A DNA stretch of 64,000 nucleotides, taken from the NCBI GenBank assembly GCA_035495555.1, contig DATJFQ010000042.1:75893-139892 (forward strand), read 5' to 3'. Below are positions 1 to 64,000 of this stretch, one piece after another. The number at the start of each line of letters is the position of its first letter. Positions within the stretch are counted from its first letter, which is position 1. Both the position numbers and the translations under genes were made by a program. The stretch comes from Vicinamibacterales bacterium. Lineage in GTDB: Bacteria > Acidobacteriota > Vicinamibacteria > Vicinamibacterales > 2-12-FULL-66-21. The notes beneath the pieces were generated by a model. That model did no database searches and was not told the DNA's origin. It saw only the letters and a program-made list of their open reading frames with translations.

Positions 1-109
1 CGGATCGAAGCCGGCGCGTCTGGGTCGCGCACGCGTCGCCGCCTTCGTACATCGCGCGTTCGTAGATCCGGCCGAGGGGGCCGCCGCCGGCGAGCGCTAT
101 ATCGGTCGC

Positions 110-1360
110 GTGCTCACAGCCCTCGAACAGCGGCTGCCGGCCGGCGAGCTGCAGACGGTCGTCGTCGGTCCACGGCGAAGTTTCCGGAAGCGGCGGTGGT
201 GGGATCCCATGGTTGGCGGTCAGGAGGGGCTTGCCGCGATCGAATCGCTCGGCGGCGCCCGATCCGAACGTGATCAGCAGGTCTGGGCGTCCCGTCACGA
301 GTGTCTCGCAGCGCTCGAGGCCAGCCCTGATCTTCGACATCACGCGATGGTCGACGGAACGGACTGCTGGGCGATCGTGCACGCGCAGCTCGTCGGCGTC
401 ATCTGGCTCCAGTGGCCGTGGTCGGTCCGATCGATGGATCGCGCGGGCACCGCGTTCGACGAGCTCCAACCGCGCGTGGCCGTCACCTATGCGGAGGCCG
501 GCGGCTGGGGACGCGCGCTCGCCCTGGAAGCGCGGCGCCGCGGTATTCCTCTCGTCGGCATCCAGCACGGGTTCATCTATCGACACTGGCTCAACTACGT
601 CCACGAGCCGGACGAGCTGGCGCCATCGGAGGAACGTCCGGAGGATTCGGGATTCCCTCGTCCTGCGCGCACGCTGGTGTTCGACCGGTATGCGCAGCGA
701 CATCTGCTCGAGCGCGCGCATTTCCCGGAGAGCGCCGTCGAGATCGTCGGAAGCGCGGAACGGGATGCCCTCGTCGAAACGGTTCGCGCCACAACACAGA
801 ATGATCGCGACGCTGCCAGACAGCGCCTGGGGATCGCCGCCGGGCGTCATGTGATTCTGTGCGCCACCAAATTCAGCGAGGCGAAGGACGTGCTTCCGCT
901 GCTCGCCGCTGCCGTCCGGTCGCTGACGACGGTGCACATGATTATCAAGGCGCACCCGGCGGAAGGGACCGATGGCTATGCGGCGGTGGCCGGCGGCAAC
1001 ATCTCCGTCGTGCCCGCCGCCGAACCCCTGGGCGCGCTGCTGGCAATGGCGGACGCCGTGGTGACCGTGAATTCCACAGTGGCGGTCGATGCCCTGGTGC
1101 TTGGGATTCCGGCGCTCACCATCGGTCAGCCGAACAATCTGCTTCCATTCGTCGAAGCGGGCGCCATGCTCGGCGCGAACACCGAACGGGACATCGGCGA
1201 TGCTTTGTCGCAGCTCGTCGCCGACGTCCGGCTCCGCGCAGTGCTGGTGGAGAGAGGCGTGGCGATGGTCGGCGATTCCTCGAACGGCAACGCCACAGAG
1301 AACGCGGCTCAGGCGATTCTCGCGATGGCGGAGACGTTCTCACGGCAGCCGATTCCGTAA
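110..1360 (+). CDS. GT-B-like glycosyl- or glycerophospho-transferase / capsule-synthesis-like protein (family uncertain). The frame is open back to base 2, so the true start may lie upstream of the window.
   Basis: 416-aa ORF. The C-terminal half has a Rossmann-like pattern (HVILCATKF..., VVTVNSTVAVDALVLGIPALTIG). TAATG stop/start overlap with the next gene. Confidence 0.45.
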   Translation: MLTALEQRLPAGELQTVVVGPRRSFRKRRWWDPMVGGQEGLAAIESLGGARSERDQQVWASRHECLAALEASPDLRHHAMVDGTDCWAIVHAQLVGVIWLQWPWSVRSMDRAGTAFDELQPRVAVTYAEAGGWGRALALEARRRGIPLVGIQHGFIYRHWLNYVHEPDELAPSEERPEDSGFPRPARTLVFDRYAQRHLLERAHFPESAVEIVGSAERDALVETVRATTQNDRDAARQRLGIAAGRHVILCATKFSEAKDVLPLLAAAVRSLTTVHMIIKAHPAEGTDGYAAVAGGNISVVPAAEPLGALLAMADAVVTVNSTVAVDALVLGIPALTIGQPNNLLPFVEAGAMLGANTERDIGDALSQLVADVRLRAVLVERGVAMVGDSSNGNATENAAQAILAMAETFSRQPIP

Positions 1361-2718
1361 TGCGCTGGCTGACGCTGCCGGAGCGCGCCCCCGGCACCAC
1401 GATCGCGTGCATCGGCCTCATCTTTGTGATCGCGTACTCGCTGGGCCTCCTGCTCCTCGCGAAGCCTGACGGACGGATCGTCGTCGGCGACGCGATGCAC
1501 GAGTACGTGCAGCTCCGATCGGCGGTTTTCGATCACGACCTGCGCTTCACGAACGAGTACCTGCATCTCTACGGCCTCACACCTGAAACCGTGGACGATG
1601 AGACGCGGTGGATCGTGGACGCGAACGAGACGGGCCACGTGAGAAATCTGATGCCGGTCGGCCCTGCACTGCTCTGGGCACCGGCGTATCTGATGACGAC
1701 TGCCGGCGTGTGGATTGCCGACCACCTCGGTGCCGCGTATCCGCTCGACGGCTACGGCCGTCTGTTTCAGGCGTCGGCCGGCTATACCGGGATTGCCGCT
1801 GCCACGCTCGCCGCGTGGCTGTCCTTCCTCGCGGCGGCGGCGTTCTTCGATCGGCGAAGCGCCATCTGGGCCACGCTCGCGATCTGGCTCGCATCGAGCG
1901 CGCTGTATTACTCCGTCATCTCCCCAACCTATTCGCACGCGCCGTCGATGCTCGCCGTCAGCGTGTTCGTTCTCGTCTGGATTCGAACCTTGAACGAGCA
2001 GCGTGTCGGACGGTACGTGCTGCTGGGCGTTCTCGTCGGGATCGCCGCGCTGATGCGCTGGCAGGATGCCGTGCTCTTCGTGGTCCCAGCGCTCGATGCG
2101 GCGGTTCGATGGCGCGCGCGCGCCTGGGCGGCGGGGCTCCAGCGCATCGCGGCCGCCGGAGCCGGTGCGTTCGTCGCGTTTACGCCGCAGATGTTTGTGT
2201 GGCAGCGGCTCTACGGCCATCCGCTGACGATCCCGCAGGGCGCTTCGTTCATGCAGTGGCAGTCGCCGGCGCTCGTGGCGGTGCTGTTCTCCGACAACCA
2301 CGGACTCTTCACCTGGACGCCGGTGATTGCGCTCGGCTGCGCCGGCCTGATCTGGCTCGTCCGGCGCGCACCGCTCGCGGGCGCCGCATCGATCGCCTTC
2401 CTCGCGATTTCCTGGTACGTCAATGCCGCCGTAGCGGACTGGTGGGCGGGCGAAGCGTTCGGCGCGCGACGCTTCGTCGGCTGTTTTCCCATTTTCGTGC
2501 TCGGGACCGCGGCCGTGTTCGAGCGCTGGAAGGACCACCCGGCTCGAGCCGTGGTGTGCACGATGATCTTCACCGCGCTGACGCTCCTGCTGCTCGTGCA
2601 GTACCAGGCGTTCATGCACGGCGCGCGGACGCTGGCGCCGTATCCAAAGGGATTCGAGCATTTGTGGCTTTCCCGTTTCGTCGTACCGTTTCGTCTTCTG
2701 GGAGCGATCGTGAAATGA
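1360..2718 (+). CDS. Polytopic membrane protein, GT-C-like (ArnT/PMT-like) putative glycosyltransferase
   Basis: In-frame ATG at 1360 overlaps the upstream stop (TAATG). The product has many hydrophobic segments (MRWLTLPERAPGTTIACIGLIFVIAYSLGLL...). The 619-aa track ORF starting at 859 is an over-extension into the upstream gene. Confidence 0.45.
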   Translation: MRWLTLPERAPGTTIACIGLIFVIAYSLGLLLLAKPDGRIVVGDAMHEYVQLRSAVFDHDLRFTNEYLHLYGLTPETVDDETRWIVDANETGHVRNLMPVGPALLWAPAYLMTTAGVWIADHLGAAYPLDGYGRLFQASAGYTGIAAATLAAWLSFLAAAAFFDRRSAIWATLAIWLASSALYYSVISPTYSHAPSMLAVSVFVLVWIRTLNEQRVGRYVLLGVLVGIAALMRWQDAVLFVVPALDAAVRWRARAWAAGLQRIAAAGAGAFVAFTPQMFVWQRLYGHPLTIPQGASFMQWQSPALVAVLFSDNHGLFTWTPVIALGCAGLIWLVRRAPLAGAASIAFLAISWYVNAAVADWWAGEAFGARRFVGCFPIFVLGTAAVFERWKDHPARAVVCTMIFTALTLLLLVQYQAFMHGARTLAPYPKGFEHLWLSRFVVPFRLLGAIVK

Positions 2719-2743
2719 TGTCCATCCTCCGGAGTATTCCAGC

Positions 2744-3706
2744 ATGCGTGTGTTGATCACCGGCGGCGCCGGTTTCATCGGATCTCATCTGTCTGACGCG
2801 TTGCTCGAACGCGGCGACGAGGTATTCGTTCTCGACGACTTGTCCACGGGCTCGATCGACAACATCGCGCACCTGAAAAACCACCCGAGATTTCACTACA
2901 CGATTGACACGGTCACCAACGAGCCGGTGCTCGCGGAGCACATCGACCGCGCAGACGTCGTCGTCCACCTCGCCGCAGCCGTGGGCGTGAAACTGATCGT
3001 CGAGCAGCCGGTACACACGATCGAGACGAACGTCCACGGCACAGAAGTCGTCCTCAAGCACGCGAACAAGAAGAAGAAGCTCGTGCTCATCGCCTCGACG
3101 TCAGAGGTCTACGGCAAGAGCGCGAACGTTCCGTTCCACGAGGACGCGGATCTGGTGCTCGGGCCGACGCTGAAGCATCGGTGGGCCTACGCGTGCAGCA
3201 AATTAATTGACGAGTTCCTGGCGCTGGCGTATTGGAAGGAAAAGAAGCTGCCGGTCATCATCGTCCGGCTCTTCAATACGGTCGGACCGCGGCAGACCGG
3301 CCACTATGGGATGGTCATTCCCACCTTCGTACGGCAGGCGCTCTCGGGCGTCCCTATCACCGTGTTCGGGGATGGGACCCAGTCGCGCAGTTTTACGTAC
3401 GTCGGCGACGTCGTGCGCGCTATGGTAGCCTTGATCAACGAGCCAAAAGCCGTCGGGCAGGTCTTCAACATCGGCAACGGCCGGGAGATCACCATCGGTG
3501 CGCTCGCCGAACGCATCCGGGACGTGACCGGCAGTTCATCGCCGATCGTGACCGTGCCGTACGAACAGGCATACGAAGCCGGGTTCGAAGACATGCCGCG
3601 GCGGGTTCCGGCGATCTCGAAAATCCAGGCGCTCGTCGGATACGCCCCGACGGTGGAACTCGACGAGATCCTCGCCCGCGTCATCGAATACAGTCGCCAG
3701 CAGTAG
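2744..3706 (+). CDS. NAD-dependent nucleotide-sugar epimerase/dehydratase (extended SDR family)
   Basis: N-terminal GGAGFIGSH Rossmann motif and a YACSK catalytic YxxxK motif. Length is typical at 320 aa. Confidence 0.85.
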   Translation: MRVLITGGAGFIGSHLSDALLERGDEVFVLDDLSTGSIDNIAHLKNHPRFHYTIDTVTNEPVLAEHIDRADVVVHLAAAVGVKLIVEQPVHTIETNVHGTEVVLKHANKKKKLVLIASTSEVYGKSANVPFHEDADLVLGPTLKHRWAYACSKLIDEFLALAYWKEKKLPVIIVRLFNTVGPRQTGHYGMVIPTFVRQALSGVPITVFGDGTQSRSFTYVGDVVRAMVALINEPKAVGQVFNIGNGREITIGALAERIRDVTGSSSPIVTVPYEQAYEAGFEDMPRRVPAISKIQALVGYAPTVELDEILARVIEYSRQQ

Positions 3707-3721
3707 GTCTTCAGTCCTTTC

Positions 3722-4681
3722 ATGTCCCGATCGACGGGTGTCAAGTCCGCCGTGCGCCGCAGCGCCGAGTCGCTTCTGAAGCGCAACGCGAAGCCCGTTC
3801 GCCGCCTCCTGCTCGCCACGGGACGGGATCGCGCGCCGCGCGTCCCCGACATCGTGCAGATCGAAAGCACGAACATGTGCAACGCCAAGTGCGTGTTCTG
3901 TCCTCGCGACGAGATGCATCGCGAGGAAGGGATCATGGACATGGCGTTGTACCGGAAGATCGTCGACGAGTGCGCAGAACTCGGCATCACGCACGTGCGC
4001 ATGCACAACTACGGCGAGGCGTTTCTCGACCGGACGCTCGTCGAGAAGATCCAGTACGCGAAACAGGCGGGCATCACGGAAGTCGGGCTGATCAGCAATG
4101 GCTCGCTCATCACCGACCGTGTGGCACGCGGCATCGTCGACGCGGGACTCGACGCCATCAACATCAGCGTCGACGCGTCCGGGCGCGAGGTCTTCGAGTC
4201 GACGCGCCTCGGGCTGAATTACGACAAGGTCATTGCGAACGTCGAACGCCTCGTACGCATTCGAGCCGAGGCCGGGAAGCGGCGGCCGAAGCTCATTCTG
4301 TCGTTCGTCCGCCAGAACAACTCCGCCGACGAGCAGGCGTTCATCGAGCACTGGCGGAACATCGCCGACAAGATTCACATCACGGACCTGCACAACTGGG
4401 CGGGAACGCTCAACACGGAGTCGGATGTGAACTATCCCTGCTATCGTCCGTGGCTCACGTTCACGGTGCTGTGGGACGGACGCGTGTCGCTGTGCTGCGC
4501 CGACTTCGACGGGCGGACGGTGCTCGGCGACCTCAACGCCTCGTCGATCCGTGAGATCTGGAACGGCGAGGCTTACCGCGACGTTCGCCGCCAGCATCTG
4601 GAAAGCGGCGGCCCGGAGATCTGCCGGTCCTGCGATTTGCCTCGGAAAGACTCGCCGCTCTGGATCGCTCGCCTGCGGTAG
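3722..4681 (+). CDS. Radical SAM enzyme with C-terminal SPASM/twitch-type Cys cluster
   Basis: CNAKCVFC (CxxxCxxC) near the N-terminus. C-terminal CYRPW...CCADFDG...IWNG...CRSC pattern. Confidence 0.8.
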   Translation: MSRSTGVKSAVRRSAESLLKRNAKPVRRLLLATGRDRAPRVPDIVQIESTNMCNAKCVFCPRDEMHREEGIMDMALYRKIVDECAELGITHVRMHNYGEAFLDRTLVEKIQYAKQAGITEVGLISNGSLITDRVARGIVDAGLDAINISVDASGREVFESTRLGLNYDKVIANVERLVRIRAEAGKRRPKLILSFVRQNNSADEQAFIEHWRNIADKIHITDLHNWAGTLNTESDVNYPCYRPWLTFTVLWDGRVSLCCADFDGRTVLGDLNASSIREIWNGEAYRDVRRQHLESGGPEICRSCDLPRKDSPLWIARLR

Positions 4682-4697
4682 ACCGCTCGCGAAAGTC

Positions 4698-4777
4698 GCA
4701 ATTCCCAACTGCTCATCCACGCAAGGCGGCAATTCCCAAGTCCTTGTCCGGGTGGGAATTGCGGAGTTGTGCAGTTG
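4698..4777. repeat. CCAA/TTGG low-complexity dyad element (intergenic hairpin)
   Basis: gcaattccca (4730-4739) pairs with tgggaattgc (4753-4762), and caactgc (4706-4712) pairs with gcagttg (4771-4777). Confidence 0.7.
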
Positions 4778-4831
4778 ACGGCCGCCACGATGGCGGCGTC
4801 GTCTTATGAGGCGTATACTGGAAAATCCCTT

Positions 4832-5563
4832 ATGAAGAACACCCTTTGGCGCGGCCTGTACCTGACGGCCCTCGCACTGCTCTTCGCGATCCCCGCCGCG
4901 GCCGGGGAGCTGAAGCTCAGCATCAACTCGGGGCGAGTGACGCTCATCGCTACCGACGTTCCGCTCACGCAGGTGCTCCAGGAATGGGCGCGCGTGGGGC
5001 ATACGCGTTTCGTGAACGCTGAACGGCTGGGAGGCCCACCGGTCACCGTTCAGCTCGTCAACGTCCCGGAAAAAGAAGCGCTGGATATCATTCTCCATTC
5101 GGCGAGCGGGTACGTCGCGGCGCCGCGAGCCCAGCTCGTCGCGGACTCGTCGCTGTATGACCGCATCATGATCATGCCGACGAGCGCCGCGCCAGCCGCG
5201 CTGCCCGTCACCACCACAGCCGCTGCACCGCCGACGTTCCAGCGTCCGCAGATGCCGACGCCGATCGACGATGACGACGAGCCGGTGATGGTGAACGTGC
5301 CGCCGCCGGCGCCGCAGAATCCGAACTCGCCGTCGCCGTTCGCGACGGTCAGGCCGGAGCTGTCGCAGCCGGGCGGGATGCCCGGACCTCCGACCGCGAC
5401 CGGACCGGGGCAGACCACCCCAGGGCCGTTCCTCTCGACCACGCCAGGCGTCGTCGTGGGCGCGCCGGCAAATGGTCAGCCCGGCCAGCCTGGGCAGCCG
5501 AACCCGTATCAGCCGGCGGTCGTGAAGCCGGTTGGCCCGGGCGGTGGCGGCGGCGGGGCGTAA
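4832..5563 (+). CDS. Secreted protein with an N-terminal STN/secretin-N-like domain and a long Pro/Thr/Gly-rich tail
   Basis: Start chosen at MKNTLWRGLYLTALALLFAIPAAAG (signal peptide). The VTLIATDVPLTQVLQEWARVGHTRFV segment resembles STN domains. The C-terminal half is low-complexity P/T/G/Q. Confidence 0.55.
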   Translation: MKNTLWRGLYLTALALLFAIPAAAGELKLSINSGRVTLIATDVPLTQVLQEWARVGHTRFVNAERLGGPPVTVQLVNVPEKEALDIILHSASGYVAAPRAQLVADSSLYDRIMIMPTSAAPAALPVTTTAAAPPTFQRPQMPTPIDDDDEPVMVNVPPPAPQNPNSPSPFATVRPELSQPGGMPGPPTATGPGQTTPGPFLSTTPGVVVGAPANGQPGQPGQPNPYQPAVVKPVGPGGGGGGA

Positions 5564-5580
5564 GCTACAATCCTCCGGGA

Positions 5581-6288
5581 ATGGGCAGTCCACCGATGGT
5601 CCGGCGCGGCGAATACGCCGCGCGCGGCGAGTATCATCGTACGCCTGACCCCGCCTGGGACTACTATCCGACCTATATCGCGAAGCTCGAGGCGGTGCGC
5701 GGGTATCTGGACGCACTGCCCCGAGGCTCGCGCGTGCTCGACGCCGGGTGCGGCGAAGGGGTGCTCGTCTCCGAGTACGCGGATCGGCTCGAGATCTCCG
5801 GTGTGGACGCCAACTATGCGTCTGATCGCGTGATGCACGGCTCGGTGACCGCGCTGCCTTTCCCCGATGCGACGTTCGACCGCGCGCTGTGTCTGGACGT
5901 TCTCGAGCACCTCTCGTTCGAGGACCAGCCGCGCGCGCTCGGTGAGCTGCATCGGGTCCTGAAGCCTTCAGGCGAACTGCTCGTGTCGGTCCCCAACCTC
6001 GCGCACCTGCAGTCGCGCGTGCAGTTCGCGCTGCGGGGGCGGCTGATTCGCACTGCCTCAGAACTGAAGCACCCCGGCGATCGGCCCGCGGGCGAGTACA
6101 TGGCACTCGGGCGGCGCGCAGGGTTCAGGCTGGTCCGACGCGCCGGCATCTTCCCCACTGTTCCGGTCATCACGCATTACATCCGGCGGCACCCGAAGGC
6201 GCTCGCTCCGCTCCATCGCCTGCTGACGCGAGCACTGCCGGTTCCGGGGTGGTGCTTCCTGAACCTGCTCTTCTTCCGCAAGGGATAA
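5581..6288 (+). CDS. Class I SAM-dependent methyltransferase
   Basis: VLDAGCGEGV motif I, followed by LDVLEHL and LKPSGELLV motifs. Confidence 0.8.
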   Translation: MGSPPMVRRGEYAARGEYHRTPDPAWDYYPTYIAKLEAVRGYLDALPRGSRVLDAGCGEGVLVSEYADRLEISGVDANYASDRVMHGSVTALPFPDATFDRALCLDVLEHLSFEDQPRALGELHRVLKPSGELLVSVPNLAHLQSRVQFALRGRLIRTASELKHPGDRPAGEYMALGRRAGFRLVRRAGIFPTVPVITHYIRRHPKALAPLHRLLTRALPVPGWCFLNLLFFRKG

Positions 6289-6297
6289 GCCGGCCGC

Positions 6298-7950
6298 TTG
6301 GGATCCAGACTTCGCGAGCTCTCGAAGAACATCACGATCTACGGCCTGGGCGACGTGGCGGTCTCGATCGTCAGCTTCTTCCTGCTGCCGATCTTCGTCG
6401 ACTATCTCGACGCGCGCGACTACGGGGTGCTCGCGATCCTCGGCAGCATCGAAGTCGTCGGCAAGATCGTTTTCCGGTTCGGCCTCGACGGCTCCTTCAT
6501 GCGGTTCTTCTACGACTGCGAAGCAGACGAGGACCGCCGGCGGCTCGCAAGCACCATCTTCTTCTTTCTGCTGGCGCTCAACGGAGTCGTGCTCGCGCCG
6601 CTCCTGATCTTCGCCCCGCAGATCGCCTCGTGGCTGTTCGGCACGAGCGGATACACGATGGCGCTGCGCCTGCTCCTCGTGAACACGTTCGCGATCGGCT
6701 TCACCTTTCTCCCCTTCCACGTGCTGCGCATCGAGCGGCAATCGACGATTTTCAGCGCGCTCACGCTCGCACGATCGGTGATGACGATCGTGCTCCGCGT
6801 CGTCTTCGTCATTTTTCTGCGCATGCACGTGACGGGTATCTACCTCGCCGACGTGCTCGTGACCGCGTGCGTCATGGTTGCGCTGGCGAAGTGGTTCGCG
6901 CCGCTGATCCGGCCTGTGTTCTCGTGGGCGACGCTGCGGGAGACGCTGGCGTTCGGACTGCCCCGTGTGCCGCACGCAGGGGCGCAGCAGGTCATGGCGG
7001 TCGGCGACCGCTTCATCCTGAACATGTTCGCAAAGGTCGACGAGGTCGGCATCTATCAGATCGCCGTCTCGTTCGGCCTGACCGAGAAGCTGTTCCTGAG
7101 CGCGTTTGAGTCCGCATGGGCGCCGTTCTACTACGCGACGGTGAAGGACGCCGACGCCCGCCGCGTATTCCGCACCGTGACGACGTATGGATTCGCGGTC
7201 CTCGTGCTGCTCACGGCGGGGTTGTCCGCGACCGGGCGGGACCTGGTGGAGGCCATGACGCACGGCCGGATCATGGCGCCAGCGGATCCGCGCTGGGCGG
7301 ACGTGGCGACCGTCATCACGTGGACCGCGGTCGGCGTGCTGCTGCAAGGCGTCTATCTCTTGACGTCGATCGGCCTGAATCTCACCAAGCGGACGCAGTA
7401 TTACCCGATCGCGACAAGCATCGCGGCCGCGACGAACGTCGGCCTGAATTTCCTGCTGATTCCGCGGTTCGGCATGGTCGGGGCGGCATGGGCCAACGGC
7501 GCGTGCTACGCCGTGCAGGCGCTGCTCGGCTATCTGTTTTCGCAGCGGTTCTACAACATCTCGTACGAGTGGGGCCGCCTGGCACGAGTCGCCGCAGCAG
7601 GCCTGATTGCGACGCTGGCTGCACATGCGCTTCCCGCTGTCCGCCTTGCCTCCGTGGATGCGCGGTCGGTCATGGCGGCGCTTCCCGACGCCTTCGCACG
7701 CGGCATCGTCGTCATCGCTGTCTACGTCGCATTGCTCGCCGCGACAGGGTTCCTGCGCGCCGAGGAATTGAGAGCGGTGCGCGCCATGTGGCGGCGCCAG
7801 CGTACGCCGCGGGTCGCAGGGACGCCCGACAGTACCGAACTGGCGGGGGCGATCGTCGCAACCGATGTCGTCGCGACGGCCGATGACGTGGCGATCGAGG
7901 AGAGCGGCGAACAGCCGTCAGCGTTGACAGCCGGGAGCCGGCGGACGTGA
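6298..7950 (+). CDS. Polysaccharide/oligosaccharide flippase (MOP superfamily, Wzx-like)
   Basis: 550 aa with many TM segments. The N-terminus LSKNITIYGLGDVAVSIVSFFLLPIFVDYL is typical of the Polysacc_synt family. TTG start. Confidence 0.75.
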   Translation: MGSRLRELSKNITIYGLGDVAVSIVSFFLLPIFVDYLDARDYGVLAILGSIEVVGKIVFRFGLDGSFMRFFYDCEADEDRRRLASTIFFFLLALNGVVLAPLLIFAPQIASWLFGTSGYTMALRLLLVNTFAIGFTFLPFHVLRIERQSTIFSALTLARSVMTIVLRVVFVIFLRMHVTGIYLADVLVTACVMVALAKWFAPLIRPVFSWATLRETLAFGLPRVPHAGAQQVMAVGDRFILNMFAKVDEVGIYQIAVSFGLTEKLFLSAFESAWAPFYYATVKDADARRVFRTVTTYGFAVLVLLTAGLSATGRDLVEAMTHGRIMAPADPRWADVATVITWTAVGVLLQGVYLLTSIGLNLTKRTQYYPIATSIAAATNVGLNFLLIPRFGMVGAAWANGACYAVQALLGYLFSQRFYNISYEWGRLARVAAAGLIATLAAHALPAVRLASVDARSVMAALPDAFARGIVVIAVYVALLAATGFLRAEELRAVRAMWRRQRTPRVAGTPDSTELAGAIVATDVVATADDVAIEESGEQPSALTAGSRRT

Positions 7951-9677
7951 AGAGACGCACCGGCCGCGAGGCTGCGGCGGTCCTCGTGACGATCGTGGCG
8001 CTCGCGGCGGCGCTTCGGTTGTGGGCCGTGTCGTACGGCCTGCCCGCGATTTTCAATCCCGACGAAATCCCGATTCTCAGCCGAGCGCTCGCGTTCGCGA
8101 AGGGAGATCTGAATCCGCACAACTTCCTGTATCCGACGCTGTACTTCTACGCGCTGTTCGTCTGGGAAACGCTGTATTTCGTCGTGGGACGCGTCGCTGG
8201 CCTCTACCACTCCGTCGCGGACTTTCAGAACGCGTTTTTCGTCGATCCGTCGCGCCTCGTCCTCGTCGGCCGCACGCTGACCGCGGCATTCGGGGTCGCG
8301 AGCGTCGTTGCGGTGTACGAGGCCGGCCGCCGATTCTTCGACCGGCAGGTCGGGATCGGAGCGGCCCTGTTCCTCGCGGTCGCGCCGTTCGCCGTGCGCG
8401 ACGCGCACTACGTGAAGCTCGACGTTCCGACCGCCTTTTTCGTGACGCTGGCGTATGCCGCGCTCGCGCGGCTCGTCGTCGGCGACCCAGGCGGTCCCGC
8501 GTCTCGGCCGTGGTCGTGGGTGCTCGCCGGGTATATCGGCGGCCTGGCGATGGCATCGCACTATTACGCGCTCTTCATCTGTGTGCCTTTCGCGGCCGCC
8601 GCGGTTATTCAGGGAGAGCGAACCGGCAATTGGCGCGCGGCGGCCGGCCTGCTCCTCGCCGCCGCGCTCGGCACGATCGCGGGGTTCGTCACTGGCTGTC
8701 CTTTCTTCTTCGTCGAGCCGCGGACGGCAATGCGCGACATCGCAGGCGTGCGTCAAGTCGACATCGATCGCGCGGTCGGCTCTGCGCAGGGCGCGTTTCC
8801 AACGCTCGACGTGTACTTCCACATGCTTTGGACCGACGCGATCGGCTGGCCCGTGTTCGCGGCTTCGCTGCTCGGCCTCGCCACCGCCGGCTGGCGGCGC
8901 AGTCTCGTCCTGGTGAGCTTTCCGGTTGCGTTCCTCGCCTTTATCGGTCACACGGTGCCGGAAAGCCGCTACCTGAACGTGCTGCTGCCGGTGATTGCCG
9001 TCGCCGGCGCCGCCGGTGTGGTCTGGACGCTGCGCCGTCTGCGTGCTGCGACTGTCCCGGCGACCGCAGCCGCGTTCCTGCTCTGCGCCACTCCGGGGCT
9101 GCTCCTCAGCGCCCGCTCGGATCGCTTCTTCCTGATGCGAGATACGCGTGCACTGGCAGCCGATTACATCGTGGAGCACGTCGCGCCGGGCGCCTCGATC
9201 CTGATCCAGCCATATAGCGCACCGCTCGCTCGCACGCGCGAGTCCATCATCGAAGCGTTGCGGCGCCACCTCGGCTCGGAGACCTCGGCGTCGATCAAGT
9301 TTCAGTTACAGCTCTCCGCCACCCCGTATCCTTCGCCGGCGTACCGGCTCATCTACCTCGGCGATGGCGGTGACGATCCCGACAAGATCTACGTGTCACC
9401 TCGAGCATTCCACGACGATTCACTGACACCGATCCTGACGCTTGGAGTGGATTACGTGGTGCTGAAGCGGTACAATATCGACAATCCAGCTCTGGGTCCC
9501 CTCGAGTCGGCTCTTCGGCAGCATGCGACGCTCGTGACGACGGTCTCGCCGTATCGGGCCGATGCGAGCGCCGCGGAGCGGGCGGCAACGGCTCCGTTTC
9601 TCCACAACACGGCGGCGCGCATCCAGCCCGCGCTCGAGCGCCCCGGACCAATCGTCGACGTCTGGCAGATCAAGTAA
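7947..9677 (+). CDS. GT-C membrane glycosyltransferase, GT39/ArnT-PMT-like
   Basis: GTGA start/stop overlap with the flippase. LRLWAVSYGLPAIFNPDEIPIL carries the DE motif in the first loop. Polytopic N-terminal half plus a soluble C-terminal domain. Confidence 0.65.
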   Translation: MKRRTGREAAAVLVTIVALAAALRLWAVSYGLPAIFNPDEIPILSRALAFAKGDLNPHNFLYPTLYFYALFVWETLYFVVGRVAGLYHSVADFQNAFFVDPSRLVLVGRTLTAAFGVASVVAVYEAGRRFFDRQVGIGAALFLAVAPFAVRDAHYVKLDVPTAFFVTLAYAALARLVVGDPGGPASRPWSWVLAGYIGGLAMASHYYALFICVPFAAAAVIQGERTGNWRAAAGLLLAAALGTIAGFVTGCPFFFVEPRTAMRDIAGVRQVDIDRAVGSAQGAFPTLDVYFHMLWTDAIGWPVFAASLLGLATAGWRRSLVLVSFPVAFLAFIGHTVPESRYLNVLLPVIAVAGAAGVVWTLRRLRAATVPATAAAFLLCATPGLLLSARSDRFFLMRDTRALAADYIVEHVAPGASILIQPYSAPLARTRESIIEALRRHLGSETSASIKFQLQLSATPYPSPAYRLIYLGDGGDDPDKIYVSPRAFHDDSLTPILTLGVDYVVLKRYNIDNPALGPLESALRQHATLVTTVSPYRADASAAERAATAPFLHNTAARIQPALERPGPIVDVWQIK

Positions 9678-9680
9678 TCG

Positions 9681-10907
9681 ATGCAGTTGCGCCGCCGTCT
9701 CAAGGAATCGCTCGCCCGCCGTGCACGCGGCACGCGTGTGCTGACGCACGCCTGGGCGCGCTACCGCCGGCAGCGCTACGAGCGGCGCATCGCGAAATTC
9801 GTGGAAGCAGGCTCCGGCAGGGCCGACCGCCTGCCGATGGGGGCGGTCTACGAGGCGACGATGCGGTGCAACCTGCACTGTGAGTTCTGCTACGTGGGCG
9901 ACCTGCTGAACATCGAAGGCGAGTGGCGCCAGGAACTCACGCTGGAACAGCTCGAGCGTGCCTTTCCGGCTCGCGAAGACCTGCAGGTGAGCCTCACGGG
10001 CGGCGAGATCTTCATGCGGAAGGATATCCTGTCGGTCCTCGATCTCTTCCGCCGGAAGGGGTATGCCTGCGGCTACCTGACGACGAACGGGACGATCATC
10101 TCCGAGGAGCGCGCGGAAGCGCTGGCGGATCTCGCGGCGCAAGGCTTTCTCAAGCACATCAGCGTATCCGTCGATGGCCCCCGGGAGCTCCACGACGCAG
10201 CTCGCGGCGTGAAAGGCACGTTCGAGCGGACGTGCACGGGATTGCGCCGCCTCCAGCAAGCGGCGCGGCGCAAAGGTGCGCCGCTGCGCGTGTCGATCAA
10301 CACGACGGTGGCGCACGAGAGCCTGGAGGCCCTCGACACGATGGTCGATGTCGCCGAAGAACTCGGTGTCGATGCCATCGGGTTGAACCATCTGATGTTC
10401 AGCACGCCGGAGGAAGTCGCCGAAACGGTGCGATTGACCGGCGCGACTGACGCATCGCAGATCGCGACGTTCGTCACGCCTGATCCGGGACTCGACATCG
10501 CCCGCGTGCGCGCGCAGGTCGGCGCGCTCGAACGGCGGTGCCGCGAGCGCGGCATCCTCTTCGACTATCGCCCGAAGGTGCATCAGCCGCTGGTCGAGAA
10601 CTACTACACGCCGGGCACCCCGATGGCCGGCCGCTGCCTGTATCCGTTCCTCCACGCGCGTGTGTCGTTCTCGGGCAAGGTCTACTTCTGCCCGTTCATC
10701 CGGGTCGAGGTCGGCGATCTGGCCACATCGACGCTCGAAGAGGTCTGGAACGGCGACAAGTTCGTCGATATGCGCAAACGGCTCCTCGACAACGGCCTGT
10801 TTCCGGTGTGCCGCCGCTGCTGCAAGGTGGAACTCGCGCCGGAACCGCTTCCCCGCCCCGCCGTGGCCGCGCCGCGCCGGGCCATCCCGCTCACGGTGGT
10901 GCGCTGA
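9681..10907 (+). CDS. Radical SAM enzyme with SPASM-type C-terminal domain
   Basis: CNLHCEFC radical SAM motif. C-terminal CLYPF...CPFIRVEVGDL...VWNG...CRRCCK. Confidence 0.8.
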   Translation: MQLRRRLKESLARRARGTRVLTHAWARYRRQRYERRIAKFVEAGSGRADRLPMGAVYEATMRCNLHCEFCYVGDLLNIEGEWRQELTLEQLERAFPAREDLQVSLTGGEIFMRKDILSVLDLFRRKGYACGYLTTNGTIISEERAEALADLAAQGFLKHISVSVDGPRELHDAARGVKGTFERTCTGLRRLQQAARRKGAPLRVSINTTVAHESLEALDTMVDVAEELGVDAIGLNHLMFSTPEEVAETVRLTGATDASQIATFVTPDPGLDIARVRAQVGALERRCRERGILFDYRPKVHQPLVENYYTPGTPMAGRCLYPFLHARVSFSGKVYFCPFIRVEVGDLATSTLEEVWNGDKFVDMRKRLLDNGLFPVCRRCCKVELAPEPLPRPAVAAPRRAIPLTVVR

Positions 10908-10909
10908 CG

Positions 10910-12400
10910 ATGCTCGGACGTCGAACGCTGCTCGTCAACCCGCCGCTGGTCAACGGCATCGCGTTCACCCGCCAGGGCCGCTGCCAGGAGCGTGAGGAAG
11001 TGCTCGGCACCACGAAGCCGCCCTACACGCTCGCGGTGATCGCATCACTGCTGCGCCAGAACGGCTGCGACCTGCGTCTGGTGGATCTCACGGCGCAGCG
11101 GCGGACCCCCACTGACCTGATTGCCGACCTCGATGCCGAGGGCTTCATCCCGACGCTCATCCTCTTTCCCAGCACGACGCCAACGCTCGCGGCCGATGTC
11201 GCGGCGATGGCGGCGCTCAAAGCGCGCTACAACGCGCCGATGTTCTGCTTCGGGCCGCACGCCTCGACGACGCCGCAGCAGTCGATGCTGCGCGCTCCCG
11301 ACGTCGACGGCATGTTCGTCGGCGAGCCCGAGGACGCGGCCGTGCAGCTCGCCATGCTCGAATCGATCGACGCGTTGCCCGCCGTGGCGAGCCTCACATG
11401 GCGCCGCGCAGGCACGATTTTCCCCAATACGGCCCACGGCTCGTACGGCGGATTTCTCTCGATGCCGTATCCATCGTGGGATCTGGTACCGCTGAAATCG
11501 TACTCGCTGCCGCTCGTCAATCGGCCATACGTCATCGTCGAAACGAGCCGCGGATGTCCCTACTCCTGCGACTTCTGCGTCGCGCCGATTCATCAGGGCC
11601 ACAAGTTCCGCGAACGCAGCGCAAAGGCGCTCGTCGACGACATCGAGCGAGGCTATCGCGAGTTCGGCATCGACTTCTTCTATCTGTGGGGCGACACGGT
11701 GACGCTCAACGTCAAGAGCTTCACCGCGTTCTGCGACGAGCTCATCGCGCGGAACCTGCCCATCCAGTGGTTCGGAAACGCGCGCGCGGACAACCTCACG
11801 GATCCGGCGTTTGTCCACCGCCTGCGCAAGGCCGGCTGCTGGATGCTCGCGCTCGGCATCGAGACCGAGTCGGAAGACATCCGTAAGAACATGGTGAAGC
11901 GGCTCGAGCGCCAGAAGATTCAGACCGCGTTCCGCAACATGCGCGAGGCGGGGATCAGGTCGTTCGCGTTTTTCATCTTCGGGTACCCCGGCGAGACGAT
12001 CGACACGATGGATCACACCGTCGACTACGCCATCGAACTCGACCCCGATTTCGCGAACTTCTACCCGGCCGTTCCTTATCCCGGCACGGCGCTCTACGCG
12101 AAAGCGGTGCAGGAAGGCTGGCTGGTCGAAGAAGACTGGTCGCGGATGGAGTACTCGTTTTACCTGATGAACGGCAACGGCCTCGACGAACGCGTCGTGT
12201 TCGACGCGATCAATCGCGCCAAGCGCCGGTTCTTTCTGAGGCCGTCCTATGTGGCGCGACGGCTCGGCGACGTCGTGAAGCTGATGGCGACCAAACCCGC
12301 CATCGTGCGGCAGGTGCTCGCACGCGCGATCTTCGGGACGCGAGTGCCGGCGCCGCCGCGTGCTGAAGCCGTCAGCCCTGGCGGCGCGGCCCGAATCTGA
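10910..12400 (+). CDS. B12-binding-domain radical SAM enzyme
   Basis: ATG at 10910 lies 2 nt after the upstream stop. The N-terminal LLVNPP...PPYTLAVIASLL resembles a B12-binding domain. CPYSCDFC radical SAM motif. The track ORF starting at 10538 is over-extended. Confidence 0.75.
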   Translation: MLGRRTLLVNPPLVNGIAFTRQGRCQEREEVLGTTKPPYTLAVIASLLRQNGCDLRLVDLTAQRRTPTDLIADLDAEGFIPTLILFPSTTPTLAADVAAMAALKARYNAPMFCFGPHASTTPQQSMLRAPDVDGMFVGEPEDAAVQLAMLESIDALPAVASLTWRRAGTIFPNTAHGSYGGFLSMPYPSWDLVPLKSYSLPLVNRPYVIVETSRGCPYSCDFCVAPIHQGHKFRERSAKALVDDIERGYREFGIDFFYLWGDTVTLNVKSFTAFCDELIARNLPIQWFGNARADNLTDPAFVHRLRKAGCWMLALGIETESEDIRKNMVKRLERQKIQTAFRNMREAGIRSFAFFIFGYPGETIDTMDHTVDYAIELDPDFANFYPAVPYPGTALYAKAVQEGWLVEEDWSRMEYSFYLMNGNGLDERVVFDAINRAKRRFFLRPSYVARRLGDVVKLMATKPAIVRQVLARAIFGTRVPAPPRAEAVSPGGAARI

Positions 12401-12407
12401 CTCCGTC

Positions 12408-14240
12408 TTACGGCTCGAAGGTGCCGCCGAGGATCAGCGGACTGTCGGGCGGCAGCCAGTTCCCCTGCCTGCAATACCAGCCTGCCACCGGCGCCGTGCC
12501 GCTGCACGTTCCGTCGTTCGTCGATACGATTAACAAGCTGCCTGGCGGCAGCCAGCCGCCGTTCTGACACACCCACCCGGCGCCGGGCTGCACGGACGTG
12601 CAGGAGCTGGTCGTCGTCGTTGTCGTCGTCGTCGTGCTGCCCGGCGGGAGCCAGTTGCCGTTTACGCACGTCCAGCCGGTCCCTGGCTGCACGCTCGTGC
12701 AGGAGCTGGTCGACGAGGTGGTCGTGGTCGTGCTGCCTGGAGGCAGCCAGTTGCCGTTCACGCACGTCCAGCCGGTCCCTGGCTGCACGCTGGTGCAGCT
12801 CCCCGTTGATCCTGTGCCGCCGGTGCTGGTCGTCGGCGGGAGCCATCCACCATTGACGCATGTCCAGCCCGGACCCGGCTGCACGGTCGTGCACCCGCCC
12901 GTCGTGCTGGTCGTTCCGCCGGTCGTCGTGCTCCCTGGCGGCAGCCAGCCGCCATTCACGCACGTCCAGTCCGCTCCGGGTTGAACCGTCGTGCAGCCGC
13001 CGGTCGTTCCCCCTGTTGAACCGCCGCCCGAGGTCGTGCCGCCGCCACCCGTGTAGCTGCCGCCAGGACCGCCACCGGTGGTTCCCGTTTGAAGGACCAC
13101 TTCACCGATCCCCTGGAACTGGGAGAAGTTGGGGGATCCTGAGCCGCGGCTGACGACGGTGAAGAAGCGGGACATCGTGGCGCTGGCAGCGACCCGCGGG
13201 TAGCGGACCGGATTGAAGCCGGTCGAGAGGGTCTGATCCGAGCCGAACCGGACGCCGCTTGCGTTCAGCTCCGCCACATGCAGTTCATCGGATCCGTCGA
13301 TTCCAACGATTGCGGAGGTGCCGCTGTTGCGGTTGTAGGCGATCGCCAGCGCGTCGTAGGACCCGAAGTTCGCGGCCGTGCCAAACCCGATGAGACCGCC
13401 GCTGTTGTCGAACTCCGCCACCTTGGCGTTTCGCGTGCCGGCCACGTCCTGATACCACGCCATGAGGTAATGCTGCGTCGAGGAATTGAACGCCACGTCC
13501 GTCATGAAGGCCTTGGCGCCGGAAAGAGAATTGAAGGCGGTCCGGCGGAACCCGGACGGATTGGATGCGGGAACGATCGCGAGCGCGGATGACAAGCCGT
13601 CGTTATCGCTGATCGAGACGCCGAATTCGTCTCGGACCGAATTCCATGCGACGCTGGGGTTTTCGCCCTGGCCCGCGGAGACGGTCACCGGCCCCGTCAG
13701 CGTGCTTCCGTCCCCCGCGAGGAGCTGAACTTGCGTGATGTGCGTGATCGTCTCGTACGCGACAAGAAACTTTCCGGAGGTTCGCGAGAAATCGATCCCT
13801 GGCCCTCGTTCGCCGTACGGTGATGCGCCCGAAACCGTCATGGTCGTCCCCATCGCACCTGATGGACACGCAATGGTCCGGGCTTTCAGGAGCATTCCGC
13901 TGGTCTGCTCTTCCGGCCAGACGACGAGGAAATTCCCGGCGTTCGGATTGAATCTCGCGCGCGGGAACGAACCGAACGGATGTCCCTGCGCAGGCTTCAT
14001 GAGGACGGTTCCGCTGGCGACACCATCGGAGCCGATGCACTGCGCGTAAATGTAGTCGACCCCGCCGACGATCAGCCCCCCGCCCGACTCGTCGTGCGCG
14101 ACGTCCACGCCTCGGATGAAGGTCGAAAGCGTGGTGAGGGTGTTCACCTTGCTGATTTGCGCAAACGACGGCGCGGACAGCAGGGCCATGGCCCCGATCA
14201 GCATCAGAGTGACGCGGCGAAATTGCACAGGCTGCTCCAT
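12408..14240 (-). CDS. Secreted protein: N-terminal beta-propeller-like region plus six C-terminal Cys-pair mini-domain repeats with Thr/Gly/Ser linkers
   Basis: Signal peptide RRVTLMLIGAMALLSAPSFAQ. Recurrent blade-like motifs (FLVVW, FLVAYE, PSVAWN, YLMAWY). Six copies of C-x4-P-x-x-GW-x-C-x-x-G-x-WLPP. Confidence 0.8.
   Translation of the reverse strand: MEQPVQFRRVTLMLIGAMALLSAPSFAQISKVNTLTTLSTFIRGVDVAHDESGGGLIVGGVDYIYAQCIGSDGVASGTVLMKPAQGHPFGSFPRARFNPNAGNFLVVWPEEQTSGMLLKARTIACPSGAMGTTMTVSGASPYGERGPGIDFSRTSGKFLVAYETITHITQVQLLAGDGSTLTGPVTVSAGQGENPSVAWNSVRDEFGVSISDNDGLSSALAIVPASNPSGFRRTAFNSLSGAKAFMTDVAFNSSTQHYLMAWYQDVAGTRNAKVAEFDNSGGLIGFGTAANFGSYDALAIAYNRNSGTSAIVGIDGSDELHVAELNASGVRFGSDQTLSTGFNPVRYPRVAASATMSRFFTVVSRGSGSPNFSQFQGIGEVVLQTGTTGGGPGGSYTGGGGTTSGGGSTGGTTGGCTTVQPGADWTCVNGGWLPPGSTTTGGTTSTTGGCTTVQPGPGWTCVNGGWLPPTTSTGGTGSTGSCTSVQPGTGWTCVNGNWLPPGSTTTTTSSTSSCTSVQPGTGWTCVNGNWLPPGSTTTTTTTTTSSCTSVQPGAGWVCQNGGWLPPGSLLIVSTNDGTCSGTAPVAGWYCRQGNWLPPDSPLILGGTFEP
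12411..12995 (-). repeat. In-frame tandem coding repeats (six units of about 96-102 bp) within the secreted protein gene
   Basis: Units 12603-12701 and 12702-12797 are near-identical at DNA level (ccagttgccgtt[t/c]acgcacgtccagccggtccctggctgcacgct...). Confidence 0.9.
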
Positions 14241-14435
14241 CTACTCAAACCGCGGACTCGAGTGCCGCGGATTCAGGCGCGTTCCGGTTATCGACAGGTG
14301 GGGAACAGATCTTTAGCCAGGCAGAAGCCTGGACACTCGGACGTCCTGACAGGACCCACATCCAGCCCTGCCATTCGACATCTCCTGGTGACTATAACGG
14401 AGGAAACGCTTCATTTCCAAGCGCAAATTCGTGTG

Positions 14436-15605
14436 TCAGCGGGTCAACGTGAGAATTCTGGCGGCAGCCTGAACTCTGGCGAGTGCATCCCCGCCGTGCA
14501 GCAGTTGCCTGAGTGCCGTGAGGTCGCTGGCCGTCAGCACTTCGGGGAGGGCCCGGGTCGCCATCTCGCGGATGGCAATATTTGGATCCGCCGAAGCCGC
14601 TTCCAGGACGCGCTTTGCGGATTCGGGGTCGTGAGGCGCCAGCAACCGTGCAGCCTGCACCCTGATTTCGGGCTCGGGCGACGACGTCAGGTCCCGCACG
14701 AGCGACATCCACGTGGGGTCGGGCGAGGTGGACATTGCTTCGGCCGCCGCAATCCGGCCGGAGGGGATGTCGCCGGCCGCGAGCTGCTGCAGCAGCGGCA
14801 GGCCGCTCATGTCCCCCAGCCGGAACAAGGCACGGGCGGCGTGCGTCCGGACAAACGCGCTCGAGTCCGAGAGAAGCGTCCTGAGCACGCCGATCTGATC
14901 GTCGGCGTGGAGTTCCGCCAGCGCGTCGGCGACGGACGCACGCACTTCGTCTCGCGGATCGGTCGCCTGCGCCGCGATGGCTGGCAGCGCCGACCGCCGG
15001 CGGCTCTGACCGAGCGCTTCGACGATCCGAGCCTTGTCGGGATTGCCCGCCGCGAGCTGCCCGCTCAGCTCTCGCACCGCCTGCGCGCTTCCGAGCGCCG
15101 CGAGCGTGCGCGTGTTCGCGGGAAGGGTTGACGCCTCCAGGGCCGACACGGCTTCCTGCTGTCCATCCTCCGCAAGCGCCCGCAGCGCTTCGAGGCGCAC
15201 CTGCGTATCCGATTGCTGGCTGCCCGCTTCGTGGAGCACCGCGCTGCCAATCCGCCGCAGCACTGCCGGCTCTTCGTACGGGCGGCTCCCCAACCACTGC
15301 TCGTATTGCGCGATCCCGTTCGACGCCCCCCCGCGCGCGATCGCCGCCTCGACGCCCAGCGACAAGGCTGCCGCGCTCCGCGGATAGCGGACGAGCACCT
15401 CGTTCGCCTTCCGATACGCGTCGTCGACAAGGCCCTGCGACAGCAGAGCCCACCCGTTCGTCAGCAGAATCGCTTCCGTCGAAGCGCTTCCCGGCGCCGG
15501 CTTCTGCTGGTTACGCGTGCGCGACGCGGGCGTCGATTGCGCAGCGGGGGCGGCACCGGCGATGAGAGCCGAAAGCGTAAGGGCGACGCAACCTGACAAC
15601 GTCAT
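14436..15605 (-). CDS. Secreted HEAT/TPR-like repeat protein
   Basis: Start chosen at MTLSGCVALTLSALIAGAAPAAQ (signal peptide). Repeated Ala/Leu-rich helical units with DP..VR motifs typical of HEAT repeats. Confidence 0.6.
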   Translation of the reverse strand: MTLSGCVALTLSALIAGAAPAAQSTPASRTRNQQKPAPGSASTEAILLTNGWALLSQGLVDDAYRKANEVLVRYPRSAAALSLGVEAAIARGGASNGIAQYEQWLGSRPYEEPAVLRRIGSAVLHEAGSQQSDTQVRLEALRALAEDGQQEAVSALEASTLPANTRTLAALGSAQAVRELSGQLAAGNPDKARIVEALGQSRRRSALPAIAAQATDPRDEVRASVADALAELHADDQIGVLRTLLSDSSAFVRTHAARALFRLGDMSGLPLLQQLAAGDIPSGRIAAAEAMSTSPDPTWMSLVRDLTSSPEPEIRVQAARLLAPHDPESAKRVLEAASADPNIAIREMATRALPEVLTASDLTALRQLLHGGDALARVQAAARILTLTR

Positions 15606-15636
15606 GTGGTACGAGTTCAGACGACTGCGGCGGCAA

Positions 15637-16395
15637 TCAGGCCGGTGACAGCCGCCGGTATTCGCGGCGCGCGCGATGCCGCTCGCGCCATCGCACGCGG
15701 TACAAGCTGCGCAATTGCAGCAGATAGCCGAGCGCTTCACGGGTGCTCATCTTGCTCTCGCCGGCCTCGCGATCGTCGAAGCGATACGGCACTTCGACCA
15801 GGCGATGCGGCCACGCGCGCACGATCAGCTCGAGACAGATTTTGAAGCCGCCGGCGTGGATCTGCACCCCTTCCGCAACTTCGCGGCGCAGCAGAAAAAA
15901 GCCCGATGCGGCGTCACGAATCGGCGACAGCGGCCGTGCGAGCAGGCACGCGGCCCGTGAGAGCACCTTGCGGCGGAGCGGCCAGTCCGGCGTGCTGCCG
16001 CCGGGCACGTATCGGCTGGCGACGACGAGATCGGCCCCCGTCGCACGCTGCGCCGCAAGGAGTTTCGGCACGAGGGACGGCGGGTGGCTGAAATCGGCAT
16101 CCATGACGCCCAGAATCGGCGCGGCCGCCACGTCGAATCCCGCTACGACGGCGGTGCCGAGCCCGAGCTTTCCCGTCCGATGGACGACCCGAATGCGTCG
16201 GGTGCGGGCGAGATCGTCCGCCAGCGCACCAGTGCCGTCGGGTGAGTTGTCGTCGACGATGACGAGTTCGAGATCGAGCCCGGCGTCACGGGTGACGGAA
16301 AAGAGGGCATCGACGAGCTCGCCCAGGCGCTCACGCTCGTTATAGGTTGGAATGACGATCGTCAGGTCCGGCGCGCCCGGCGTCGGAGAAGGCAC
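15637..16395 (-). CDS. Polyprenyl-phosphate mannose (or related hexose) synthase, GT2 Dpm1/Ppm1-like
   Basis: LTIVIPTYNERERL, VIVDDNSPDGTG, VMDADFSHPP and ASRYVPGGS motifs match the DPM1/Ppm1 family. GTG start. Confidence 0.8.
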   Translation of the reverse strand: MPSPTPGAPDLTIVIPTYNERERLGELVDALFSVTRDAGLDLELVIVDDNSPDGTGALADDLARTRRIRVVHRTGKLGLGTAVVAGFDVAAAPILGVMDADFSHPPSLVPKLLAAQRATGADLVVASRYVPGGSTPDWPLRRKVLSRAACLLARPLSPIRDAASGFFLLRREVAEGVQIHAGGFKICLELIVRAWPHRLVEVPYRFDDREAGESKMSTREALGYLLQLRSLYRVRWRERHRARREYRRLSPA

Positions 16396-16430
16396 GACGT
16401 ACTATAATTCATGCGCCCGCACCACTCTGC

Positions 16431-18104
16431 ATGACCGCGCGCGCCCGTTCGTTCGTTCCAGTGCTGCTCGCGCTCGTGGCTTTGGGCGCGGTGCTCCGCA
16501 CGGCGTGGCTTCGCGCCGACCCGCCATGGTTTCCCACCGTCGGCATTATCTGGCATGACGAAGGCGCGTGGGTGCACAACGCACGCAACAAGGCGTTGTT
16601 CGGCGCCTGGCGGGAGGACGAATGGAATCCGATGTACGTGGCGCCGGTGTTCACGGTCGCCGAGTACGCCTCGTTCAGCGCCTTCGGCGTCGGCACGTGG
16701 CAGGCGCGCCTCGTGTCCGCCGTGGCGGGGACGATATCGATTGCGCTGCTCGCGCTCGGCGTGCGCCGGCTCGCCGGGACGTCGGCGGGCGCTATCGCCG
16801 CAGCGCTCCTGGCGACGGATTACGTTTACGTCATGTACGACCGCGCCGCGATCATGGAGGCGCTGATGGTCGCGTGCATCGTTGCCGCCTGGTGGGCGTC
16901 GACGAGGGCGGAAGACCGACCGGAATGGGGTGCGCTGGCAGGCGTGTTGGCGGCGGCCGCGTACTTCACGAAGGCGGCTGCAGCGTTCTACGTAGCCGCG
17001 CTCGCGATTGCCGCTGCGTGGAGTCTCCTTCGCCCGCGCGTCAGCCACGAACGAAAAGCCGCGGTGTGGACGATCGCGGGCCTGGCGGTGGCGTTCGGCG
17101 CTGCAGCCCTCTTGTTCGTGCTGCCGCACTGGACGGACTATCGCTTCTACAACTGGCAAATGTCGGTCACCCGGAAACCGTCGTACGATCTCCGGTCGAT
17201 CGTGACGCGAGTGTCCTGGTTCCCGATTCTCCACGATCAGTTCTCGCGCACGTGGCTGATCGTAGTTGTCGGCACCTTGGGCGGGTGGTCGATCCTGGTC
17301 CGATGGGCGCGGGCGCTGACGTCCGAACGCCTGCTGCTGCTGTGGCTGGCCGTCGGAATCGCCGAGCTGCTGGTGCACGACGTCGGCAACGAACGGCGGT
17401 TCGTGTTCCTGATCCCGGTGCTCATCGCGATCACCGCGATCGTGCTCGCGCGAGGCAAGGGCCTGCTCCCGGAAGACGTCCGCCTCGTCTCCTCGAAGAC
17501 GGTGTGGCTGCTGTCGCCCGCCATTCTCTACAGCGCGTACATCGTCTGCGGACCCGTCGCACGGCTTGCGTTCATTTACGAGGTGAAGGAGGAAGCGCGG
17601 CTCTCCGGGATTCTTGGAGTGGCGCTGGGGCTGGTGGTGCTCGTATTCTGGGAACGGCTCGCCGTATGGCTCAGCGCGGGCCGCTGGTCCACCCGGGTTG
17701 CGGCCGCCCTCACCGCGGCGCTCGTTGGCGCAAACCTCGTCGAGTTCACGCAGTACGCCATGCGGCGCACCTACAAGAACTATTACGCGTCGGTGGAACT
17801 CGGGCGGGTGCTCCCGCCAGGCACTGAAGTGCAGGGAAAACTCGCGAACGGGCTCGCGCTCGAGAATGGCATCCGTCCCATCTTCATCGGCCACGGTTTC
17901 GGGAACTTCGCGGACCGGAAGCGGCGCGAAGATGTGCGGTATATTTTGACGTATACAGCGCCAGCGCTCGGCTACGAAGGGTCCCAAATCGAGGATGTGC
18001 TCGCCGCATATCCGGGCTGGCGGGTCATCATGAGCTTCGACGTCGCAGAGACTCCGTCCGGACACGATCGCGCCGCATTGATCGACAAGCGTGCGGGTCA
18101 TTGA
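16431..18104 (+). CDS. GT-C membrane glycosyltransferase, GT39/ArnT-PMT-like
   Basis: LRTAWLRADPPWFPTVGIIWHDEGAWVHNARN carries the DE loop motif. It has more than 10 TM segments. It is divergent from the Dpm1-like gene across 35 bp. Confidence 0.7.
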   Translation: MTARARSFVPVLLALVALGAVLRTAWLRADPPWFPTVGIIWHDEGAWVHNARNKALFGAWREDEWNPMYVAPVFTVAEYASFSAFGVGTWQARLVSAVAGTISIALLALGVRRLAGTSAGAIAAALLATDYVYVMYDRAAIMEALMVACIVAAWWASTRAEDRPEWGALAGVLAAAAYFTKAAAAFYVAALAIAAAWSLLRPRVSHERKAAVWTIAGLAVAFGAAALLFVLPHWTDYRFYNWQMSVTRKPSYDLRSIVTRVSWFPILHDQFSRTWLIVVVGTLGGWSILVRWARALTSERLLLLWLAVGIAELLVHDVGNERRFVFLIPVLIAITAIVLARGKGLLPEDVRLVSSKTVWLLSPAILYSAYIVCGPVARLAFIYEVKEEARLSGILGVALGLVVLVFWERLAVWLSAGRWSTRVAAALTAALVGANLVEFTQYAMRRTYKNYYASVELGRVLPPGTEVQGKLANGLALENGIRPIFIGHGFGNFADRKRREDVRYILTYTAPALGYEGSQIEDVLAAYPGWRVIMSFDVAETPSGHDRAALIDKRAGH

Positions 18105-18936
18105 CGAACGCGCCATCAAGGCGCACGCGGATCTGCGTTTCCGCTCCGAATACGATTACGCGCTGTTCGAGTACTACCGCAGCGCCAAGGTGATCGCCTT
18201 TCTCGAACGCGCCGGCGTTCGCCTGCATGGCGCGGTGCTCGACGCCGGGTGCGGCGGCGGGGGCATGCCGCTCTCGCTCGCCGAAGAGGCGGGCCCGGTG
18301 GTCGGCATCGATCCGATCAACCGGTTCGGCGACGCAGGCGTTCGGCTTGCGGCGGAGCGCGGGCTCACGAACCTGCATTTCGCGCTCGCGGACGGCATGC
18401 AGTTGCCGTTCCCGAAGGGTGTCTTCGATCTCGTGCTGTCGCACGCGGTGATCGAGCATGTGGCTGACGCGCCTCTGTATCTGCGCGAGTGCGCGCGCGT
18501 CCTCGCGCCGGCTGGACGCATCTATCTGTCGACGGCGCCGTATCTGTCGTTCGCGGGCGCTCACCTGCCGAGGCTGAAAGTGCCGGTGCCGCTGCATCTC
18601 CTCGTGGGCCGCCGGCTGGCGTTCAGCACCTTCCGCGCGCTGGCGCGGCACGCCACGTGGGCCTTGCGCGAGCCGGCAAACGAAAATTCGTTCATCAAGC
18701 TCGCCCGTCGCGGGGAAAGCAAGGAAGACGACCTGCTCGAAAAGGTGCGCGTCGCGCGTTTGCGGCGGCAGATCGCGGGCGCGGGACTGCGGATCGTCCG
18801 GGAGGAGCTGAACGTCACGGCGACGGTTCGTCGGCTGCCGGCCGCGCTCGCGCGGGCCGTACAGAACAGCCGTTTGATTCAGGACGTGTTCATCAGCAGC
18901 ATGGAATACGTTTTGGCTCATAAGGCACCCGCCTGA
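18091..18936 (+). CDS. Class I SAM-dependent methyltransferase
   Basis: VLDAGCGGGG motif I, plus FDLVLSHAVIEHV and LAPAGRIYLS. Confidence 0.75.
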   Translation: MRVIDERAIKAHADLRFRSEYDYALFEYYRSAKVIAFLERAGVRLHGAVLDAGCGGGGMPLSLAEEAGPVVGIDPINRFGDAGVRLAAERGLTNLHFALADGMQLPFPKGVFDLVLSHAVIEHVADAPLYLRECARVLAPAGRIYLSTAPYLSFAGAHLPRLKVPVPLHLLVGRRLAFSTFRALARHATWALREPANENSFIKLARRGESKEDDLLEKVRVARLRRQIAGAGLRIVREELNVTATVRRLPAALARAVQNSRLIQDVFISSMEYVLAHKAPA

Positions 18937-18937
18937 T

Positions 18938-19981
18938 ATGGCCGACGTCACCCGATACCGCCCGGACGACCGACGCGCCGTCGAAGCGCTCTACCGCCGC
19001 GTCTTCGGCAACGACGCCGCCGAGAGCAGCCGTCTGCGCTGGGAATGGCAGTACCGGCGCAATCCCAACAATCCTGGCGGCGAGCCCGAAATCTGGATCG
19101 CGCGCGAGGGCACGGCGCTCGTCGGCCAATACGCGACCATGCCGGTCAAGCTCTCGGTCAAGGGCGACGAGATCAAGGGGTCCTGGGGGATGGACGTCAT
19201 GGTCGCGCCGGAACGCCAGCGCCAGGGCCTGGGCGAGGTGCTGTTCCGCACGTGGGACCGCAACGTCGGCGCGTCGCTCGGCCTGGGACTGTCCGACGCC
19301 TCGTACCGGCTGTTCCAGAAGCTGCGCTGGCCCGACGTCGGTCCGATCCCGTGCCTCGTCAAGCCGTTGTCAAGGCGCGCGTTCCGCCATCCCCGCTGGC
19401 CGACAGCCATCAATCGCCTCATCTCCGCCGTGACCTTTCCTGTCGTGCTGCTGGTGGCGCGCAGCCGTCCACTGCGCGCGGAGGTGCGGCTCGTGCCCCG
19501 ATTCGACGACAGCTTCACGGAGCTGTGGGACGCGCTCGCTCCACGCTTCGACGTAGCCGTCCGCCGCGACGCCGCATATCTGAACTGGAAGTTCGCGACG
19601 GCACCGCACGTGCGCTATACGATGGCGGCGTTGCTGCGGCAGGGAAAAGTCGCCGGGTATGCGGTGTACCGGCACGTCCACGAACCGCGCGGCCGAGTCA
19701 CACTGCTGGTCGATTTCCTGACGGATCCGGACGACGAGAACGGGTTCACGACGCTGCTCCGCTGGGTGGACCGCGAAGCGCGCGAGGCGGACTCCGACAA
19801 GATCCGCGTCTTCGCGCTCCACGCCGCGTTCCGGCGGCTGCTCAAGAAATCCGGGTACTTTCAGGTGAAGTCCACGATGGAGTTCGTCATCAAGGTGAAC
19901 GACGCAGAAGTACCGCACGACTTTTACGAGAACACCGACGGATGGCACGTAACGCTGGGCGACTCGGATCAGGATCGGTAG
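18938..19981 (+). CDS. GNAT-family acetyltransferase
   Basis: VMVAPERQRQGLGEVLF acetyl-CoA binding motif (Q/R-x-x-G-x-G). 347 aa. Confidence 0.65.
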   Translation: MADVTRYRPDDRRAVEALYRRVFGNDAAESSRLRWEWQYRRNPNNPGGEPEIWIAREGTALVGQYATMPVKLSVKGDEIKGSWGMDVMVAPERQRQGLGEVLFRTWDRNVGASLGLGLSDASYRLFQKLRWPDVGPIPCLVKPLSRRAFRHPRWPTAINRLISAVTFPVVLLVARSRPLRAEVRLVPRFDDSFTELWDALAPRFDVAVRRDAAYLNWKFATAPHVRYTMAALLRQGKVAGYAVYRHVHEPRGRVTLLVDFLTDPDDENGFTTLLRWVDREAREADSDKIRVFALHAAFRRLLKKSGYFQVKSTMEFVIKVNDAEVPHDFYENTDGWHVTLGDSDQDR

Positions 19982-20010
19982 GAGACTGCTGAAGAGCGCG
20001 GCAGATAACG

Positions 20011-20105
20011 CCCAACGCCCAATTCCCAAGTCCCAAGCTGACCCCAGCCGGAGTGTCAAGAAACTTGGGAGAGAACTTGGAGTTGGAAGTTGGGAGTTGG
20101 GAATT
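20011..20105. repeat. CCAA/TTGG low-complexity dyad element (intergenic hairpin)
   Basis: Left arm cccaacgcccaattcccaagtcccaag. Right arm cttgggagagaacttggagttggaagttgggagttgggaatt. It ends 6 nt before the ATG at 20111. Confidence 0.75.
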
Positions 20106-20110
20106 TCTTG

Positions 20111-21070
20111 ATGCACCTTTTGGTCGGCATCGATACCGAAGGCGACAATCAATGGGACGCGGCCGCGCGCGCGAACCAGCGGTTCGAGAACATCTATGCG
20201 CTGCCCCGGCTGCATGCCTTGTTCGCACGGCACGGTGTGCGGCCGACGTACGTGATCACCTACCCGGTCGCCACGGATCCCGCGTCGGCGGCGGTGCTGC
20301 GCGATCTGCGCGCGGGCGGCGACTGCGAAATCGGCGCTCACCATCACGCGTGGGAGACGCCGCCGTGCACGGCCGGGGACGTCCAGCGGCATCCCTATGC
20401 CGCCAACCTGCCGCTCGAGCAGTTCGAGGCGCAACTTGCGTCCCTCACTGATGCGATTGCCAGCGCCGTCGGCGCGCGGCCTGTGTCGTACCGCTCGGGC
20501 CGATTCGGCTTCGCAGCGGCTCACGTATCGGCCCTCGAGCGTCTCGGGTATCTCGTCGAATCGAGCGTGGCGCCGTTGTTCTACGAAGCGCACAAGCACG
20601 GTCCGGATTTCGTCGAAGCGCCGCTGCGGCCGTATTTTCTCGCATACGACAGCGCGACCGCGCCGGGATCCAGCGGCGTCCTCGAGGTACCGGTGTCGGC
20701 GGCGCTGAATCGTCGCTGGCCGTCCGCGCTGCGGTATCTCTACGCGCGCGCGCCGCGTCCGTACACGACCAGGCGCGTGCTCAAGAAGCTCGGCATTGCC
20801 CGAGTACGCTGGCTGCGCCCGTCGTATTCGTCGCTCGACGACATGATTGCCCTCGCGCGGGACCTGGCGCATGCGGGTGAACCCGTCCTGAATCTGCTGT
20901 TTCATTCGAGCGAAGCGATCGTCGGCGGGAGTCCCTATAACCGCACCGAATCGGAACTGCAGGCGTTCTGCGATCGTCTGGAGCGCTTTTTCGAGTTCGC
21001 GCAACGCGGGTTGAAGGCGGCCCCTGCGACGTTCGCGGAATTCCGCGCCGCGTATCTCGCCACCTCGTGA
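20111..21070 (+). CDS. Polysaccharide deacetylase-like (WalW-like) protein
   Basis: MHLLVGIDTEGDNQWD...PTYVITYPVATD...EIGAHHHAWE pattern. ATG at 20111 is preferred over the track start at 20090, which lies inside an intergenic repeat. Confidence 0.55.
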   Translation: MHLLVGIDTEGDNQWDAAARANQRFENIYALPRLHALFARHGVRPTYVITYPVATDPASAAVLRDLRAGGDCEIGAHHHAWETPPCTAGDVQRHPYAANLPLEQFEAQLASLTDAIASAVGARPVSYRSGRFGFAAAHVSALERLGYLVESSVAPLFYEAHKHGPDFVEAPLRPYFLAYDSATAPGSSGVLEVPVSAALNRRWPSALRYLYARAPRPYTTRRVLKKLGIARVRWLRPSYSSLDDMIALARDLAHAGEPVLNLLFHSSEAIVGGSPYNRTESELQAFCDRLERFFEFAQRGLKAAPATFAEFRAAYLATS

Positions 21071-22203
21071 GAATCCTGCACCTCACGCCGCACCTGCCGC
21101 CGGATCAGGCCGCGAACGCGCTCCTGCCCTATCAACTCGGCGAGTGGGCGGCAGCCCGCGGCGACGCCGTGCAGTACCTCGCGCACCCACCCCGCGCCGG
21201 CGCATCCGCCGCCCTACCGGGAGACGTCACGTGGATGCCGCGCACGCGCGCGGGGCTGGCGCAAAAGCTGATGCGCGCCGGGTCGATCGCGGCTGCCGCG
21301 CGCATCTGGCGCACCGCCGCCCCGCTCGTCGCCGCCGCCGATGTGGTCCACATTCACAGCAACGGGTTGCTTGCCGAGGTCGGCGCACTGGTCGCCGCAC
21401 GGCAGCGGAAGCCGTACGTGTTGACGCTCTACGGCACCGAGATCTGGCACTACCGGCCGAAACGCCGCGTCGATCTGTTCACACGTGCCTACCGCGGCGC
21501 AAACGCCGTCGTCTTCTACAGCGAACGGCTGTTGCTGCGCGCCCGCGAACTGGCGCTCGGCCGCCCGGATTGCCACGTCATTTATCCGCCGGTTTCGAAC
21601 GCCTTCTCGTTTCACGACTGGGTGACACAACAGGAAGAGCGCCTGCGGCTGGGCCTCACGGCGCGGCACGTGATCGTGAACGTCAAGCGGCTGCACCCGC
21701 TCGCCGGGCAGCGATTCCTGATCGAAGCAATGGGCGAGGTGATCCGGGAGCATCCGGACGCGCGCCTGATCATCTGCGGGACCGGCGATTTGCTCTCGGA
21801 GCTGCAGCACGTCGCGCGCGCCGCCGGTGTCGAACGTCACGTCACCTTTGCCGGCCTGGTCGACAACACGATGGTCGCAAAATACTGCGCGGCGGCCGAT
21901 CTGTTCGTCCTGCCGTCGTTGCTCGAGGCGCTCCCGACCGTCGCGGTCGAGGCGCTCGCGTCGGGGACGCCGGTCCTGTCGAGCGACAATCCCGGCGGCC
22001 TCGAACTGAACGATGTCTTCGGCAGCGACGTCGAGGTCGTCCCGCGGGAAGACTGGCTCGCGCTCGCCGACGCGATCCGCTCGAAACTCCGCAACAAACG
22101 GCGGACGATGAGCGCGACGGCGGACGTGATCGCGGCGCGGTTCCGCCCTGATGCCGTCGCGCGCCAGTATTGGGACGTGTACGATGGTGTGAGGAGGAAG
22201 TAG
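21067..22203 (+). CDS. GT4-family (GT-B) glycosyltransferase
   Basis: MRILHLTPHLPPD N-terminus. C-terminal LFVLPSLLEALPTVAVEALASGTPVLSSD (E-x7-E region). GTGA overlap with the upstream gene. Confidence 0.8.
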   Translation: MRILHLTPHLPPDQAANALLPYQLGEWAAARGDAVQYLAHPPRAGASAALPGDVTWMPRTRAGLAQKLMRAGSIAAAARIWRTAAPLVAAADVVHIHSNGLLAEVGALVAARQRKPYVLTLYGTEIWHYRPKRRVDLFTRAYRGANAVVFYSERLLLRARELALGRPDCHVIYPPVSNAFSFHDWVTQQEERLRLGLTARHVIVNVKRLHPLAGQRFLIEAMGEVIREHPDARLIICGTGDLLSELQHVARAAGVERHVTFAGLVDNTMVAKYCAAADLFVLPSLLEALPTVAVEALASGTPVLSSDNPGGLELNDVFGSDVEVVPREDWLALADAIRSKLRNKRRTMSATADVIAARFRPDAVARQYWDVYDGVRRK

Positions 22204-22206
22204 CGC

Positions 22207-22656
22207 ATGGCCCTCACCGAACGGATCACACAGGACATCGCCGACGCCATGAAATCGCGCGACCAGATGCGGCTCTCCGCGTTGCGGATGGCCAAAGCGG
22301 CGCTCATGAACGCGGCCGTGTCCAAAGGCCGCGACCTGGACGAGGCAGAGTCGGCGCAGGTGGTCGCGTCCCTCCTCAAGCAGCGGCGCGATTCAATCGA
22401 ACAGTTCACGTCCGCGGGCCGGACTGACCTCGTCGACAAGGAACGGGCGGAGATGGCTGTGCTCGAGGCCTACGCGCCCCCAGCCGCCACCGAACAGGAT
22501 CTCTCGGCGGCGGTGGACGCGGCCATTGCCGAAACGGGCGCCACCACCGCAAAGGACGTCGGCCGTGTGATGAAAACGGTGATGGCCCGGCTGGCCGGAC
22601 GCACAGTCGACGGGAAGGCGGTGAACGAACTGGTCCGCCGCAAACTCACCGCATAG
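22207..22656 (+). CDS. GatB/YqeY domain protein
   Basis: LTERITQDIADAMKSRDQMRLSALRMAKAAL...VMKTVMARLAGRTVDGKAVNELVRRKL is characteristic of YqeY. Confidence 0.8.
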   Translation: MALTERITQDIADAMKSRDQMRLSALRMAKAALMNAAVSKGRDLDEAESAQVVASLLKQRRDSIEQFTSAGRTDLVDKERAEMAVLEAYAPPAATEQDLSAAVDAAIAETGATTAKDVGRVMKTVMARLAGRTVDGKAVNELVRRKLTA

Positions 22657-22734
22657 TTCAGCAAACTTTTTTCGATGGGGGCCGTCTAATCTCTACGAAA
22701 GGCAACGCACAAGCCTCTCATCCATCCTCCATGG

Positions 22735-22764
22735 GGCCTCCGTCGCAAGGCGGAGGCCTTTTTT
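22735..22764 (+). terminator. Rho-independent terminator after the GT4-yqeY genes
   Basis: ggcctccg-tcgcaagg-cggaggcc stem-loop followed by six T (22759-22764). Confidence 0.8.
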
Positions 22765-22893
22765 CGTTTGGGCTCTGGCAGATTGTCCGGAACGTCCGAA
22801 ATCGCAGACGCGAAACCGCACACGGGGCGCGAATCCGGACGGGATGCGGCGTAGTCTTTGCGTGGTACGATACTCGGTCTGGATCGTCGCACG

Positions 22894-23637
22894 ATGCCTC
22901 GTTCGCCCCGCATCTCATCCATCGCGTATTCGTTCGGCCCCGGTCCCATCACCCCTGCGGTGCGGCTGCTCCTGTGGGCCAACGGAGTGGTCTGGATTGC
23001 GACGCTGGTGTTCCCGCGCCTCGTCGAATGGCTGGGCCTCGTACCACAGTACGTGCTGCACGACTACTGGCTGTGGCAGCCGGTCACCTACATGTTCGTG
23101 CACGCGCGCAACCCGACGCACATCCTCTTCAACATGCTCGGGCTCTGGATGTTCGGCGTCGAACTCGAACGCATGTGGGGCACGAAATTCTTCGCGCGCT
23201 ACTACGCGATCACCGGCGTCGGTGCCGGCCTGACGACGATCCTCGTATCGCTGCTGCCGTTCGCCCAGACGGCGGCAACGTACTACTCAGTCACGATTGG
23301 CGCTTCCGGCGCGCTGTTCGGGTTGCTGCTCGCCTACGCGCTCTACTTCCCCAACCGGCCGATCCTCATGTTCCTGCTGTTTCCGATCCCCGCGAAATAC
23401 TTCGTGATGATCATCGGCGGGATCGCGTTTCTCACGGCCGCGGACGGGAACAGCGGGGTCGCCGCCGCCACGCATCTTGGCGGGCTCGTCATCGGGTATC
23501 TCTACCTCCAGGGCGGACGCGGCGGGCTGAGCGCTGAGATAAAGTACCGCTACCTCAAGTGGAAGATGAACCGCCTCCGCCGCAAGTTCGACGTCTACTC
23601 AGGCGGCCGCTCAGACTGGGATCGGCACGTACATTAG
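22894..23637 (+). CDS. Rhomboid-family intramembrane serine protease
   Basis: HILFNMLGLWMFG and GASGALFGLL (GxSG) motifs, plus a later AATHLGG histidine. Start chosen at MPRSPRISS. Confidence 0.8.
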   Translation: MPRSPRISSIAYSFGPGPITPAVRLLLWANGVVWIATLVFPRLVEWLGLVPQYVLHDYWLWQPVTYMFVHARNPTHILFNMLGLWMFGVELERMWGTKFFARYYAITGVGAGLTTILVSLLPFAQTAATYYSVTIGASGALFGLLLAYALYFPNRPILMFLLFPIPAKYFVMIIGGIAFLTAADGNSGVAAATHLGGLVIGYLYLQGGRGGLSAEIKYRYLKWKMNRLRRKFDVYSGGRSDWDRHVH

Positions 23638-23657
23638 CGCTTCGCCCTGATAACCAC

Positions 23658-23719
23658 GCAACTGCCAACTACCAACGACGCAAGGAACCTTGCGTAGGCA
23701 ATTGTGGAGTTGGCAATTG
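23658..23719. repeat. CCAA/TTGG low-complexity dyad element with a central perfect palindrome
   Basis: gcaactgccaactaccaacg / acgcaaggaaccttgcgt / aggcaattgtggagttggcaattg. Confidence 0.75.
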
Positions 23720-25072
23720 TCACTGAGACGCGTTCTTCTCTCGATCGCCTTCCTGGCCGGCCTCGCGGTGCACCTCGTCACGTTGACGATGCCCGGGACC
23801 GACGATGTGATGGTCTGGAAGACGTGGAGCTATGGCGCCGCGACCGACCTCACGTCGATGTACGGCGTGGGCGGGACGCCCCCGCACCGCGGTGTCGTCA
23901 AGTGGCACACCAGAAGCACCACCGTCGATTACCCTCCCGGTACGTTGTACCTCCTTGGAATCGTTGGACGGGCATACCGAGCAACCTCGCCATCGTTCGA
24001 TGACTCCGCCGCGCTGACAGCCACGCTCAAGCTGTTCACGCTCGCCTTCGATGCCGCGACAGCGATCTTCCTCTGGGCGCTGGCGCGGCGGTATGTCGAC
24101 GGGCCAGCCGCTGCCGCGGCCGCGCTTGGGTACTGGGTGAATCCGGCGACGCTCCTTGACGGCTCAGTGCTTGGTTATCTGGATCCCTGGATGGCTGCCC
24201 CCGCGGTTGCTGCCCTCCTTGCCGCCGATGCGGGAATGTCGCTCGTCGCAGGGGCGCTGCTGGCGGCGGCCGTGCTGATCAAAGCACAAGCAATCTTCGT
24301 CGCGCCCGTCGTCGCACTCCTGCTCGTTCAGGCGTCGGGACGCCCGTGGCGGAGCGCACTGCTCGGGGTCCTCGGGTTCGGAGTCATCGCGGCCGGCGCA
24401 CTCTGGCCATTTGCGTCACGCGGCGCGCTCCCCAACGTTGCGCAGGGCGTCACCGCGCTGCTGCATCACGACATGCTGTCGGGCACCGCGGCCAATGTGT
24501 GGTGGCTCCTCACGTGGGTGCTGCGCGCAGCCTATGCGGTCCACGACCTCGGGCGCTGGGCAGCCTGGACGATGACGGTGAAAATTCTCGCGATTTCGAG
24601 GGTGGTGGCGCTGGGGTATCCGAATCCGCGGCCGGTCGCGCTCGCGCTGGTGCTGCTCGCGAGCGCCTGGGCCCTTTTCCGCGCGCACGGTGCGGCGAGC
24701 CGCGGGGCCTCGTCTGCCGTCCTCGTCGCCGCCGGCGCATTCGCGGTGCACGCGTACTTCACGCTTGGCGTCCAGGTGCATGAGAACCATCTGTTCCTGG
24801 CGGTTCCACTGCTCGCCGTCTGCGCGGTTGTGCTGCCCGGGTACCGCGGCGTCCTGCTGAGCGTCAGCGCGGTCGCCGCGCTGAATCCATTTCTGTTCTA
24901 CGGCGTGGGCCGCGGTTTTCCGCTTCCGTCCCGGCACTGGACGGTCGTCGATACGACCGTCATCCTTGCGGCATTCAACGTCGTCGCGCTCTGGTGGCAC
25001 GCGATGACGCTCAGCGACACCTGCGATCGAGCCTCGCGCGCGGCGAGTGCGGCCGGCTATTTGTGGAAGTAA
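23690..25072 (+). CDS. Polytopic membrane protein, GT-C-like (ALG6/8- or GT87/DUF2029-like) putative glycosyltransferase. The start is uncertain (TTG 23690 or TTG 23717).
   Basis: VDYPPGTLYLLG loop motif and about 10 or more TM segments. The first 9 codons of the track ORF lie inside an intergenic dyad repeat. Confidence 0.45.
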   Translation: MRRQLWSWQLSLRRVLLSIAFLAGLAVHLVTLTMPGTDDVMVWKTWSYGAATDLTSMYGVGGTPPHRGVVKWHTRSTTVDYPPGTLYLLGIVGRAYRATSPSFDDSAALTATLKLFTLAFDAATAIFLWALARRYVDGPAAAAAALGYWVNPATLLDGSVLGYLDPWMAAPAVAALLAADAGMSLVAGALLAAAVLIKAQAIFVAPVVALLLVQASGRPWRSALLGVLGFGVIAAGALWPFASRGALPNVAQGVTALLHHDMLSGTAANVWWLLTWVLRAAYAVHDLGRWAAWTMTVKILAISRVVALGYPNPRPVALALVLLASAWALFRAHGAASRGASSAVLVAAGAFAVHAYFTLGVQVHENHLFLAVPLLAVCAVVLPGYRGVLLSVSAVAALNPFLFYGVGRGFPLPSRHWTVVDTTVILAAFNVVALWWHAMTLSDTCDRASRAASAAGYLWK

Positions 25073-25416
25073 TGATCCGTATGATCGAGCCAGTCCTGTC
25101 GAATGGGACTGAACACGTCCAGCTCGAACGTGTCGTCGAGCGCCTCGGCCTGGTGCTCGACCCATGACGGAATGTGCAGGACTTCCCCTTCGCGGACGGT
25201 GATCTCTTCGCCAGCGATCAGGAACTTCAAGGCGCCCTGCAGCACGTACGTCATCTGCTCGCTCTCGTGCGAGTGCATCGGCACGAGCGCCCCTTTTTTC
25301 AGGTAAATCTGCGCCAGCATTTCGCGCTCGCCCGTGACGATCTTGCGCGAAATCATCTCGGTCACCTTCTCGAGCGCGAGCTCGTCCCAGCGGTGCAGGC
25401 TCACGGTAGTGTGCAT
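25057..25416 (-). CDS. Cupin-domain protein
   Basis: 119 aa starting MHTTVSLHRW. PMHSHESEQMTYVLQG...HIPSWVEHQ cupin motifs. The upstream part of the 251-aa track ORF is antisense to the E1 gene. Confidence 0.75.
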   Translation of the reverse strand: MHTTVSLHRWDELALEKVTEMISRKIVTGEREMLAQIYLKKGALVPMHSHESEQMTYVLQGALKFLIAGEEITVREGEVLHIPSWVEHQAEALDDTFELDVFSPIRQDWLDHTDHYFHK

Positions 25417-25426
25417 GAAAGCCAAG

Positions 25427-25432
25427 TATAAT
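25427..25432 (+). promoter_or_regulatory. Putative -10 hexamer TATAAT, 8 nt upstream of the E1 dehydrogenase ATG (leaderless-type geometry)
   Basis: gccaagTATAATcggacgacATG. No Shine-Dalgarno sequence is present. Confidence 0.35.
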
Positions 25433-25440
25433 CGGACGAC

Positions 25441-27573
25441 ATGAAAGCGACCGCGGTGAGCCCCGGGAAAGCTGCGCCCGCCCGCTCGTACAACGGTCTT
25501 GCGCCGGCAGATCTCCTGCGTGCGTACCGGACGATGGTGCTGTCGCGGAAGCTGGATGACAAGGAGATTCAGCTCAAGAATCAGAGCCTCATCTTCTTCC
25601 AGATCAGCGGCGCCGGTCACGAAGCCGTCCTGACGGCGGCCGGCATGGTGCTGAAGCCGGGCCACGACTGGTTTTATCCCTACTACCGCGATCGTGCGCT
25701 GTGCCTCATGCTCGGCATGACGCCGCTCGAGATGCTGCTGAGCGCGGTCGGTTCCAAGGACGACCCGAACTCCGGCGGTCGCCAGATGCCTTCGCACTGG
25801 GGACACAAGCAACTGAACATCGTCTCGCAGTCGTCGCCGACCGGAACGCAGTGCCTCCAGGCGATTGGGTGCGCCGAAGCCGGACGCGTCTATCAGACTG
25901 TCGACGCAATCCCTGACGCAGAGCGCCGTTTCCGGTCTGACGAAGTTGTCTACGTATCGATCGGCGAAGGCACGACGAGCGAAGGCGAGTTCTGGGAATC
26001 ACTCAACTCCGCGTGCACGCTGAAGCTGCCCGTCGTCTATCTCATCGAGGACAACGGGTACGCGATCTCCGTCCCCGTCGAAGTGCAGACCGCGGGCGGC
26101 GATATCTCCAAGCTGGTGTCCTCGTTCCCCGGTCTCTTCGTGCAGAGCATCGACGGCACCGATTTCCTCAGCAGCTACAAGGCGGTGTCGAGCGCGGTCG
26201 ATTACGCGCGTGCGCGCAAAGGTCCCGCGTTCGTTCACGCGAAGGTCATCCGTCCGTACTCGCACTCGTTGTCGGACGACGAAAAGCTGTACAAGACATC
26301 GGATGAGCGTGCCGCCGAGTCCAGGCGGGATCCGATCACGCGGCTCGCGACGTTCCTGGTCAACGAGCAGATCGCGACGGAGGACGACCTGAAGGCGCTC
26401 GTCCGCGAGGTCGAAGCGGAGATCGCAGCTGCCGCCGAGCAGGCGGTGCGGGCACCCAAACCCGCGCCCGATACGGCGATGCTGTACGTGTACTCCCCCG
26501 ACGTAGACCCCTCGTCAGGCGCGTTCGACACCGCCGCCGAGCCGCAGGGGAAACCGGACACGATGGTCGCGGCCATCAACCGCACGCTGAAAGACGAGAT
26601 GGCGCAGGATCACCGGATCGTGGTGTTTGGCGAAGACGTGGCGGATTGCAGCCGCGAGGCGTCGCTGGAGACCGTTCCCGGGAAGGGCGGCGTGTTCAAG
26701 GTGACCCACGGGCTGCAGCGTGCCTTCGGCAGCAGGCGTGTGTTCAACTCGCCGCTCGCCGAAGCCAACATCATCGGCCGGGCCGTCGGAATGGCGACCA
26801 GAGGCATCAAGCCCGTCGCCGAAATCCAGTTCTTCGACTACATCTGGCCCGCCATGATGCAGCTCCGCGACGAGATGTCGATGATGCGGTATCGGTCGAA
26901 CAACGCGTTCTCCTGTCCGCTCGTGGTTCGCGTGGCCACCGGCGGGTATCTTCGCGGCGGCGCGCCGTATCACAGCCAGTCCGGCGAGAGCATCTTCGCG
27001 CACTGCCCCGGCATCCGGATCGTGTTCCCGTCGAACGCGCAGGACGCCGCCGGGCTGTTGCGCACCGCCATCCGCTGCGATGACCCGGTGATGTTTCTCG
27101 AGCACAAGCACCTGTACCGCCAGACGTACAACAAGGGCGAGTACCCCGGACCCAACTACATGGTGCCTTTCGGGAAGGCGGTTACGAAGCGGGAGGGCAC
27201 TGACGTTGCCGTGATCACCTACGGAGCCCTCGTCCAGCGGTCGCTGCTCGCGGCGCAGCAGGCGGAGAAGGACGGCATCAGCGTGATGGTCGTCGATCTG
27301 CGATCGATTGCGCCCTATGACTGGGACGCGATTGCCAGCGCGGTTCGCGCGACGAGCCGCGTCGTCATCGCGCACGAAGATCAGTTGACGTGCGGATTCG
27401 GCGCCGAACTCGCCGCCCGCATCGGAGACGACCTGTTCGAATTCCTCGACGCGCCAATCCGTCGCGTGGCAGCGCTCGACGCGCCGGTGGCGTACTCACC
27501 GGACCTCGAAGAAGTCATCCTGCCGCAGTCGAGCGACGTCCTGAAGGCCATTCAGGAAATCGCGAAGTACTGA
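25441..27573 (+). CDS. Fused 2-oxoacid dehydrogenase E1 component (alpha+beta, TPP-dependent)
   Basis: 710 aa. The N-terminal half resembles E1-alpha ([23 protein letters not shown]). The C-terminal half resembles E1-beta/transketolase-like (VFGEDV..., [11 protein letters not shown]). Confidence 0.85.
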
Positions 27574-27575
27574 CG

Positions 27576-28637
27576 ATGCCGTGCCCACGCCTTGCTGGCG
27601 CCCTCGCGCTGGCGGGTTTGTGGGCGTTCAGCCCATCCGGGCCGGATGCCGCGAACGGGCGGTCGGACGCCGTCATCCCCGTTGAAACGCTTCGCGCCAC
27701 GGCTGCGCTCCCGGCGCACATCGCGGATGCGTTCGAATCACCGCGCAACTTCGAGCAGACCGATGCGGGCGAGTACTTCGTCTTCGACCGCCGCGGACAC
27801 GCGGTCTATACGGTCTCCGGCGACACGGCGCGCAAGATCATCGAGATCGGGGCGGAGCCCGGCAGGATTCTCGACCCGTCCGCGTTCGACATGGATCCGC
27901 GCGACGGCACGTTCGTCGTCGCCGACGCGCCGAACCAGCGGGAACGGATCCAAGTCTTCACCGCCGCCGGCAGCCGTCTTTCCGGGTTCACGCTTCCTGG
28001 CCGTGAACTGCCACGGATCACCTTCGACACCTTCGTGCTGAACGGCGTCGGTACCCTGCAGTTCACCGGCAATCGACTCCTCCTCAACCAGCCTGAGCGC
28101 AGCGCGCTCATCACCGAAATGATGATCGACGGGACTCCCGTGCGCACGTTCGGCAGACTGCGCCCGACGGGACACGAAGGAGATCCCGGCGTTCACACGG
28201 CGTTCAATTCGGGATTTCCGCTCGTCGATCCGGCAGGCGGTTATTACTTCGTCTTCGCTGCGGGCCCGCCGATGTTCCGGAAATACGACGCGACGGGCGA
28301 ACTGCTCTTCGAGCGTCACATCGAAGGACCGGAGATCGACGAGTACCTGCGGGCGCTCCCGACGACCTGGACGCGCCAGAAACAGCCCGACGGCACGTTG
28401 ATTCCGCTCGTCAACCCCGCGGTGCGGGCCGCCGGCGTCGATCGCCAGGGCCGCCTGTGGGTGTCACTCATCCAGCCGATGACGTATGTGTACGACCGGA
28501 CGGGAGACAAGATTCACACCGTGCAGTTCCGGGGCGCCGACATCATCGCGCCGAACAGCCTTTTTTTCACCAGGGACGGCAGGGTGCTTGTGACGCCGGG
28601 ATGTTACGAATTTTCGATCAAGAGCGTGAATCCCTAA
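27576..28637 (+). CDS. Secreted beta-propeller-like (NHL-like) protein of unknown function
   Basis: ATG lies 2 nt after the E1 stop. Signal peptide MPCPRLAGALALAGLWAFS. Repeated YFVFD/FVVAD/YYFVFA strand motifs. Confidence 0.5.
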   Translation: MPCPRLAGALALAGLWAFSPSGPDAANGRSDAVIPVETLRATAALPAHIADAFESPRNFEQTDAGEYFVFDRRGHAVYTVSGDTARKIIEIGAEPGRILDPSAFDMDPRDGTFVVADAPNQRERIQVFTAAGSRLSGFTLPGRELPRITFDTFVLNGVGTLQFTGNRLLLNQPERSALITEMMIDGTPVRTFGRLRPTGHEGDPGVHTAFNSGFPLVDPAGGYYFVFAAGPPMFRKYDATGELLFERHIEGPEIDEYLRALPTTWTRQKQPDGTLIPLVNPAVRAAGVDRQGRLWVSLIQPMTYVYDRTGDKIHTVQFRGADIIAPNSLFFTRDGRVLVTPGCYEFSIKSVNP

Positions 28638-28971
28638 TCCCTCATCGCCAATCCTCGGATCCCTCATCCGAAATCCTGAATCCCCAATCCTGAATCCCGA
28701 ATCCTCGAATCCTCGAATCCTCGAATCCCGGATCCTCAATCCGCCAATCGCTGAGGGTGGTACCCCGACTGCCAGGAGTGGAACCGCGGATCCCGAATGG
28801 TGTCAGATCGGGCCTCGAGTAGCGGATTAAGGATCTGATTCGGGGATCTGGGATTCGAAGATCCGGGATTCGAAGATCCGGGATTCGAGGATCCGCGATT
28901 CGGGATTGGGGATTCAGGATTTCGGATGAGGGATCCGAGGATTGGCGATTAGGGATGAGGGATTGACCGCT
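28638..28971. repeat. Large low-complexity inverted repeat (AATCC-rich left arm, GGATT-rich right arm) that fills the whole convergent intergenic region
   Basis: A 45-nt perfect complement (cgccaatcctcggatccctcatccgaaatcctgaatccccaatcc at about 28646-28690, against its reverse complement at about 28904-28948). Inside the arms are degenerate 6-8-nt units, e.g. gaatcctc x3 and ggattcgaagatccg x2. Confidence 0.9.
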
Positions 28972-29376
28972 CTACAACAGTTTTCCCACTGCAAGATCGA
29001 GATTGAGTTCCGCCGGATCGATGTCGAACTGCTGCGCGAGATCCGTGATTGTCTCCTGCAGCTTCATCAGGGCCATGCCGACGTTCTCGGTTTCCTCGTC
29101 CGTGAGCGTCTGATTCTCCATCCGGCGAATCGCCTGCCGCTCGAGAATCTGGCGAATCAGATCGACGAGCGTCAGCACCAGTTTCATCACCGAACGGCGG
29201 ACGTCTTCCGGGTCCGCGTTCCATCTGGGCGGACCGTGTGACGCGGCCTGGGCGATCTGTTGTCGAATCGCGTCGATCTCACGCTCGGCGCTGACAACGG
29301 CGCGCGGGCGTGTGCGCTTGACCGGTGTATGTCGGCGACCGGCAGGCTGTCTGGCGCTCGGCTTTTTACGCGTCAC
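28972..29376 (-). CDS. gvpK: Gas vesicle protein GvpK
   Basis: KLVLTLVDLIRQILERQAIRRMENQTLTDEETENVGMALMKLQE matches the GvpK family. GTG at 29376 forms a GTGA overlap with the upstream stop. The alternative GTG at 29421 would add 15 aa. Confidence 0.85.
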   Translation of the reverse strand: MTRKKPSARQPAGRRHTPVKRTRPRAVVSAEREIDAIRQQIAQAASHGPPRWNADPEDVRRSVMKLVLTLVDLIRQILERQAIRRMENQTLTDEETENVGMALMKLQETITDLAQQFDIDPAELNLDLAVGKLL

Positions 29377-30023
29377 AACAGTTCCGGCGCGAACGCGTAC
29401 GGCGCGAAAGGGCCGGACCACGTCAGCCCTGGCGCGTGGGTCCGCACGTCGGCGGCAGCCGACGCGTACGCGCCGGCGCGCACGCGATCGACGAGATGGT
29501 ACAGCGCTGCGGGCACGATTGTCGTCGCCTCAGCAAAGCGCTCTTCGGCCGCGAGGTTCGCCAGACGTCGGACACGGCGGAACGACGAGGGCGCCGGCGG
29601 GTGCGCTGCGCGAGCGGCGCGCCGCAGATAGTCGGTGCCTGAACGCGTCCGCGCCGCTTGGGCGCGGGCGCGGGCGACGGGCTCCGCCCCCGCACTGCGC
29701 CATGTGAACTGCACGCGTCCCCGGACACGATCGAAGGCCTCGCGCAGTTCCTCGCGGCGCTCGACGAACGACGTCTCCAGGTCGGACGAACTGAGCAGCG
29801 TCCCGAAGCGCACCGGAAGAATGGCTGGAACGAGCGCGGCGAGGCGCTCGACGATACGTTCGTGGGCCTGCAGCGTTCCGAAGTCGAAAGGAGGCACATC
29901 CGCGCGCCGTTCGACCACCGCGAATCCTCCATCGATCCGCCGGACGGCGAGCGGACCGCTGAGGCCGCGTCCCGGTTTCGGGGGCGGCGCGTCGACGACC
30001 GCGAACACGTACCACGCCATCAC
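29373..30023 (-). CDS. Gas vesicle protein, GvpF/GvpL family (third copy)
   Basis: WYVFAVVD...AHERIVERLAALVPAILPVRFGTLLSS...RGRVQFTW matches the GvpL_GvpF pattern. Confidence 0.8.
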   Translation of the reverse strand: MMAWYVFAVVDAPPPKPGRGLSGPLAVRRIDGGFAVVERRADVPPFDFGTLQAHERIVERLAALVPAILPVRFGTLLSSSDLETSFVERREELREAFDRVRGRVQFTWRSAGAEPVARARAQAARTRSGTDYLRRAARAAHPPAPSSFRRVRRLANLAAEERFAEATTIVPAALYHLVDRVRAGAYASAAADVRTHAPGLTWSGPFAPYAFAPELL

Positions 30024-30394
30024 CGTGAGCGGAGCGGCAACACGCGATCCGCGGCGCAGAGCAGGGCGGACAGGCGCAGGTACACAAGATCGACGTTCGC
30101 GAGCGCCAGGATCACTTCCGCATTGAGCACGACGCCTTTGCTGAGCAGGTTATCCACGATGTCGAGAAGCGTTGCGTCGTCTGAATCGATGATGCGGCCC
30201 GCTTGACGCCTCGCGGACGCACCCGTGCGCGGACCCGGCTTGCGGCTGGACGGCGGACGCCGCCGAGGCGCAGACGGCTTCAGCGCCGGCCGGGCACGCC
30301 GGCCGCCGACGGTTGTATGCCGCGGTCGCGGTCCCACGGTGCTTCGGAGGGCAGCGCGCGGTGGACGCGGGCGGCCTTTACGTCTTTTCGCCAT
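30020..30394 (-). CDS. GvpA/J/M-family small gas vesicle protein (GvpM-like) with a roughly 70-aa basic N-terminal extension
   Basis: ATLLDIVDNLLSKGVVLNAEVILALANVDLVYLRLSALL core. The N-terminus MAKRRKGRPRPPRAALRS... is rich in R/P/K. Confidence 0.8.
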   Translation of the reverse strand: MAKRRKGRPRPPRAALRSTVGPRPRHTTVGGRRARPALKPSAPRRRPPSSRKPGPRTGASARRQAGRIIDSDDATLLDIVDNLLSKGVVLNAEVILALANVDLVYLRLSALLCAADRVLPLRSR

Positions 30395-31184
30395 CGTTCC
30401 CGATGAAATTGTAGGCCGGCCACGGTCCGGTCAGCGTCATCCTGGCCCCCGCGGCCGCGCAGCGCGCCGCCTCTTTCCGCGCTGCCGCCTTGAACCGCGC
30501 GCGCGAGGAACTCGGGACGAGAAACGCGGCATCGAGAAGCGGCGGTGTGGCGCCCTCATCGCGGCGTTCGGGCCGTTGCCGGGCGGCGCGAGTGATTGCC
30601 GCCAGCGATTCATACGCCTCTTCCGCGGCCGCCGCGGTTCGGAGGCGGAAATCGTGCTGCGCATCCCGGACAGCCTTGCGCGACGCGAGGAAAGCGGACC
30701 CCGTCAGGGGCGCTGACGTCCGCGCGCGTCGCACCGCCACCGACTGGACACCCGGTTCCGCGAACACCCTGATCCCCCACTCCTCACATCCGGCGATACG
30801 CCGCACCGCGCGGCGGATGTCTTCGCGCTCGCGCAGCAATTCTTCACGCGCGCTCTCGACGGACGAGAAGATTGTCAGCAGTTTCATGGGAATCACCGTC
30901 GATCCGCGGCGACGCGTGAAGTATTCGACGACCGCCTCGTGGCCGACCGCGATTGCAGACACCCACTCCAGGTCGCGCAATCCGGCATTCACCGCGTGCT
31001 CTCCGTACATCGCGATGGGCACCCCCGCGGCGATGAACCACAGCTTTCCCGTGAGCAGCACCGGCTCCGGCCGTGCAGCGCCGGGGATACCGGCGGGCAC
31101 GCCGCCGAGCGGCGGCCGCGAGGGCGACGCGACGACACAGTAGACGTACGTCGCGTTCACGGTGCTCAATTGACGGCGCGCCAT
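30378..31184 (-). CDS. Gas vesicle protein, GvpF/GvpL family (second copy)
   Basis: Start at MARRQLSTVNATYVYCVVAS. HEAVVEYFTRRRGSTVIPMKLLTIFSS...EEWGIRVF. The 407-aa track ORF is over-extended into the ArsA-like gene. Confidence 0.8.
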   Translation of the reverse strand: MARRQLSTVNATYVYCVVASPSRPPLGGVPAGIPGAARPEPVLLTGKLWFIAAGVPIAMYGEHAVNAGLRDLEWVSAIAVGHEAVVEYFTRRRGSTVIPMKLLTIFSSVESAREELLREREDIRRAVRRIAGCEEWGIRVFAEPGVQSVAVRRARTSAPLTGSAFLASRKAVRDAQHDFRLRTAAAAEEAYESLAAITRAARQRPERRDEGATPPLLDAAFLVPSSSRARFKAAARKEAARCAAAGARMTLTGPWPAYNFIGNDGEKT

Positions 31185-33061
31185 CGTGATCTCCACGCCT
31201 GCAGCACGTCGACGCCATGAGGCGGGGGCAGGGCGGATGGAGTGACGATGATAGCGTAAGGCCCGCGGTCCGCCAGTTGCGCGCGGAGGGAGCCGAGTTC
31301 GCGGCGCTGTCTCCCCTCGATCGAACGACAGCGGGGGCACGAGCCGGCGCCGAACGCGTTCACGATCACCGCGCGGACAGCCACACCAAGGGCGTCGAGC
31401 GACCGTTGAAGCGCCAGCGTTTCCTCGCGCGGCACCGCTGCGGCGCGGGTGACGATGACGAAGGCGGTTTGGTTCCTGTCGCGAACGATCGTGTCGAGCG
31501 CGCGCAGCCGCTGCGACAGATCGACAAGGAGCTGCGCGAACGCACCAGGGCGCACGATCTCGCGATACTTCAGGAGAATGGCCATCAAGGCCTGCGTCCA
31601 CTCGCGAAGGATTGCCGGTGTCTCGAGCAGCCGCAGCGCGTGGCCCGTCGGCGCCGTGTCGGTGACGATCGTGCGGTACGAACCGCGTCCGTTCAGCAGT
31701 TCTGCGACCTCCGCAATGGCGATCACTTCGTCGAGACCGGGCGGTGTGAATTCGATGAGTTCGCGGAGGGCGCTCCGGTCGGGGGTCGGGTCGAGCGTCG
31801 ACCGCGTCAGGCCGTCGAACATCGCGTCAACGGCGCCCGTGTAGCGGGCGCGAAACTGCTGCAGGCCGCGAGCGGCATCGATTTCGCGCACGTCGAGATT
31901 CGGAAGGCCCCCGGCCAACGGCGCTGCCGAATCGCTTACGCGCACGCCGAGCACGTCGCCGAGCGAGTGCGCGGGGTCGGTAGACAGGAGCAGAAACGAT
32001 TCGTTCGGACTCGCCCGTGCGAGATCGACCGCCAGCGCGGCGCCGCACGTCGTTTTCCCCACACCCCCCTTCCCGCTCACGAGCAGCCACCGCGCATCGA
32101 AGATCGACTTGCCAACAGCAGTCGTTCGAATGCCGTGGGCAATGGCTCCATACAGCCGCCGGCGAAGCGGTGACGGGCGCGTGACCTGTTGCGCCCGCGA
32201 ACAGGTGGATGCAAGCGACCGGAGCGCGGCGGCATTACGAGGTTCCGTCTCGGATTCCGCGACCGTTCTGACGCGGATGGCCGGAAAGCATGCGGCGATC
32301 GGTGCCAGCGCGCGCGCCTCGAAGCGGCGGCGCGCCGCATCCCACTCGCAGCCGCCGCGAGGCGTCGCGCGGTTCACGATGAGCGTTCGTACGCGAATGC
32401 GGCTGGCGGCGAGCGCGGTGAGCGCGTCGGCCGTCTCTTCCAGCGCCATTGGCTCCGGAAGCGTCACCCACACGAACTCGGATTGCCTCTCGTCTCGCAG
32501 GCGGGTCGTCAGCAGCGTCGAATCCTCGGCGAGCGACGCAATCAACCGGTCCGCCGCGTCCTCCCGATAGCGCCCCGTGAGCGCCCGGACCACACCCCGG
32601 TGGTGCAACTGCAGGCCGTCCAGCACCTCCGCCATACGGGCGGCGAGCACCGGCATCGCGAGGAGCCGCAGCGTGTGGCCAGTCGGCGCCGTGTCCACCA
32701 CGACTCGTTCGTAGCGTGATTCCGAGAGACGCACGATCTCGAGCAGCGCCGCGACTTCGTCGATTCCCGGGAGCGAGAGCGCCAGCAGCCGGTGGACATC
32801 GTCCTCGTCGAGGTACGTCCCGCGCACCGCGATGGCTGCGAGGAGATCCTCGCGCGGTGCCAGCCAGGCCCGGAATGCGGCCCTCGCATCGATCGCGCGC
32901 ACGTCCAGCCGCGCCGGACGGCCGGAAAATCCAAAGCTCCGACGGACGGAGGCCGCGGGGTCAGTGGAAACGAGCAGCGTCCGGCAGTGGTGGGCGGAGC
33001 GGAACGCGATGGCTGCTGCGCAGGTGGTCTTGCCGACCCCGCCTTTGCCGCCCACGAGCAC
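31166..33061 (-). CDS. Tandem-duplicated ArsA/Get3-type P-loop ATPase
   Basis: Two halves, each with a deviant Walker A GKGGVGKTT(C) and the DTAPTGH(T/A)LRLL signature. There is a CPRC pair near the C-terminus. GTG start 11 nt after the gvpG stop, and the 3-prime end overlaps the next gvpF/L by 19 nt. Confidence 0.85.
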   Translation of the reverse strand: MLVGGKGGVGKTTCAAAIAFRSAHHCRTLLVSTDPAASVRRSFGFSGRPARLDVRAIDARAAFRAWLAPREDLLAAIAVRGTYLDEDDVHRLLALSLPGIDEVAALLEIVRLSESRYERVVVDTAPTGHTLRLLAMPVLAARMAEVLDGLQLHHRGVVRALTGRYREDAADRLIASLAEDSTLLTTRLRDERQSEFVWVTLPEPMALEETADALTALAASRIRVRTLIVNRATPRGGCEWDAARRRFEARALAPIAACFPAIRVRTVAESETEPRNAAALRSLASTCSRAQQVTRPSPLRRRLYGAIAHGIRTTAVGKSIFDARWLLVSGKGGVGKTTCGAALAVDLARASPNESFLLLSTDPAHSLGDVLGVRVSDSAAPLAGGLPNLDVREIDAARGLQQFRARYTGAVDAMFDGLTRSTLDPTPDRSALRELIEFTPPGLDEVIAIAEVAELLNGRGSYRTIVTDTAPTGHALRLLETPAILREWTQALMAILLKYREIVRPGAFAQLLVDLSQRLRALDTIVRDRNQTAFVIVTRAAAVPREETLALQRSLDALGVAVRAVIVNAFGAGSCPRCRSIEGRQRRELGSLRAQLADRGPYAIIVTPSALPPPHGVDVLQAWRSRWRAVN

Positions 33062-33072
33062 GAGCGGCGCGT

Positions 33073-33372
33073 TCAGTGCTCGTCGCCCTCGAACGTGGCT
33101 TCGATGCCGGTGATGCGCATGTCGGACGAAGACGCGATGGCGGCTTCGCCGCCCCGCTGCCGTTCCCGAATTTCCCGGATACGCGCGAGGATCTCTGCTT
33201 CGAGCGCGTCGAACTCGCCCTGTGTCATCTCCCCCAGCTCGACGCGCATTTGCGCCGCGAGGAGGTGCTCGTGCAGCGCCGACTCGTCGTTCATCTCCGT
33301 GTCGACGGCCGCAGCCACCTTGTCGAGCACGAAGCGAATCCCCGAAATCAGCAGACTGTCAACGATCAGCAT
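33073..33372 (-). CDS. gvpG: Gas vesicle protein GvpG
   Basis: MLIVDSLLISGIRFVLDKVAAAVDTEMNDESALHEHLLAAQMRVELGEMTQGEFDALEAEILARIREI matches the GvpG family pattern. Confidence 0.8.
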   Translation of the reverse strand: MLIVDSLLISGIRFVLDKVAAAVDTEMNDESALHEHLLAAQMRVELGEMTQGEFDALEAEILARIREIRERQRGGEAAIASSSDMRITGIEATFEGDEH

Positions 33373-33402
33373 TCAGCTTCGCCGTTCGGCACTCGCCATG
33401 GC

Positions 33403-34320
33403 TCAATGCGCCCGTTCGAGCTTCAGCCGGATGTTCACGAAATTGTACGGCGGCCACGGGCCGGTGTACTTGAACGTGAGCTTGTCGAACTGCTGTCCGA
33501 TCTGCTTGACGCGCGCGTCGAAGGCGCCTTCCGTCTCACGCGAGACGAGGAACGCGGCGTTCATGATCATCCGATCCCCGATAGGCTTGTTCGATCGCGA
33601 CGCCACCGACACGTTGCGGAGCGCGTTGAAGATGTCTGCCACGTATCGTTCGGAACGCGACTGCAGGGCGGCGTCGATCAAGCGCCCGTACTGCATCCGC
33701 GCGAAATAGGTGGAGCCCTTCTGCGACGAGATCTCGGTTTTCAACCGCCGGATGTCTTCGTCGTCCTCTTCGATTTCGCGGATGATCTGATCGCGGTCCC
33801 AGAGCACTTTCAGGCCGAACTCGAACTTTTCCTGCATCTTGTTCAGCACGTCGCTGAACGCGTCGTACGCCGAGCGCAGCAGCTCCATGATGTCGTCGTC
33901 GGTCTTGAACACGGTGCCGAACGACATCGGGATGACCGTGTGCTTCTGCATGACGGTCTCGTTCACGCGCTGGTGCGCCAGCACGTTCTCGCGCGTCGGA
34001 TCCTGAATCACGATCGGCGTGTTCGATACGACGGCCCCGATGTCGCGATAGTGCACCGTGTGCACGTCGGCGGGCTCGGGGCCGAGTCCCAGCGGGCCGA
34101 AGCTCAGAGGCTGCTCCGATCGGATGATGCAGTAGACATACTTGCCTTCCGGCCGGTCCTCACGCCTGGTCGTCTGCGGGACCCGCACGCGTTCGAGCTT
34201 GCCCCGGCCGGCGTCCTGGCGGGCGATGCTGGCGCGCTCGAGCGGCGGCTTTCGCGCCGGCGGTTCCGGCTTGCGGGGCGAGGTCTTCGATTTCGACGCT
34301 TTCTTTGCCGCTTTTGCCAT
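33403..34320 (-). CDS. gvpF: Gas vesicle protein GvpF/GvpL family (first copy) with a roughly 60-aa Lys/Pro-rich N-terminal extension
   Basis: KYVYCIIRSEQ...IGAVVSNTP...AHQRVNETVMQKHTVIPMSFGTVFKTDDD...FEFGLKV...YTGPWPPYNF. Confidence 0.85.
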   Translation of the reverse strand: MAKAAKKASKSKTSPRKPEPPARKPPLERASIARQDAGRGKLERVRVPQTTRREDRPEGKYVYCIIRSEQPLSFGPLGLGPEPADVHTVHYRDIGAVVSNTPIVIQDPTRENVLAHQRVNETVMQKHTVIPMSFGTVFKTDDDIMELLRSAYDAFSDVLNKMQEKFEFGLKVLWDRDQIIREIEEDDEDIRRLKTEISSQKGSTYFARMQYGRLIDAALQSRSERYVADIFNALRNVSVASRSNKPIGDRMIMNAAFLVSRETEGAFDARVKQIGQQFDKLTFKYTGPWPPYNFVNIRLKLERAH

Positions 34321-34332
34321 ACGGTCTGAGCC

Positions 34333-34767
34333 TCAGGATCGCTTCCGGGTGCCGCGGGACGCCCGTCCGTCGGCCCCCGTCGGCTGCCGATCGAGCAGCC
34401 GCCGGATCTCTGCCACCAAGGCGTCCGGCAGGCACGGCTTGGTCACGAACGCATCACAACCGGCCTGCCTCGCGCCTTCGGCGTGTCCGGCGAGCGCATG
34501 GCCGGTCAACGCGACGACGGGGATCTTCCGGGTCCGTTCATCACTCTTGAGGCGCCGTGTCGCCTCCCACCCGTCCATGCGGGGGAGCGCGAGGTCCATG
34601 AGGATGATGTCGGGCATCAGGCGCTGCGCCTTCTCGATGGCCTCGATGCCGTTGGTCGCTTCCGCGACCTCGTACCCGGAGAACTGCAGGTACGCCGCGT
34701 ACATCTCACGTGCATCCTGATAGTCCTCCACGACGAGCACCAGGGGCTGGTCGCGCCGGCTCTTCAT
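34333..34767 (-). CDS. Single-domain (CheY-like) response regulator with no output domain
   Basis: LVLVVEDYQD...DIILMDLALPRMDGWE...PVVALTGH...FVTKP. Its ATG overlaps the kinase stop (ATGA). Confidence 0.85.
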   Translation of the reverse strand: MKSRRDQPLVLVVEDYQDAREMYAAYLQFSGYEVAEATNGIEAIEKAQRLMPDIILMDLALPRMDGWEATRRLKSDERTRKIPVVALTGHALAGHAEGARQAGCDAFVTKPCLPDALVAEIRRLLDRQPTGADGRASRGTRKRS

Positions 34768-36896
34768 CGCCGCCTCGGGCGCGCGGGCAGCCGCAGTGTA
34801 AACGTCGATCCTTCTCCCTGTGTACTGGTCAAGTCGATCGTGCCTCCGAGCATCTGTGACAATCTCCGGCAAATCGAGAGACCAAGACCCGTGCCGCCAT
34901 AGCCGCGCGTGGGTGAGCTGTCGAGCTGACGGAAGTCCTCGAAGACCTTGGCCTGATCTTCCTTCGCAATGCCGACACCCGTATCTCGCACGGAGATCGA
35001 CATCTGCTTGGCGCGGCGCTCGAATGCCGCCTGGATGGTGACCGATCCCGCCGGCGTGAACTTCAAGGCATTGCTGAGCAGGTTCAGCACGATCTGCTTG
35101 ACCTTCTGGCGGTCGCTCCGGAGTTTCGGCAGCGGTCCTTTGGCCTTCGACGTGACGGCGAGATTGCTGCGGCGGATGATCGGCTCGAGCTCCGCCATCA
35201 CCTCCGCGATCAAATCCCCCACAGCGAACGAGGTCACGTTCAGCGGCATCCGGCCGGCTTCGATCCGTGTGATGTCGAGGATGTCGTTGATCAGGGCGAG
35301 CAGGTGCCGCGAGTTCGAGTCAATCCGCGTCAGGCTCTTGCGCTGCGGCTCGGTCACCTGTCCGGTCACGTTGTTGAGCAGCATGTGCGTGTAGCCGAGG
35401 ATCGCGTTCAGCGGCGTCCGGAACTCGTGCGACATGTTGGCGAGGAACTGCGATTTCAGCGCGGACGCCTGCTCGAGCTCGATGTGCTGCCGCCGCAGCA
35501 GCTCGTTCTGTTCGGCGAGTTCGGCCGTCGCTTCCTGCACTTTCCGTTCGAGCTGTTCCGATGCGTGCTTCAACTGCTCGTACAGCTTTCCCTTCTCGAT
35601 CGCCTCCGTGAGATCGTGCAGGATCGTCACGACCCACATCAGTTCGCCCTGTTCCGACAGGATCGTGCCCGCCAGCGCTTCGACCGGCAGCGGACGACCT
35701 GTGACGGGGTCGGCCAGCTGGATCTCACCGCGATAGCGCTGCTCTCCCGAGCGCGTCAGCACGTTGGACACGAACGAGGTCAGGTTTGCGCCGTTCGCGC
35801 GCACGCGCCGCAGCGCGGCTTCCATCTCCGTCGCCGGCGACGGGCTGAACAGCCGTTCCGCCGGTGTATTCATCAACACGATGTCGCCTTCCTGATCCGT
35901 CACGAGGATCGGGTCGGCAACCGAGTCGATGATCAGATCCAGCCGGTGGCGCTCGTCGCGCACTTCCGCCTGAGCGACCCGCAGCGTCCGATAGCTCTCT
36001 TCGATTTCTTCCTTCGCGCGCGCCAGGTCCGTCACGTTGCGGAGGATCGATACGACGAACGTCCCCTGCCGCTCGTCCTTCGCGCGGGAGCTGAGCAGCT
36101 CGAACAGCAGATCGGACCCTTCGAGCGGGTCCACCAGCAGCAGCTCGCGGCGCGCGAGCTCCGACATCGTGACGGCGCTCGTGGACAACGCCGCAGAGAA
36201 CAACATGTTGTTGAGCGCGACGGCCCGGCGCCAGCCCTCGCTCGACTCTTCAGGGGCGGCAAACAGCTTCTCCGCATGGCTGTTCGCGATGATCAGTTTG
36301 CCTTCCGTGTCGGTGAGCAGAATCGGGTCGGTGACCGCATTGATGATGCTGTAGAGCAGCATCCGCTCCTGGCCGAATCGCGTCTCCGCCAGCAGTTGTC
36401 GGCTGAGCAGCCTCGAAACCTGTTTTCCGAGCGTGCGCGCCAGCCACAGCGTGTCCGGATCGATCTGCGGGGACGCCGTGCTGGCAAGGAGGAGCCCCTG
36501 CGCCGTTTCACGGGTGTCGGCCCGCAGCGGGATCGCGTGAAACGCGCGCGCCTCGATGGGCGCTCGCAGATGGGGCGGCAGGGTGGAGATGAAGACCGGC
36601 TCCGGACTCGAGAGCGCCTGGACGAGCGGGTGCTTCCCATCGTCCCGGCTCAGCGCGAAGTCCATGATCGCGGCGCTCGAAACGCCGTGCTCCGCGACGA
36701 GCAGCATCTCGTTCGAGAGCGCCTCGACGACGAGCACGACGGCCTGCTCCACGGGCGCGTGAGCGACGACCCAGTCCACGGCCCGCCGCGCGGACTCCTG
36801 GATGTCCATGCTCGTCAGCAGAAATTCGACGAGCGCGAGCTTCGGTTCCGAATCCAGCGACGACACGGACGCCATCTGCGCCGCCACGCGCGACAC
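34764..36896 (-). CDS. Cytoplasmic GAF/PAS-PAS sensor histidine kinase
   Basis: H-box SHEFRTPLNAILGY, N/G boxes LLSNALKFT and GTGLGLSICRRL, and two PAS-like segments (VTDPILLTDTEGKLIIAN, VADPILVTDQEGDIVLMN). No obvious TM segment. GTG start 6 nt after the gvpA stop. Confidence 0.85.
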   Translation of the reverse strand: MSRVAAQMASVSSLDSEPKLALVEFLLTSMDIQESARRAVDWVVAHAPVEQAVVLVVEALSNEMLLVAEHGVSSAAIMDFALSRDDGKHPLVQALSSPEPVFISTLPPHLRAPIEARAFHAIPLRADTRETAQGLLLASTASPQIDPDTLWLARTLGKQVSRLLSRQLLAETRFGQERMLLYSIINAVTDPILLTDTEGKLIIANSHAEKLFAAPEESSEGWRRAVALNNMLFSAALSTSAVTMSELARRELLLVDPLEGSDLLFELLSSRAKDERQGTFVVSILRNVTDLARAKEEIEESYRTLRVAQAEVRDERHRLDLIIDSVADPILVTDQEGDIVLMNTPAERLFSPSPATEMEAALRRVRANGANLTSFVSNVLTRSGEQRYRGEIQLADPVTGRPLPVEALAGTILSEQGELMWVVTILHDLTEAIEKGKLYEQLKHASEQLERKVQEATAELAEQNELLRRQHIELEQASALKSQFLANMSHEFRTPLNAILGYTHMLLNNVTGQVTEPQRKSLTRIDSNSRHLLALINDILDITRIEAGRMPLNVTSFAVGDLIAEVMAELEPIIRRSNLAVTSKAKGPLPKLRSDRQKVKQIVLNLLSNALKFTPAGSVTIQAAFERRAKQMSISVRDTGVGIAKEDQAKVFEDFRQLDSSPTRGYGGTGLGLSICRRLSQMLGGTIDLTSTQGEGSTFTLRLPARPRRR

Positions 36897-36902
36897 GGGT
36901 GT

Positions 36903-37223
36903 TTACCCCTCGACGTTTCGGCGGCGCCCGCTGCGTCCTTTGGACGCGGCGAGTTCGGCACGCAGTGCCGCGTTCTCGGCAATGACGTCCTGGTGGGAGG
37001 GCAGTTCGGCCGCGGGACGCGACACCGGGGCGACCTGGCCGACCGCTTCGGAATACTTCAGATAGGTGTCGATTGACGCCACCACGACGCGCGCCTCGAC
37101 GGTGATCAGGTCGATGCCCACCAGCGACACGCGAACCCACGCGTCGATGACGATGCCTTTGTCGAGCACGCGGTCGAGGACGTCGATGAGACTCGTGCCG
37201 CCTGCAGCTCGTTCAACTGCCAT
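36903..37223 (-). CDS. gvpA: Major gas vesicle structural protein GvpA (with C-terminal extension)
   Basis: [52 protein letters not shown] is near-canonical GvpA. A GGGAGAG Shine-Dalgarno lies 7 nt upstream of the ATG. Confidence 0.95.
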
Positions 37224-37247
37224 GTCATGTCTCTCCCAAGCTACCGT

Positions 37248-37583
37248 TCAACGCCGGCGGCGGGTCGCGCCCCGGGGGACTGAAAGTGCATCCACACGTG
37301 CCTGCAACTCCTGCAGCTGGGCTCGCAACTGGTCGTGTTCGGCGATGCCGGCGCGCGTCGCGCCGGGCGAGAGATCACGATCGTACCGCCACCAGTCGAG
37401 ACCGATCTCCTGAGCCTTGTCGAGCGAGCAGACGAGAAGGCGGATACGAATCGTCAGCAGCTCGACTTCGGCCAGGGACACCTTGATGTCGCCGGCGATG
37501 ACGAGCCCCTTGTCGAGCACGCGGTCCAGGACGTCGACCAGTCCTGTCCCGCGCTGGTGGGACCCTGGGAGCTCGAGAGGCAT
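37248..37583 (-). CDS. gvpJ: GvpJ-like small gas vesicle protein (GvpA/J family)
   Basis: [52 protein letters not shown]. Start at MPLELPG. The track ORF extending to 37721 runs into gnd. Confidence 0.85.
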   Translation of the reverse strand: MPLELPGSHQRGTGLVDVLDRVLDKGLVIAGDIKVSLAEVELLTIRIRLLVCSLDKAQEIGLDWWRYDRDLSPGATRAGIAEHDQLRAQLQELQARVDALSVPRGATRRRR

Positions 37584-37592
37584 GCGGTTGCG

Positions 37593-37598
37593 AATATA
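37593..37598 (-). promoter_or_regulatory. Putative -10 element (TATATT, preceded by TGG) of the gvp operon, 9 nt upstream of the gvpJ-like ATG
   Basis: Minus strand reads ...gcgtggTATATTcgcaaccgcATG. This is the only AT-rich hexamer in the 46-nt gnd-gvp spacer, and there is no clear -35. Confidence 0.3.
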
Positions 37599-37629
37599 CC
37601 ACGCAGATCTGAACAGCCTTATTGATGAG

Positions 37630-39066
37630 CTAGCGCGGGTCAGGCGCAGCCTGCAAACCCCAGTCGGCGTGGATGAAGCCGGGCCGCTCGATCCGTTCGA
37701 ACGTGTGGGCGCCAAACGCATCGCGCTGCGCCTGCGTCAAGTTCTGGGGTAAGCGCGCCGTTCGATAACTGTCGAAGTAAGCGAGGCTCGCCGTCATGGC
37801 GGGAATCGGAATGCCTGCCGCTACCGCTGACGCGGCGATGCGGCGCCAGCCGGCCTGCGCGCCCTGCACCTGGCGCCCGAGGCGTTCGTCCATGAGGAGA
37901 TTCACGAGCGCAGGGTCGCGCGTGAACGCAGCCCGGACGTCGTCGAGTACGCGCGCGCGGATGATGCACCCGCCTGTCCAGATTCGCGCCATCTCCGACA
38001 GGTTCACGTGCCAGTCGTAGTGCGCAGAGCCGGCCGCGATGAGCGCCATGCCCTGCGCGTAGCTGCAGATGCGCGACGCGTGCAGCGCATCGGCGACCGA
38101 GTCGACGATCAGTTCGCGGTCCGATGCGGTGAATGCGTCGCTCGTGACGGGTCCATCGAAGCGCGCCGATGCGGATACGCGCTGCTCCTTCATACTCGAG
38201 AGGACGCGCGCGTCGAGTGCGGCGGCAATCGTCGGAATGGGAACGCCGAGGTCGAGCGCGACCTGCGCCGTCCAGAGGCCGGTCCCCTTCTGGCCTGCCT
38301 TGTCCTGAATCACGTCGACGAGTGGCGTGCCCGTCCGGGCATCGATCACGTGACAGACGTGCGCCGTCAATTCGACGAGGAACGACTCGAGGACGCCGGT
38401 GTTCCAGCGCGCGAAGATGTCTCCGATGTCCGGCGTCGACAGCCCGAGCCCGCGATGCAGCACGTCGTAGGCTTCGGCGATGAGTTGCATGTCGCCGTAC
38501 TCGATGCCGTTGTGGACCATCTTCACGAAGTGGCCCGCGCCGTCGGGTCCGACGTGCGTCACGCACGCGCCGGCATCGGTCTTCGCGGCAATCGCCGTCA
38601 GCACATCCTCGATGCGGGCCCACGCGTCAGCGGACCCGCCGGGCATGAGCGACGGCCCGAACCGCGCCCCTTCTTCGCCGCCGGATACGCCGCACCCGAC
38701 GAAGTTCAGTCCCGCGGCCCGCATCTGCGCTTCGCGCCGGCGCGTGTCCTCGAAAAACGAGTTGCCGCCGTCGATGAGGATGTCGCCGCGTTCGAGCAGC
38801 GGTGTGAGCTGGTCAATCATCGAATCCACGGGCGCCCCCGCAGGAATCATCATCATCATGCGGCGCGGCCGCTCGAGTGACGACACGAGATCCTGCAGCG
38901 TCTTCGTGCCCGTGAATGTCGACCCGCGGTGGTCGGCGAGAAATCTGTCCGTCCAGTCCCCCTCGAGGTTCCAGACGGCCACGCTGAAGCCGTGCGATTC
39001 GATGTTGAGCGCCAGATTGCGCCCCATGGTGCCGAGGCCGATCATGCCGAAGCTGCTCACTGCCAT
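37630..39066 (-). CDS. gnd: 6-phosphogluconate dehydrogenase (decarboxylating)
   Basis: MAVSSFGMIGLGTMGRNLALN..., GGNSFF, GVSGGEEGAR and HFVKMVHNGIEYGDMQ. Confidence 0.95.
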   Translation of the reverse strand: MAVSSFGMIGLGTMGRNLALNIESHGFSVAVWNLEGDWTDRFLADHRGSTFTGTKTLQDLVSSLERPRRMMMMIPAGAPVDSMIDQLTPLLERGDILIDGGNSFFEDTRRREAQMRAAGLNFVGCGVSGGEEGARFGPSLMPGGSADAWARIEDVLTAIAAKTDAGACVTHVGPDGAGHFVKMVHNGIEYGDMQLIAEAYDVLHRGLGLSTPDIGDIFARWNTGVLESFLVELTAHVCHVIDARTGTPLVDVIQDKAGQKGTGLWTAQVALDLGVPIPTIAAALDARVLSSMKEQRVSASARFDGPVTSDAFTASDRELIVDSVADALHASRICSYAQGMALIAAGSAHYDWHVNLSEMARIWTGGCIIRARVLDDVRAAFTRDPALVNLLMDERLGRQVQGAQAGWRRIAASAVAAGIPIPAMTASLAYFDSYRTARLPQNLTQAQRDAFGAHTFERIERPGFIHADWGLQAAPDPR

Positions 39067-39980
39067 GCCGGAATCTCCAACGCCGCGGCGAGTGCGCGCT
39101 CGAACGCCAGATCCCGGGTCCGCACGCCGAGTTCCTCGCCGATGACGGCGGTCAACGTGCCCTCGCCGAGCGGTACCACCCGCGTCGATGCATCGCGCCC
39201 CGCGATCTCGGCGCGGAGACAGCCGCGGGTAGCGCGCCGCGCGATCGACACGTGATGGCCGTCCGCGTCGAGCTCCACGGAATCCAGCGGCGCGCGCTGG
39301 TCGCTGCTCCCCGACGGACGCAGATCGATCGTGACGTCCGTCCCCCAGTGCAGCGCCGACCGCAGCCAGCCGGCAAACAGCCGCGCGGCAAACGGATCCG
39401 CGCCCGCGATCGACAGCCGTGTCACCGGCACGCTGCGCACCTCGGGCAGGTCGAACAGGTGCGCGATCACCGACCGCCAGCGCGTGAGGCGCGTCCAGCG
39501 GAGATCCGTCACGGCGCTCTGCTCCACGATGGTATCGACGATCGACCACGCACTCGACGGGTCGAGGACGTCGATGATCAGCCGATCGGCCAGATGCGCG
39601 ATCTCCTGGAGCGACTCTGGCGCTCCTCCGCGCCACCACACGGCGGTCGGCAGGCTCGAGAGCCGCAGCGCGGCCACCGCGTTGTTGAGAAACTTGGGCG
39701 CGAGGCCCGCAATGCCGATCGCGTGCTCCGTGACGCGCGCCGTGGGCGTCGTCTCGCCTCCCTCGGAGATGAGAATCGCGCGGACGCCTTCGGCCTCGCT
39801 GAGGTGCGCCAGCGCGTCCGCAGCGTCGATCAGACGATCGTGTTCACCGACAACGACAACCGTCGCCGTCAGCGCCCGCGCCGGTCCGCCTTTGCGCCGG
39901 CGGCCGTCGCGGGCCAGCCGCGCCAGCGTTGCTTCGATGTCGGCAAACGGCACCTCGCGTCCGTTCGGCAGCAGTGTCAT
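39057..39980 (-). CDS. opcA: Glucose-6-phosphate dehydrogenase assembly protein OpcA-like
   Basis: Lies between zwf and gnd. LPTAVWWRG...DRLIIDV...DLRWTRLTRWR motifs are typical of OpcA. Confidence 0.7.
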   Translation of the reverse strand: MTLLPNGREVPFADIEATLARLARDGRRRKGGPARALTATVVVVGEHDRLIDAADALAHLSEAEGVRAILISEGGETTPTARVTEHAIGIAGLAPKFLNNAVAALRLSSLPTAVWWRGGAPESLQEIAHLADRLIIDVLDPSSAWSIVDTIVEQSAVTDLRWTRLTRWRSVIAHLFDLPEVRSVPVTRLSIAGADPFAARLFAGWLRSALHWGTDVTIDLRPSGSSDQRAPLDSVELDADGHHVSIARRATRGCLRAEIAGRDASTRVVPLGEGTLTAVIGEELGVRTRDLAFERALAAALEIPAWQ

Positions 39981-39991
39981 GTCAGGGGAAG

Positions 39992-41530
39992 TCACAGCGT
40001 CCTCCAACGGCGGCCGTCCGCCTGGATCAAGTGGTCGGCCTCGGGCGGTCCCCACTCGCCCGCCTCATACGTCGGGATCGACTCGAGGCCCGACGCTTCC
40101 CACATCTGGTGCACGGGCGTGATCAACGCCCACGAGTTCTCGACGAAATCGTGGCGCGCGAACAGCGTGGGGTCGCCGAGCAGCGCGTCGAGCAGCAGCG
40201 TCTCGTAGGCTTCCGGCACCGGCTTCCCGAAGGCGCTCCCGTAGCGGAAATTCATCATCACCGGCGCGAGCTGCATCCGGCTGCCCGGCAGTTTCGCCTC
40301 GAACCGCAGCGAGATCCCTTCGTCGGGCTGGACGTTCACGATCAGGAGGTTCGGCGCGATCGGAGTCGGGCTGACCCGTTTGAAGATGTGCAGCGGCGGA
40401 CGCCGGAACTGAATCGCGATTTCCGTCGTGCGTTTGGGCAGGCGCTTGCCGGTGCGGAGGAAGAAGGGAACGCCCGCCCAGCGCCAGCTATCGAGCTGCA
40501 GGCGCAGCGCGACGAATGTCTCGGTCACCGACGTCGGACTGACACCGTCCTCCTGCCGATACCCCGGCACTTCTTTGCCGTTCACCCAGCCCGCGGTGTA
40601 CTGCGCCCGAACGACGTTGTGCGCGCCGCCGTTCTCGCCGTTCTGGGGCACGAGCGGCTGAATGCTCAGCAGCGCGTCCAGCTTGCGATCCCGCACGTTC
40701 TCGGCCGAAAAGCGGATCGGGGGCTCCATCGCCACCAGTGTGAGGACCTGCATCAGATGGTTCTGTACCATGTCGCGCAGCGCACCCGCACCTTCGTAGT
40801 AGCCGGCGCGGCGTTCGACGCCGACGGTCTCCGCTGCGGTGATTTGCACATGATCGATATAGCGCCGGTTCCACACCGGCTCGAACATACCGTTGGCAAA
40901 CCTGAAGACGAGCAGGTTCTGTACCGTTTCCTTCCCGAGGTAGTGATCGATACGAAAGATCTGCGGCTCGTCGAGGTGCTGGTGGAGAACGGCGTTGAGA
41001 TCCCGCGCGGTCTTCAGGTCCGTACCGAACGGCTTCTCGACGATCACCCGCCGCCAGCCGGCCGGCGTACGCGGCTTCACGAGACCCGCCTCGCTTAACC
41101 GCTTCACGACATCCCCATAGACCGACGGCGGAATCGCAAAGTAGAACAGCACCCCGTCGGGCCAGCCCGGCTCCGAAATTTTCGCCGCGATCCGCGAGTA
41201 CAGCGCCGGATCATCCATCTCACCGCCGACGTAGAAGAGATCCGACGCGAGCGCGGTGGATACGTCGTCGGGTTGGGCGAGACCCGCGAACTGCTTCAGG
41301 CTGTCGTGGAAATGCGCGCGGAACGCGTCGTCAGTCCAGTCGGTACGCGCGACGCCAAGGACCTTGAACTGCGCCGGCAGCCGCTGGCCGCGCGCGAGTT
41401 GGTAGAGCGCCGGAAGCAGCTTGCGATTGGTGAGGTCGCCCGAGGCGCCGAAGATGACCAGAACCGTCGGTTCGGGCGTGGGCTCGATACGGAGCCCGTC
41501 GAGCAAGGGATTCGTCGCCGCAACGTCCAC
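39992..41530 (-). CDS. zwf: Glucose-6-phosphate 1-dehydrogenase
   Basis: VIFGASGDLTNRKLLPAL, RIDHYLGKE and EKPFG motifs. Confidence 0.95.
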   Translation of the reverse strand: MDVAATNPLLDGLRIEPTPEPTVLVIFGASGDLTNRKLLPALYQLARGQRLPAQFKVLGVARTDWTDDAFRAHFHDSLKQFAGLAQPDDVSTALASDLFYVGGEMDDPALYSRIAAKISEPGWPDGVLFYFAIPPSVYGDVVKRLSEAGLVKPRTPAGWRRVIVEKPFGTDLKTARDLNAVLHQHLDEPQIFRIDHYLGKETVQNLLVFRFANGMFEPVWNRRYIDHVQITAAETVGVERRAGYYEGAGALRDMVQNHLMQVLTLVAMEPPIRFSAENVRDRKLDALLSIQPLVPQNGENGGAHNVVRAQYTAGWVNGKEVPGYRQEDGVSPTSVTETFVALRLQLDSWRWAGVPFFLRTGKRLPKRTTEIAIQFRRPPLHIFKRVSPTPIAPNLLIVNVQPDEGISLRFEAKLPGSRMQLAPVMMNFRYGSAFGKPVPEAYETLLLDALLGDPTLFARHDFVENSWALITPVHQMWEASGLESIPTYEAGEWGPPEADHLIQADGRRWRTL

Positions 41531-41534
41531 GGGG

Positions 41535-41620
41535 CGATCTTATCGGAGATCGATGGCCGATGACCGATGTTCGATGACCGATGTTCGATGGCCGATGGCC
41601 GATGGCCGATGGCCGATGGC
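41535..41620. repeat. Heptanucleotide tandem array that fills the spacer between the HEAT-protein stop and the zwf start
   Basis: Ten consecutive CGATGNN units at 41551-41620 (cgatggc, cgatgac, cgatgtt, cgatgac, cgatgtt, then cgatggc x5), preceded by degenerate units. Confidence 0.95.
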
Positions 41621-41622
41621 CG

Positions 41623-42795
41623 CTAACGCCTCTCGAGGAATGCGAGCGCTTTGGGTGTCCCAAGGAGGCGGAGGTTCGTGCGGGCGACCGCGCGAAGGGC
41701 CGGGTCGGGGTCGGACTGCGCGATGCGAATGAGCTCGTCTTCGTCGCGCGCGTTGAAGAGCGCCGTCAGCAATGCCTTGCGGCTGTCGGCGGGCACCGCC
41801 TTGTAGAGGATGCGCAGCTCGTCGCGGCCGCCGGCGCGGCCGAGCGTGACGATCGCGGTGTTGCGAACCGTCACGTCGCCCTCCGACTGCGCGATGCGCA
41901 GGAGCGCCGATTTGTCGGACCGTTCGCCGAGGGACGTCACCACCTCGCGCTTCACCCGCGGCGTACCGGCGTGATACACGTCCAGCAACTCCCGCGATAC
42001 GTTCGGATTGGCAAAGCGTCCCAGTTCCTTGACGGCTTCAACCCGCACCGGCTCCGCCGCAAGCTTTGCGACTTCCAGCACCGACGACTGCGCCTTCGGG
42101 TTCGAGGACTGCGCGAGCACGAACACCGCGCGGCGGCCGTCACCGGGCGATGCGGGATCCAGCGCAATTTCCTTCAGCAGGGGAATGACGCGATCCGGGT
42201 GCGTCTGCATCAGGCTCCCGAGCGCCTGAATCCTGAGATTCGTGTCCGGCGGCAGCGGCGACATGACCCAGACATTCGCCTCCGGCGCGAGCGGCGGATT
42301 CGACGGTACGGCGAGCGCCGGCTGCGGCGGCAGCGGCGCGATGACAGGGGTGGGACGCGGTGACCGCGGTCGCATCGAGGTCGCGGGCGCAGCAGGCGCG
42401 GGCGGTGCAGGAGCGACGGCCGGCGTTTCGGGGCGCGCCGTCTGCCAGAGCACGTCGTCGCGATTCAGCTTCTGGGCAATCTCGAGGCGAAGCGACTGCG
42501 CGAACCGGATCCACGGACTCGACGGAAATTCCCGCTGCAGGCGCGCAATGGTTTCGAGCGCCGCGACCTGCTCGCCTGTCTGATTCTGACAATGCGCCAG
42601 CCAGAACATCGCTTCGGCGCGGCTCGGCTCTTTGGGATCGGCCGCGGCGGCTTTGAGATCCGCGATCGCGCTCACCCAATGCTCGTCCGCGATGGCGTCC
42701 TTGGCATGCGCCATCCGCCTGGATTCTGCCGGTGCCGCCGAAGCCGCCGCAGCGATCATCGAGTACCCAACCAGGAAAACAAAGAATCGTCGCAT
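41623..42795 (-). CDS. Secreted TPR/HEAT-repeat protein downstream of the ECF sigma/anti-sigma pair
   Basis: Start at MRRFFVFLVGYSMIAAAASA (signal peptide). The C-terminal half has HEAT-like repeats (DPALRAVA...). Confidence 0.6.
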   Translation of the reverse strand: MRRFFVFLVGYSMIAAAASAAPAESRRMAHAKDAIADEHWVSAIADLKAAAADPKEPSRAEAMFWLAHCQNQTGEQVAALETIARLQREFPSSPWIRFAQSLRLEIAQKLNRDDVLWQTARPETPAVAPAPPAPAAPATSMRPRSPRPTPVIAPLPPQPALAVPSNPPLAPEANVWVMSPLPPDTNLRIQALGSLMQTHPDRVIPLLKEIALDPASPGDGRRAVFVLAQSSNPKAQSSVLEVAKLAAEPVRVEAVKELGRFANPNVSRELLDVYHAGTPRVKREVVTSLGERSDKSALLRIAQSEGDVTVRNTAIVTLGRAGGRDELRILYKAVPADSRKALLTALFNARDEDELIRIAQSDPDPALRAVARTNLRLLGTPKALAFLERR

Positions 42796-42796
42796 G

Positions 42797-43579
42797 TCAG
42801 ATCCCCGAACCCACCACATTCATCTTGACGACCAGATCGCGACGCGCGATCAATCGCTGCACGCGCTGCAGCGCGTCGGGATCGGCGCGTTCGCTCATCG
42901 ACGTCTCGAGCAGGACGGTCTCCAGATCGCCGAGGACGCGCGCGAGGTCCGTCATCCCGCGATCCTCCGCCGCCAGTCGATACAAGCGCGTGTCGGGCAG
43001 CAGCGACGTCGCGAGCTGACGCTCGTGCTGCCAGTCGGTCGCGCGCGCGTGCTGCGGATCGAGCGTCGCGAGCCCGAGCACGACGAGTTTCGACCGTTCG
43101 AAATGTTCTTCGCTGTGCTCCACGAGCGACCGGTCGCCGACCGTCGCGGCGGTGCGATCCAGCCCGGAATCCGGGTCCGCTGGAATCGCCCCCACGCGCG
43201 CGGGGGTCGCCGGCGCTGACGCTGGCGAAGACGGTTCCTGCCGCGCCCGACTCGTCAACAGAGCACCGCTCGCGACGATCGTCAGGGTCGCCGCGATCGC
43301 CAGCCACGGCATGATCCGGCGGCTCCGCTCCGGAGCGGCTGTCGTCGCGATTGCCGCCTCCAGCCGTCGACTGAAGCCGGACCAGTCGCCCGCCGGCGGC
43401 CCCTCGACACGGCCGCGCGAGGCGAGCGCCGCGCGAATCGACCGCAAATCATCGAGGTGCTGGCGGCACGTGGCGCACCGCTGCAGATGCTGTTCGAGCC
43501 GCGCGCGCGCCGCCGCCTCGAGCTCGCCGTAGAAGTACTGCTCGATCGCCGCGGCGTCCACGAATTCGCAGGCTTTCAT
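42797..43579 (-). CDS. Anti-sigma factor (zf-HC2 type)
   Basis: HLQRCATCRQHLDDL (H-x3-C-x2-C) near the N-terminus and a central TM segment. ATGA overlap with the sigma gene. Confidence 0.75.
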   Translation of the reverse strand: MKACEFVDAAAIEQYFYGELEAAARARLEQHLQRCATCRQHLDDLRSIRAALASRGRVEGPPAGDWSGFSRRLEAAIATTAAPERSRRIMPWLAIAATLTIVASGALLTSRARQEPSSPASAPATPARVGAIPADPDSGLDRTAATVGDRSLVEHSEEHFERSKLVVLGLATLDPQHARATDWQHERQLATSLLPDTRLYRLAAEDRGMTDLARVLGDLETVLLETSMSERADPDALQRVQRLIARRDLVVKMNVVGSGI

Positions 43580-44175
43580 GCGCGCCCTCCAACCGTAACC
43601 CGTGACGCCAGCAGGGCCGCGCGCAGCCGGTGCACCGCCGCATGCAGCTGGCGCTTGACGGTGCCTTCTGCAAGCCCCAGCGCCTCCGCGATTTCGCAGA
43701 GCTTCAGCCCTTCATGATGCCGCATGGTGAAGATCAGACGCTGGCCGGCGGGGAGCCGTGCGATCTCCGCCTGCAGCACGTCCCCGAGCTGAAGCCCGTA
43801 TGCGGCGTCCTCCGGGCCTGGGCGTTCCTCGGGCGCGTTCAACATCTTTTGCTCCGCATCCTCGGTGAACGGCGCCCATCCCGCGGGCGCCTGCCTCCGC
43901 CGGTGGTCGATGCAGGCGTTCATCGCGATGCGATACAGCCATGACGTGAGCTGCGCGTCGTAGCGGAAGCGGTCGAGCGACCGGTACACCTTGATGAACA
44001 CGTCCTGCGCAATGTCTTCCGCGTCGTGGTGATTGCCCGCAAACTGATACGCGACGCGATACACCATGGCGCGATGGCGCTCCACCAGCGCATGAAAGGC
44101 GGACGCGTCCCCGGCGGCCGCACGGGCGACAAGGTCCGAATCGGCCGCCGAACGGAATGCGCCGTCCACTGTCAT
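43576..44175 (-). CDS. ECF-type RNA polymerase sigma factor (sigma-70 family)
   Basis: Region 2 (DAEDIAQDVFIKVY, SWLYRIAMN) and region 4 (LKLCEIAEALGLAEGTVK). Confidence 0.9.
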   Translation of the reverse strand: MTVDGAFRSAADSDLVARAAAGDASAFHALVERHRAMVYRVAYQFAGNHHDAEDIAQDVFIKVYRSLDRFRYDAQLTSWLYRIAMNACIDHRRRQAPAGWAPFTEDAEQKMLNAPEERPGPEDAAYGLQLGDVLQAEIARLPAGQRLIFTMRHHEGLKLCEIAEALGLAEGTVKRQLHAAVHRLRAALLASRVTVGGRA

Positions 44176-44256
44176 GTTTATGACGAGCCCCGTCCGCCGA
44201 CGGTTGATCGGGCGTGCAAGATTGCCAACTTACGTAATCGTGGCGTGACGCGGCTT

Positions 44257-44262
44257 TATACT
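44257..44262 (+). promoter_or_regulatory. Putative -10 hexamer TATACT, 6 nt upstream of the typA ATG (leaderless-type geometry)
   Basis: ggctTTATACTgtttagATG. No Shine-Dalgarno sequence is present. Confidence 0.3.
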
Positions 44263-44268
44263 GTTTAG

Positions 44269-46107
44269 ATGCCTTCGTCAGGATCCATGCCGGCCATAGC
44301 CAACCTTTTTCGCCGCAACGTCGCCATCATCGCGCACGTCGACCACGGGAAAACCACGCTCGTCGACGGCCTCTTACGGCAGAGCGGCACCTTCAGGTCC
44401 AACGAGCGCGTCGCCGAGCGCGCCATGGACAACACCGACCTGGAACGTGAACGCGGCATTACGATTCTGGCAAAGAACACCGCGGTCCATTACCACGACG
44501 TGCTCATCAATATCGTTGACACCCCCGGCCACGCCGATTTCGGCGGCGAGGTCGAGCGCGTGCTCGCGATGGTCGACGGCGTGATGCTGCTCGTCGACGC
44601 GTCCGAGGGGCCGCTCCCGCAGACCCGCTTCGTCCTGCGCAAAGCGCTGGAACGCCGGCTGCCTCCCATCGTCGTGATCAACAAGATCGACCGTCCCGAC
44701 GCTCGAATCGGCGAAGTATTGAACGAAATCTACGACCTCTTCATCGATCTCGATGCGACCGAGGAGCAGCTTGATTTTCCGGTGCTCTACACGAGCGCGA
44801 AGGCCGGCACGTCCTCGCCGTCGGTCGACACGCCTGGCGAGGATCTCCGGCCGCTGTTCGACGCGATCGTCGATTTCGTCCCGCCGCCGCGCGGCAGCGC
44901 CGACGCCCCTCTCCAGCTCCTCGTCGCCAACCTCGACTCGAGCGACTATCTGGGCCGGATCGCGATCGGCCGTGTCTTCAACGGACGGATTCGTGTGGGT
45001 GATCCGATTGCCATCTGCAAGCTCGATGGCTCCTTTCAGGAGACGAAGGTCACGAAACTGTTCGCGTTCGACGGCCTGAAGCGCATCGATATTCCCGAGG
45101 CGGCGGCGGGCGACATCGTGTGCGTGGCGGGCATCGAGGACATCACGATCGGCGAAACGATTGCGGACATCGAGCATAGAAAGCCGATGCCGGCCATCGC
45201 CGTCGACGAGCCCACGGTCTCGATGATCTTCGGCGTCAACACCTCTCCGATGTCAGGGCGCGACGGCCAGTTCGTCACCTCGCGGCAACTGAAGGACCGC
45301 CTCGATCGGGAGCTGCTCGGCAACGTGTCGATCCGCGTCGAACCGACGGACACACCCGAACAGATGAAGGTCCTCGGGCGCGGCGAGCTCCAGTTGTCGA
45401 TCCTGATCGAGATGATGCGCCGTGAGGGGTACGAGCTGCAGGTGTCGCGGCCGGAAATCGTGACGAAGGAACACCACGGGCAGGTCGTCGAGCCTGTTGA
45501 AGATCTCGTCATCGATGTCGCCGAGGAGTTTCAGGGCGTCGTCATCGCGCTGGTCGGCACGCGCCGCGGGACGATGACGAAGATGGTCAACCATGGCAGC
45601 GGGCGGGTGCGGCTCGAATTCCGCATTCCCGCGCGCGGGCTCATCGGCTTTCGCTCGCAGTTCCTGACAGACACGAAAGGCACCGGCATCATGAACCACA
45701 TCTTTGCCGGGTGGGAGCCGTGGCACGGCGCGATTCCATCGCGCACGACAGGAGCGCTCGTCGCCGACCGGGCGGGAGTGGCGACCGCCTATGCGATCTG
45801 GAACCTGCAGGAGCGCGGGGAGATTTTCATCGACCCCGCGGAAAAAGTGTACGAAGGCATGATCATCGGCGAGAACGCGCGCGCCAACGACCTCGACGTG
45901 AACGTCACGAAGGAAAAGAAACAGACGAACATGCGCGCGTCGACGGCCGACGAAGCCGTGCGTCTCATCCCGGCGCGCAAGCTCGGCCTCGAGCAGGCGA
46001 TCGAATTCATCAACGATGACGAACTCGTCGAAGTGACGCCGAAGAGCATCCGCCTCCGCAAGCGCGTGCTCGCCGCGAACATGCGGCCAAGGAAGAACGC
46101 CGAGTAA
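44269..46107 (+). CDS. typA: Translational GTPase TypA/BipA
   Basis: [32 protein letters not shown] and NKIDR motifs. About 610 aa. Confidence 0.95.
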
Positions 46108-46203
46108 ACTGCGCTGCGCGCGTCATTTCGCAACGGCGCAACTTCCAACTACCCGAGGAGCTCTCGGAGGCTGCGATCGGCAGGGCGCCGTCTATGGAAC
46201 GCC

Positions 46204-46737
46204 TCAGATTCGAAGATGCCTGACCCGATTGGTCCGGGAATTCAGGAATCGCTCGAGTCCCTCCCAGGAGACGACGACCGACGCGGTGTTGATATTCGGA
46301 TGGAAAATCAGCCCGGCCGCGCCGCGCAGATCTTCATCGACGAGCACGACGACGGATCCGTCGGGATCGTTCAGCAGCCCGAACGGGGAGACCGAACCCG
46401 GCGTCAGCCCCAGTTCCCCTATGAGCCGCTCCGGCGATCCAAAGCTCAGGCGATCGTCGCCAAGCGTTTTTACGAGATCTTTCAGATCGACCCGTTTGGC
46501 GATCGGCACGATCGCCAGGTAATGCCGATCTCCTTTCTTGTTTCGCAGGAACAGGTTCTTGCACGGCACACCGGGCAGGCCGCGCCAGTGCACCTCAGCC
46601 TCTTCGCTCGTGAACACGGGCGGATGCTCGAATCGTTGGTACGGGATGCCGAGCGCCTCGAGGGCCGCATAGACGGGAGGGGCGGGATCCACGGCGTCAA
46701 TTCTAGAGGACAATACCGCGAGGAGCCGCCATGCCAC
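46204..46737 (-). CDS. YbaK/ProX-type aminoacyl-tRNA editing domain protein (an alternative GTG start at 46692 would remove the overlap with the divergent gene)
   Basis: LEALGIPYQRFEHPPVFTSEEA...CKNLFLRNKKGDRHYLAIV...SFGSPERL...LGLTPGSVSPFG. Confidence 0.75.
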   Translation of the reverse strand: MAWRLLAVLSSRIDAVDPAPPVYAALEALGIPYQRFEHPPVFTSEEAEVHWRGLPGVPCKNLFLRNKKGDRHYLAIVPIAKRVDLKDLVKTLGDDRLSFGSPERLIGELGLTPGSVSPFGLLNDPDGSVVVLVDEDLRGAAGLIFHPNINTASVVVSWEGLERFLNSRTNRVRHLRI

Positions 46738-47303
46738 CGCTGACGAGCCGGTTCGACGACGCGTTCATCTACGCGCACGCTGCTCACGCCCGACAGACGC
46801 GCAAGAACACACCGGTTCCTTACGTCGGGCATCTGATGGGCGTCGCCTCAATCGTGCTGGACGACGGCGGGACGGAAGACGAAGCGATCGCGGCATTGCT
46901 GCACGACGCCGCGGAAGATGCCGGCGGCCGCGCACGGATGGACAACATCCGGCAGCGGTTTGGCGACGTCGTCGCCAGAATCGTCGAAGACTGCACCGAT
47001 TCGTGGACGACGCCAAAGGAACCGTGGGCGGAGCGCAAGCAGAAGTATCTGGAGCATGCGCGCACACTGTCACCTTCGAGCCTCCGCGTGTCGGCGGCCG
47101 ACAAAGTGCACAACGCGTACGCAATTCTGAGAGACCTGCGCACCATCGGCGACGAGGTGTGGAAGCGCTTCAACGCGAAGCCGGACGACGTGCTCGCCTA
47201 TTACCAGGGTCTGGTGCGCGCATACCGAGAGGCGGGCGGTGGGCACCTCGTGGACGAACTGGATCGCATCGTCCGGGGAATCGAGCGCGAGATCGGATAC
47301 TGA
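46731..47303 (+). CDS. HD-domain phosphohydrolase
   Basis: PYVGHLMGVASIVL...AALLHDAAED HD motif. Confidence 0.75.
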   Translation: MPPLTSRFDDAFIYAHAAHARQTRKNTPVPYVGHLMGVASIVLDDGGTEDEAIAALLHDAAEDAGGRARMDNIRQRFGDVVARIVEDCTDSWTTPKEPWAERKQKYLEHARTLSPSSLRVSAADKVHNAYAILRDLRTIGDEVWKRFNAKPDDVLAYYQGLVRAYREAGGGHLVDELDRIVRGIEREIGY

Positions 47304-47499
47304 CGGAGGGCTGCTGCCGAATGGCGGCGGCATCCGTCAGGCTCGTCTCGGCGCGCGCGACTCGGCGAGCCGCGCGAGATGAGACAACATCCGCTGCCGA
47401 TGCGTGATCTCGCGGACGGTCAGCGCGCGGCGATTCGGCGCGATACGGCGTTCGCGTTCAGTGACGGATGCGTCGGAGTCATGGCGCCGGCGAAACGGG

Positions 47500-48204
47500 A
47501 TGACCATGATCGCGAGGATAACGGCCCCGTGTGACAGAACAGGTCACGCCGCGCGGCGGCTGCTCACCGCCGCCTTCCTGCTCCTCACTGTGACCGTTCC
47601 GGCGCGTGCTGATTGGACGGTGGCCGCCTACATGGGCGCGAGCTTCACGCGCCGGTCGACGCTCACGATCACCCAAGGCTCCGGATCCCGCGAAGCCCGC
47701 GGCGTCCACTTCGATGGGAGGCCTTTTGCGTCGCCTCCTTACTATGGCTACCGTGCCGGATGGCGTTCAAGAGAGGCGTTCGGCATCGACGTCGAGCTCA
47801 TTCACCTCAAGGTGTACGCGCACGCCGCGGATTTGCCGCCGAACGTGGAACGGTTCTCGATGTCCCACGGCCTGAATCTGCTCCTCGGGAACGTGACCTG
47901 GCGGCCTGCCCCGCAAGGCCGCGTGCAGCTCGAAGCCCGCGCAGGTGCGGGGGTCGCGATTCCGCATGGCGAGAGCGAGATCGACGGCGTCGCACAGGAA
48001 CAGTACGAGGTGTCGTCGCTGGCGCTGCAGGGCGCGGCCGCGATCCGGCTGCGCCTGGCGAGGCAACTCGGCGCATTCGGCGAGTACAAGCTGACGACGG
48101 CGGCGCCCACTGTTTCGGTCGCCGGCGGCCGCATCAACGGCCGCTACACATCACACCACGTCGCTGTCGGCCTGGAGTGGGTGTTTTCGAAACGGCAGGA
48201 TTGA
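47500..48204 (+). CDS. Outer-membrane beta-barrel protein
   Basis: Start at MTMIARI... with signal peptide LLTAAFLLLTVTVPARA. Alternating-hydrophobicity strands, ending ...VAVGLEWVF. Confidence 0.6.
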   Translation: MTMIARITAPCDRTGHAARRLLTAAFLLLTVTVPARADWTVAAYMGASFTRRSTLTITQGSGSREARGVHFDGRPFASPPYYGYRAGWRSREAFGIDVELIHLKVYAHAADLPPNVERFSMSHGLNLLLGNVTWRPAPQGRVQLEARAGAGVAIPHGESEIDGVAQEQYEVSSLALQGAAAIRLRLARQLGAFGEYKLTTAAPTVSVAGGRINGRYTSHHVAVGLEWVFSKRQD

Positions 48205-48225
48205 CGTCCCGGCGCTGAACGCAGT

Positions 48226-49245
48226 TCAGCTCTTTGCGACGCGCGAGCGGCGGGTTGCGATCGGGGCCGGGGGAGTCTCGTGGCCAGCGGATTCGGACCA
48301 GTCAGTGTGGGGCGCGTGATTTTCCACCAGCCACCCGTACACAAGCTGCCCGTACGTGCGCCAGCGCATCTTTTTCTGTTCGTAGAACGGCACGAGCGCC
48401 CGCTGCAGTTCAGGGAGCCGATAGAACGGCACCCCCGGGAAATAGTGGTGCTCCAGATGGTAGTTGGAGTTCAGGAATGCGAAGTCCCAGAACCAACTGC
48501 CCTTCATGAGCGTGCCCCATTTAGCGGGGTCGTTCGGATCGATGTCGTAATGCTGCCCGAGCCTGTTGAGTGTGAAGGCGATCGGGAAGATGAAAAAGAC
48601 CGGGATGATACTCGTTCGGAGCGCGGCGTAGAACCCGAAAACGTACCAAATCACGCCGAGCGCGGTGAGGTGAGCGGCAAGCGACAGCCACCGTTCACGT
48701 TTGATCTTCGCCTGCAGATCCGCCGGGTACGTGGACGACTCCTTCCGCGCGGCGCGGAAGTAGATCGGAAAGAGCGCGGGCGTGCAGTACAGCAGCTTGA
48801 ACCACGGTTTGTTGACCTTCGGCGAGAGGTGGTGCCGCTTCGGGTCGTCCTCGTCCGATCCCAGTTCCGCGTGATGATCCAGGTGCCAGCGCGTGAACTG
48901 GCTCGCCGAGATGCCGCTGGGCACCGCATAGAGAAATCCGAGCATCCGCTCCGCGAACTGATGCCTGCGGTCGAAGATGGTGTGATGCACGACTTCGTGC
49001 AGCAGGACGGTGAAATTGAACACCGTGAACCCCTGCACGAACGCGAGCGGGATCCAGATGAGCGGGTTGTCGAACCGGATCAATCCCCACGTGGCGAGCC
49101 CCAGCATCGCGAATTGCCGGACCGCAATCGCGAAGTGCCTCCAGGGCTGCTTGCGGTGCAGTGACCGCATGAGCTCGCGCGAGATGACCGTGCCGAGCTC
49201 TGCCCGCAGCGTTCCTGCGTGCTGCGAGTAATAGTGGGATTTCAC
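48226..49245 (-). CDS. Membrane fatty acid desaturase
   Basis: Three His boxes: HEVVHH, HLDHH and HLEHHYFP. Confidence 0.85.
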   Translation of the reverse strand: MKSHYYSQHAGTLRAELGTVISRELMRSLHRKQPWRHFAIAVRQFAMLGLATWGLIRFDNPLIWIPLAFVQGFTVFNFTVLLHEVVHHTIFDRRHQFAERMLGFLYAVPSGISASQFTRWHLDHHAELGSDEDDPKRHHLSPKVNKPWFKLLYCTPALFPIYFRAARKESSTYPADLQAKIKRERWLSLAAHLTALGVIWYVFGFYAALRTSIIPVFFIFPIAFTLNRLGQHYDIDPNDPAKWGTLMKGSWFWDFAFLNSNYHLEHHYFPGVPFYRLPELQRALVPFYEQKKMRWRTYGQLVYGWLVENHAPHTDWSESAGHETPPAPIATRRSRVAKS

Positions 49246-49344
49246 GACAGAGCTATTTTACCAGCCTGGGGTGCGGGTGGATGGAGCCTGGTGAGGCCGG
49301 GCCGGCCCCACCATGGCTCAGGCGGCTGGACGCCGCCGGCGTGC

Positions 49345-49680
49345 TTACTTCCCGAACGGCGTCAGGAAGAAGAGGATGAGCGAGATCAGCAGGACGTAGA
49401 TGACGAGCGATTCAATGAGCACGAGGCCGAGAATCAGCGCGCCGCGGATGTCGCCCGTGGCACTCGGGTTCCGCGCGATCGCCTCGCAGGCAGCGGCAAT
49501 CGACCGCCCCTGACCGAGCGCGCCGCCGAACGCCGCAATGCCCAGCGCGAACCCGGCGGTGATGATCGACCAGCGGGCCACTTCGCTGCCCGCGGCGGCA
49601 TCCGTCCCCTGCGCGTAGAGCGGCGCGAACGCCCCCGCGAGAACGACGAGCGCGATTGTCATGAGACTGCGTTTACTCAC
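49345..49680 (-). CDS. atpE: F0F1 ATP synthase subunit c
   Basis: GFALGIAAFGGALGQGRSIAAACEAIARNP...GLVLIESLVIY. GTG start preceded by GGGAGGA. Only the last 111 codons of the 388-aa track ORF are real. Confidence 0.85.
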   Translation of the reverse strand: MSKRSLMTIALVVLAGAFAPLYAQGTDAAAGSEVARWSIITAGFALGIAAFGGALGQGRSIAAACEAIARNPSATGDIRGALILGLVLIESLVIYVLLISLILFFLTPFGK

Positions 49681-49724
49681 CACGTTCCTCCCTGATGTCG
49701 ACGGTTGAATGACGAATGCCGAAG

Positions 49725-50534
49725 TTACGCCGCCGCCGGGGCATGGATGCCCGACGGTGCGTCGTGCCCGTGTTGATCGTGCTCGTGCTCCACGGCGACG
49801 GCGCCCTGCAGGTAGATGATGGAGAGCAGCACGAAGATGAACGCCTGCAGACCGCCCGTGATCAGGCCGAGCAGCATCATGGGGACCGGGATGACGAACG
49901 GAATGATGCTGCCGAGGATCAGGATCACGAGCTCTTCGCCGAAGATGTTCCCGAACAGCCGCAGCGACAACGACATGATGCGCGACGTGTGGCTGATGAT
50001 CTCGATCGGGAACATGACGAACCCGATCCACCACGGCGCGCCGGGCGGCGCCCAGAAATGCTTCACGTAGTTGACGATCCCGTTCTGCCTGATGCCTTCG
50101 AAGTGGTAGTAGACCCAGATCGTGAGGGCGCAGCCGAGCGTCACGTTGATGCTGCTCGTGGGCGCCATCAGCCCCGGCACGAGGCCCGCGTAGTTGCCAA
50201 TCAGGATGAACAGCCCGAGTGCCGAGATGAGCGGCAGGTATCGCTTCCCCGTGCCCGGCCCGATCCATTCCTCGATCATCCCGTTCATCATCACCACGCC
50301 GTCTTCCAGCAGGATCTGGAACCGGCTCGGATGCTCGACGCTGAGACGCGATCGCACGAGGAGGCACATGACCGTAATCGCGGCGACGATGAGGATCGTC
50401 ATCACGATGTAGTTGGGAATAATCTCGGGCCCCTGGAGATGAAACCCGAAGGGCGCCAGCGCGGCGGCCACGATCGGACCGAGGACCGCGTTGACGGCCT
50501 CCACGATCCACAAGGGATGTTCGAGCTTCTCCAT
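49725..50534 (-). CDS. atpB: F0F1 ATP synthase subunit a
   Basis: Start at MEKLEHPLW. SLSLRLFGNIFGEE signature. Confidence 0.9.
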   Translation of the reverse strand: MEKLEHPLWIVEAVNAVLGPIVAAALAPFGFHLQGPEIIPNYIVMTILIVAAITVMCLLVRSRLSVEHPSRFQILLEDGVVMMNGMIEEWIGPGTGKRYLPLISALGLFILIGNYAGLVPGLMAPTSSINVTLGCALTIWVYYHFEGIRQNGIVNYVKHFWAPPGAPWWIGFVMFPIEIISHTSRIMSLSLRLFGNIFGEELVILILGSIIPFVIPVPMMLLGLITGGLQAFIFVLLSIIYLQGAVAVEHEHDQHGHDAPSGIHAPAAA

Positions 50535-50562
50535 CTCTTCCCGCCGGAAGTCCGCGCTGCCG

Positions 50563-50949
50563 CTATTTGTGCCTGAAGAGCCGTGCAGCTTCGACAGCCG
50601 CCACGGCCACGAACGAAGACGCGCCCGCAATGAGCCCTATCGGGTGCAGGCGCAAACGCGCAATCATAACGTACGCCAGAAACGCGAGTAAAGCGTATCG
50701 GCCCGTCAGCTTGACGAGGGCAAACCCCGTATTGACGCGGGGCGCCGGCGACCGCGGATCGTCCGCAAACGCGGTCACATCGAGGATCGCGCCCTTGATC
50801 AACAGAAAGCTGATGCCGGCGAGAATCCCCCCGCCGGCGACCGCCGCGGCCGCGCCGCCGCCGGACACCCCGAACGCGATCGCCGCGAAGAGCACGCATG
50901 CCACGCACGCGTTCCGCTGGAGGCGGCGAAGCAGATCGTCGCCCGCCAC
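50563..50949 (-). CDS. atpI: ATP synthase protein I (AtpI-like)
   Basis: Small 4-TM protein immediately upstream of atpB. Confidence 0.6.
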   Translation of the reverse strand: MAGDDLLRRLQRNACVACVLFAAIAFGVSGGGAAAAVAGGGILAGISFLLIKGAILDVTAFADDPRSPAPRVNTGFALVKLTGRYALLAFLAYVMIARLRLHPIGLIAGASSFVAVAAVEAARLFRHK

Positions 50950-50950
50950 G

Positions 50951-51193
50951 CTACTTGATTGACCGGCTCGCGCGGACGACGCTTACGACGCCCGCCGCAA
51001 GGCCCAGGAAGAACCCGATGAAGAACCCCCAGTGGCCGCGGCCGACGAAGTGATCGACCAGCAGCCCGGCGCCGCATCCGATGACGATCGACAGGACGAA
51101 CGCGAAACCGACGCTGCCGAGCGTGCCCATTTCCCGCATCGCGTCGGCGGTCGAGTTGGGCCCCTGTGGTTTCTTCTGTGGCTCTTCGGTCAT
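50951..51193 (-). CDS. AtpZ/AtpI-family small membrane protein (putative F0F1-ATPase subunit)
   Basis: 80 aa with two TM segments (LGSVGFAFVLSIVIGCGAGLLVD..WGFFIGFFLGLAAG), at the head of the atp genes. Confidence 0.6.
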   Translation of the reverse strand: MTEEPQKKPQGPNSTADAMREMGTLGSVGFAFVLSIVIGCGAGLLVDHFVGRGHWGFFIGFFLGLAAGVVSVVRASRSIK

Positions 51194-51200
51194 GGCGCGC

Positions 51201-51455
51201 TCACCGCGCCTTCCGGGACGGCGCGGCCGTCTCGCCGCAGGATCCGAATGCCGCGTCGAAGCCCGGCGGCACGCTCGGCGCGGGCACTGCCGCCGTTGTC
51301 ACAGGAGCGGGGGAGGCCGAGCAATCGGCAGCGGCTTTCACCGGCAGCCGGCGGGTCGACCGGGCGAGCGCCAGCGTCAGATTGAAATAGAGCACCACGG
51401 CGGCGAACGCCACCAGCAGCACCCGGAACACCACGGCAGAGGCAGCGCGGGTCAT
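51201..51455 (-). CDS. Hypothetical small membrane protein
   Basis: 84-aa ORF with one N-terminal TM segment, 7 nt upstream of atpZ. No recognisable family. Confidence 0.3.
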   Translation of the reverse strand: MTRAASAVVFRVLLVAFAAVVLYFNLTLALARSTRRLPVKAAADCSASPAPVTTAAVPAPSVPPGFDAAFGSCGETAAPSRKAR

Positions 51456-51482
51456 GCTGACACCTTACCTTGCTTAAACCAT

Positions 51483-51504
51483 TGATCCCAAGATCTTTAG
51501 ATCA
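51483..51504. promoter_or_regulatory. 22-bp near-palindrome (TGATCccAAGATCTTtaGATCA) in a divergent promoter region. Candidate operator.
   Basis: 18 of 22 positions are self-complementary. It lies in the AT-richer spacer between the atp-side genes (minus strand) and the VWA genes (plus strand). Confidence 0.35.
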
Positions 51505-51577
51505 GAGCATCCTGCTCCGTACAGGCCCCGGATCCCTGCAGCTTTGCTCTATACTCGAAACGAAAGGCACGTGCCAC

Positions 51578-52453
51578 ATGACTCGACGGTTGAGCGCTCT
51601 CGTTCTCGCGGCGTCCTGTCTGACACCCGTCACCGCACTCGGTCAGGCGAAGCCGATCAGCGTGTATGCGAGCGTCCTCGACGCGAACGGCCATCCTGTC
51701 CAGGGCCTGTCCGCCGCGGACTTCAAGGTGCGGGAAGACAACGTCGCGCGGGAGGTGCTCTCGGTCAAGCCGGCGGCCGAGCGGCTCACCATCGCGCTGC
51801 TCCTCGATAACAGTCAGGCGGCGTCGGGCGCGACGCAGATGATCCGGGACGGCGCCCGTGACTTCATCAAGGCGCTTTCCGGCAAGGCTGAAATCGCCGT
51901 GGTCACGTTTGGCGACCGTCCCACGATTGTCCAGGACTATACGACGGACGAGAAACGCCTGCTCGACGCGGTCGGCCGCTTCTTTCCGCAACCCGGCGCG
52001 GGCGCGTATTTCGACGACGCGGTCTATGAGGTCAGCCGCGGATTGCAGAAGCGCGACGCCCCCCGCGGCGTGATCGCGGCCCTCCTCGTTGAGGATGCGC
52101 ACGAATTCAGCAATCGTTTCTATCAGCAGATCCTGGACGAACTCGCGAAGAGCGGCGCGACCCTCGACGTGCTCGCGCTGGGGCAGCCGAGCGGCGCGCA
52201 AACCGATGAATTGCGTAATCGCAACCAGGTGCTGGCGCTTGGCACCGACCGCACCGGCGGCCGCCGCGATCAACTGCTGGCGGCAACGGCCATCCCTGGC
52301 GCGATGAAGCAGCTCGCCGACGAACTCGCCAGCCAATATGTCGTTACCTATGCGCGTCCCGAGACTCTGATCCCTCCAGAGAAGGTATCGGTGACGGCGA
52401 CCAAGCCGGGCCTCACGGTGCGCGCACGCACACAGGCTCCACAAGTGAAATGA
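51578..52453 (+). CDS. VWA-domain protein (VWFA-related, acidobacterial type), secreted
   Basis: Start at MTRRLSALVLAASCL. SVYASVLDANGHPVQGLSAADFKVREDN...IALLLDNSQ. Confidence 0.7.
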   Translation: MTRRLSALVLAASCLTPVTALGQAKPISVYASVLDANGHPVQGLSAADFKVREDNVAREVLSVKPAAERLTIALLLDNSQAASGATQMIRDGARDFIKALSGKAEIAVVTFGDRPTIVQDYTTDEKRLLDAVGRFFPQPGAGAYFDDAVYEVSRGLQKRDAPRGVIAALLVEDAHEFSNRFYQQILDELAKSGATLDVLALGQPSGAQTDELRNRNQVLALGTDRTGGRRDQLLAATAIPGAMKQLADELASQYVVTYARPETLIPPEKVSVTATKPGLTVRARTQAPQVK

Positions 52454-53376
52454 CCCGTCAGACCTGTCTGGTCCTCGTCGCCGCGGCGCTCGCGGCGGTC
52501 GGTCTCGCTGCGCAGCAGCGGTTTCGCGCCGGCGTCGAACTGGTCTCGTTGACCGTGACGGCGACGGATACGACCGGCAAATACATTACCGACCTGAACC
52601 AGGACGATTTCGACGTTTACGAAGACGGCGCAAAGCAGCAGATCACCTTCTTCTCGAAGAGCCAGCAGCCCATCTCGCTGGCGCTGCTGCTCGACACGAG
52701 CGCGAGCATGGAAGAACGCATGGGCATCGCGCAGGAGGCCGCGATCGGCTTCGCGCGGCAGCTTCATCGGAATGACCAGGCCGAAGTCATCGACTTCGAC
52801 AGCCAGGTGCGCATCCTCGCGCCGTTCACCAGCGACGCCGCCGCGCTGGAAAAAGCCATCCGGTCGACGACCGCGAACGGATCGACATCGCTCTACAACG
52901 CCATCTACATCTCGCTCAAGGACCTGAAGAAGGCGCGCGCGGCATCGCCGGACGATATCCGGCGGCAGGCGATCGTGCTGCTCTCCGACGGCGACGACAC
53001 GTCGAGCCTCGTGGAATTCGACGAAGTGCTCGATCTCGCGAAACGCAGCGAGACGGCGATCTACGCGATCGGCCTGCGGCAGGGAGAGATCGCGCGCCGC
53101 GAGTTCAAGGAGGCGGAATTCGTCCTGCGGCAGCTCGCCCAGGAAACGGGCGGACATGTGTACTTTCCGACCGACGCACGCGAACTGCCGAAGATCTATC
53201 AGCAGATCTGGGAAGAGCTCGCCAGCCAGTACACCATCGCGTATTCCTCGTCGAATCCGAAGCGCGACGGCGCGTGGCGGCGGATCCAGATCCGGGTGCA
53301 CCGGCCCGGGGTGATCGCGCGCACGAAAACGGGCTACTACGGCCCGACCACCACCGCCTCATCAGAATCCAGATGA
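52450..53376 (+). CDS. VWA-domain protein (VWFA-related, acidobacterial type), secreted
   Basis: FRAGVELVSLTVTATDTTGKYITDLNQDDFDVYEDGAKQQITFF...LALLLDTSASM...TSLYNAIY. Confidence 0.8.
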   Translation: MTRQTCLVLVAAALAAVGLAAQQRFRAGVELVSLTVTATDTTGKYITDLNQDDFDVYEDGAKQQITFFSKSQQPISLALLLDTSASMEERMGIAQEAAIGFARQLHRNDQAEVIDFDSQVRILAPFTSDAAALEKAIRSTTANGSTSLYNAIYISLKDLKKARAASPDDIRRQAIVLLSDGDDTSSLVEFDEVLDLAKRSETAIYAIGLRQGEIARREFKEAEFVLRQLAQETGGHVYFPTDARELPKIYQQIWEELASQYTIAYSSSNPKRDGAWRRIQIRVHRPGVIARTKTGYYGPTTTASSESR

Positions 53377-54200
53377 CGATAGGGTCATGGCTTCCGGCGG
53401 TGCTGTACACGGCGGCGGCCGCGGTCTATCTGGCGAACTTCGCCCGGCCGAAGCCGGGGGTCGGCCGCGCCGGCACCGCGCTGCTCGGCGCCGGTGTGCT
53501 CGCGCACACGTTCCTCATCGGCATGCAGACTGTCCAGGCCGGGTACGCGCCGCTCGTCGGCACGACGGCCGCGGTGTCTGCGTTCGTGTGGCTGCTCGGC
53601 CTCGCGTACCTTTACATCGAGCTGTCGACCGACGAGCGCGCCATGGGCGCGTTCGTGGCCGTGCTGATGGCCGCGCTCGCGGTGCTGCCTGCGCTCAACC
53701 CCGGTGTCGAATCGCGGCCGCCGCTGCTCCGCAGCCCGCTGTTCACCATCCACGTGCTCTCGCTTCTCTTTGCCTACGCGAGCTTCGCGCTCGCGTTCGT
53801 GATCGGCATCACGTACGTGCTGCTGTTCAAGGAGATCAAGGCGAAACACCTGGGCTTCTTCTACGCGCGGCTCCCCAGCCTGCAGGCGCTCGACATGATG
53901 AACGCCCGGGCCATCGGCGTCGGCTGGGCGCTGCTGACAGCCGGCGTCATCGTCGGCGCGATCTGGGCGACGCAGGTGCACGCGTCGCCGGATCCGCGCG
54001 CGAAGGCGATGTCGTTCGCGGATCCGAAGATTCTGCTCGCGGTTCTCTGCTGGGCGATGTACACGTTCGCCTTCGTCGCGCGCGGCGCGATCGGGTGGAG
54101 CGGCCGCCGTGCGGCGTGGCTGTCGGCCATCGGGTTCGTCATCGTGCTGTTGAATTTCCTGCCGGTGGGATATTTCCTGACCAGGAGTCATAACTTCTAG
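53373..54200 (+). CDS. Cytochrome c assembly protein family (CcsA/HemX-like) membrane protein
   Basis: ATGA overlap with the upstream stop. Polytopic with a W-rich segment (GVGWALLTAGVIVGAIWA). Sits immediately before hemA. Confidence 0.65.
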   Translation: MTIGSWLPAVLYTAAAAVYLANFARPKPGVGRAGTALLGAGVLAHTFLIGMQTVQAGYAPLVGTTAAVSAFVWLLGLAYLYIELSTDERAMGAFVAVLMAALAVLPALNPGVESRPPLLRSPLFTIHVLSLLFAYASFALAFVIGITYVLLFKEIKAKHLGFFYARLPSLQALDMMNARAIGVGWALLTAGVIVGAIWATQVHASPDPRAKAMSFADPKILLAVLCWAMYTFAFVARGAIGWSGRRAAWLSAIGFVIVLLNFLPVGYFLTRSHNF

Positions 54201-55510
54201 TGAGGCTGTTCGCCGTCGGCGTTACGCATCGGACCGCGCCCATCGAACTGCGCGAATGCGTCGACTTTGCGCGCACCGGGGTCGACTCGGCGCTGCTGGC
54301 GCTCACGTCGAACGGCGTTGCACGCGAAGCGGTCGTGCTCTCGACGTGCAACCGGGCGGAAATCTATGCCGTCGCAGACGACGACCGGGCCGGCGAGGCG
54401 GTAGGGCGCTTCATCGGCGACTATCATCGCGTGCCCTGGGACCGGCTCGCGCCGCACGTCTTCCAGCACCGCGGGGCCGAGGCCGCCGACCACCTGTTCC
54501 GCGTCGCCGCCGGCCTCGACTCGCTCGTCGTGGGGGAGCCGCAGATCCTCGGCCAGGTCAAGGATGCCTTCGCCACGGCCAATGGTCTCAAGCAGACGGG
54601 TGCCGTGACGCACCGGTTGTTCAACACGGCGTTCACGGTCGGCAAGCGCGTCCGCACCGAAACAGGATTGGGCGAAGGCGCCGTGTCGGTGAGCTACGCC
54701 GCTATCGCGCTTGCAAAGAAGATCTTCGGCGACCTGACCGGACTCGAGGTGTTGATCCTCGGCGCGGGCGAGATGGCCAAACTCACCGGCGTCCACCTTC
54801 GGGCGCAGCGCGTCAAGGGGCTCACGATTGCAAGCCGCACGGCATCGTCTGCTGACGCGCTTGCCCGGCAGGTGAACGGACGCGCCGTCGCGTGGTCGCA
54901 GCTTCCCGATGCCCTCGCCGACGCGGATATCGTGATCGGCGCGACCGGCGCACCCGAACCGGTGCTCACGCGCGCGCGCGTCGAGGAGACCATGCGCCCC
55001 CGGCGCAGCCGCCCGCTGTTCGTCATCGACATCGCCGTTCCGCGCGACGTCGAGTCGGCGGTCGGCGATCTCGATCAGGTGTTTCTCTATAACATCGACG
55101 ACCTGCGAACGATCGTGAAAGAGAACCTGGCGCGCCGATCGGCGGAACTCGACCGGGCCGAGCGCATCGTCACCGAGGAGGTCGCGCGGTTCGCGACCTG
55201 GATGCAGTCGCGCGAAATCCTCCCCACGGTGGTCGCGCTGCGGCAGCGGTTCGAAGCCATCCGCCGCGCGGAACTGCTGCGCCTCGAACCGAAGCTGGCG
55301 GGGCTGCCGCCCGAGGCGAGGGCGCGGATCGACGAAATCACCCATCTCATCGTCGAAAAACTCCTGCTCTCCCCCACCGAGCAGCTCAAATCGGTCACCG
55401 ACGAGGCGCTGATGGTCAGCTACTCGGACGCGGTGAACAGGCTGTTCGGCCTGGCTTCCGACGACAGCGCGCCCGCGATCGACAGGCGCCGCGGGCAGAA
55501 GGCGTCCTGA
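54200..55510 (+). CDS. hemA: Glutamyl-tRNA reductase
   Basis: RLFAVGVTHRTAPIELRE, STCNRAEIY, GEPQILGQVK and ILGAGEM. Confidence 0.95.
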   Translation: MRLFAVGVTHRTAPIELRECVDFARTGVDSALLALTSNGVAREAVVLSTCNRAEIYAVADDDRAGEAVGRFIGDYHRVPWDRLAPHVFQHRGAEAADHLFRVAAGLDSLVVGEPQILGQVKDAFATANGLKQTGAVTHRLFNTAFTVGKRVRTETGLGEGAVSVSYAAIALAKKIFGDLTGLEVLILGAGEMAKLTGVHLRAQRVKGLTIASRTASSADALARQVNGRAVAWSQLPDALADADIVIGATGAPEPVLTRARVEETMRPRRSRPLFVIDIAVPRDVESAVGDLDQVFLYNIDDLRTIVKENLARRSAELDRAERIVTEEVARFATWMQSREILPTVVALRQRFEAIRRAELLRLEPKLAGLPPEARARIDEITHLIVEKLLLSPTEQLKSVTDEALMVSYSDAVNRLFGLASDDSAPAIDRRRGQKAS

Positions 55511-56457
55511 TGCCGCGGGTGCGGCTCGGCACGCGCGGCAGCCAGCTTGCGCTCTGGCAGGCGCGCGCCGTGGAAACACAGCTCGAGCAGCGCGGCCACA
55601 TCGTCGAAATCTGCGTCATCAGCACGTCCGGCGATCGACTCCATGACGCCTCGCTCGCGGGAATCGGCGGCAAGGGGCTGTTCGTCAAGGAAATCGAAGA
55701 GGCGCTCGCGGCGCGCACCATCGACGCCGCCGTGCACAGCGCGAAGGACATGCCGGCGTCACTGCCTGAGTGGGCGCTGGTGGGCGCCGTCCTGCCGCGC
55801 GAGGATCCGCGCGACGCGCTCGTGCTGCCGAATGCGCCCGCCGTGTCGGACATCGCGAGCGCCGTGACGATGATCGGCGACAGCCCGACAATCGGGACGA
55901 GCAGCGTTCGACGTATTGCGCAGCTCTCGATGCTGTTGCCGCGGGCGAGGTTCGAGCCGGTCCGTGGAAACGTGGACACCCGGCTGCGGAAGCTGGACGC
56001 GGGAGGATTCGACGCAATCGTGCTCGCCGCCGCCGGGATGAAACGCCTCGGCCTGAGCGGCCGGATCTCGGCTGCGATTCCTCCGACCGCGTGCATCCCG
56101 GCGCCAGGCCAGGGCATCGTCGCGGTCGAGGTCCGCGCGGACGACGAAACGACGCGCGCTGCGGTCGAAGCGATCAATGATGAGGAGTCCGCAGCCGCGC
56201 TCGCGGCCGAGCGCGCCGTCGTCCAAGCGCTGGGCGGCGGATGTCAACTGCCGCTCGGAGCCATCGCGACAATCGATGGCAGCGACATGGACGTGCAGGC
56301 GATTGTCGCGTCGATCGACGGCCATCGGAGCGTCAAGCGAGGCGCCCGCGGGCCGGCGAACCGGCCGCGTGATCTGGGGCAGCAGCTCGCGGATGCGCTG
56401 ATCGCAGGCGGTGCGGCGGCGATCCTCGACGAATGCCGGACAACCCACGACGATTGA
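55510..56457 (+). CDS. hemC: Hydroxymethylbilane synthase (porphobilinogen deaminase)
   Basis: VRLGTRGSQLALWQA, GGKGLFVKEIE, HSAKDMP and GNVDTRLRKL. Confidence 0.95.
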   Translation: MPRVRLGTRGSQLALWQARAVETQLEQRGHIVEICVISTSGDRLHDASLAGIGGKGLFVKEIEEALAARTIDAAVHSAKDMPASLPEWALVGAVLPREDPRDALVLPNAPAVSDIASAVTMIGDSPTIGTSSVRRIAQLSMLLPRARFEPVRGNVDTRLRKLDAGGFDAIVLAAAGMKRLGLSGRISAAIPPTACIPAPGQGIVAVEVRADDETTRAAVEAINDEESAAALAAERAVVQALGGGCQLPLGAIATIDGSDMDVQAIVASIDGHRSVKRGARGPANRPRDLGQQLADALIAGGAAAILDECRTTHDD

Positions 56458-56473
56458 CAATGGCGAGCGACGA

Positions 56474-58006
56474 ATGACCAAAGAGCCGTGCGTATTCATT
56501 GTCGGCGCGGGTCCGGGGGATCCGGGGCTCATCACCGTTCGCGGACAGCGCTGCCTCGAATCGGCTGATGTCGTGATCTACGACCATCAGGTGCATCATC
56601 GCCTGCTCAGGCTTGCGCCGCCCGAGGCCGAAAAGATCGACGTCGGTCCGGCTGCCCCGCGTCCGATGGATCAGGACGCCATCTCGCTCCTGATTGCCGA
56701 GAAAGCCCGCGAACGCCGGGTCGTCGTGCGCCTGAAATGGGGCGACCCGTTCGTGTTCGACAGCGGCGGAAAAGAAGCGCTCTTCCTGCACGAGCAACGG
56801 ATCCCGTTCCAGGTGATCCCGGGCGTCCCCGCGGCTGTCGGTGTCCCGGCGTATGCCGGCATACCGGTGACGTATCCGGGCGCCGGCGACGTGGTGATGC
56901 TGGTGCGGGGCCACGAATCGCCTTCGGACGCTCCGCCGGCGCTCCACTGGAGCACGCTGGCCCGGGTCGAAGGCACACTCATGTGCTACGCCGGCCAGGC
57001 GCAGATCAGCGCGATTGTGGAGGCGCTGCTCGGCCATGGCCGGGCGGGAGATGACGCGGCGGCACTCATCTATCGCGGCACGAGCCCCGCACAGCAGACG
57101 ATTACGGCGCCGCTGAGCGAGATCGCCTCACGCGCACGCGCGGGCGAGGCCGCCCTGTTCATGGTGGGCGCGGTGGTCGGCTTGCGCGAACACCTCCGGT
57201 GGTTCGACGATCGGCCGCTGTTCGGCCGGCGCATCGTCGTGACCCGGGCGCGCGAGCAGGCGTCTGAATTCGTGGACATGCTCGAAGAGCGCGGCGCGGA
57301 GGCGATTCACGCGCCTGCCCTTCGCATCGTTTCGCCCGAAGACGTCGAGCCTCTCGATGCCGCGTGCCGCACGATCGCTGATTTCGACTGGCTCGTGCTG
57401 ACGAGCGTGAATGCCGCGGACTATTTCATGCGGCGCTTGCTCGCGGTATCGGACATCCGCGAGCTGAAGGGCGTTCGTATCTGCGCGATCGGATCGTCGA
57501 CCGCGGAGCGCGTCCAACGCTATGGCATCCGGGTGGATCTCGTTCCGGAGGAATATCACGCCGACGCGTTGATGGACGCGCTGCGCGCGAAGGGGGATCT
57601 CGCGGGACGCCGATTCCTGATGCCGAAGGCGGACATCGCGCGTGAAGTCCTCCCGGACGAATTGCGGGCGAGCGGTGCCGAGGTGACGGAGGTGGTCGCA
57701 TATCGCACATTGCTGGCGTCCGCGGAGCGTGACAGCGATCAGGACATCTATCGCATGCTGCTCGACCACCAGATCGACGCCGTGACCTTCACGAGTCCTT
57801 CGAGCGTTCGCAATTTCGTGAAGATGCTCGGCGAGGAACAGGCCGTCGATCTGCTCCGCGCGACCGTTGTTGCCTGCATCGGCCCCGTCACGGCCGAAGC
57901 CGCGCAGCAGCTTGGCATTGCGACCGACGTGATGCCGGAGCGGTTCACGATCGCGGACCTCGTCGACGCGCTCGTCGACCGTTTCACGTCGCAGGTGCCG
58001 GCCTAG
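56474..58006 (+). CDS. Fused uroporphyrinogen-III C-methyltransferase / uroporphyrinogen-III synthase
   Basis: N-terminal VFIVGAGPGDPGLITVRG...LKWGDPFVF (CobA/CysG type). The C-terminal half resembles HemD (IVVTRAREQ...FTSPSSVRNF). Confidence 0.85.
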   Translation: MTKEPCVFIVGAGPGDPGLITVRGQRCLESADVVIYDHQVHHRLLRLAPPEAEKIDVGPAAPRPMDQDAISLLIAEKARERRVVVRLKWGDPFVFDSGGKEALFLHEQRIPFQVIPGVPAAVGVPAYAGIPVTYPGAGDVVMLVRGHESPSDAPPALHWSTLARVEGTLMCYAGQAQISAIVEALLGHGRAGDDAAALIYRGTSPAQQTITAPLSEIASRARAGEAALFMVGAVVGLREHLRWFDDRPLFGRRIVVTRAREQASEFVDMLEERGAEAIHAPALRIVSPEDVEPLDAACRTIADFDWLVLTSVNAADYFMRRLLAVSDIRELKGVRICAIGSSTAERVQRYGIRVDLVPEEYHADALMDALRAKGDLAGRRFLMPKADIAREVLPDELRASGAEVTEVVAYRTLLASAERDSDQDIYRMLLDHQIDAVTFTSPSSVRNFVKMLGEEQAVDLLRATVVACIGPVTAEAAQQLGIATDVMPERFTIADLVDALVDRFTSQVPA

Positions 58007-58060
58007 CGCCGCCGGACGGCCTGCGGCTGGGCGGCCGTTGCAGGGGACCGGTGTTTGACC

Positions 58061-59059
58061 ATGACTTCTACACACACGACGCAGTTTCGACTCGACCTTC
58101 GCCATCGCCCGAGGCGCCTTCGCCGTTCTGCGGCGATGCGGGCGCTCGTGCGCGAGACGCGGCTGTCACCCGAGAACTTCATCTACCCCTTGTTCGTCGT
58201 TCCCGGCGAGGGGCGGCGGCGCGAAGTGCCTTCGATGCCGGGCGTGTATCAGCTCTCGGTCGACGAAGCCGTACAGGAAGCGAGACTGGCGAACGCTGAG
58301 GGTATCTCGGGCGTGCTGCTGTTCGGGCTGCCCGACAACAAGGACGACGTCGGCAGTGCGGCGTTCGATCCCGAAGCGCCGGTGCAGAGCGCCGTGCGCG
58401 CGCTGAAGCTGGAAGTGCCGGACCTGCTCGTTGTCACCGACGTCTGCCTCTGCGAATACACCTCGCACGGGCACTGCGGGATCCTCATCGACGACGAGAT
58501 CGAGAATGATGGGACCGTCGAGCAGCTCACGCGCGCGGCGCTTTCGCATGCGTCGGCCGGCGCCGACATCGTCGCGCCTTCCGACATGATGGACGGCCGC
58601 GTCGGCCGCATCCGTGAGGCGCTCGACGCCGGCGGCTTCGTGAACACCGCGATCATGTCGTACGCGGCGAAGTACTGCTCCGCCTTTTACGGGCCGTTTC
58701 GCGATGCCGCCGACAGCGCTCCGGCGTTCGGCGATCGGCGCTCGCACCAGATGGATCCGGCAAATGCCGCCGAAGCCTTGCGCGAGGTCGCGCTCGATCT
58801 GGACGAAGGGGCGGACATCGTCATGGTGAAGCCGGCGGTGACGTATCTCGACGTCATCGCGCGGGTGAAGGAGGAGTTCGGCGTCCCCACCGCCGCGTAT
58901 CACGTCAGCGGCGAATACGCGATGCTGAAGGCGGCGGCGGCACGCGGCTGGATCGATGAACGCCGGGCAATGCTCGAGACGCTGACGGCCATCCGGCGCG
59001 CCGGCGCGGACATCATCATCACCTACTACGCTCGCGAGGCGGCGCGCGCGCTCGCGTAA
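58061..59059 (+). CDS. hemB: Porphobilinogen synthase (delta-aminolevulinate dehydratase)
   Basis: [32 protein letters not shown] and VKPA. ATG at 58061 is preferred over TTG at 58055. Confidence 0.95.
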
Positions 59060-59069
59060 CGCAGGTAGT

Positions 59070-61472
59070 TCATTCCGTGCGAATCGCGACGAGCGGATCG
59101 ATGGCCGCCGCACGCCGCGCTGGCACGTAGGCCGCGGCGAGCGCCGAAAGGGCGATCAGGCCGACCGCGACGCCGAGCGCACCCGGATCGGCCGGCGATA
59201 CGCCGTAGAGTGATGCGCGCAGCGCTCGCGTTGCCGGCATCAGCGCCAGCGCGCCCGCGGCGAGTCCCGCCACGACCGGTGTCATCGCATCACGCAGGAT
59301 CATCCGGATGATGTCACCCGTGCTCGCGCCCAGGGCGACACGCACGCCGATTTCCGACCTGCGCTGTGCGACTGTGAACGAGACCACGCTTGCGATGCTG
59401 ATGATCGTCAGGCCGAGCGCAACCGACGCAAACGTGGACAACAGCCACGAGAGCGCGCGGCGATCGCCATATGTGCGCGCGAGCGCGTTGTCCAGCCGCT
59501 GAAGCGCCCCTGAAGCAACCGCCGGGTCTGTGGCGGCAACCGCCGCGCGAACTTCGGCGCCAAGGGCCAGCGGATTGGTCCCCGAGGTACGGACGATCAG
59601 GGTTGGCGCGTCGACGGCGAACTGCTTGTAGGAGACGTACATCTCCGGCACGGGCTCCTTCAGAGCGCCGCCGCGGCGTGTGTCGCCCACGATCCCGACG
59701 ATCGTGATGTGCTGCATCGGCGCGTCATATCCCACCGGGCTGACGTGCTTTCCGAGCGCACCCTCGCCGGCGAAAAACCGTTTCGCGAACGTCTGGTTGA
59801 CGACGAGGGTCATGCGCCCGCCGGGACGCTCGTCGGCGTCGAAGCCGCGCCCGCGCACGATCGGAATGCCCATGGTCCTGAAATAGCCGTCGCTCACCGC
59901 GGCAGTCGCGACCGGCGGCCGGTGGCCGGGTTCGAAGGGGTGCTCGTCGATGTCGATGTTCGGCGCCCAGCTGCCGCCCGTGTAATCGAACGGCCACGAC
60001 ACCGCCGCCGCCTCGACTCCACCGCGTGCGGTGACGGCTGCAAGCAGGCGGTCGGCAAACACGAGCGACGTCTCGCCAGACCGGCGGTGCGGTGACTGCA
60101 TCGGGACAACGAGAAGACGATTGGCGTCGATGCCAAGGTCCACCGACGCCAACTGCTGCAGCGTGCGCTGCATCAGCGACGCGCCGGCGAGCAGCACCGC
60201 AAGCAGTGCGACCTCGGCGGCGAGAATCGCGCCTCTCAACCGTCTGCCGCGCGGAGACGCTGGCTCACCGCCGCCGGCTGGACGAAGAACACGCATCACG
60301 TCGACGCGAGACAATTGCAGCGCCGGCGCCAGCGCGAACAGCGCGGCCGTGCCGATCGCGAGCGCGGCCGCAAACCCGAGGACGTGGGGATCAATGGTCA
60401 CGTCCGCGCTGCGCGGGAGATTGAGACCGGGTACGTTCCGCAACAGACGGACACACCACCCCGCCAGGAGCACGCCGCCGGCAGCGCCCGCCACGCCGAG
60501 CGTCACGCCTTCCGCGACGAACAGGCGAATCAGCCGCCCTCGATCTGCACCGAGCGCGGAGCGGATCGAGGTCTCGCGCTCGCGTCGAAGTCCCTTCGCC
60601 AGCAGCAGGTTCGCGACGTTCGCGCACGCGATCAACAGCAGCACGCACACGCCGCCACCGAGCATCCGGAGCGTGGGACGAATGCCGCCCGCGACGGTCT
60701 CGAGCATCGGTCGCACCAAGACCCCCATCTCGCGGTTGGACGCCGGATACTCAATCGCCAGCGACGCCGCAATCGCGCTCATCTCGCGCTGAGCCTGCTC
60801 GACGTCAACGCCGTCCTTCAGCCGTCCGACGACGCGGAAGCCGGGATGGTTGTCGCGATCCAGCTGGCTCGGCGAGAGCAGGGCGGGACGGAACGGGAAC
60901 CAGACGTCGACGTTGAACGGCCGCACGCCCGGCGGCAGGACGCCAATCACCGTCACGTCGTCATCATTCATCCGGGTCGTCTTGCCCGTGACTCCGGGGT
61001 CCCCGCCGAACTGGCTGCGCCACATCGCGTCGCTGATCACCGCGACGGACGCTGCGTGCGGGTCCCGCTCGTCCGGCGCGAACAGGCGTCCGAACTGCGG
61101 GGCGATGCCCATCAGCGGCAGCAGCGTGACCTCGCCGGTCGCCATCGGGTAGATTTCCCCCGCGCCGTGCCCGCCGACGACGACAGAGCCGATTGCATTG
61201 AAAATCGCGAGCTGGCTGAAGACGTGATTCCGCGTCTGCCAGTCGAGATAGTTGGGATAGGCCACGTTCCATGGCAGCCCGCGGCGTGTTTCGCCCACAA
61301 CCATCAGGCGATCGGGACTGGCGTACGGCAGCGGCTTGAGCAGCACGCCATAGAGCACGGCGAAGATCGCGGTGTTCGCTCCAATGCCCAACGCAAGCGT
61401 CAGCGTCGCCGCGAGGGCGAACGCCGGGTGAATCAGGAGGGCACGGACCGCGTACCGAACATCTGAAATCAT
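59070..61472 (-). CDS. ADOP-family duplicated FtsX/MacB-type ABC permease (orphan; no adjacent ATPase)
   Basis: 800 aa with two MacB_PCD-plus-FtsX halves. The N-terminus MISDVRYAVRALLIHPAFALAATLTLALGIGANTAIF is typical of acidobacterial duplicated orphan permeases. Confidence 0.85.
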   Translation of the reverse strand: MISDVRYAVRALLIHPAFALAATLTLALGIGANTAIFAVLYGVLLKPLPYASPDRLMVVGETRRGLPWNVAYPNYLDWQTRNHVFSQLAIFNAIGSVVVGGHGAGEIYPMATGEVTLLPLMGIAPQFGRLFAPDERDPHAASVAVISDAMWRSQFGGDPGVTGKTTRMNDDDVTVIGVLPPGVRPFNVDVWFPFRPALLSPSQLDRDNHPGFRVVGRLKDGVDVEQAQREMSAIAASLAIEYPASNREMGVLVRPMLETVAGGIRPTLRMLGGGVCVLLLIACANVANLLLAKGLRRERETSIRSALGADRGRLIRLFVAEGVTLGVAGAAGGVLLAGWCVRLLRNVPGLNLPRSADVTIDPHVLGFAAALAIGTAALFALAPALQLSRVDVMRVLRPAGGGEPASPRGRRLRGAILAAEVALLAVLLAGASLMQRTLQQLASVDLGIDANRLLVVPMQSPHRRSGETSLVFADRLLAAVTARGGVEAAAVSWPFDYTGGSWAPNIDIDEHPFEPGHRPPVATAAVSDGYFRTMGIPIVRGRGFDADERPGGRMTLVVNQTFAKRFFAGEGALGKHVSPVGYDAPMQHITIVGIVGDTRRGGALKEPVPEMYVSYKQFAVDAPTLIVRTSGTNPLALGAEVRAAVAATDPAVASGALQRLDNALARTYGDRRALSWLLSTFASVALGLTIISIASVVSFTVAQRRSEIGVRVALGASTGDIIRMILRDAMTPVVAGLAAGALALMPATRALRASLYGVSPADPGALGVAVGLIALSALAAAYVPARRAAAIDPLVAIRTE

Positions 61473-61494
61473 CTGACGTCCTCTCGCCCCGCCG

Positions 61495-62637
61495 TCAGAG
61501 CGCAGCGACGATCAACGTGGCATCGTCCTCGTATTTGCCGGCGTTGAACCGCTCGATGTCCGCCAGCATGGCTGCGAGCATCGCGTCGGCGTCGAGAGCC
61601 CGGTGACGCCCGGCGAGCTCGGCGACGCCGTCGTCGGTGAACTCCTCCCCGGCGGCGTTTCGGGATTCGCTGATGCCGTCGGTGTAGAACACGAGGCGAT
61701 CGTGCGGGGCCAGCACCAGCTCTCCCTGCTCATACGCGTTCTCGGGGAAGACGCCGAGAACGGTGCCGCCCGGCGACAAACGGTCCATCGAGCCGTCGGC
61801 CCGAATGAGCAGCGGCGGGTTGTGCCCGGCATTGGAGTAGGTCAGGCGCCGCGCCGCGACGTCGATGCGCGAGTAGCAGAAGGTCACGAACCGGCCGCTC
61901 GCCATGTTGCGGCACAGCAGCCGGTTCACGCTCGCGCACACCGAGGCCGGCGGGGTGCCATCCTGCGCGAAGGCGCGGACCGCCGCCTGCAGGTTCGACA
62001 TCAGCAGCGCCGCCGGCACGCCTTTGCCCGCCACGTCGGCAATCGACAGCCCGACGGCATGCTCGCCGAACGTGAGCACGTCGAAGCAGTCGCCGCCGAC
62101 GCCATTTGCCGGACGCCACGACGATGACAGCGTCAGGCCCGCGATGTGCGGCATTGCCGTCGGAAGGAGCCCGCGCTGAATCAGGCGAGCTTCTTCGAGC
62201 TCGCGCTGCTGTTTGGCGTCCCGGCGTTTCGACGCGCGCGCGTCTTCGATCTCGCGCTGAAGAATCTCCAGCAGCGCCTCGTCCTCCCACGGCTTCTGGA
62301 CGAAGCTCTTCGCGCCCCGGCGCATGGCTTCCACCGCCGTGTCGACACTGCCCCACCCGGTCATCACGACGATCGGCATGGCCGCGTCACACGCGCGAAC
62401 CTGCGGGATGAGTTCGAGGCCCTCACGTCCCGAGGTCGTGTCCCGGCTGTAGTTCAAGTCCATCAGCAGGAGATCGAAGCGTCCGGCGCGCAGACGTTCG
62501 AGGACGCCATCCGTCGAGTTGACGAACTCCGGCTCGTACCCTTCGCCCGTGAGGAGCCAGCGCAACGCCTCGAGGACGTCGGCCTGATCGTCTGCGACGA
62601 GGACGCGGGCTGAGGATTCCGGGCGGATAACGGGCAT
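61495..62637 (-). CDS. Response regulator with PP2C/SpoIIE-type phosphatase output
   Basis: Receiver (VLVADDQADVLE...LLLMDLNY...VVMTGW...QKP) followed by a PP2C-like region (VGGDCFDV..., FYTDGISE). ATG at 62637 is preferred. Confidence 0.8.
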   Translation of the reverse strand: MPVIRPESSARVLVADDQADVLEALRWLLTGEGYEPEFVNSTDGVLERLRAGRFDLLLMDLNYSRDTTSGREGLELIPQVRACDAAMPIVVMTGWGSVDTAVEAMRRGAKSFVQKPWEDEALLEILQREIEDARASKRRDAKQQRELEEARLIQRGLLPTAMPHIAGLTLSSSWRPANGVGGDCFDVLTFGEHAVGLSIADVAGKGVPAALLMSNLQAAVRAFAQDGTPPASVCASVNRLLCRNMASGRFVTFCYSRIDVAARRLTYSNAGHNPPLLIRADGSMDRLSPGGTVLGVFPENAYEQGELVLAPHDRLVFYTDGISESRNAAGEEFTDDGVAELAGRHRALDADAMLAAMLADIERFNAGKYEDDATLIVAAL

Positions 62638-62658
62638 GCTGTACATGCGCAGCACTGG

Positions 62659-62676
62659 GCAACAAAGCCTGTGCCA
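62659..62676 (-). promoter_or_regulatory. Candidate sigma-54 (-24/-12) promoter for the PP2C response regulator gene
   Basis: Minus strand reads TGGCACaggctTTGTtgc (consensus TGGCAC-N5-TTGC), about 20 nt upstream of the ATG at 62637. A sigma-54 activator is encoded divergently. Confidence 0.3.
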
Positions 62677-62861
62677 CGCCGCTCCTGAAAATCACCGCGG
62701 GTTTGGGCCTCACGCCCCTGTGGCGTCCCGCCAGCGGGACGCGGCGGTCGCACCAGCGCGACCGGGACAGCCGCGGTTTCGGCTCATGATTGAAAATACG
62801 CAAACTTTGGCGATCTTCATCCCGTCAAACAATGGCACGCAAGTGAATACCATCACCGGTC

Positions 62862-64000
62862 ATGGCCCATACGACGCCTGACGCCCGCATCCTGATCGCC
62901 GACGATCAACAGGACATCATCGACGCGCTCAAGCTGTTGCTCGTCGACGAGGGATATGAGGTCACCCCGGCACGCTCGCCGGCCGAAGCGCTCGAGCGCC
63001 TCGAGGCGTCCGACTGCGACCTCGCCGTCCTCGACCTCAATTACACCCGGGACACGACGTCCGGCCAGGAAGGCTATGACCTGATCGAGCGGCTCCGCGC
63101 GCTCGATCCGACACTCCCGATTCTCGTCATGACCGCCTGGAGCAGTATCGCGGGCGCCGTCGAAGCGATGCGCCGCGGCGCACGCGATTACATCGAGAAA
63201 CCCTGGGACGACGAGAAACTCCTCGCGACCGTCCGGACGCAGATCGAGCTTCGCCGTGCGGTCCGTCGCAACCATCGGCTGCAGGAAGCAAACACGCGCC
63301 TCCAGCGCGGCGTGACGCCGCCCTTTATTGGCGAAACGGCCGCCATCCGTGAGGTGCGGCAGACCATCGAGCGGATCGCACCGTCCGATGCAAGCGTCCT
63401 GATCACCGGCGAGCACGGAACGGGCAAAGAGGTCGTCGCGGCCTGGGTGCACGGGCTGAGCGATCGGAGAAACAAGCCGCTCGTCACGATGAATGCGGGC
63501 GGGCTCGCCGAAGGGATCGCGGAGAGCGAGCTGTTCGGGCACGTGAAGGGGGCGTTCACCGACGCCCGGGTCGACCGCATCGGCTGCTTCGAGATGGCGG
63601 ACGAGGGCACGCTGTTCCTCGATGAAATCGCGAACATGCCGGTGCGGCTGCAGGCCAAGCTGCTGCGCGTCCTGCAGACGGGCGAGGTGCAGCGTGTCGG
63701 CTCGTCGCGGCTGCGCTACGTCAACGTGCGCATGCTCTCGGCCACCAACGCCGACCTCCAGGCGGAGATTGCCGCGGGACGGTTTCGCGAGGACCTGCTG
63801 TATCGCCTGAATACCGTCGTGATTCACCTGCCGCCTCTCCGGGAGCGGAAGGACGACATCGAGCCGCTCGCGCGGCACTTCCTCGCGCATTATGCCGCTC
63901 GGTACCGGAAGCCGTTGACGGGATTCGCTGGAGACGCGATCTCCGCCCTTCGCGAACACCCGTGGCCAGGAAATGTCCGGGAGCTGGCGCACGCGGTCGA
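62862..64000 (+). CDS. Sigma-54-dependent response regulator (NtrC family), 3-prime truncated by the window end. It is absent from the ORF track because it has no stop in the window.
   Basis: My own translation from ATG 62862: MAHTTPDARILIADDQQDIIDALK... receiver domain, then an AAA+ domain with GEHGTGKE, ESELFGHVKGAFTDA and GTLFLDEI. The track's 62853..63992 minus-strand ORF is its antisense shadow. Confidence 0.85.
   Translation, partial: MAHTTPDARILIADDQQDIIDALKLLLVDEGYEVTPARSPAEALERLEASDCDLAVLDLNYTRDTTSGQEGYDLIERLRALDPTLPILVMTAWSSIAGAVEAMRRGARDYIEKPWDDEKLLATVRTQIELRRAVRRNHRLQEANTRLQRGVTPPFIGETAAIREVRQTIERIAPSDASVLITGEHGTGKEVVAAWVHGLSDRRNKPLVTMNAGGLAEGIAESELFGHVKGAFTDARVDRIGCFEMADEGTLFLDEIANMPVRLQAKLLRVLQTGEVQRVGSSRLRYVNVRMLSATNADLQAEIAAGRFREDLLYRLNTVVIHLPPLRERKDDIEPLARHFLAHYAARYRKPLTGFAGDAISALREHPWPGNVRELAHAV

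Follow-up and report, generated by a model that had tools for sequence, protein, structure and literature searches.

All three radical SAM genes of the window (the whole analysed stretch of 64,000 nucleotides from a Vicinamibacterales contig) lie inside a glycan locus, roughly 22 kb long, whose gene order recurs in 80 related loci from MAGs. They are most likely conserved parts of an envelope-glycan locus in some Vicinamibacterales, with products that alter sugars. The original prediction had left two hypotheses side by side: (a) radical tailoring of the sugar or lipid carrier made by this island, and (b) post-translational changes to the secreted repeat proteins nearby. The first, as tailoring of a sugar or lipid-linked sugar, is favoured, since the enzymes are syntenic with glycan genes, homologues of the B12-type enzyme stand beside GT2 genes, and the best solved relatives, AprD4 and BtrN, act on sugars. 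As judged from gene content and family placement, the substrate would most likely be a nucleotide-linked or polyprenyl-phosphate-linked sugar. Taken as a whole, we regard as probable the explanation in which radical tailoring takes place in an envelope-glycan locus by the pathway proposed below, SPASM2 being accessory and the repeat protein not being a substrate.

Gene content and layout of the locus

The locus encodes an SDR, a flippase, a DPMS-like GT2, two or three GT-C transferases, two methyltransferases, a GNAT protein, a deacetylase and a GT4 (Table 1). Further glycosyltransferases, a pair of SDR and DegT aminotransferase genes, and a GT9 gene flank it. Four other families of Vicinamibacterales keep the whole locus, save the repeat and HEAT genes. 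The tail, from methyltransferase 2 to GT4, is syntenic in loci L001-L004 and in most of L008-L087. All 80 related loci come from MAGs; no cultured organism carrying the locus was found, and orthologues are absent from those sampled genomes of the order that consist of a single contig.

Table 1. Genes of the glycan locus in the window
Product	Position	Strand	Remarks
GT-like "surface carbohydrate biosynthesis" protein	110..1360	+	first conserved locus gene inside the window
Polytopic membrane protein, no assigned family	1360..2718	+	in the frame of ORF 859-2718
NAD-dependent sugar epimerase/dehydratase (SDR)	2744..3706	+	Epimerase 198.8 bits (Pfam); 56/59 loci
Radical SAM enzyme 1 (SPASM1), 319 aa	3722..4681	+	core gene, 57/59 loci; 15 nt after SDR
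Secreted 264-aa protein	4769..5563	+	signal peptide, STN-like domain, acidic patch, Pro/Gln/Gly-rich tail; core gene
Class I SAM methyltransferase 1	5581..6288	+	Methyltransf_11/23/25 matches; 58/61 loci
Wzx/MOP-type flippase	6298..7950	+	Polysacc_synt 31 bits; HfsF-like 66.5 bits; 60/64 loci
GT-C membrane glycosyltransferase 1 (PMT_2/ArnT-like)	7947..9677	+	PMT_2 42.8 bits; variable gene, 44/68 loci
Radical SAM enzyme 2 (SPASM2), 408 aa	9681..10907	+	twitch-type; basic N-terminal helix (predicted)
Class-B-type radical SAM enzyme (B12-type enzyme), 496 aa	10910..12400	+	N-terminal B12-like Rossmann domain; HpnJ-like, unnamed family
Secreted propeller protein, six Cys/Trp mini-repeats (repeat protein)	12408..14240	-	from translation; 14/63 related loci
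HEAT-repeat protein	14436..15740	-	HEAT_2 77.4 bits; 16/63 loci, always near GT2
GT2 polyprenyl-phosphate sugar synthase (DPMS/Ppm1-like)	15637..16395	-	58/63 loci
GT-C membrane glycosyltransferase 2 (PMT_2)	16431..18104	+	PMT_2 59.5 bits; 52/60 loci
Conserved locus tail: methyltransferase 2, GNAT-type acyltransferase, polysaccharide-deacetylase-like protein, GT4	18091..22203	+	

The coordinates originally given for SPASM2 and the B12-type gene are exact, as read from the start and stop codons, and the third radical SAM gene was confirmed at its position. The gap between SPASM2 and the B12-type gene is indeed 2 nt (TGA at 10905-10907, ATG at 10910). GT-C1 ends with TAA at 9675-9677, 3 nt before the ATG of SPASM2 at 9681. 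Seven nucleotides separate the TGA of the B12-type gene (12398-12400) from TTA at 12408-12410, the reverse complement of the TAA stop of the minus-strand repeat gene. This convergence is real in the window, but it is not a conserved layout: the gene directly convergent with the B12-type gene in L003, L004 and most other loci is GT2. The ORFs of GT-C1, SPASM2, the B12-type enzyme and the repeat protein all have the GC3 bias typical of real genes.

The product of the first gene has weak matches to TIGR04326/TIGR04396 and Capsule_synth/DUF6716, and the gene is present in 54 of the 57 related loci with enough flank. Sliding GC3 selected the frame 1360-2718, whose translation is hydrophobic and multi-pass with no Pfam match; by the same measure ORF 1608-2756 is a spurious frame. 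The SDR is closest to the UDP-xylose synthase/ArnA-decarboxylase and LegB types (NF008872, 177.5 bits; TIGR04180, 175.4 bits; both below cut-off). GT2 matches dolichol-phosphate mannose synthase (PDB 5mlz) at 2.4e-53. A PDB search with the deacetylase-like protein gave nothing useful.

That the radical SAM genes are unrelated housekeeping genes merely lying in the island, encoding cofactor or metalloenzyme maturases with heme or molybdopterin-type chemistry, is very improbable. The top NCBIfam names do point this way, being AhbD/NirJ for SPASM2 and tungsten-cofactor maturase and MoaA for SPASM1. However, the scores are three- to six-fold below the family cut-offs, orthologues occur in no more than 5 of some 29 genomes sampled from the order and always within the glycan locus, and gaps of 2-15 nt tie the radical SAM genes to sugar genes. 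The outcomes originally named as refuting were not observed: the enzymes fall in no named clade, and their linkage to the locus is conserved.

The B12-type enzyme

The B12-type enzyme matches Pfam Radical_SAM with 73.1 bits and B12-binding with 30.7 bits (E 3e-7, residues 34-147), the latter just below the gathering score of 32.1. It has the class B layout, with a Rossmann-type B12 domain at the N-terminus and a CxxxCxxC radical SAM core (CPYSCDFC, residues 216-223) after it, and class-B families align over its full length. The N-terminal domain was modelled at pLDDT of about 80-95; the fold matches of the enzyme are AprD4, TsrM, OxsB, MgmA and TokK. Cobalamin use by the enzyme is putative, since the B12-binding match falls just short of the threshold and AprD4, the nearest solved relative, reportedly does not use cobalamin. 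The genome contains one cobalamin riboswitch and no CbiB match, which suggests cobalamin uptake by the organism and says nothing about the enzyme itself.

The best NCBIfam matches are all far below the family cut-offs: BchE (TIGR02026), 176.9 bits against 481; HpnJ (TIGR03471), 176.7 against 577.6; and AprD4 (NF033070), 114.5 against 500. None of these identities was accepted. By their reported functions, these three best-scoring named families are not methylases. The generalisation made originally, that methylation is the common reaction of B12-binding radical SAM enzymes, offers little guidance in this case. In the tree the B12-type enzymes form a separate monophyletic clade (support 100) with a long stem. 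It lies outside the true HpnJ clade but shares its side of the tree (support 91) with true HpnJ and the majority of the GT2-adjacent homologues. No match above the HpnJ cut-off was found in the window's own whole genome, and this 99.3%-complete genome has no PF13243 match that would indicate a squalene-hopene cyclase. On the family cut-offs, the tree and the missing cyclase, a hopanoid or bacteriochlorophyll function was rejected. Hopanoids are not made by subdivision-6 Acidobacteria (PMC5462960).

The link to GT2 extends beyond orthologues. Homologues of 30-39% identity in other Acidobacteriota are GT2-adjacent in 13 of 21 loci, some of which add a carbamoyltransferase and a GT-C, or an SDR. 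Ten distant homologues were scanned: HpnJ was the best match for eight, and nine stand beside or near GT2. A Thermodesulfobacteriota MAG also has the four-gene cassette GT2, B12-type enzyme, carbamoyltransferase, PMT_2; the first three of these genes were found on a contig labelled Hodarchaeota, which ends soon after the carbamoyltransferase. The B12-type enzyme is a member of an unnamed HpnJ-like family that habitually stands beside a lipid-carrier GT2 in at least two bacterial phyla. Such adjacency is compatible with a nucleotide sugar, a lipid-linked sugar, a lipid carrier or a finished glycan as the substrate.

Many class-B radical SAM enzymes act on lipids, and one possibility is that the enzymes of the locus modify a lipid instead of a sugar, namely the polyprenyl carrier, a membrane lipid or a glycolipid anchor. 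The HpnJ-like placement is consistent with this, as are weak matches to the lipid-associated families TIGR04072 and HpnR. The basic N-terminal extensions of both twitch enzymes could bind the membrane surface, and GT4, the deacetylase and GNAT could build a glycolipid. In another acidobacterial family a radical SAM gene with no SPASM match is followed by genes for an LPG_synthase_TM protein, a B12-type enzyme and then a twitch/SPASM enzyme. However, HpnJ, the nearest named relative acting on lipid conjugates, alters the sugar head group and not the lipid (PMC13459092). Moreover, the constant partners of the B12-type enzyme are sugar enzymes (GT2, carbamoyltransferase, SDR and GT-C), and there are no genes of fatty-acid or isoprenoid synthesis within the locus. 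We consider a lipid target unlikely.

The twitch enzymes

SPASM1 and SPASM2 had been described as SPASM-type enzymes. The Pfam matches agree with this name (Radical_SAM 65.8 and SPASM 61.4 bits for SPASM1; 65.5 and 41.7 bits for SPASM2), but the cysteine pattern is that of the twitch subclass. SPASM1 has CNAKCVFC at residues 53-60 and C240-x17-C258...C301-x2-C304; SPASM2 has CNLHCEFC at residues 63-70 and C319-x17-C337...C377-x2-C380, all invariant in 26 homologues. The only C-terminal cysteines are C240, C258, C259, C301 and C304 in the former and C319, C337, C377, C380 and C381 in the latter. Both proteins thus carry the four cysteines C-x17-C...C-x2-C after the radical SAM core that define the twitch subclass. 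The seven-cysteine motif CX9-15GX4C...CX2CX5CX3C...C of the full SPASM subclass, with two auxiliary clusters, is absent from both despite Pfam SPASM scores above the cut-off. We take the observed spacing to be the BtrN twitch pattern with one auxiliary cluster. The best PDB match of SPASM1 is BtrN (4m7t, 2.8e-14). A fold search with SPASM2 yielded sugar- and peptide-acting enzymes, DesII, BlsE and viperin being mixed with SkfB, SuiB and anSME. Structure prediction, meant to separate sugar- from peptide-acting enzymes, gave poor models (pLDDT 65 and 59), since it drew on shallow alignments (68-100% identity).

SPASM2 is an accessory partner of the B12-type enzyme: its gene is directly upstream of the B12-type gene in 64 of 76 loci and is missing in 11. 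An obligate pair was rejected, in view of these 11 loci, with some eight changes of the trait across the tree, and of a genome (G198) that has SPASM2 with a GT-C and no B12-type orthologue at E<=1e-30. In unrelated acidobacterial clusters, too, twitch-type radical SAM genes stand next to B12-type ones.

Two peptide- or protein-modifying families were considered for these enzymes and rejected. RiPP or peptide maturases would be expected to have an RRE (PqqD-like) domain or an adjacent precursor gene. No PqqD match was observed at E<=0.01 in the Pfam search, and the gaps of 3, 2 and 7 nt around the SPASM2 and B12-type genes leave no room for a precursor-peptide gene. Anaerobic sulfatase maturases are outside the top 25 NCBIfam families, and anSME chains match at 7e-4 with no significant stretch.

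The repeat protein and the secreted 264-aa protein

Anaerobic sulfatase maturase, which acts on sulfatases before their export, provides a precedent for radical modification of a secreted protein. Here the target would be the Cys/Trp repeat protein or the 264-aa protein, modified before export. Such a target is consistent with the SPASM-model matches of two enzymes, with weak matches to the peptide maturases SkfB, PqqE and anSME, and with the finding that the repeat/HEAT pair, seen in 14-16 of 63 loci, occupies two different positions, too much for a single chance insertion. The gene of the 264-aa protein comes after SPASM1 in 59 of 60 loci, a conservation equal to that of the enzymes, and the protein may be a partner of theirs; it has weak PilQ/HofQ N-terminal matches and a tail of conserved composition with a recurring ...TAPRPGxLP... 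motif.

Nevertheless, the distribution of the repeat protein argues against this. It and the HEAT protein are found in a minority of loci, in varying position and orientation; the HEAT gene travels with the repeat gene and abuts GT2. SPASM2 and the B12-type enzyme are present while the pair is absent in 41-45 loci, and all loci lacking SPASM2 have the pair. Co-occurrence with the repeat-protein family, proposed originally as a check, showed no positive association with SPASM2: in independent tree pairs SPASM2 and the repeat/HEAT pair never change in the same direction. The trend is inverse and not significant (six independent pairs, median p 0.125). Propeller homologues occur on other contigs in all four other locus-bearing genomes. 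Further, the twitch cysteine pattern in place of the full SPASM motif, the lack of an RRE/PqqD domain, and an N-terminus of SPASM2 modelled as one long helix do not favour a protein substrate; the 264-aa protein contains zero cysteines; and relatives of the B12-type enzyme accompany GT2 and not peptides. Modification of either protein is therefore quite improbable, and the repeat protein is most likely a facultative passenger of the locus and not a target of the radical enzymes.

Proposed pathway

Under the favoured reading, tailoring of a sugar, the SDR and the neighbouring twitch radical SAM enzyme would make or alter sugars in the cytoplasm. The DPMS-like GT2 would then put the sugar on polyprenyl phosphate, the lipid-linked material would be flipped across the membrane, and on the outer side PMT_2-type GT-C transferases would attach it to an acceptor in the envelope. 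The B12-type enzyme would most likely introduce a non-methylating radical change into the sugar of GT2 at the cytoplasmic face, candidate chemistries being rearrangement, dehydration/deoxygenation or ring contraction. SPASM2 may contribute an extra oxidation or epimerisation step in most lineages that is dispensable in others.

HpnJ is proposed to contract the ring of hopanoid-linked glucosamine to a carbocycle, and a like reaction is proposed for calditol synthase in archaea. By analogy, the B12-type enzyme might contract a polyprenyl-phosphate-linked hexose into a carbocycle, which GT-C would then move onto the envelope; we regard this version as doubtful. If it holds, the surface glycans of abundant soil Acidobacteria, and of other phyla with the cassette of GT2, B12-type and GT-C genes, would include carbasugar or cyclitol units, which have so far not been described from bacterial envelopes.

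Among soil bacteria the Vicinamibacterales are common and for the most part uncultured, and their envelopes are essentially unstudied. The association of an HpnJ-like family with a lipid-carrier sugar synthase points to a novel sugar modification in cell surfaces, with possible consequences for adhesion to soil, recognition by phages and the chemistry of biomarkers. The analysis also settles the choice left open originally: the Cys/Trp repeat protein next to the enzymes is unlikely to be their target. The radical SAM substrates known from the literature search are antibiotic sugars, hopanoid head groups and peptides. The search found no paper on radical SAM enzymes in a polyprenyl-phosphate/GT-C envelope pathway and no description of this combination of enzymes.

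Comparison with known systems

In the HpnI-HpnK-HpnJ step of hopanoid side-chain synthesis, the radical SAM enzyme has a B12 domain and works in concert with a GT2 and a deacetylase: HpnJ acts after the GT2 HpnI and the deacetylase HpnK on the amino sugar of a lipid, lipid-linked glucosamine (PMC13459092). The locus of the window likewise encodes a GT2 and a deacetylase-like protein. It differs in the HpnJ score and clade, in the missing squalene-hopene cyclase and the lack of hopanoids in subdivision 6, all described above, and in that the partner GT2 in the window is DPMS-like and followed by GT-C transferases.

AprD4 (PDB 6fd2), a radical SAM enzyme that serves as 1,2-diol dehydratase in apramycin synthesis, ranks first among the solved homologues of the B12-type enzyme in both the sequence search (7.2e-26) and the fold search. 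The two share their two-domain layout, and AprD4 has a sugar substrate. However, identity is 22%, the model compared is of low confidence, and AprD4 acts on a free pseudodisaccharide in an antibiotic pathway.

BtrN, the twitch dehydrogenase of butirosin synthesis, is the best solved homologue of SPASM1; it has a carbohydrate-type substrate, and its auxiliary-cluster spacing is found in both twitch enzymes. However, the alignment covers only the N-terminal 120 residues, the window enzymes exceed BtrN by 70-160 residues and have basic N-terminal extensions, and they are encoded in an envelope glycan locus and not in an antibiotic cluster.

Finally, the GT2, deacetylase-like protein, flippase and PMT_2/ArnT-like GT-C of the window resemble the Arn/Lgm/Flm systems of envelope modification and Ppm1/PMT mannosylation. 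All of these lack radical SAM enzymes, whereas the locus in the window has three, together with two methyltransferases and a GNAT protein.

Gene layout of the locus

The genes named in the original prediction, namely two back-to-back radical SAM genes converging on a gene for a secreted repeat protein and a third radical SAM gene upstream, are present exactly as described, judging by the positions of start and stop codons and by Pfam matches. The window, with a GC content of about 66%, lies on a contig of 217 kb from a genome of 4.4 Mb. Public proteins almost identical to its own carry the label Vicinamibacterales, phylum Acidobacteriota; the real reading frames were picked out by GC3 analysis. 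The locus includes two ordinary methyltransferases. GT2, a candidate polyprenyl-phosphate sugar synthase, matches an archaeal dolichol-phosphate mannose synthase in the structural database (2.4e-53).

Features of the locus, with the number of related loci that contain each gene; counts are limited to those of the best 80 loci with enough flank
Feature	Position	Strand	Loci	Remarks
GT-like protein	110-1360	+	54/57	first in the run of sugar genes
Polytopic membrane protein, 452 aa	1360-2718	+		frame of ORF 859-2718; no Pfam match
SDR epimerase/dehydratase	2744-3706	+	56/59	
SPASM1 (radical SAM 1)	3722-4681	+	57/59	Pfam Radical_SAM and SPASM
Secreted 264-aa protein	4769-5563	+	59/60	
Methyltransferase 1	5581-6288	+	58/61	
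Wzx-type flippase	6298-7950	+	60/64	
GT-C 1	7947-9677	+	44/68	TAA 9675-9677, from sequence reading
SPASM2 (radical SAM)	9681-10907	+	64/76	ATG 9681, TGA 10905-10907; Pfam Radical_SAM and SPASM; counted when immediately upstream of the B12 gene
B12 gene (radical SAM)	10910-12400	+		ATG 10910, TGA 12398-12400
Repeat protein	12408-14240	-	14/63	stop 12408-12410 (reverse-complement TAA), seven bases beyond the TGA of the B12 gene
HEAT protein	14436-15740	-	16/63	putative start codon
GT2	15637-16395	-	58/63	putative start codon
GT-C 2	after GT2	+	52/60	
Methyltransferase 2, GNAT, deacetylase-like protein, GT4	after GT-C 2, in this order	+		

The HEAT and GT2 genes as called overlap by about 100 nt (15637-15740), and HEAT closely abuts GT2 likewise in the related loci L029, L063, L065 and L068. 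An ORF at 1608-2756 is an off-frame artefact, despite tblastn matches in relatives. Upstream of the window (G000:C42:61000-75892, locus L130) the island extends with a GT4, four GT2s, a PMT_2 protein, a pair of SDR and DegT aminotransferase genes, a GT9 heptosyltransferase and an 825-aa protein without any Pfam match.

Conservation of the locus

Among 300 sampled genomes of the phylum Acidobacteriota, orthologues of the B12 enzyme (at least 65% identity) were found in only five, all in the window's order; the next identity is 35%. No orthologue was seen in single-contig genomes of the order within the sample. SPASM1 and SPASM2 have orthologues in the same five genomes, SPASM2 additionally in G198. 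In the four genomes other than the window's own, the entire locus is syntenic except for the repeat and HEAT genes, which are absent there; in L003 and L004 the B12 gene and GT2 are directly convergent. The region in G198, from another family of the order (L128, G198:C9:3000-22900), is a variant of the locus with methyltransferase 1, SPASM2, GT-C 1, GNAT, deacetylase and GT4. No B12 enzyme, SPASM1 or SDR was seen in it, and its SPASM2 match contains a single in-frame TGA.

Scanning species-representative genomes yielded 448 relatives, of which the best 80 loci were used. All 80 come from MAGs whose records bear the name Vicinamibacterales or Acidobacteriota, or in a few cases another name. The linkage of SPASM1 and SPASM2 to the locus is conserved, as the counts in the table indicate, with SPASM2 as an accessory member. 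Unrelated housekeeping roles of the three radical SAM genes are unlikely, because their distribution is patchy and the genes are tightly spaced. In most relatives GT2 and GT-C 2 are separated by an additional gene, for a protein of about 550 aa (L026, 12310-14006; L015, L030, L067 and many more). It encodes a PMT_2-type GT-C in L026, the one copy scanned, and is absent from this place in the window's genome.

Radical SAM enzymes

The assignment of SPASM1 and SPASM2 to the SPASM type holds as far as the Pfam SPASM matches go, but not for the cysteines. Each protein has a CxxxCxxC cluster followed only by C-x17-C ... C-x2-C, which we take to be the twitch motif of the BtrN structure, with one auxiliary cluster, as opposed to the motif of seven cysteines typical of SPASM proteins. 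The four auxiliary cysteines of SPASM2 are invariant across 26 homologues. The closest solved homologues are BtrN for SPASM1 (2.8e-14) and SkfB for SPASM2 (2.6e-8). The basic stretch at the N-terminus of SPASM2 is predicted to form one long helix.

For the product of the B12 gene, Pfam gives a Radical_SAM match and, in line with the original prediction, a match to a B12-binding domain; the latter scores 30.7 bits, just short of the gathering score (32.1). The alignments with BchE and HpnJ (177 bits each) span the whole protein, those with ApyD and AprD4 are poorer, and all four scores are far under the cut-offs. AprD4 is the closest solved homologue both by sequence and by fold search. With close homologues alone as input, the AlphaFold models came out weak (pLDDT 65 and 59); the fold searches were given little weight. 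C-methylation by the B12 enzyme is possible but not the default expectation, since the locus already has its ordinary methyltransferases and the nearest named families are not known to be methylases. All three radical SAM enzymes are members of unnamed families.

Repeat protein and 264-aa protein

The original prediction also considered modification of the neighbouring secreted repeat proteins by the radical SAM enzymes. The repeat and HEAT genes form a pair with two placements. In one, that of the window, the pair is on the minus strand and separates the B12 gene from GT2; in the other it is on the plus strand and separates GT2 from GT-C 2. SPASM2 occurs without the pair in 45 loci, both occur in 9, the pair alone in 8, and neither in 0 (41, 9, 7 and 0 under a stricter flank requirement). 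In six independent comparisons on the B12 tree, SPASM2 and the pair never shift together in one direction; they tend to vary inversely, though not significantly (median p 0.125). Propeller homologues of the repeat protein (27-31% identity) are found on other contigs in the four other locus-bearing genomes. Given these cross-counts, tree comparisons and homologues elsewhere, the pair is a recurrent but facultative visitor of the locus, and nothing links it to the radical enzymes.

Protein modification is therefore disfavoured on the locus counts of the pair. The twitch cysteine pattern also argues against it, as do the lack of a Pfam match to a PqqD/RRE domain in SPASM1 or SPASM2 and gaps too short to fit a precursor gene. 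On the other hand, the 264-aa protein equals the enzymes in conservation, which leaves a small probability that it is a partner.

The 264-aa protein has no cysteine. Its low-complexity tail contains an acidic patch (DDDDEP-like) across most relatives (L008-L086) and, again in most of them, a recurring ...(L/V)T(A/S)PRPG(M/x)LP... motif.

Relation to the hopanoid pathway

A role in the hopanoid pathway was rejected. Neither a squalene-hopene cyclase nor an HpnJ above cut-off was found in the window's genome, which is 99.3% complete, and hopanoids are not produced by cultured strains of subdivision 6 (PMC5462960). In the tree, true HpnJ proteins, present in 35 of 301 sampled genomes, form a clade of their own. 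The clade of the window's enzyme stands apart from it (support 100, long stem), on the HpnJ side of the tree (support 91). With scores below the HpnJ, BchE and AprD4 cut-offs, the B12 enzyme falls in no named clade.

B12 enzymes adjacent to GT2

Of 21 loci in other Acidobacteriota that encode more distant B12-enzyme homologues (30-39% identity), 13 have a GT2 adjacent. Several of these continue downstream with a carbamoyltransferase and a PMT_2 GT-C, or have an intervening SDR. Ten homologues were scanned, nine from GT2-linked loci; eight have HpnJ as their top family, and for the other two HpnJ is about level with BchE, all ten falling below the family cut-offs. One GT2-linked acidobacterial protein has homologues of 50-55% identity in Thermodesulfobacteriota, where one contig has GT2, B12 enzyme, carbamoyltransferase and PMT_2 in identical order. 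The cassette is widespread and uncharacterised.

In a Desulfobacterota MAG contig (L148), GT2 and the B12-type gene are followed by PNP_UDP_1 (nucleoside phosphorylase) and VitK2_biosynth (MqnA-like) genes, which replace the carbamoyltransferase and GT-C. An 8-kb contig labelled Candidatus Hodarchaeota, from an Asgard archaeon bin (L149), contains a bacterial-type GT2, a B12 radical SAM gene and a carbamoyltransferase in this order and ends soon after; this reflects either transfer or a binning error.

Further acidobacterial clusters, too, place twitch-type radical SAM genes beside B12-type ones. In seven loci of other Acidobacteriota (L135, L138-L141, L143, L145) a rhomboid-like membrane protein is followed by two successive twitch-type/B12-type pairs, and in L143 this cassette adjoins adenosylhomocysteinase. 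The window gene at 22858-23637 is a homologue of the rhomboid-like gene (37-45% identity), with no radical SAM genes beside it.

Proposed function

The B12 enzyme is constantly accompanied by GT2, which loads sugar onto a lipid carrier, and by GT-C transferases, which use such carriers. This company and the HpnJ relative favour the other part of the original prediction, tailoring of the sugar or lipid carrier made by the island. The pathway roles suggested for the three enzymes draw on genomic context and family placement. SPASM1 starts 15 nt after the SDR gene and is closest to BtrN; its probable role is the oxidation or epimerisation of a nucleotide sugar or of an intermediate related to one. 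SPASM2 would add an extra step in most lineages and would have been lost several times. A lipid as the target of the radical SAM enzymes is a possible but less likely alternative.

For the B12 enzyme, the association with GT2 and GT-C and the HpnJ precedent suggest that it alters the sugar of GT2 on the cytoplasmic face, before flipping and transfer. Among the relatives, only HpnJ has been studied genetically. It works on lipid-linked glucosamine once a GT2 and a deacetylase have acted, and ring contraction of that glucosamine has been proposed (PMC13459092).

Follow-up and report, generated by a model that had tools for sequence, protein, structure and literature searches.

A 20-residue cysteine/tryptophan module repeated on exported proteins of Vicinamibacterales, and a sugar-transfer locus beside one family of its carriers

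What purpose could be served by an exported protein that ends in six copies of a 20-residue unit strung on Thr-rich linkers, and is this tail connected with the sugar-transfer genes encoded beside it? The question is raised by a gene of a soil acidobacterium of the order Vicinamibacterales, located on the minus strand of a 64 kb stretch of DNA (the window, as we call the whole stretch that was analysed). The gene is an intact ORF of 610 aa with an ATG start, and its product presents, in this order, a signal peptide, a seven-bladed beta-propeller, a Gly/Thr/Ser linker and six modules. The features of the gene are the following.

14391..14420, minus strand: match to a sigma-70-like promoter, TTGGAA-18-TATAGT (consensus match only)
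12408..14240, minus strand: whole gene, exported 610-aa protein (ORF, homologues, AlphaFold2 mean pLDDT 84)
14160..14240, minus strand: signal peptide, aa 1-27, MEQPVQFRRVTLMLIGAMALLSAPSFA, likely of Sec type (read from the sequence)
13041..14159, minus strand: seven-bladed beta-propeller, aa 28-400, 373 residues (AlphaFold2 and Foldseek)
12996..13040, minus strand: Gly/Thr/Ser-rich linker from propeller to array, aa 401-415 (sequence)
12936-12995, minus strand: module 1, CTTVQPGADWTCVNGGWLPP (unit modelled alone by AlphaFold2, pLDDT 93)
12834-12893, minus strand: module 2, CTTVQPGPGWTCVNGGWLPP (motif and full-length AlphaFold2 model)
12738-12797, minus strand: module 3, CTSVQPGTGWTCVNGNWLPP (55/60 nt identical to module 4)
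12642-12701, minus strand: module 4, CTSVQPGTGWTCVNGNWLPP (the unit type whose number differs among close relatives)
12543-12602, minus strand: module 5, CTSVQPGAGWVCQNGGWLPP, then linker 5, conserved and hydrophobic, GSLLIVSTNDGT
12447-12506, minus strand: module 6, a divergent cap, CSGTAPVAGWYCRQGNWLPP
12411-12446, minus strand: C-terminal tail after module 6, DSPLILGGTFEP

The N-terminus, MEQPVQFRRVTLMLIGAMALLSAPSFA followed by Q, reads by eye as a Sec-type signal peptide; the AlphaFold2 model places a helix at aa 6-20, and only one Arg is conserved in this region of the family consensus. The promoter match falls within the 195-nt spacer upstream of the gene. We found 229 homologues, and every one of them combines a propeller with 3-10 modules. 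A pseudogene or an artefact can be set aside, given the intact ORF and the hundreds of homologues under purifying selection. A preliminary description had proposed a secreted protein with six tandem Cys/Trp mini-domains, and this architecture was recovered in full, with the ORF intact and all six units found. When the whole protein was searched with hmmscan against Pfam-A, no family appeared at E<=10, and the same was true of NCBIfam at that threshold.

The N-terminal region had been described as propeller-like, and the structural evidence bears this out: AlphaFold2 models aa 30-400 with a pLDDT of about 95, and Foldseek matches the domain to seven-bladed propellers. The best match was YncE (3vh0, TM 0.74), and the Photorhabdus lectins PHL/PLL (5mxf, 6rg2) followed with TM 0.70-0.71 and probability 1.00, these TM values being normalised to the target over 340-380 aligned columns. 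What is held in common with YncE and the lectins is the overall seven-bladed fold. They share no family model with our protein, since the propeller domain matched neither a Pfam nor an NCBIfam family, and the identity is low (12-16%, and 14-16% for the lectins); moreover, many unrelated WD40 propellers score nearly as high. The propeller is followed by a linker modelled with a pLDDT below 50 at aa 405-414.

The 20-residue units begin at aa 416, 450, 482, 514, 547 and 579 and follow the motif C-x4-P-x3-W-x-C-x2-G-x-W-x-P-P. Each of the six carries exactly two Cys and two Trp, as had been stated beforehand. Linkers 1-4 consist of T/S/G and measure 12-14 residues, whereas linker 5 (GSLLIVSTNDGT) and the tail (DSPLILGGTFEP) are unlike them in being partly hydrophobic and conserved in close homologues. 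At the DNA level, Tandem Repeats Finder detected a 96-nt period across 12537-13007. All five differences between the 60-nt modules 3 and 4 are synonymous. Over the whole units 3 and 4, 87 of 96/99 nt are identical, with one 3-nt indel; the earlier statement that these two units are near-identical in DNA thus holds as regards high identity, but at about 91% they are not identical. Modules 1 and 2 differ by 11 synonymous and 2 non-synonymous codons. Since the module pairs differ mostly at synonymous sites, the peptide appears to be under purifying selection and not merely recent. A search of the 64-kb window in six frames showed the motif nowhere outside this array, and of the 1189 complete modules counted in related proteins, 1188 kept the Cys pair and 1188 kept W17; for both reasons, the array is not a product of chance.

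Across the related proteins the consensus of the module is CTTxxPGxGWxCVNGxWLPP, with a length of 20 in 96% of 706 instances and with W10 conserved at 93% and W17 at 100%. The linkers between modules range over the family from 3 to 39 residues, with a mode of 9. Modelled alone by AlphaFold2, from an input alignment of 125 modules, module 1 was predicted as a tight hairpin whose two strands span residues 11-13 and 16-18, with a pLDDT of 93. A disulfide between the invariant Cys1 and Cys12 most likely staples a 12-residue loop, as the co-conservation of the two Cys (1188/1189 instances) suggests. Each mini-domain would then be a beta-hairpin (W-x-C-V, an N-G turn, and x-W-L) closed by the 12-residue loop, and W10 and W17 would pack around the Cys1-Cys12 staple. 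Predicting the structure of the array, a check that had been proposed at the outset, returned hairpin modules on disordered linkers: in the full-length model the modules reach a pLDDT of 76-89 and the linkers stay below 50, like beads on disordered strings. Linker 5, between modules 5 and 6, has a pLDDT of 73-81, so that these two modules may pack together.

The 20-residue unit had not been recognised as a named domain, and our searches agree. Apart from the Pfam and NCBIfam results at E<=10, the module profile against PDB sequences gave only insignificant Sushi-motif matches (E 0.1-1 over 8-9 residues), and Foldseek with the single-module model gave one meaningless match (E 4.6), the method being ill-suited to 20-mers. 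When representative proteins were searched exhaustively with the module profile, 218 of 1.84 billion proved to contain it. The search of related genomes for the motif, also suggested beforehand, was made as a scan of 185,579 species genomes and yielded 75 loci, nearly all in Vicinamibacterales/Acidobacteriota MAGs. Many of the 218 proteins have no propeller. Their other domains include Alginate_lyase (P0130), GH3 (P0177), beta-helices of the pectate-lyase-like Pel9A-like/Beta_helix type (P0194, P0158), PLDc_2, GSDH, NHL and FG-GAP, as well as Peptidase_S8 with Ig, TIG with Laminin_G_3, and Big_7. The carriers have signal peptides, and the module is usually C-terminal, sometimes N-terminal or internal; the linkers in these proteins are composed of P 24, S 17, G 16, A 12 and T 12%. 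What emerges is a mobile extracytoplasmic domain, hitherto without a name and restricted to one lineage, of which Vicinamibacteria attach 1-10 copies, on linkers of Pro/Ser/Thr/Gly, to a large number of secreted enzymes and adhesin-like proteins. Its number also changes over short distances, as had been anticipated: the relative P0001, whose propeller is 97% identical, has nine units against six here, and the difference is confined to the internal unit. Such differences could in part reflect the collapse of repeats in short-read assemblies.

What, then, might the tail do? The reading that we prefer, and to which we would give about an even chance, is that the module tail binds or tethers the exported protein to a polysaccharide and that its Thr-rich linkers are glycosylated by a co-encoded pathway, both functions being ones that we infer. 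As a first step, the array would act as a multivalent, low-affinity tail holding its cargo on a polysaccharide of the cell envelope or of the environment, in the manner of CBM1/CBM10 modules or of the 20-residue hairpin repeats that bind choline and the cell wall. The analogy with small carbohydrate- or wall-binding modules, drawn already in the preliminary description, fits the alginate lyase, the GH3 and the pectate-lyase-like beta-helices among the carriers.

Somewhat improbable, in our judgement, is that the array is a passive stalk, that is, a semi-rigid, protease-resistant and possibly glycosylated spacer with no ligand of its own, which holds the propeller or other cargo off the membrane or off another domain. 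Modelled beads on disordered linkers are what such a stalk would look like, its copy number could vary as freely as the observed 3-10, and in P0123 the modules do lie between folded domains. In addition, the two Trp may serve packing alone in so small a fold, so their conservation is no proof of a ligand site. However, in 131 of 251 proteins the last module lies at most 15 residues from the C-terminus; as the array ends the polypeptide in most proteins, there is no further part of the chain to which it could join the cargo. The modules are also about twice as conserved as the propeller (about 67% identity where the propeller has 29%), and plain PT/ST linkers would suffice for a spacer without folded inserts.

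The second step of the preferred reading concerns the neighbouring genes, of which the following are relevant.

6298..7950, plus strand: Wzx/HfsF-like polysaccharide flippase (Pfam Polysacc_synt; NCBIfam HfsF under cut-off)
7947..9677, plus strand: GT-C glycosyltransferase, PMT_2 copy a (PMT_2, 42.8 bits)
9681-10907, plus strand: rSAM/SPASM gene, convergent with the propeller gene
10910-12400, plus strand: B12-binding rSAM gene, convergent with the propeller gene
14436..15605, minus strand: exported HEAT-repeat protein, the tightest-linked partner (Pfam HEAT_2, E 1e-21)
15637..16395, minus strand: GT2, similar to the polyprenol-phosphate-mannose synthases Ppm1/DPM1 (Pfam Glycos_transf_2)
16431..18104, plus strand: GT-C glycosyltransferase, PMT_2 copy b (Pfam PMT_2, E 6e-16)

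The neighbours had been named Ppm1 and GT39, and the first of these names was the better one. Residues 11-236 of the GT2 match the dolichol-P-mannose synthase of P. furiosus (5mlz) at E 2.4e-53, far more strongly than ArnC (1e-16) or the GtrB-like sll0501 (5e-12), and its best NCBIfam matches are polyprenyl-P-sugar synthases, all under cut-off. The GT39 assignment, by contrast, is marginal: both membrane transferases match PMT_2 (PF13231), and copy a alone reaches PMT (PF02366/GT39), with 23.8 bits against a cut-off of 22.7, so these enzymes are better called GT-C transferases of the PMT_2 clan. Neither PMT_2 gene had a relative among PDB sequences at E<=0.01 or an NCBIfam assignment. The locus contains, besides, a GT4, an epimerase/dehydratase, a deacetylase-like protein, a GNAT, methyltransferases and, in all, three radical SAM enzymes.

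Conservation in relatives down to about 30% identity indicates that the link with sugar transfer is not a local coincidence. Among 33 propeller loci, HEAT is found in 29, the GT2 in 23, the flippase in 22, the B12-rSAM in 21 and PMT_2b in 18. Wherever a propeller locus had 2.5 kb or more of upstream flank (29 loci), a HEAT homologue lay within 10 kb; in 25 of the 29 it was co-directional and just upstream of the propeller gene. HEAT, a partner that the preliminary description had not named, is in about one third of the propeller loci the sole gene of the locus kept nearby. These genes follow the propeller family and not the module, since some 30 loci with the module on another protein do not have them. 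In an all-against-all BLAST of ORFs, no conserved partner gene was found near 33 module-only loci; what recurs there is confined to the genes bearing the module and their shadow frames. Ser and Thr together account for 35-39% of linker residues in the propeller family; module-only proteins reach 22%. Within the family, the presence of the full locus in cis made no clear difference (35% v 39%), a comparison that tells us nothing, since one locus may serve several paralogous copies.

In this second step, the pathway encoded beside the propeller family would O-glycosylate its Thr-rich linkers in the periplasm, probably with mannose. The pathway would consist of the Ppm1/DPM1-like GT2, which would make polyprenol-P-mannose, and the PMT_2 GT-C transferases, and the exported HEAT-repeat protein might act as an adaptor; the sugars would stiffen and protect the tail. 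We found no paper joining Vicinamibacteria, glycosyltransferases and secreted proteins, and nothing specific on O-mannosyltransferases or GT39 in Acidobacteria.

Because the locus follows the propeller family and not the module, it may instead serve another product (a polysaccharide, an LPS or a lipid), in which case the propeller protein would be an accessory factor and not the substrate. According to this alternative, which we regard as unlikely, the locus makes such an envelope polysaccharide, LPS or lipid decoration, the Thr-rich linkers remain unglycosylated, and the propeller and HEAT proteins are periplasmic accessories of assembly or export that bind the product. It is favoured by the content of the locus (the Wzx-like flippase, the GT4, the epimerase/dehydratase, the GNAT, the methyltransferases, the three rSAM and the deacetylase-like protein), by the resemblance of the propeller to lectin propellers, and by rSAM genes that are far more conserved than the propeller protein, with 70-78% identity across loci where the latter has 30-40%. 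The radical SAM pair is probably part of a glycan or lipid pathway and not a modifier of the propeller protein. This alternative gives no account, however, of the higher Ser/Thr content of the propeller-family linkers compared with other module proteins, and HEAT-propeller pairs exist without the remaining locus. It allows for a binding module, and is a rival to the glycosylation step only.

The hairpin itself, for instance Thr2/Thr3 beside Cys1, might be the acceptor or recognition element for the GT-C mannosyltransferase with its HEAT adaptor, which we consider quite unlikely. HEAT, GT2 and PMT_2 are indeed conserved beside the propeller family, T2/T3 are conserved at 62-70%, and there is a eukaryotic parallel in TMTC1-4 and TMEM260, enzymes that combine a PMT_2-like GT-C domain with helical TPR repeats and modify folded cadherin or IPT domains. 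But the locus is absent from the roughly 30 loci where other proteins bear the module, P/G/S are frequent at positions 2-3 in the variant with a 13-residue loop and in terminal modules, and C-mannosylation of Trp can be dismissed, as the module has no W-x-x-W/C motif. TMEM260 is described as a protein-specific O-mannosyltransferase for a domain shared by cMET, RON and plexins (PMC10214176).

Two further explanations were rejected. A sorting or secretion signal, with C-terminal modules recognised by lineage-specific export or anchoring machinery like a T9SS CTD or PEP-CTERM, could be suspected from the varied secreted cargo in one lineage and from the strong bias to the extreme C-terminus, where, throughout the family, terminal modules are extended by a stretch resembling PP-[DG]-H-P-L-A and show a conserved ending ...W-[LV]-P-P-D-H-P-L-A-x-G-G. 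It is very unlikely, given up to 10 tandem copies, modules placed directly after the signal peptide (the alginate lyase P0130, P0124, P0125, P0149, P0193), the 33 module-only loci with no conserved neighbouring machinery, and searches of Pfam and NCBIfam that matched no sorting-domain model, whether T9SS CTD or PEP-CTERM. Exceedingly unlikely is a multi-core RiPP-like precursor whose Cys/Trp repeats are cross-linked by the rSAM/SPASM and B12-radical SAM enzymes and then released: two radical SAM genes do adjoin the 3' end of the propeller gene, and the SPASM enzyme weakly matches the NCBIfam maturases WgkB, StsB and AlbA (all far under cut-off), but a signal peptide and a folded propeller of 373 residues stand in place of a short cytoplasmic leader-core arrangement, the rSAM genes are convergent with the propeller gene and lie in an operon with PMT_2 and the flippase, 12-14 of 33 propeller loci and every module-only locus lack them, so that no maturase is obligately linked, and the enzymes that they match best are of the HpnJ/BchE and AhbD/NirJ types rather than peptide maturases.

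A bolder version of the binding and glycosylation reading, which we find doubtful, is that the 20-residue hairpin is the smallest autonomous extracellular binding domain yet described and serves Vicinamibacteria as a surface- or matrix-retention tag, with the HEAT, Ppm1-like and PMT_2 proteins forming an acidobacterial O-mannosylation system in which HEAT, as a free-standing helical-repeat adaptor, would play the part of the TPR of TMTC/TMEM260. If this were true, a retention tag general to the Vicinamibacteria secretome would constitute a new CBM-like or envelope-anchor family, and a dedicated O-mannosylation locus would encode its own model substrate. Few bacteria are more abundant in soil than Vicinamibacteria, and nearly all of them are uncultured. 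The module marks secreted lyases, glycosidases, peptidases and adhesin-like proteins throughout the lineage, and offers in this way a handle on how enzymes are retained at the surface or in the matrix. Its size permits chemical synthesis and NMR, and engineers might use it as a minimal binding tag. As for the conserved locus, it can be tested as a candidate for protein O-mannosylation outside Actinobacteria, the enzymes lying beside the likely substrate, and at least two families absent from Pfam and NCBIfam come to light here: one is the module, the other the propeller with its HEAT partner.

Comparison with known systems helps to situate these proposals. Repeats of the CW_binding_1 family (PF01473, present in LytA, CbpA, the CROPs of clostridial toxins and glucan-binding repeats) are beta-hairpins of about 20 residues with a conserved Gly-Trp and other aromatics; they form tandem arrays of variable number, usually at the C-terminus of secreted proteins, and tether the cargo multivalently to a wall polymer. 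The module described here is likewise a tandem hairpin of about 20 residues with conserved aromatics (W10, W17). It differs in having two invariant Cys and no PF01473 match, in its spacing by low-complexity linkers of 8-14 residues instead of a continuous solenoid, and in its host, a diderm acidobacterium. CBM1, CBM10 and CBM5-12 are very small modules, built on disulfides and aromatics, placed at either end of enzymes that degrade polysaccharides, on Pro/Ser/Thr linkers that are typically O-glycosylated. The likeness lies in the attachment of our module to an alginate lyase, a GH3 and pectate-lyase-like beta-helices through Pro/Ser/Thr linkers; on the other hand, it has 20 residues and one Cys pair against 36-60 residues and 2-3 disulfides or none, it is repeated up to 10 times, it also occurs on peptidases and Ig/TIG proteins, and hmmscan of the whole protein gave no Pfam match to CBM_1, CBM_10 or CBM_5_12. 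The second half of the module, C-V-N-G-G-W-L-P, mimics the C-terminal motif C-x-N-G-x-W-x-P of Sushi/CCP domains, but these have about 60 residues and four Cys and the module has no Pfam Sushi match; membership was discarded, and the match of 8-9 residues at E 0.1-1 is taken as a convergent hairpin motif.

For the glycosylation step, the closest precedents are bacterial protein O-glycosylation systems that depend on polyprenol-phosphate sugars: actinobacterial Ppm1/Pmt and the streptococcal systems Pgf (PgfS/PgfM1) and GtrB/PgtC2. In the latter, a GT-A polyprenyl-P-sugar synthase and a GT-C enzyme glycosylate extracytoplasmic, disordered regions rich in Ser/Thr, and the Pgf cluster of S. mutans also encodes the substrate adhesins (PMC12041528). 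The locus described here belongs to another phylum, its GT-C enzymes are of PMT_2 type and not YfhO, nor clearly GT39, and its additional genes encode a flippase, radical SAM enzymes and a HEAT-repeat partner. What it has in common with those systems is the synteny of a DPM-synthase-like GT2, two PMT_2 enzymes and a Thr-rich exported protein, the latter being a candidate acceptor with a signal peptide and disordered poly-Thr linkers.

The gene for the secreted propeller protein (12408-14240, minus strand) has an ATG start and an unbroken reading frame of 610 codons, in DNA of uniform G+C content (64-69%), and its product begins with an export signal of the typical kind (MEQPVQFRRVTLMLIGAMALLSAPSFA, followed by Q). 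At the C-terminal end there are six units of 20 residues, with first residues at aa 416, 450, 482, 514, 547 and 579, each containing two Cys and two Trp; linkers 1-4 consist only of Thr, Ser and Gly, e.g. GSTTTTTTTTTSS. This agrees with the preliminary description, which had proposed a secreted protein with six tandem two-Cys, two-Trp units and Thr linkers.

Unit sequences of the target array
First listed: CTTVQPGADWTCVNGGWLPP
Second listed: CTTVQPGPGWTCVNGGWLPP
Present twice: CTSVQPGTGWTCVNGNWLPP
Next listed: CTSVQPGAGWVCQNGGWLPP
Last listed: CSGTAPVAGWYCRQGNWLPP

Tandem Repeats Finder detected a 96-nt period across 12537-13007, and a six-frame scan of the 64-kb window found the motif nowhere outside the array. 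Units 3 and 4 agree at 55/60 nt of the module and, counting the complete unit, at 87/96, and their module differences are all synonymous; among the remaining module pairs the differences are chiefly synonymous too. The repeats are thus in part recent duplications, yet selection clearly maintains the peptide. Two shadow open reading frames lie over the array in other frames (12598-12984, plus strand, 128 aa; 12247-12963, minus strand, 238 aa); both are by-products of high G+C and repeat periodicity, not genes.

The suspected variability in copy number was observed at the assembly level: the related protein P0001 is identical to the window's at 398/410 propeller positions but has nine units, and P0004 and P0006 differ likewise with nine and seven, in a comparison made throughout on metagenome assemblies, where near-identical 96-nt units may have collapsed. 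The first two and the last two units of P0001 are identical to those of the window, and the extra ones are internal, of the type CTSVQPGTGWTCVNGNWLPPGSTTTTTSSTSS. In a further related locus, L006, a second nine-module array (5631-7718, plus strand) is located immediately upstream of the P0060 gene (8001-9758), of which it seems a tandem paralogue; the gene call is broken into pieces of 431 aa and 228 aa, suggestive of a frameshift or of faulty assembly.

The AlphaFold2 model of the target, built on an alignment of 91 family members, scores a pLDDT of 84 on average and about 95 in the all-beta domain at residues 30-400. Foldseek matched this domain to seven-bladed propellers in the PDB, the closest being E. 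coli YncE, with a TM of 0.74, and the Photorhabdus PHL/PLL lectins, with about 0.71; sequence identity is 12-16%, and numerous WD40 propellers score nearly as high. The head, previously called propeller-like from its recurring motifs, is therefore assigned by its predicted structure to the seven-bladed propeller fold class, but without a named family; Pfam-A and NCBIfam gave zero families for the target protein even at E<=10. The structure prediction that had been suggested for the array returned a two-stranded hairpin for each module (pLDDT 76-89) and linkers below 50, and the tail is predicted to be a bead-on-a-string array. When a single module was modelled with 125 aligned modules, pLDDT was 93 over the 20 residues, with strands 11-13 and 16-18 flanking an Asn14-Gly15 turn. 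The target protein is exported; its propeller head is followed by a tail in which mini-hairpins that fold independently are strung on disordered linkers of hydroxy amino acids.

In line with the preliminary description, which did not recognise it as a named domain, the module matches no named family, whether in Pfam/NCBIfam (E<=10), by sequence profile against the PDB or by Foldseek, and neither PDB search found a relative. The sole matches among PDB sequences were to the Sushi C-x-N-G-x-W-x-P motif, over 8-9 residues and with E 0.1-1, and membership in Sushi failed on them; it also failed for CW_binding_1, for CBM1, CBM10 and CBM5/12, and for sorting domains. CW_binding_1 and these CBM families resemble the module in its proposed mode of action.

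A word-indexed search gave 229 relatives of the target, all unnamed or hypothetical and nearly all without a precomputed Pfam domain; the 120 matches listed have the same layout, a head of roughly 400 residues followed by 1-10 modules, mostly 3-10. The consensus is C-T-T-[VP]-Q-P-G-x-G-W-[VT]-C-V-N-G-[GN]-W-L-P-P, and the length is exactly 20 residues in 681 of 706 instances defined by regular expression. With an HMM that did not require Cys, both Cys were present in 1188 of 1189 complete modules, as was W17, and from this near-invariant pair a disulfide is inferred. Where the propellers of two proteins are no more than 29% identical, their modules still share about 67%. A conserved stretch, PP-[DG]-H-P-L-A-x-G-G, extends the terminal modules. 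There is also a second variant with a 13-residue Cys-Cys loop and without W10, C-x-T-P-D-P-F-x-x-[LM]-G-G-G-x-C-x-x-G-G-W-L-P-P-G-M (128 instances; noted in P0158, P0175, P0209, P0227, P0230 and P0242), which shares only C1, C12, G15, W17 and P19 with the standard module and can occur with it in one protein.

When 1.84 billion representatives were searched exhaustively by HMMER for the 20-position profile, only 218 matched (E<=0.001), and many of these have no propeller. By Pfam, the other carriers include an Alginate_lyase, a GH3 beta-glucosidase, Pel9A-like and Beta_helix proteins with Big_7 domains, a PLDc_2 protein, a glucose/sorbosone dehydrogenase, an S8 subtilase with Ig domains (1575 residues), TIG and Laminin_G_3 proteins, and NHL and FG-GAP propellers. 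These carriers are exported proteins, with Pro/Ser/Gly/Ala/Thr linkers and modules mostly at the extreme C-terminus; in several, the modules separate two domains or come right behind the signal peptide. As an extracytoplasmic appendage the module is promiscuous, being attached to polysaccharide- and protein-acting enzymes. The motif search in other genomes, as earlier recommended, found 75 loci among 185,579 species (pattern scan, one genome per species), almost all titled as Vicinamibacterales, Vicinamibacteria or Acidobacteriota MAGs and often several per genome. The module is thus real and mobile as well as lineage-restricted. Four contigs with the module (L025, L031, L065, L075) come from MAGs labelled Actinomycetota or Acidimicrobiia, by either mis-binning or horizontal transfer; L031 and L065 carry the entire locus described below, and their rSAM genes share about 70% identity with those of the window.

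The target sits within a locus of ~19 kb (about 2744-22203), with the following genes.

Genes of the ~19-kb locus
3722-4681, 9681-10907 and 10910-12400, plus strand: two rSAM/SPASM enzymes and one B12-binding rSAM enzyme
7947-9677, plus strand: PMT_2 GT-C transferase (PMT_2a)
14436-15605, minus strand: exported HEAT-repeat protein
15637-16395, minus strand: GT2
16431-18104, plus strand: PMT_2 GT-C transferase (PMT_2b)
Also in the locus: NDP-sugar epimerase/dehydratase, two methyltransferases, Wzx/HfsF-like flippase, GNAT, deacetylase-like protein, GT4

On the target strand the order is GT2, HEAT gene, a 195-nt spacer with one sigma-70-like match, and target. The gene for the B12-binding enzyme (HpnJ/BchE-like, about 176 bits, far below the cut-off) converges with the target at 12400-12408, their stop codons being 7 nt apart, and a simple scan of 12200-16600 found no terminator-like hairpin. 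Regarding the Ppm1/GT39 neighbours of the preliminary description, the first is well founded: the similarity of the GT2 to 5mlz, a dolichol-phosphate-mannose synthase from Pyrococcus (E 2.4e-53), exceeds that to ArnC and GtrB-like proteins by a wide margin, which justifies the label Ppm1-like and places such an enzyme among the glycosylation genes of the locus. The GT39 label is marginal, since both GT-C genes match PMT_2 but just one barely clears the GT39 PMT model; no solved sequence relatives were found for either enzyme.

Gene tables showed the same neighbours beside relatives at 74%, 41%, 34%, 33% and 31% identity, and counts were made in the loci of the genome scan.

Neighbours of the propeller gene in 33 propeller loci
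HEAT: 29
GT2: 23
Flippase: 22
B12-rSAM: 21
SPASM rSAM: 19
PMT_2b: 18
Methyltransferase: 17
PMT_2a: 14

Where the upstream flank of a propeller locus was 2.5 kb or longer, a HEAT homologue was present within 10 kb in 29/29 cases, and was co-directional and just upstream in 25. The HEAT gene is thus the most constant neighbour, kept even where the remaining glycan locus is missing, and its product may be a binding partner or adaptor. Two loci have an unannotated gene between the HEAT and propeller genes (L003 5377-7770, plus strand, 797 aa; L006 3113-5245, plus strand, 710 aa), with neither Pfam matches nor modules in their products. Around roughly 30 loci with the module on another protein, none of the HEAT, GT2, flippase, rSAM, PMT_2 or methyltransferase genes was found, nor any other shared recurrent neighbour; therefore, the locus is tied to the propeller family and not to the module. 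The locus couples that family genetically with a polyprenol-phosphate-mannose synthase, with GT-C transferases and with the HEAT protein. Across Vicinamibacteria the rSAM proteins are 70-78% identical, far above the conservation of their neighbours, where the target reaches only 30-40%. In the manner of exposed proteins, the target evolves fast.

We propose that a Cys1-Cys12 disulfide would staple loop and hairpin together, W10 and W17 lying on one face, and that the array would be a multivalent device for binding or tethering to envelope, matrix or substrate polysaccharide. The Thr-rich linkers would be O-mannosylated in the periplasm with polyprenol-P-mannose as donor, which is supported by their Ser+Thr content, 35-39% in the propeller family vs 22% in other module-bearing proteins. 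We give this composite of stapled modules, polysaccharide-binding array and O-mannosylated linkers an even chance. Most of the doubt lies in two alternatives: ligand binding or a merely passive stalk for the array and, for the locus, glycosylation of the target or synthesis of another glycoconjugate in whose handling the propeller and HEAT proteins assist. A passive glycosylated stalk would suit the variable copy number, but most arrays are terminal and the module is highly conserved, so we regard it as unlikely, though the strongest competitor. Slightly less probable is that the locus makes a non-protein glycan to which the propeller is accessory; the flippase, GT4 and rSAM genes favor this, which competes with the glycosylation step only. 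If instead the hairpin itself were glycosylated in a domain-specific way, HEAT serving as adaptor, this would have analogues in TMTC and in TMEM260 (PMC10214176); the idea is attractive, but module-only loci devoid of the machinery weaken it, and we hold it improbable. A sorting signal is very doubtful in view of tandem and N-terminal copies, and a RiPP-like precursor can practically be discarded, since the protein has a signal peptide and a folded head, the operon structure speaks against it and rSAM genes co-occur only incompletely.

The module is a very small extracellular repeat domain without a name, based on Trp and a probable disulfide, and the HEAT-propeller-GT-C locus is undescribed. 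The domain family is new, solid and tractable, and with it comes a candidate glycoprotein system of acidobacteria, in a poorly studied, ecologically dominant lineage; none of this overturns current understanding. As a tether, the array would have counterparts in the choline/cell-wall-binding hairpin repeats, of 20 residues each, and in CBM1/CBM10 modules, which sit on glycosylated linkers. The proposed O-mannosylation would parallel actinobacterial Ppm1/Pmt as well as streptococcal PgfS/PgfM1 and GtrB/PgtC2, whose targets for glycosylation are disordered regions rich in Ser/Thr outside the cytoplasm; the genes of the Pgf system in S. mutans adjoin those of its adhesin substrates (PMC12041528).

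Follow-up and report, generated by a model that had tools for sequence, protein, structure and literature searches.

A polyprenyl-phosphate-mannose synthase and a divergent ArnT-like GT-C enzyme in a conserved sugar-polymer gene cluster of Vicinamibacteria: a possible envelope-glycan mannosylation module

The gene pair and its cluster

The window, that is, the whole stretch of 64,000 nucleotides that was analysed, encodes two glycosyltransferases that diverge from a short spacer:

15637-16395, minus strand: GT2 polyprenyl-phosphate-mannose synthase, DPM1/Ppm1 type, 252 aa (PF00535, PfDPMS match)
16396-16430: divergent spacer of 35 bp, read from the sequence
16431-18104, plus strand: ArnT-like GT-C glycosyltransferase (GT-C 2), 557 aa (PMT_2, profile, AF2, Foldseek)

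An earlier note on this DNA had described the pair by five motifs, and all of these, both open reading frames and the spacer are present as it stated. The GT2 carries IPTYNE at aa 15-20 (nt 16336-16353), DDNSPDGT at aa 48-55, DADFSHPP at aa 99-106 and SRYVPGGS at aa 127-134, and GT-C 2 carries IIWHDEGAW at aa 39-47 (nt 16545-16571). Both frames have a coding-like GC3 of 0.79-0.82 and thousands of homologs each. A perfect TATAAT lies in the spacer on the plus strand (16403-16408); a promoter scan reported no full two-hexamer promoter within these 35 bp. Further genes of the cluster around the pair are:

110-1360, plus strand: surface-carbohydrate biosynthesis protein
about 1372-2718, plus strand: 448-aa polytopic membrane protein, weak match to the LA_3751/LA_3752 putative glycosyltransferase family
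2744-3706, plus strand: SDR nucleotide-sugar enzyme (Epimerase, E=1e-58)
3722-4681, plus strand: radical SAM/SPASM enzyme
4769-5563, plus strand: signal-anchored protein with a Pro/Thr/Gly-rich tail
5581-6288, plus strand: methyltransferase
6298-7950, plus strand: Wzx/MOP-type polysaccharide flippase (Polysacc_synt; HfsF-like, E=2e-18)
7947-9677, plus strand: GT-C 1 with its own loop-1 DE (PMT_2, E=8e-11; weak PMT match, E=4e-5)
9681-10907, plus strand: radical SAM/SPASM enzyme
10910-12400, plus strand: B12-binding radical SAM enzyme, class B (HpnJ/BchE-like, well below cut-offs)
18091-18936, plus strand: SAM-dependent methyltransferase (Methyltransf_11, E=1e-19)
18938-19981, plus strand: GNAT-type acyltransferase (Acetyltransf_9, E=8e-10)
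20090-21070, plus strand: CE4-like polysaccharide deacetylase without signal peptide (PF01522, E=2e-6, above cut-off)
21067-22203, plus strand: GT4 glycosyltransferase (Glycos_transf_1, E=3e-29)
23690-25072, plus strand: 460-aa polytopic membrane protein, no Pfam or NCBIfam match

The start of the SAM-dependent methyltransferase overlaps the stop of GT-C 2 by 14 nt, and the GT4 start overlaps the deacetylase stop; from overlapping or abutting codons, the whole series of GT-C 2, methyltransferase, GNAT, deacetylase and GT4 is predicted to be translationally coupled. GT-C 1 aligns with GT-C 2 by hhalign over the first 190 aa or so (probability 71%, E=4e-5) and is apparently a distant paralog, the only detectable one. 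In some 11 loci the 460-aa membrane protein is syntenic downstream of a rhomboid gene, and it may be another GT-C-like enzyme; hhalign of this protein and of the 448-aa protein to the GT-C 2 profile was not significant, and neither is counted as a GT-C here. PDB searches with the deacetylase, the GNAT and GT-C 1 returned nothing informative. The SDR is most similar to UDP-4-keto-pentose/UDP-xylose synthases and is ArnA decarboxylase-like (NF008872, 177 bits versus a cut-off of 294). In comparison with the Arn gene set, the window contains this enzyme and the CE4 deacetylase, which is of the same Pfam family as ArnD, and no aminotransferase, formyltransferase, ArnC-type GT2 or ArnE/F was found in it. 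Likewise, the window contains no priming phosphoglycosyltransferase, Wzy polymerase or O-antigen ligase. A hopanoid role for the B12-binding radical SAM enzyme was discarded, as HpnJ and BchE scored equally, both far below cut-offs, and there were no other hpn matches; the similarity is taken to be generic for class B. The same applies to a role of the SPASM enzymes as RiPP or protein maturases: there was no evidence for a precursor-like small ORF, and enzymes of these types are also found in the sugar clusters of distant relatives.

The synthase and its ArnT-like partner

The GT2 contains PF00535 (E=3e-33) and matches the Pyrococcus Dol-P-Man synthase PfDPMS (5mlz) over aa 11-236 with an E-value of 2.4e-53, while ArnC-type enzymes are far weaker matches (1e-16) and the PgfS model reaches 63 bits against a cut-off of 500. 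We compared the DAD metal/diphosphate motif, the guanine-recognising Asp39, the mannose contacts D89, H94, R117 and K178, and the Dol-P phosphate site formed by R117, R131 and S135. Of the 17 residues that contact GDP-mannose, metal or polyprenyl phosphate, 16 are conserved (Y10, E12, D39 for guanine, R63, G68, L69, D89, D91, H94, R117, R131, S135, F177, K178, R202, K208), and the sole change is Q93 to Ser (DADFSH). An identical protein from a Vicinamibacterales MAG (P0271) bears the PGAP name 'polyprenol monophosphomannose synthase'. The PfDPMS match and the functional residues thus bear out the assignment to the DPM1/Ppm1 type, and the predicted activity of the enzyme is very probably the loading of mannose onto a lipid carrier. 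It consists of the catalytic domain and interface helices without a TM domain, the chain ending at aa 252, and no Lnt/Ppm2-like membrane partner was found among the genes of the window.

For GT-C 2, the AF2 model (pLDDT 90) has a GT-C fold with about 13 TM helices, loop-1 juxtamembrane helices and a C-terminal periplasmic alpha/beta domain (aa ~449-557), which is the ArnT-type architecture. IIWHDEGAW is located in loop 1, between TM1 (aa 3-24) and TM2 (aa 72-85). Among 22 sequences of the family, D30, E44, R52, N53, R93 and K181 are invariant and D43 is present in at least 90%. The model, the Foldseek comparison and this conservation confirm a GT-C fold and a loop-1 D-E pair for the partner enzyme. 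However, D43-E44 aligns to the PDEG of ArnT, so the DE pair does not discriminate a PMT from an ArnT.

The earlier note had also called this enzyme GT39/PMT-like, which is contradicted by domain content, topology, profile similarity and fold. PMTs are defined by PF02366 and PF16192 modules that form an 11-TM core (PMC12331936). The only Pfam domain in GT-C 2 is the generic PMT_2 (PF13231, E=6e-16); PF02366 (PMT) and PF16192 (PMT_4TMC) are absent even at E<=10, and the sequence lacks a WWD-type (WWDYG) peptide-binding motif. The single sequence found no match in the PDB by phmmer at E<=1, and only the 22-sequence profile reached ArnT and PMTs there, ArnT with E=3.9e-8 (35.7 bits) over some 400 positions including DEG, and PMTs with E~1e-5 (27 bits) over only about 140 positions. 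In Foldseek, ArnT (5ezm) had the best reciprocal TM-score (0.56/0.58) at 14-16% identity, STT3 scored 0.54, PMTs ranked 23 or lower (0.32-0.43), and PimE (9dm5) gave a TM of 0.37 with E=0.025. By profile and modelled fold, GT-C 2 thus appears nearer to ArnT and STT3 than to PMTs; its similarity to STT3 reflects the shared GT-C core. Since no curated NCBIfam family, ArnT models included, was reached at E<=0.01, we regard GT-C 2 as a member of a divergent ArnT-like family.

Conservation of the cluster and its exported neighbours

Across 80 species of Vicinamibacteria, the gene context shows a conserved unit made up of the GT2 on the opposite strand and of GT-C, methyltransferase, GNAT, CE4 deacetylase and GT4. 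The pairing itself is conserved, as 67 of 73 species loci have a divergent GT2 no more than 3 kb from the GT-C. Of 61 loci, 55 have the methyltransferase downstream of the GT-C, 59 the GNAT, 59 the deacetylase and 58 the GT4. Upstream there are usually a Wzx-like flippase gene, a further GT-C gene and three radical-SAM genes, and the trio of radical SAM/SPASM enzyme, signal-anchored protein and methyltransferase (3722-6288) is syntenic in many related loci. Most relatives also carry a 529-aa protein that matches PMT_2 weakly and a membrane protein of 635 aa whose match to the PTPS_related family is faint and not significant (E=0.12); homologs of these two were not found in this window. Relatives of GT-C 2 with 30-33% identity have methyltransferases, GT4, Wzx, NeuB/CMP-sugar, TagF-like, heptose and B12-rSAM genes as neighbours, and one of them with 30% identity (P0142) is also followed by a methyltransferase. 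In related genomes, the conserved partners are therefore sugar-modifying enzymes, a flippase and further GT-Cs, a result that does not favour a protein glycosylation core.

Two exported proteins are encoded downstream of the synthase on the same strand, as the earlier note had described:

14436-15605, minus strand: exported HEAT-repeat protein, accessory neighbour (HEAT_2, E=1e-21)
12408-14240, minus strand: exported 610-aa beta-propeller/Cys-hairpin protein, accessory neighbour (AF2, tandem repeat)

The HEAT-repeat assignment and secretion of the first protein hold (its signal-peptide-like N-terminus reads MTLSGCVALTLSALIAGAAPAAQ), but its true start is the ATG at 15605, 31 nt past the GT2 stop, and not 15740. 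The second protein also has a signal-peptide-like N-terminus and no Pfam match. Its N-terminal 400 aa form a 7-bladed beta-propeller (AF2, pLDDT 86), whose nearest folds are Photorhabdus fucose lectins and YncE; a function was not assigned from this search, which returned generic 7-blade neighbours only (lectins, YncE, WD40). The long Thr-rich linkers are present, but they separate five to six Cys-hairpin mini-repeats (CT[TS]VQPGxGWxCxNGxWLPP) that follow the propeller, with Thr, Gly and Ser between them; Thr makes up 23% and Gly 21% of the C-terminal third, which includes runs like STTTTTTTTTSS, the gene contains a 96-nt tandem repeat, and a promoter-like site is located between the two genes. 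As substrates of the pathway, a role proposed for them previously, both proteins fit poorly, since they are not conserved partners (HEAT gene in 15, beta-propeller gene in 9 of 60 related loci). Among 13 homologs of the 610-aa protein, only about 6 have Thr/Ser runs, and the Thr-rich character of the linkers is not conserved. Both genes nevertheless recur within the cluster in differing arrangements (in loci L016, L057 and L062), which hints at some functional link.

Possible roles of the pair and comparison with known systems

A polyprenyl-phosphate-sugar synthase combined with a GT-C transferase is a well-known route to glycosylation outside the cytoplasm. We lean towards the view that the pair is a two-step, lipid-carrier-dependent module of this kind, which serves an envelope glycoconjugate rather than protein. 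In the first, well supported step, the soluble or peripheral GT2 would form polyprenyl-P-mannose from GDP-mannose and polyprenyl phosphate at the cytoplasmic face. The product would then reach the periplasmic face, where the 13-TM ArnT-like GT-C would transfer the sugar to a periplasmic acceptor via its loop-1 Asp/Glu site. The fold and motifs of this enzyme are shown by model and sequence, whereas we infer its sugar donor from the adjacency to the GT2; judged from the context, the most likely acceptor is a glycan or lipoglycan, not a protein, that the cluster itself produces. The GT4, CE4 deacetylase, GNAT, methyltransferases and radical-SAM enzymes would build and tailor this product in the cytoplasm, the Wzx-like flippase would export it, and the other GT-C-like enzymes would add further sugars in the periplasm. 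Because the pair lies inside a large conserved sugar-polymer cluster, it more likely decorates an envelope glycan or lipid than the Thr-rich protein. The best reading, which we favour with modest confidence, is thus a module for mannosylation in the periplasm that acts on an envelope glycan, a lipoglycan or LPS. Several observations count against it: the window lacks the priming enzyme, polymerase and ligase named above, the HEAT and beta-propeller genes recur in the cluster, STT3 oligosaccharyltransferases, which act on proteins, match the fold as well as ArnT does, and the cluster encodes exported proteins with Thr- or Pro-rich disordered regions. ArnT-like lipid or glycan modification, mentioned by the earlier note as the alternative, nevertheless fits better than protein O-glycosylation.

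In a strict ArnT/FlmK sense, the GT-C might add a single mannose to lipid A or the inner core, the remaining cluster being functionally separate. ArnT is the best match by sequence profile and reciprocal TM-score and has the same architecture, the family is labelled ArnT-like in sources, and FlmF1/FlmK of Francisella is a precedent. Yet the identity to ArnT is low, no lpx or waa genes were found in the window, and the relatives of GT-C 2 reside in capsule or O-antigen-like clusters and not beside lipid A genes. Moreover, the coupling of the GT-C to the methyltransferase and its conservation with the GNAT, deacetylase and GT4 argue for one pathway, and we consider a role confined to lipid A unlikely.

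Dedicated protein O-mannosylation, with mannose moved by the GT-C from polyprenyl-P-mannose to Ser/Thr in disordered linkers of exported proteins, would have the beta-propeller/Cys-hairpin protein and possibly the P/T/G-tailed protein (4769-5563) as candidate substrates. The synthase is of the PPM type, Thr runs in the exported neighbour reach 12 residues, in roughly a quarter of the species the HEAT and beta-propeller genes have remained with the cluster despite rearrangements, and STT3/PglB-type protein glycosyltransferases are among the top fold neighbours. The conserved loop-1 D-E pair is compatible as well, as GT39 enzymes require the DE motif (PMC11727336). On the other hand, the GT-C has neither the domain architecture nor the 11-TM topology of PMTs, which are weaker matches than ArnT, and no WWD-type motif; the proposed substrate is missing from most loci, and several of its homologs have linkers rich in Pro or Gly rather than Thr; the genes tightly coupled to the GT-C encode sugar-tailoring enzymes, and distant GT-C relatives are found in polysaccharide clusters. 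We judge this role quite improbable.

Finally, the adjacency might be incidental, the GT2 being a general PPM synthase that feeds unrelated GT-Cs while GT-C 2 uses another donor, e.g. a pentose, amino-sugar or oligosaccharide carrier made via the ArnA-like SDR and the deacetylase; a different GT-C-like gene directly adjoins the GT2 in 47 of 67 species and several GT-C-like proteins could share a donor, but the divergent GT2 is kept beside the operon in most species despite rearrangements, and the window contains no second polyprenyl-phosphate glycosyltransferase (ArnC/GtrB type) and no aminotransferase, which makes this explanation very improbable.

To our knowledge, the ArnT-like family of GT-C 2 and its conserved gene set have not been described so far. 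Literature on acidobacterial O-mannosylation and on Vicinamibacter glycolipids yielded nothing specific to this system, nor did that on PPM synthases with ArnT in Gram-negatives, for which Francisella is the precedent. Vicinamibacteria are among the most abundant soil Acidobacteriota, and the gene set (methyltransferase, GNAT, CE4 deacetylase, GT4, flippase, GT-C-like proteins and three radical-SAM enzymes) is near-universal in the loci sampled. A product in the form of an envelope lipoglycan or polysaccharide that contains mannose and is methylated or N-acylated would represent a major surface polymer, so far uncharacterised, in a dominant soil lineage. In that case, a large GT-C family without annotation would also acquire a function. 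Were the acceptor a protein instead, O-mannosylation would extend beyond Actinobacteria and beyond GT39. We doubt strongly that Vicinamibacteria employ a non-GT39 ArnT-like GT-C and a DPM1-type synthase for dedicated O-mannosylation of exported proteins with disordered Thr/Pro-rich linkers, such as the lectin-like beta-propeller/Cys-hairpin protein and the P/T/G-tailed protein; such a use would be an independent origin in a Gram-negative phylum.

Several known systems resemble the one proposed here. In Gtr-type systems (GtrA/GtrB/GtrC; CsbB/YfhO; Pgf of S. mutans), a GT2 loads one sugar onto polyprenyl phosphate, and outside the cytoplasm a GT-C passes this sugar on to a pre-formed polymer, or to a Thr-rich adhesin in the case of Pgf. 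Unlike GtrB, the GT2 described here is of the DPMS type without C-terminal TM helices, and no GtrA-like small flippase was identified. With GT39 PMTs (actinobacterial Pmt, fungal PMT1/2/4) the GT-C shares the fold, the first-loop D-E pair, an expected polyprenyl/dolichyl-P-mannose donor and an exported Thr-rich protein nearby, but it differs from them by the lack of PF02366/PF16192 and by about 13 TM helices with a C-terminal globular domain in place of an 11-TM core. In Francisella, a DPMS-like synthase and an ArnT homolog mannosylate lipid A (PMC2233673). Like FlmF1/FlmK and ArnC/ArnT, our pair combines a DPMS-like polyprenyl-phosphate sugar synthase with an ArnT-family GT-C for periplasmic transfer; ArnT is the nearest solved relative of GT-C 2, although a remote one. 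However, true DPMS is a far closer match to the GT2 (2e-53) than ArnC is, and the GT-C is coupled to a methyltransferase/GNAT/deacetylase/GT4 operon and not to lipid A genes. Mycobacterial Ppm1 feeds several PPM-dependent GT-Cs (PimE, MptA/B/C) of the PIM/LM/LAM pathway. Compared with the Ppm1/PimE system, the host is a Gram-negative acidobacterium, the GT-C is ArnT-like and not PimE-like, a Ppm2/Lnt-like partner was not found, and a CE4 deacetylase, methyltransferases and three radical-SAM enzymes are additional members of the cluster. As in the mycobacterial and corynebacterial Ppm1 systems, though, a DPM1-type GT2 would make polyprenyl-P-mannose for several polytopic outer-face GT-Cs after GT4 enzymes and an acyltransferase have acted at the cytoplasmic face, and the acceptor would be a glycolipid or lipoglycan.

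The gene pair and its cluster

The glycan cluster that holds the gene pair extends from about 110 to about 25,000 of the window (G+C about 66%), and the window outside it carries unrelated housekeeping genes. Along the run from GT-C #2, hereafter the GT-C, to the GT4 gene, neighbouring genes overlap or adjoin at their start and stop codons.

Genes and selected features of the glycan cluster (position in the window, strand, description)
110-1360 (+), surface-carbohydrate protein
~1372-2718 (+), polytopic membrane protein
2744-3706 (+), ArnA-decarboxylase-like SDR
3722-4681 (+), radical SAM/SPASM
4769-5563 (+), signal-anchored protein, P/T/G-rich tail
5581-6288 (+), methyltransferase
6298-7950 (+), Wzx-like flippase
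7947-9677 (+), GT-C #1
9681-10907 (+), radical SAM/SPASM
10910-12400 (+), B12 radical SAM
12408-16395 (-), beta-propeller protein, HEAT protein, GT2
12408-13050 (-), Cys-hairpin repeats, unit ~20 aa; 96-nt tandem repeat, no Pfam family
13041-14240 (-), seven-bladed beta-propeller, N-terminal 400 aa; predicted structure, pLDDT 86
15637-16395 (-), GT2 ORF, 252 aa
16431-22203 (+), GT-C #2, methyltransferase, GNAT, CE4 deacetylase, GT4
16431-18104 (+), GT-C #2 ORF, 557 aa
22207-25072, YqeY, rhomboid, 460-aa membrane protein

The earlier note had read the GT2 and the GT-C as a divergently transcribed candidate protein O-glycosylation pair, with the secreted HEAT and Thr-rich proteins as possible substrates, and its description of the locus was borne out: 35 bp (16396-16430) separate the two start codons, the GT2 motifs are all in place (IPTYNE at aa 15-20, DDNSPDGT at aa 48-55, DADFSHPP at aa 99-106, SRYVPGGS at aa 127-134), the loop-1 motif IIWHDEGAW lies at aa 39-47 of the GT-C, and the HEAT and Thr-rich exported proteins are encoded downstream of GT2 on the same strand. 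The HEAT_2 protein starts with the ATG at 15605, 31 nt past the GT2 stop codon, and its N-terminus is signal-peptide-like. Third-position G+C in both ORFs of the pair is high, as in genuine genes of this genome, and homologs of both are very numerous. A second HEAT_2 protein, with TPR repeats (398 aa; 41623-42819, minus strand), is encoded well away from the cluster; this genome thus does not restrict HEAT-repeat proteins to the glycosylation locus.

The spacer contains a perfect TATAAT (16403-16408, plus strand) 22 nt 5' of the GT-C ATG, a placement that would leave a very short leader, and no obvious Shine-Dalgarno sequence; a two-hexamer promoter scan called no site in these 35 bp. Further along the window, in the region ~29370-33061 (minus strand), 31166-33061 encodes an ArsA/GET3-like double ATPase, and the N-termini of adjacent ORFs look GvpL/GvpF-like. 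In the syntenic locus L004, GvpK and GvpL/GvpF genes are called at 17806-18226, and a gas-vesicle gene cluster probably adjoins the glycan cluster.

The synthase and the transferase

GT2 is a further member of the DPM1/Ppm1 kind. It matches the structure of the Pyrococcus furiosus dolichyl-phosphate mannose synthase (5mlz) over the entire catalytic domain with an E-value of 2.4e-53, compared with 1e-16 at best for ArnC-type enzymes. Taking residue roles from the structural paper on dolichyl-phosphate mannose synthase (PMC5526996) and positions from the alignment to 5mlz, we found 16 of 17 functional residues identical to the P. furiosus enzyme. Kept are Asp39, which reads the guanine; Gly68, Leu69 and the DAD motif; Asp89, His94, Arg117 and Lys178, which contact mannose; Arg131 and Ser135, where the phosphate docks; Phe177, which acts as the gate; and Arg202 and Lys208 of the acceptor loop. 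The sole substitution is Gln93 to Ser. In addition, an identical protein is on record in a Vicinamibacterales (Acidobacteriota) metagenome-assembled genome, where the NCBI pipeline names it 'polyprenol monophosphomannose synthase'. GT2 lacks a TM domain, its chain stopping past the interface helices, and no Ppm2/Lnt-like partner is encoded nearby. Judged from its sequence, the assignment of GT2 as a putative GDP-mannose:polyprenyl-phosphate mannosyltransferase is well supported.

In a 22-sequence alignment of the GT-C family (A1), D30, E44, R52, N53, R93 and K181 are invariant and D43 nearly so; the loop-1 acidic pair D43/E44 proposed earlier is thus conserved, but domains, profile, fold and topology all disagree with the proposed GT39/PMT identity, and the DE pair, which matches the PDEG of ArnT just as well, cannot tell the families apart. 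Pfam recognises the generic PMT_2 alone (E=6e-16), and PF02366 and PF16192, the modules that define PMTs and form their 11-TM core (PMC12331936), are absent even at E<=10. No NCBIfam model was reached, and a PDB search with the single sequence gave no match. The A1 profile, searched against the PDB, aligned about 400 positions including the loop-1 DEG with Cupriavidus ArnT (E=3.9e-8), compared with only about 140 TM positions for yeast and Chaetomium PMTs (E=1e-5 to 3e-4). In the AlphaFold model, which is confident (pLDDT 90, pTM 0.92), there are about 13 TM helices; loop 1 carries short juxtamembrane helices, and aa ~449-557 form an alpha/beta domain at the C-terminus. Foldseek ranked STT3 and ArnT structures at the top, the best reciprocal TM-score being that of ArnT (0.56/0.58), and PMTs appeared at rank 23 or lower (TM 0.32-0.43). 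The architecture matches that of ArnT, no curated ArnT model recognises the protein, and the defining features of GT39 are missing; by profile and predicted fold, the GT-C represents a divergent ArnT-like family without a curated model, not GT39/PMT. By sequence, the window pairs a synthase of the PPM type with a GT-C whose loop-1 acidic site is intact and whose topology is ArnT-like.

Conservation in related loci

Scanning the GTDB species representatives yielded 238 relatives, and the window proteins were mapped onto the best 80 of these. One of the 80, L058, has a record with the label Bifidobacteriaceae; the rest carry Acidobacteriota or Vicinamibacteria labels.

Neighbours of the GT-C among the best 80 of 238 relatives (loci with the feature / loci with enough flank)
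GT2, divergent, <=3 kb upstream of the GT-C: 67/73
methyltransferase downstream of the GT-C: 55/61
GNAT: 59/61
deacetylase: 59/61
GT4: 58/61
B12 radical SAM: 49/60
flippase: 42/60
radical SAM/SPASM (rSAM1): 40/60
GT-C #1: 31/60
HEAT protein: 15/60
beta-propeller protein: 9/60

GT2 lies immediately beside the GT-C, as in the window, in 20 loci, and a gap of 1.3-2.6 kb separates them in 47; in L003, the locus examined, this interval is occupied by a gene (8433-10022) for a 529-aa membrane protein that matches PMT_2 weakly. Many relatives also carry, after GT4, a 635-aa membrane protein (L003 15714-17621) whose one Pfam match, PTPS_related, is faint and non-significant (E=0.12). Most Vicinamibacteria clusters have both of these extra polytopic membrane genes (L003; also L001 4782-6368). 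Both are missing from the window, whose lineage is thus a reduced or rearranged variant with GT2 abutting the GT-C. Four GT-C relatives at 30-34% identity lie beside methyltransferases, a GT4, a Wzx flippase or a second PMT_2 protein, or in a sugar cluster with NeuB/CMP-sugar, TagF-like, heptose, DegT, B12 radical-SAM and SPASM genes.

Three radical-SAM enzymes, two SPASM and one B12-binding, are encoded within the glycan cluster, and in L089 a 32%-identical GT-C relative is accompanied by a similar set with up to three B12 radical-SAM enzymes and one SPASM enzyme. This suggests unusual radical chemistry on the sugar product, e.g. C-methylation or rearrangement.

The acceptor and comparison with known systems

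On the periplasmic face, the GT-C would take polyprenyl-phosphate-mannose made by the neighbouring GT2, and the conserved context points to a non-protein envelope glycoconjugate as acceptor, which the co-conserved enzymes would assemble and tailor and the flippase would export. That the pair serves such a glycoconjugate by way of polyprenyl-phosphate-mannose is, in our view, somewhat probable. Strict mannosylation of lipid A or core by this ArnT-like enzyme seems unlikely.

Protein O-mannosylation, as the earlier note had it, is less likely again, even though the HEAT and beta-propeller pair recurs in the cluster across rearrangements (L016, L057, L062), some exported proteins encoded in the cluster have disordered stretches rich in Thr or Pro, and STT3-type enzymes match the GT-C in fold as well as ArnT does. 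The last ~215 residues of the 610-aa beta-propeller protein (12408-14240) are indeed 23% Thr and 21% Gly, the Thr-rich stretches being linkers between Cys-hairpin units (CT[TS]VQPGxGWxCxNGxWLPP), of which there are five to six. Thr/Ser runs of at least five residues occur in about 6 of 13 homologs; others (e.g. that of L001) have poly-Pro or poly-Gly linkers. Among solved structures the propeller comes closest to fucose-binding lectins of Photorhabdus and to YncE of E. coli, a generic result, and its region has only 21 sequence homologs among 5.8 billion proteins. Based on this predicted fold, the protein could bind glycans instead of serving as a glycosylation substrate. Finally, an incidental adjacency of the two genes, with the GT-C using a different donor, is the least probable reading.

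The Cys-hairpin unit is seen again in relatives with Pro- or Gly-rich, not Thr-rich, linkers (e.g. CTTPDPFVSLGGGTCVNGGWLPPG in L001) and may be an undescribed disulfide-bonded mini-domain. An antisense 128-aa ORF (12598-12984, plus strand) passes a simple GC3 filter and was rejected as an artefact of repetitive, codon-biased Thr/Gly coding on the opposite strand. The 4769-5563 product consists of a small N-terminal domain, a signal anchor and a long disordered Pro/Thr/Gly-rich tail, without a Pfam or NCBIfam match. Synteny of its gene with those for the methyltransferase and the flippase extends to many more related loci than does synteny of the gene for the Thr-rich protein. Should any protein of the cluster be glycosylated, this one is therefore the candidate with the better conservation.

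No description of the conserved gene set was found in the papers searched, and the locus points to a lineage-wide, uncharacterised glycoconjugate of the envelope in a dominant group of soil bacteria. The proposed system, as read from sequence, would operate like known polyprenyl-phosphate-sugar/GT-C modules and is not surprising in principle. The logic resembles that of mycobacteria, where one synthase, Ppm1, supplies several GT-Cs. The scheme of a GT2 feeding an ArnT-like GT-C is likewise similar to that of Francisella FlmF1/FlmK, which add mannose to lipid A (PMC2233673).
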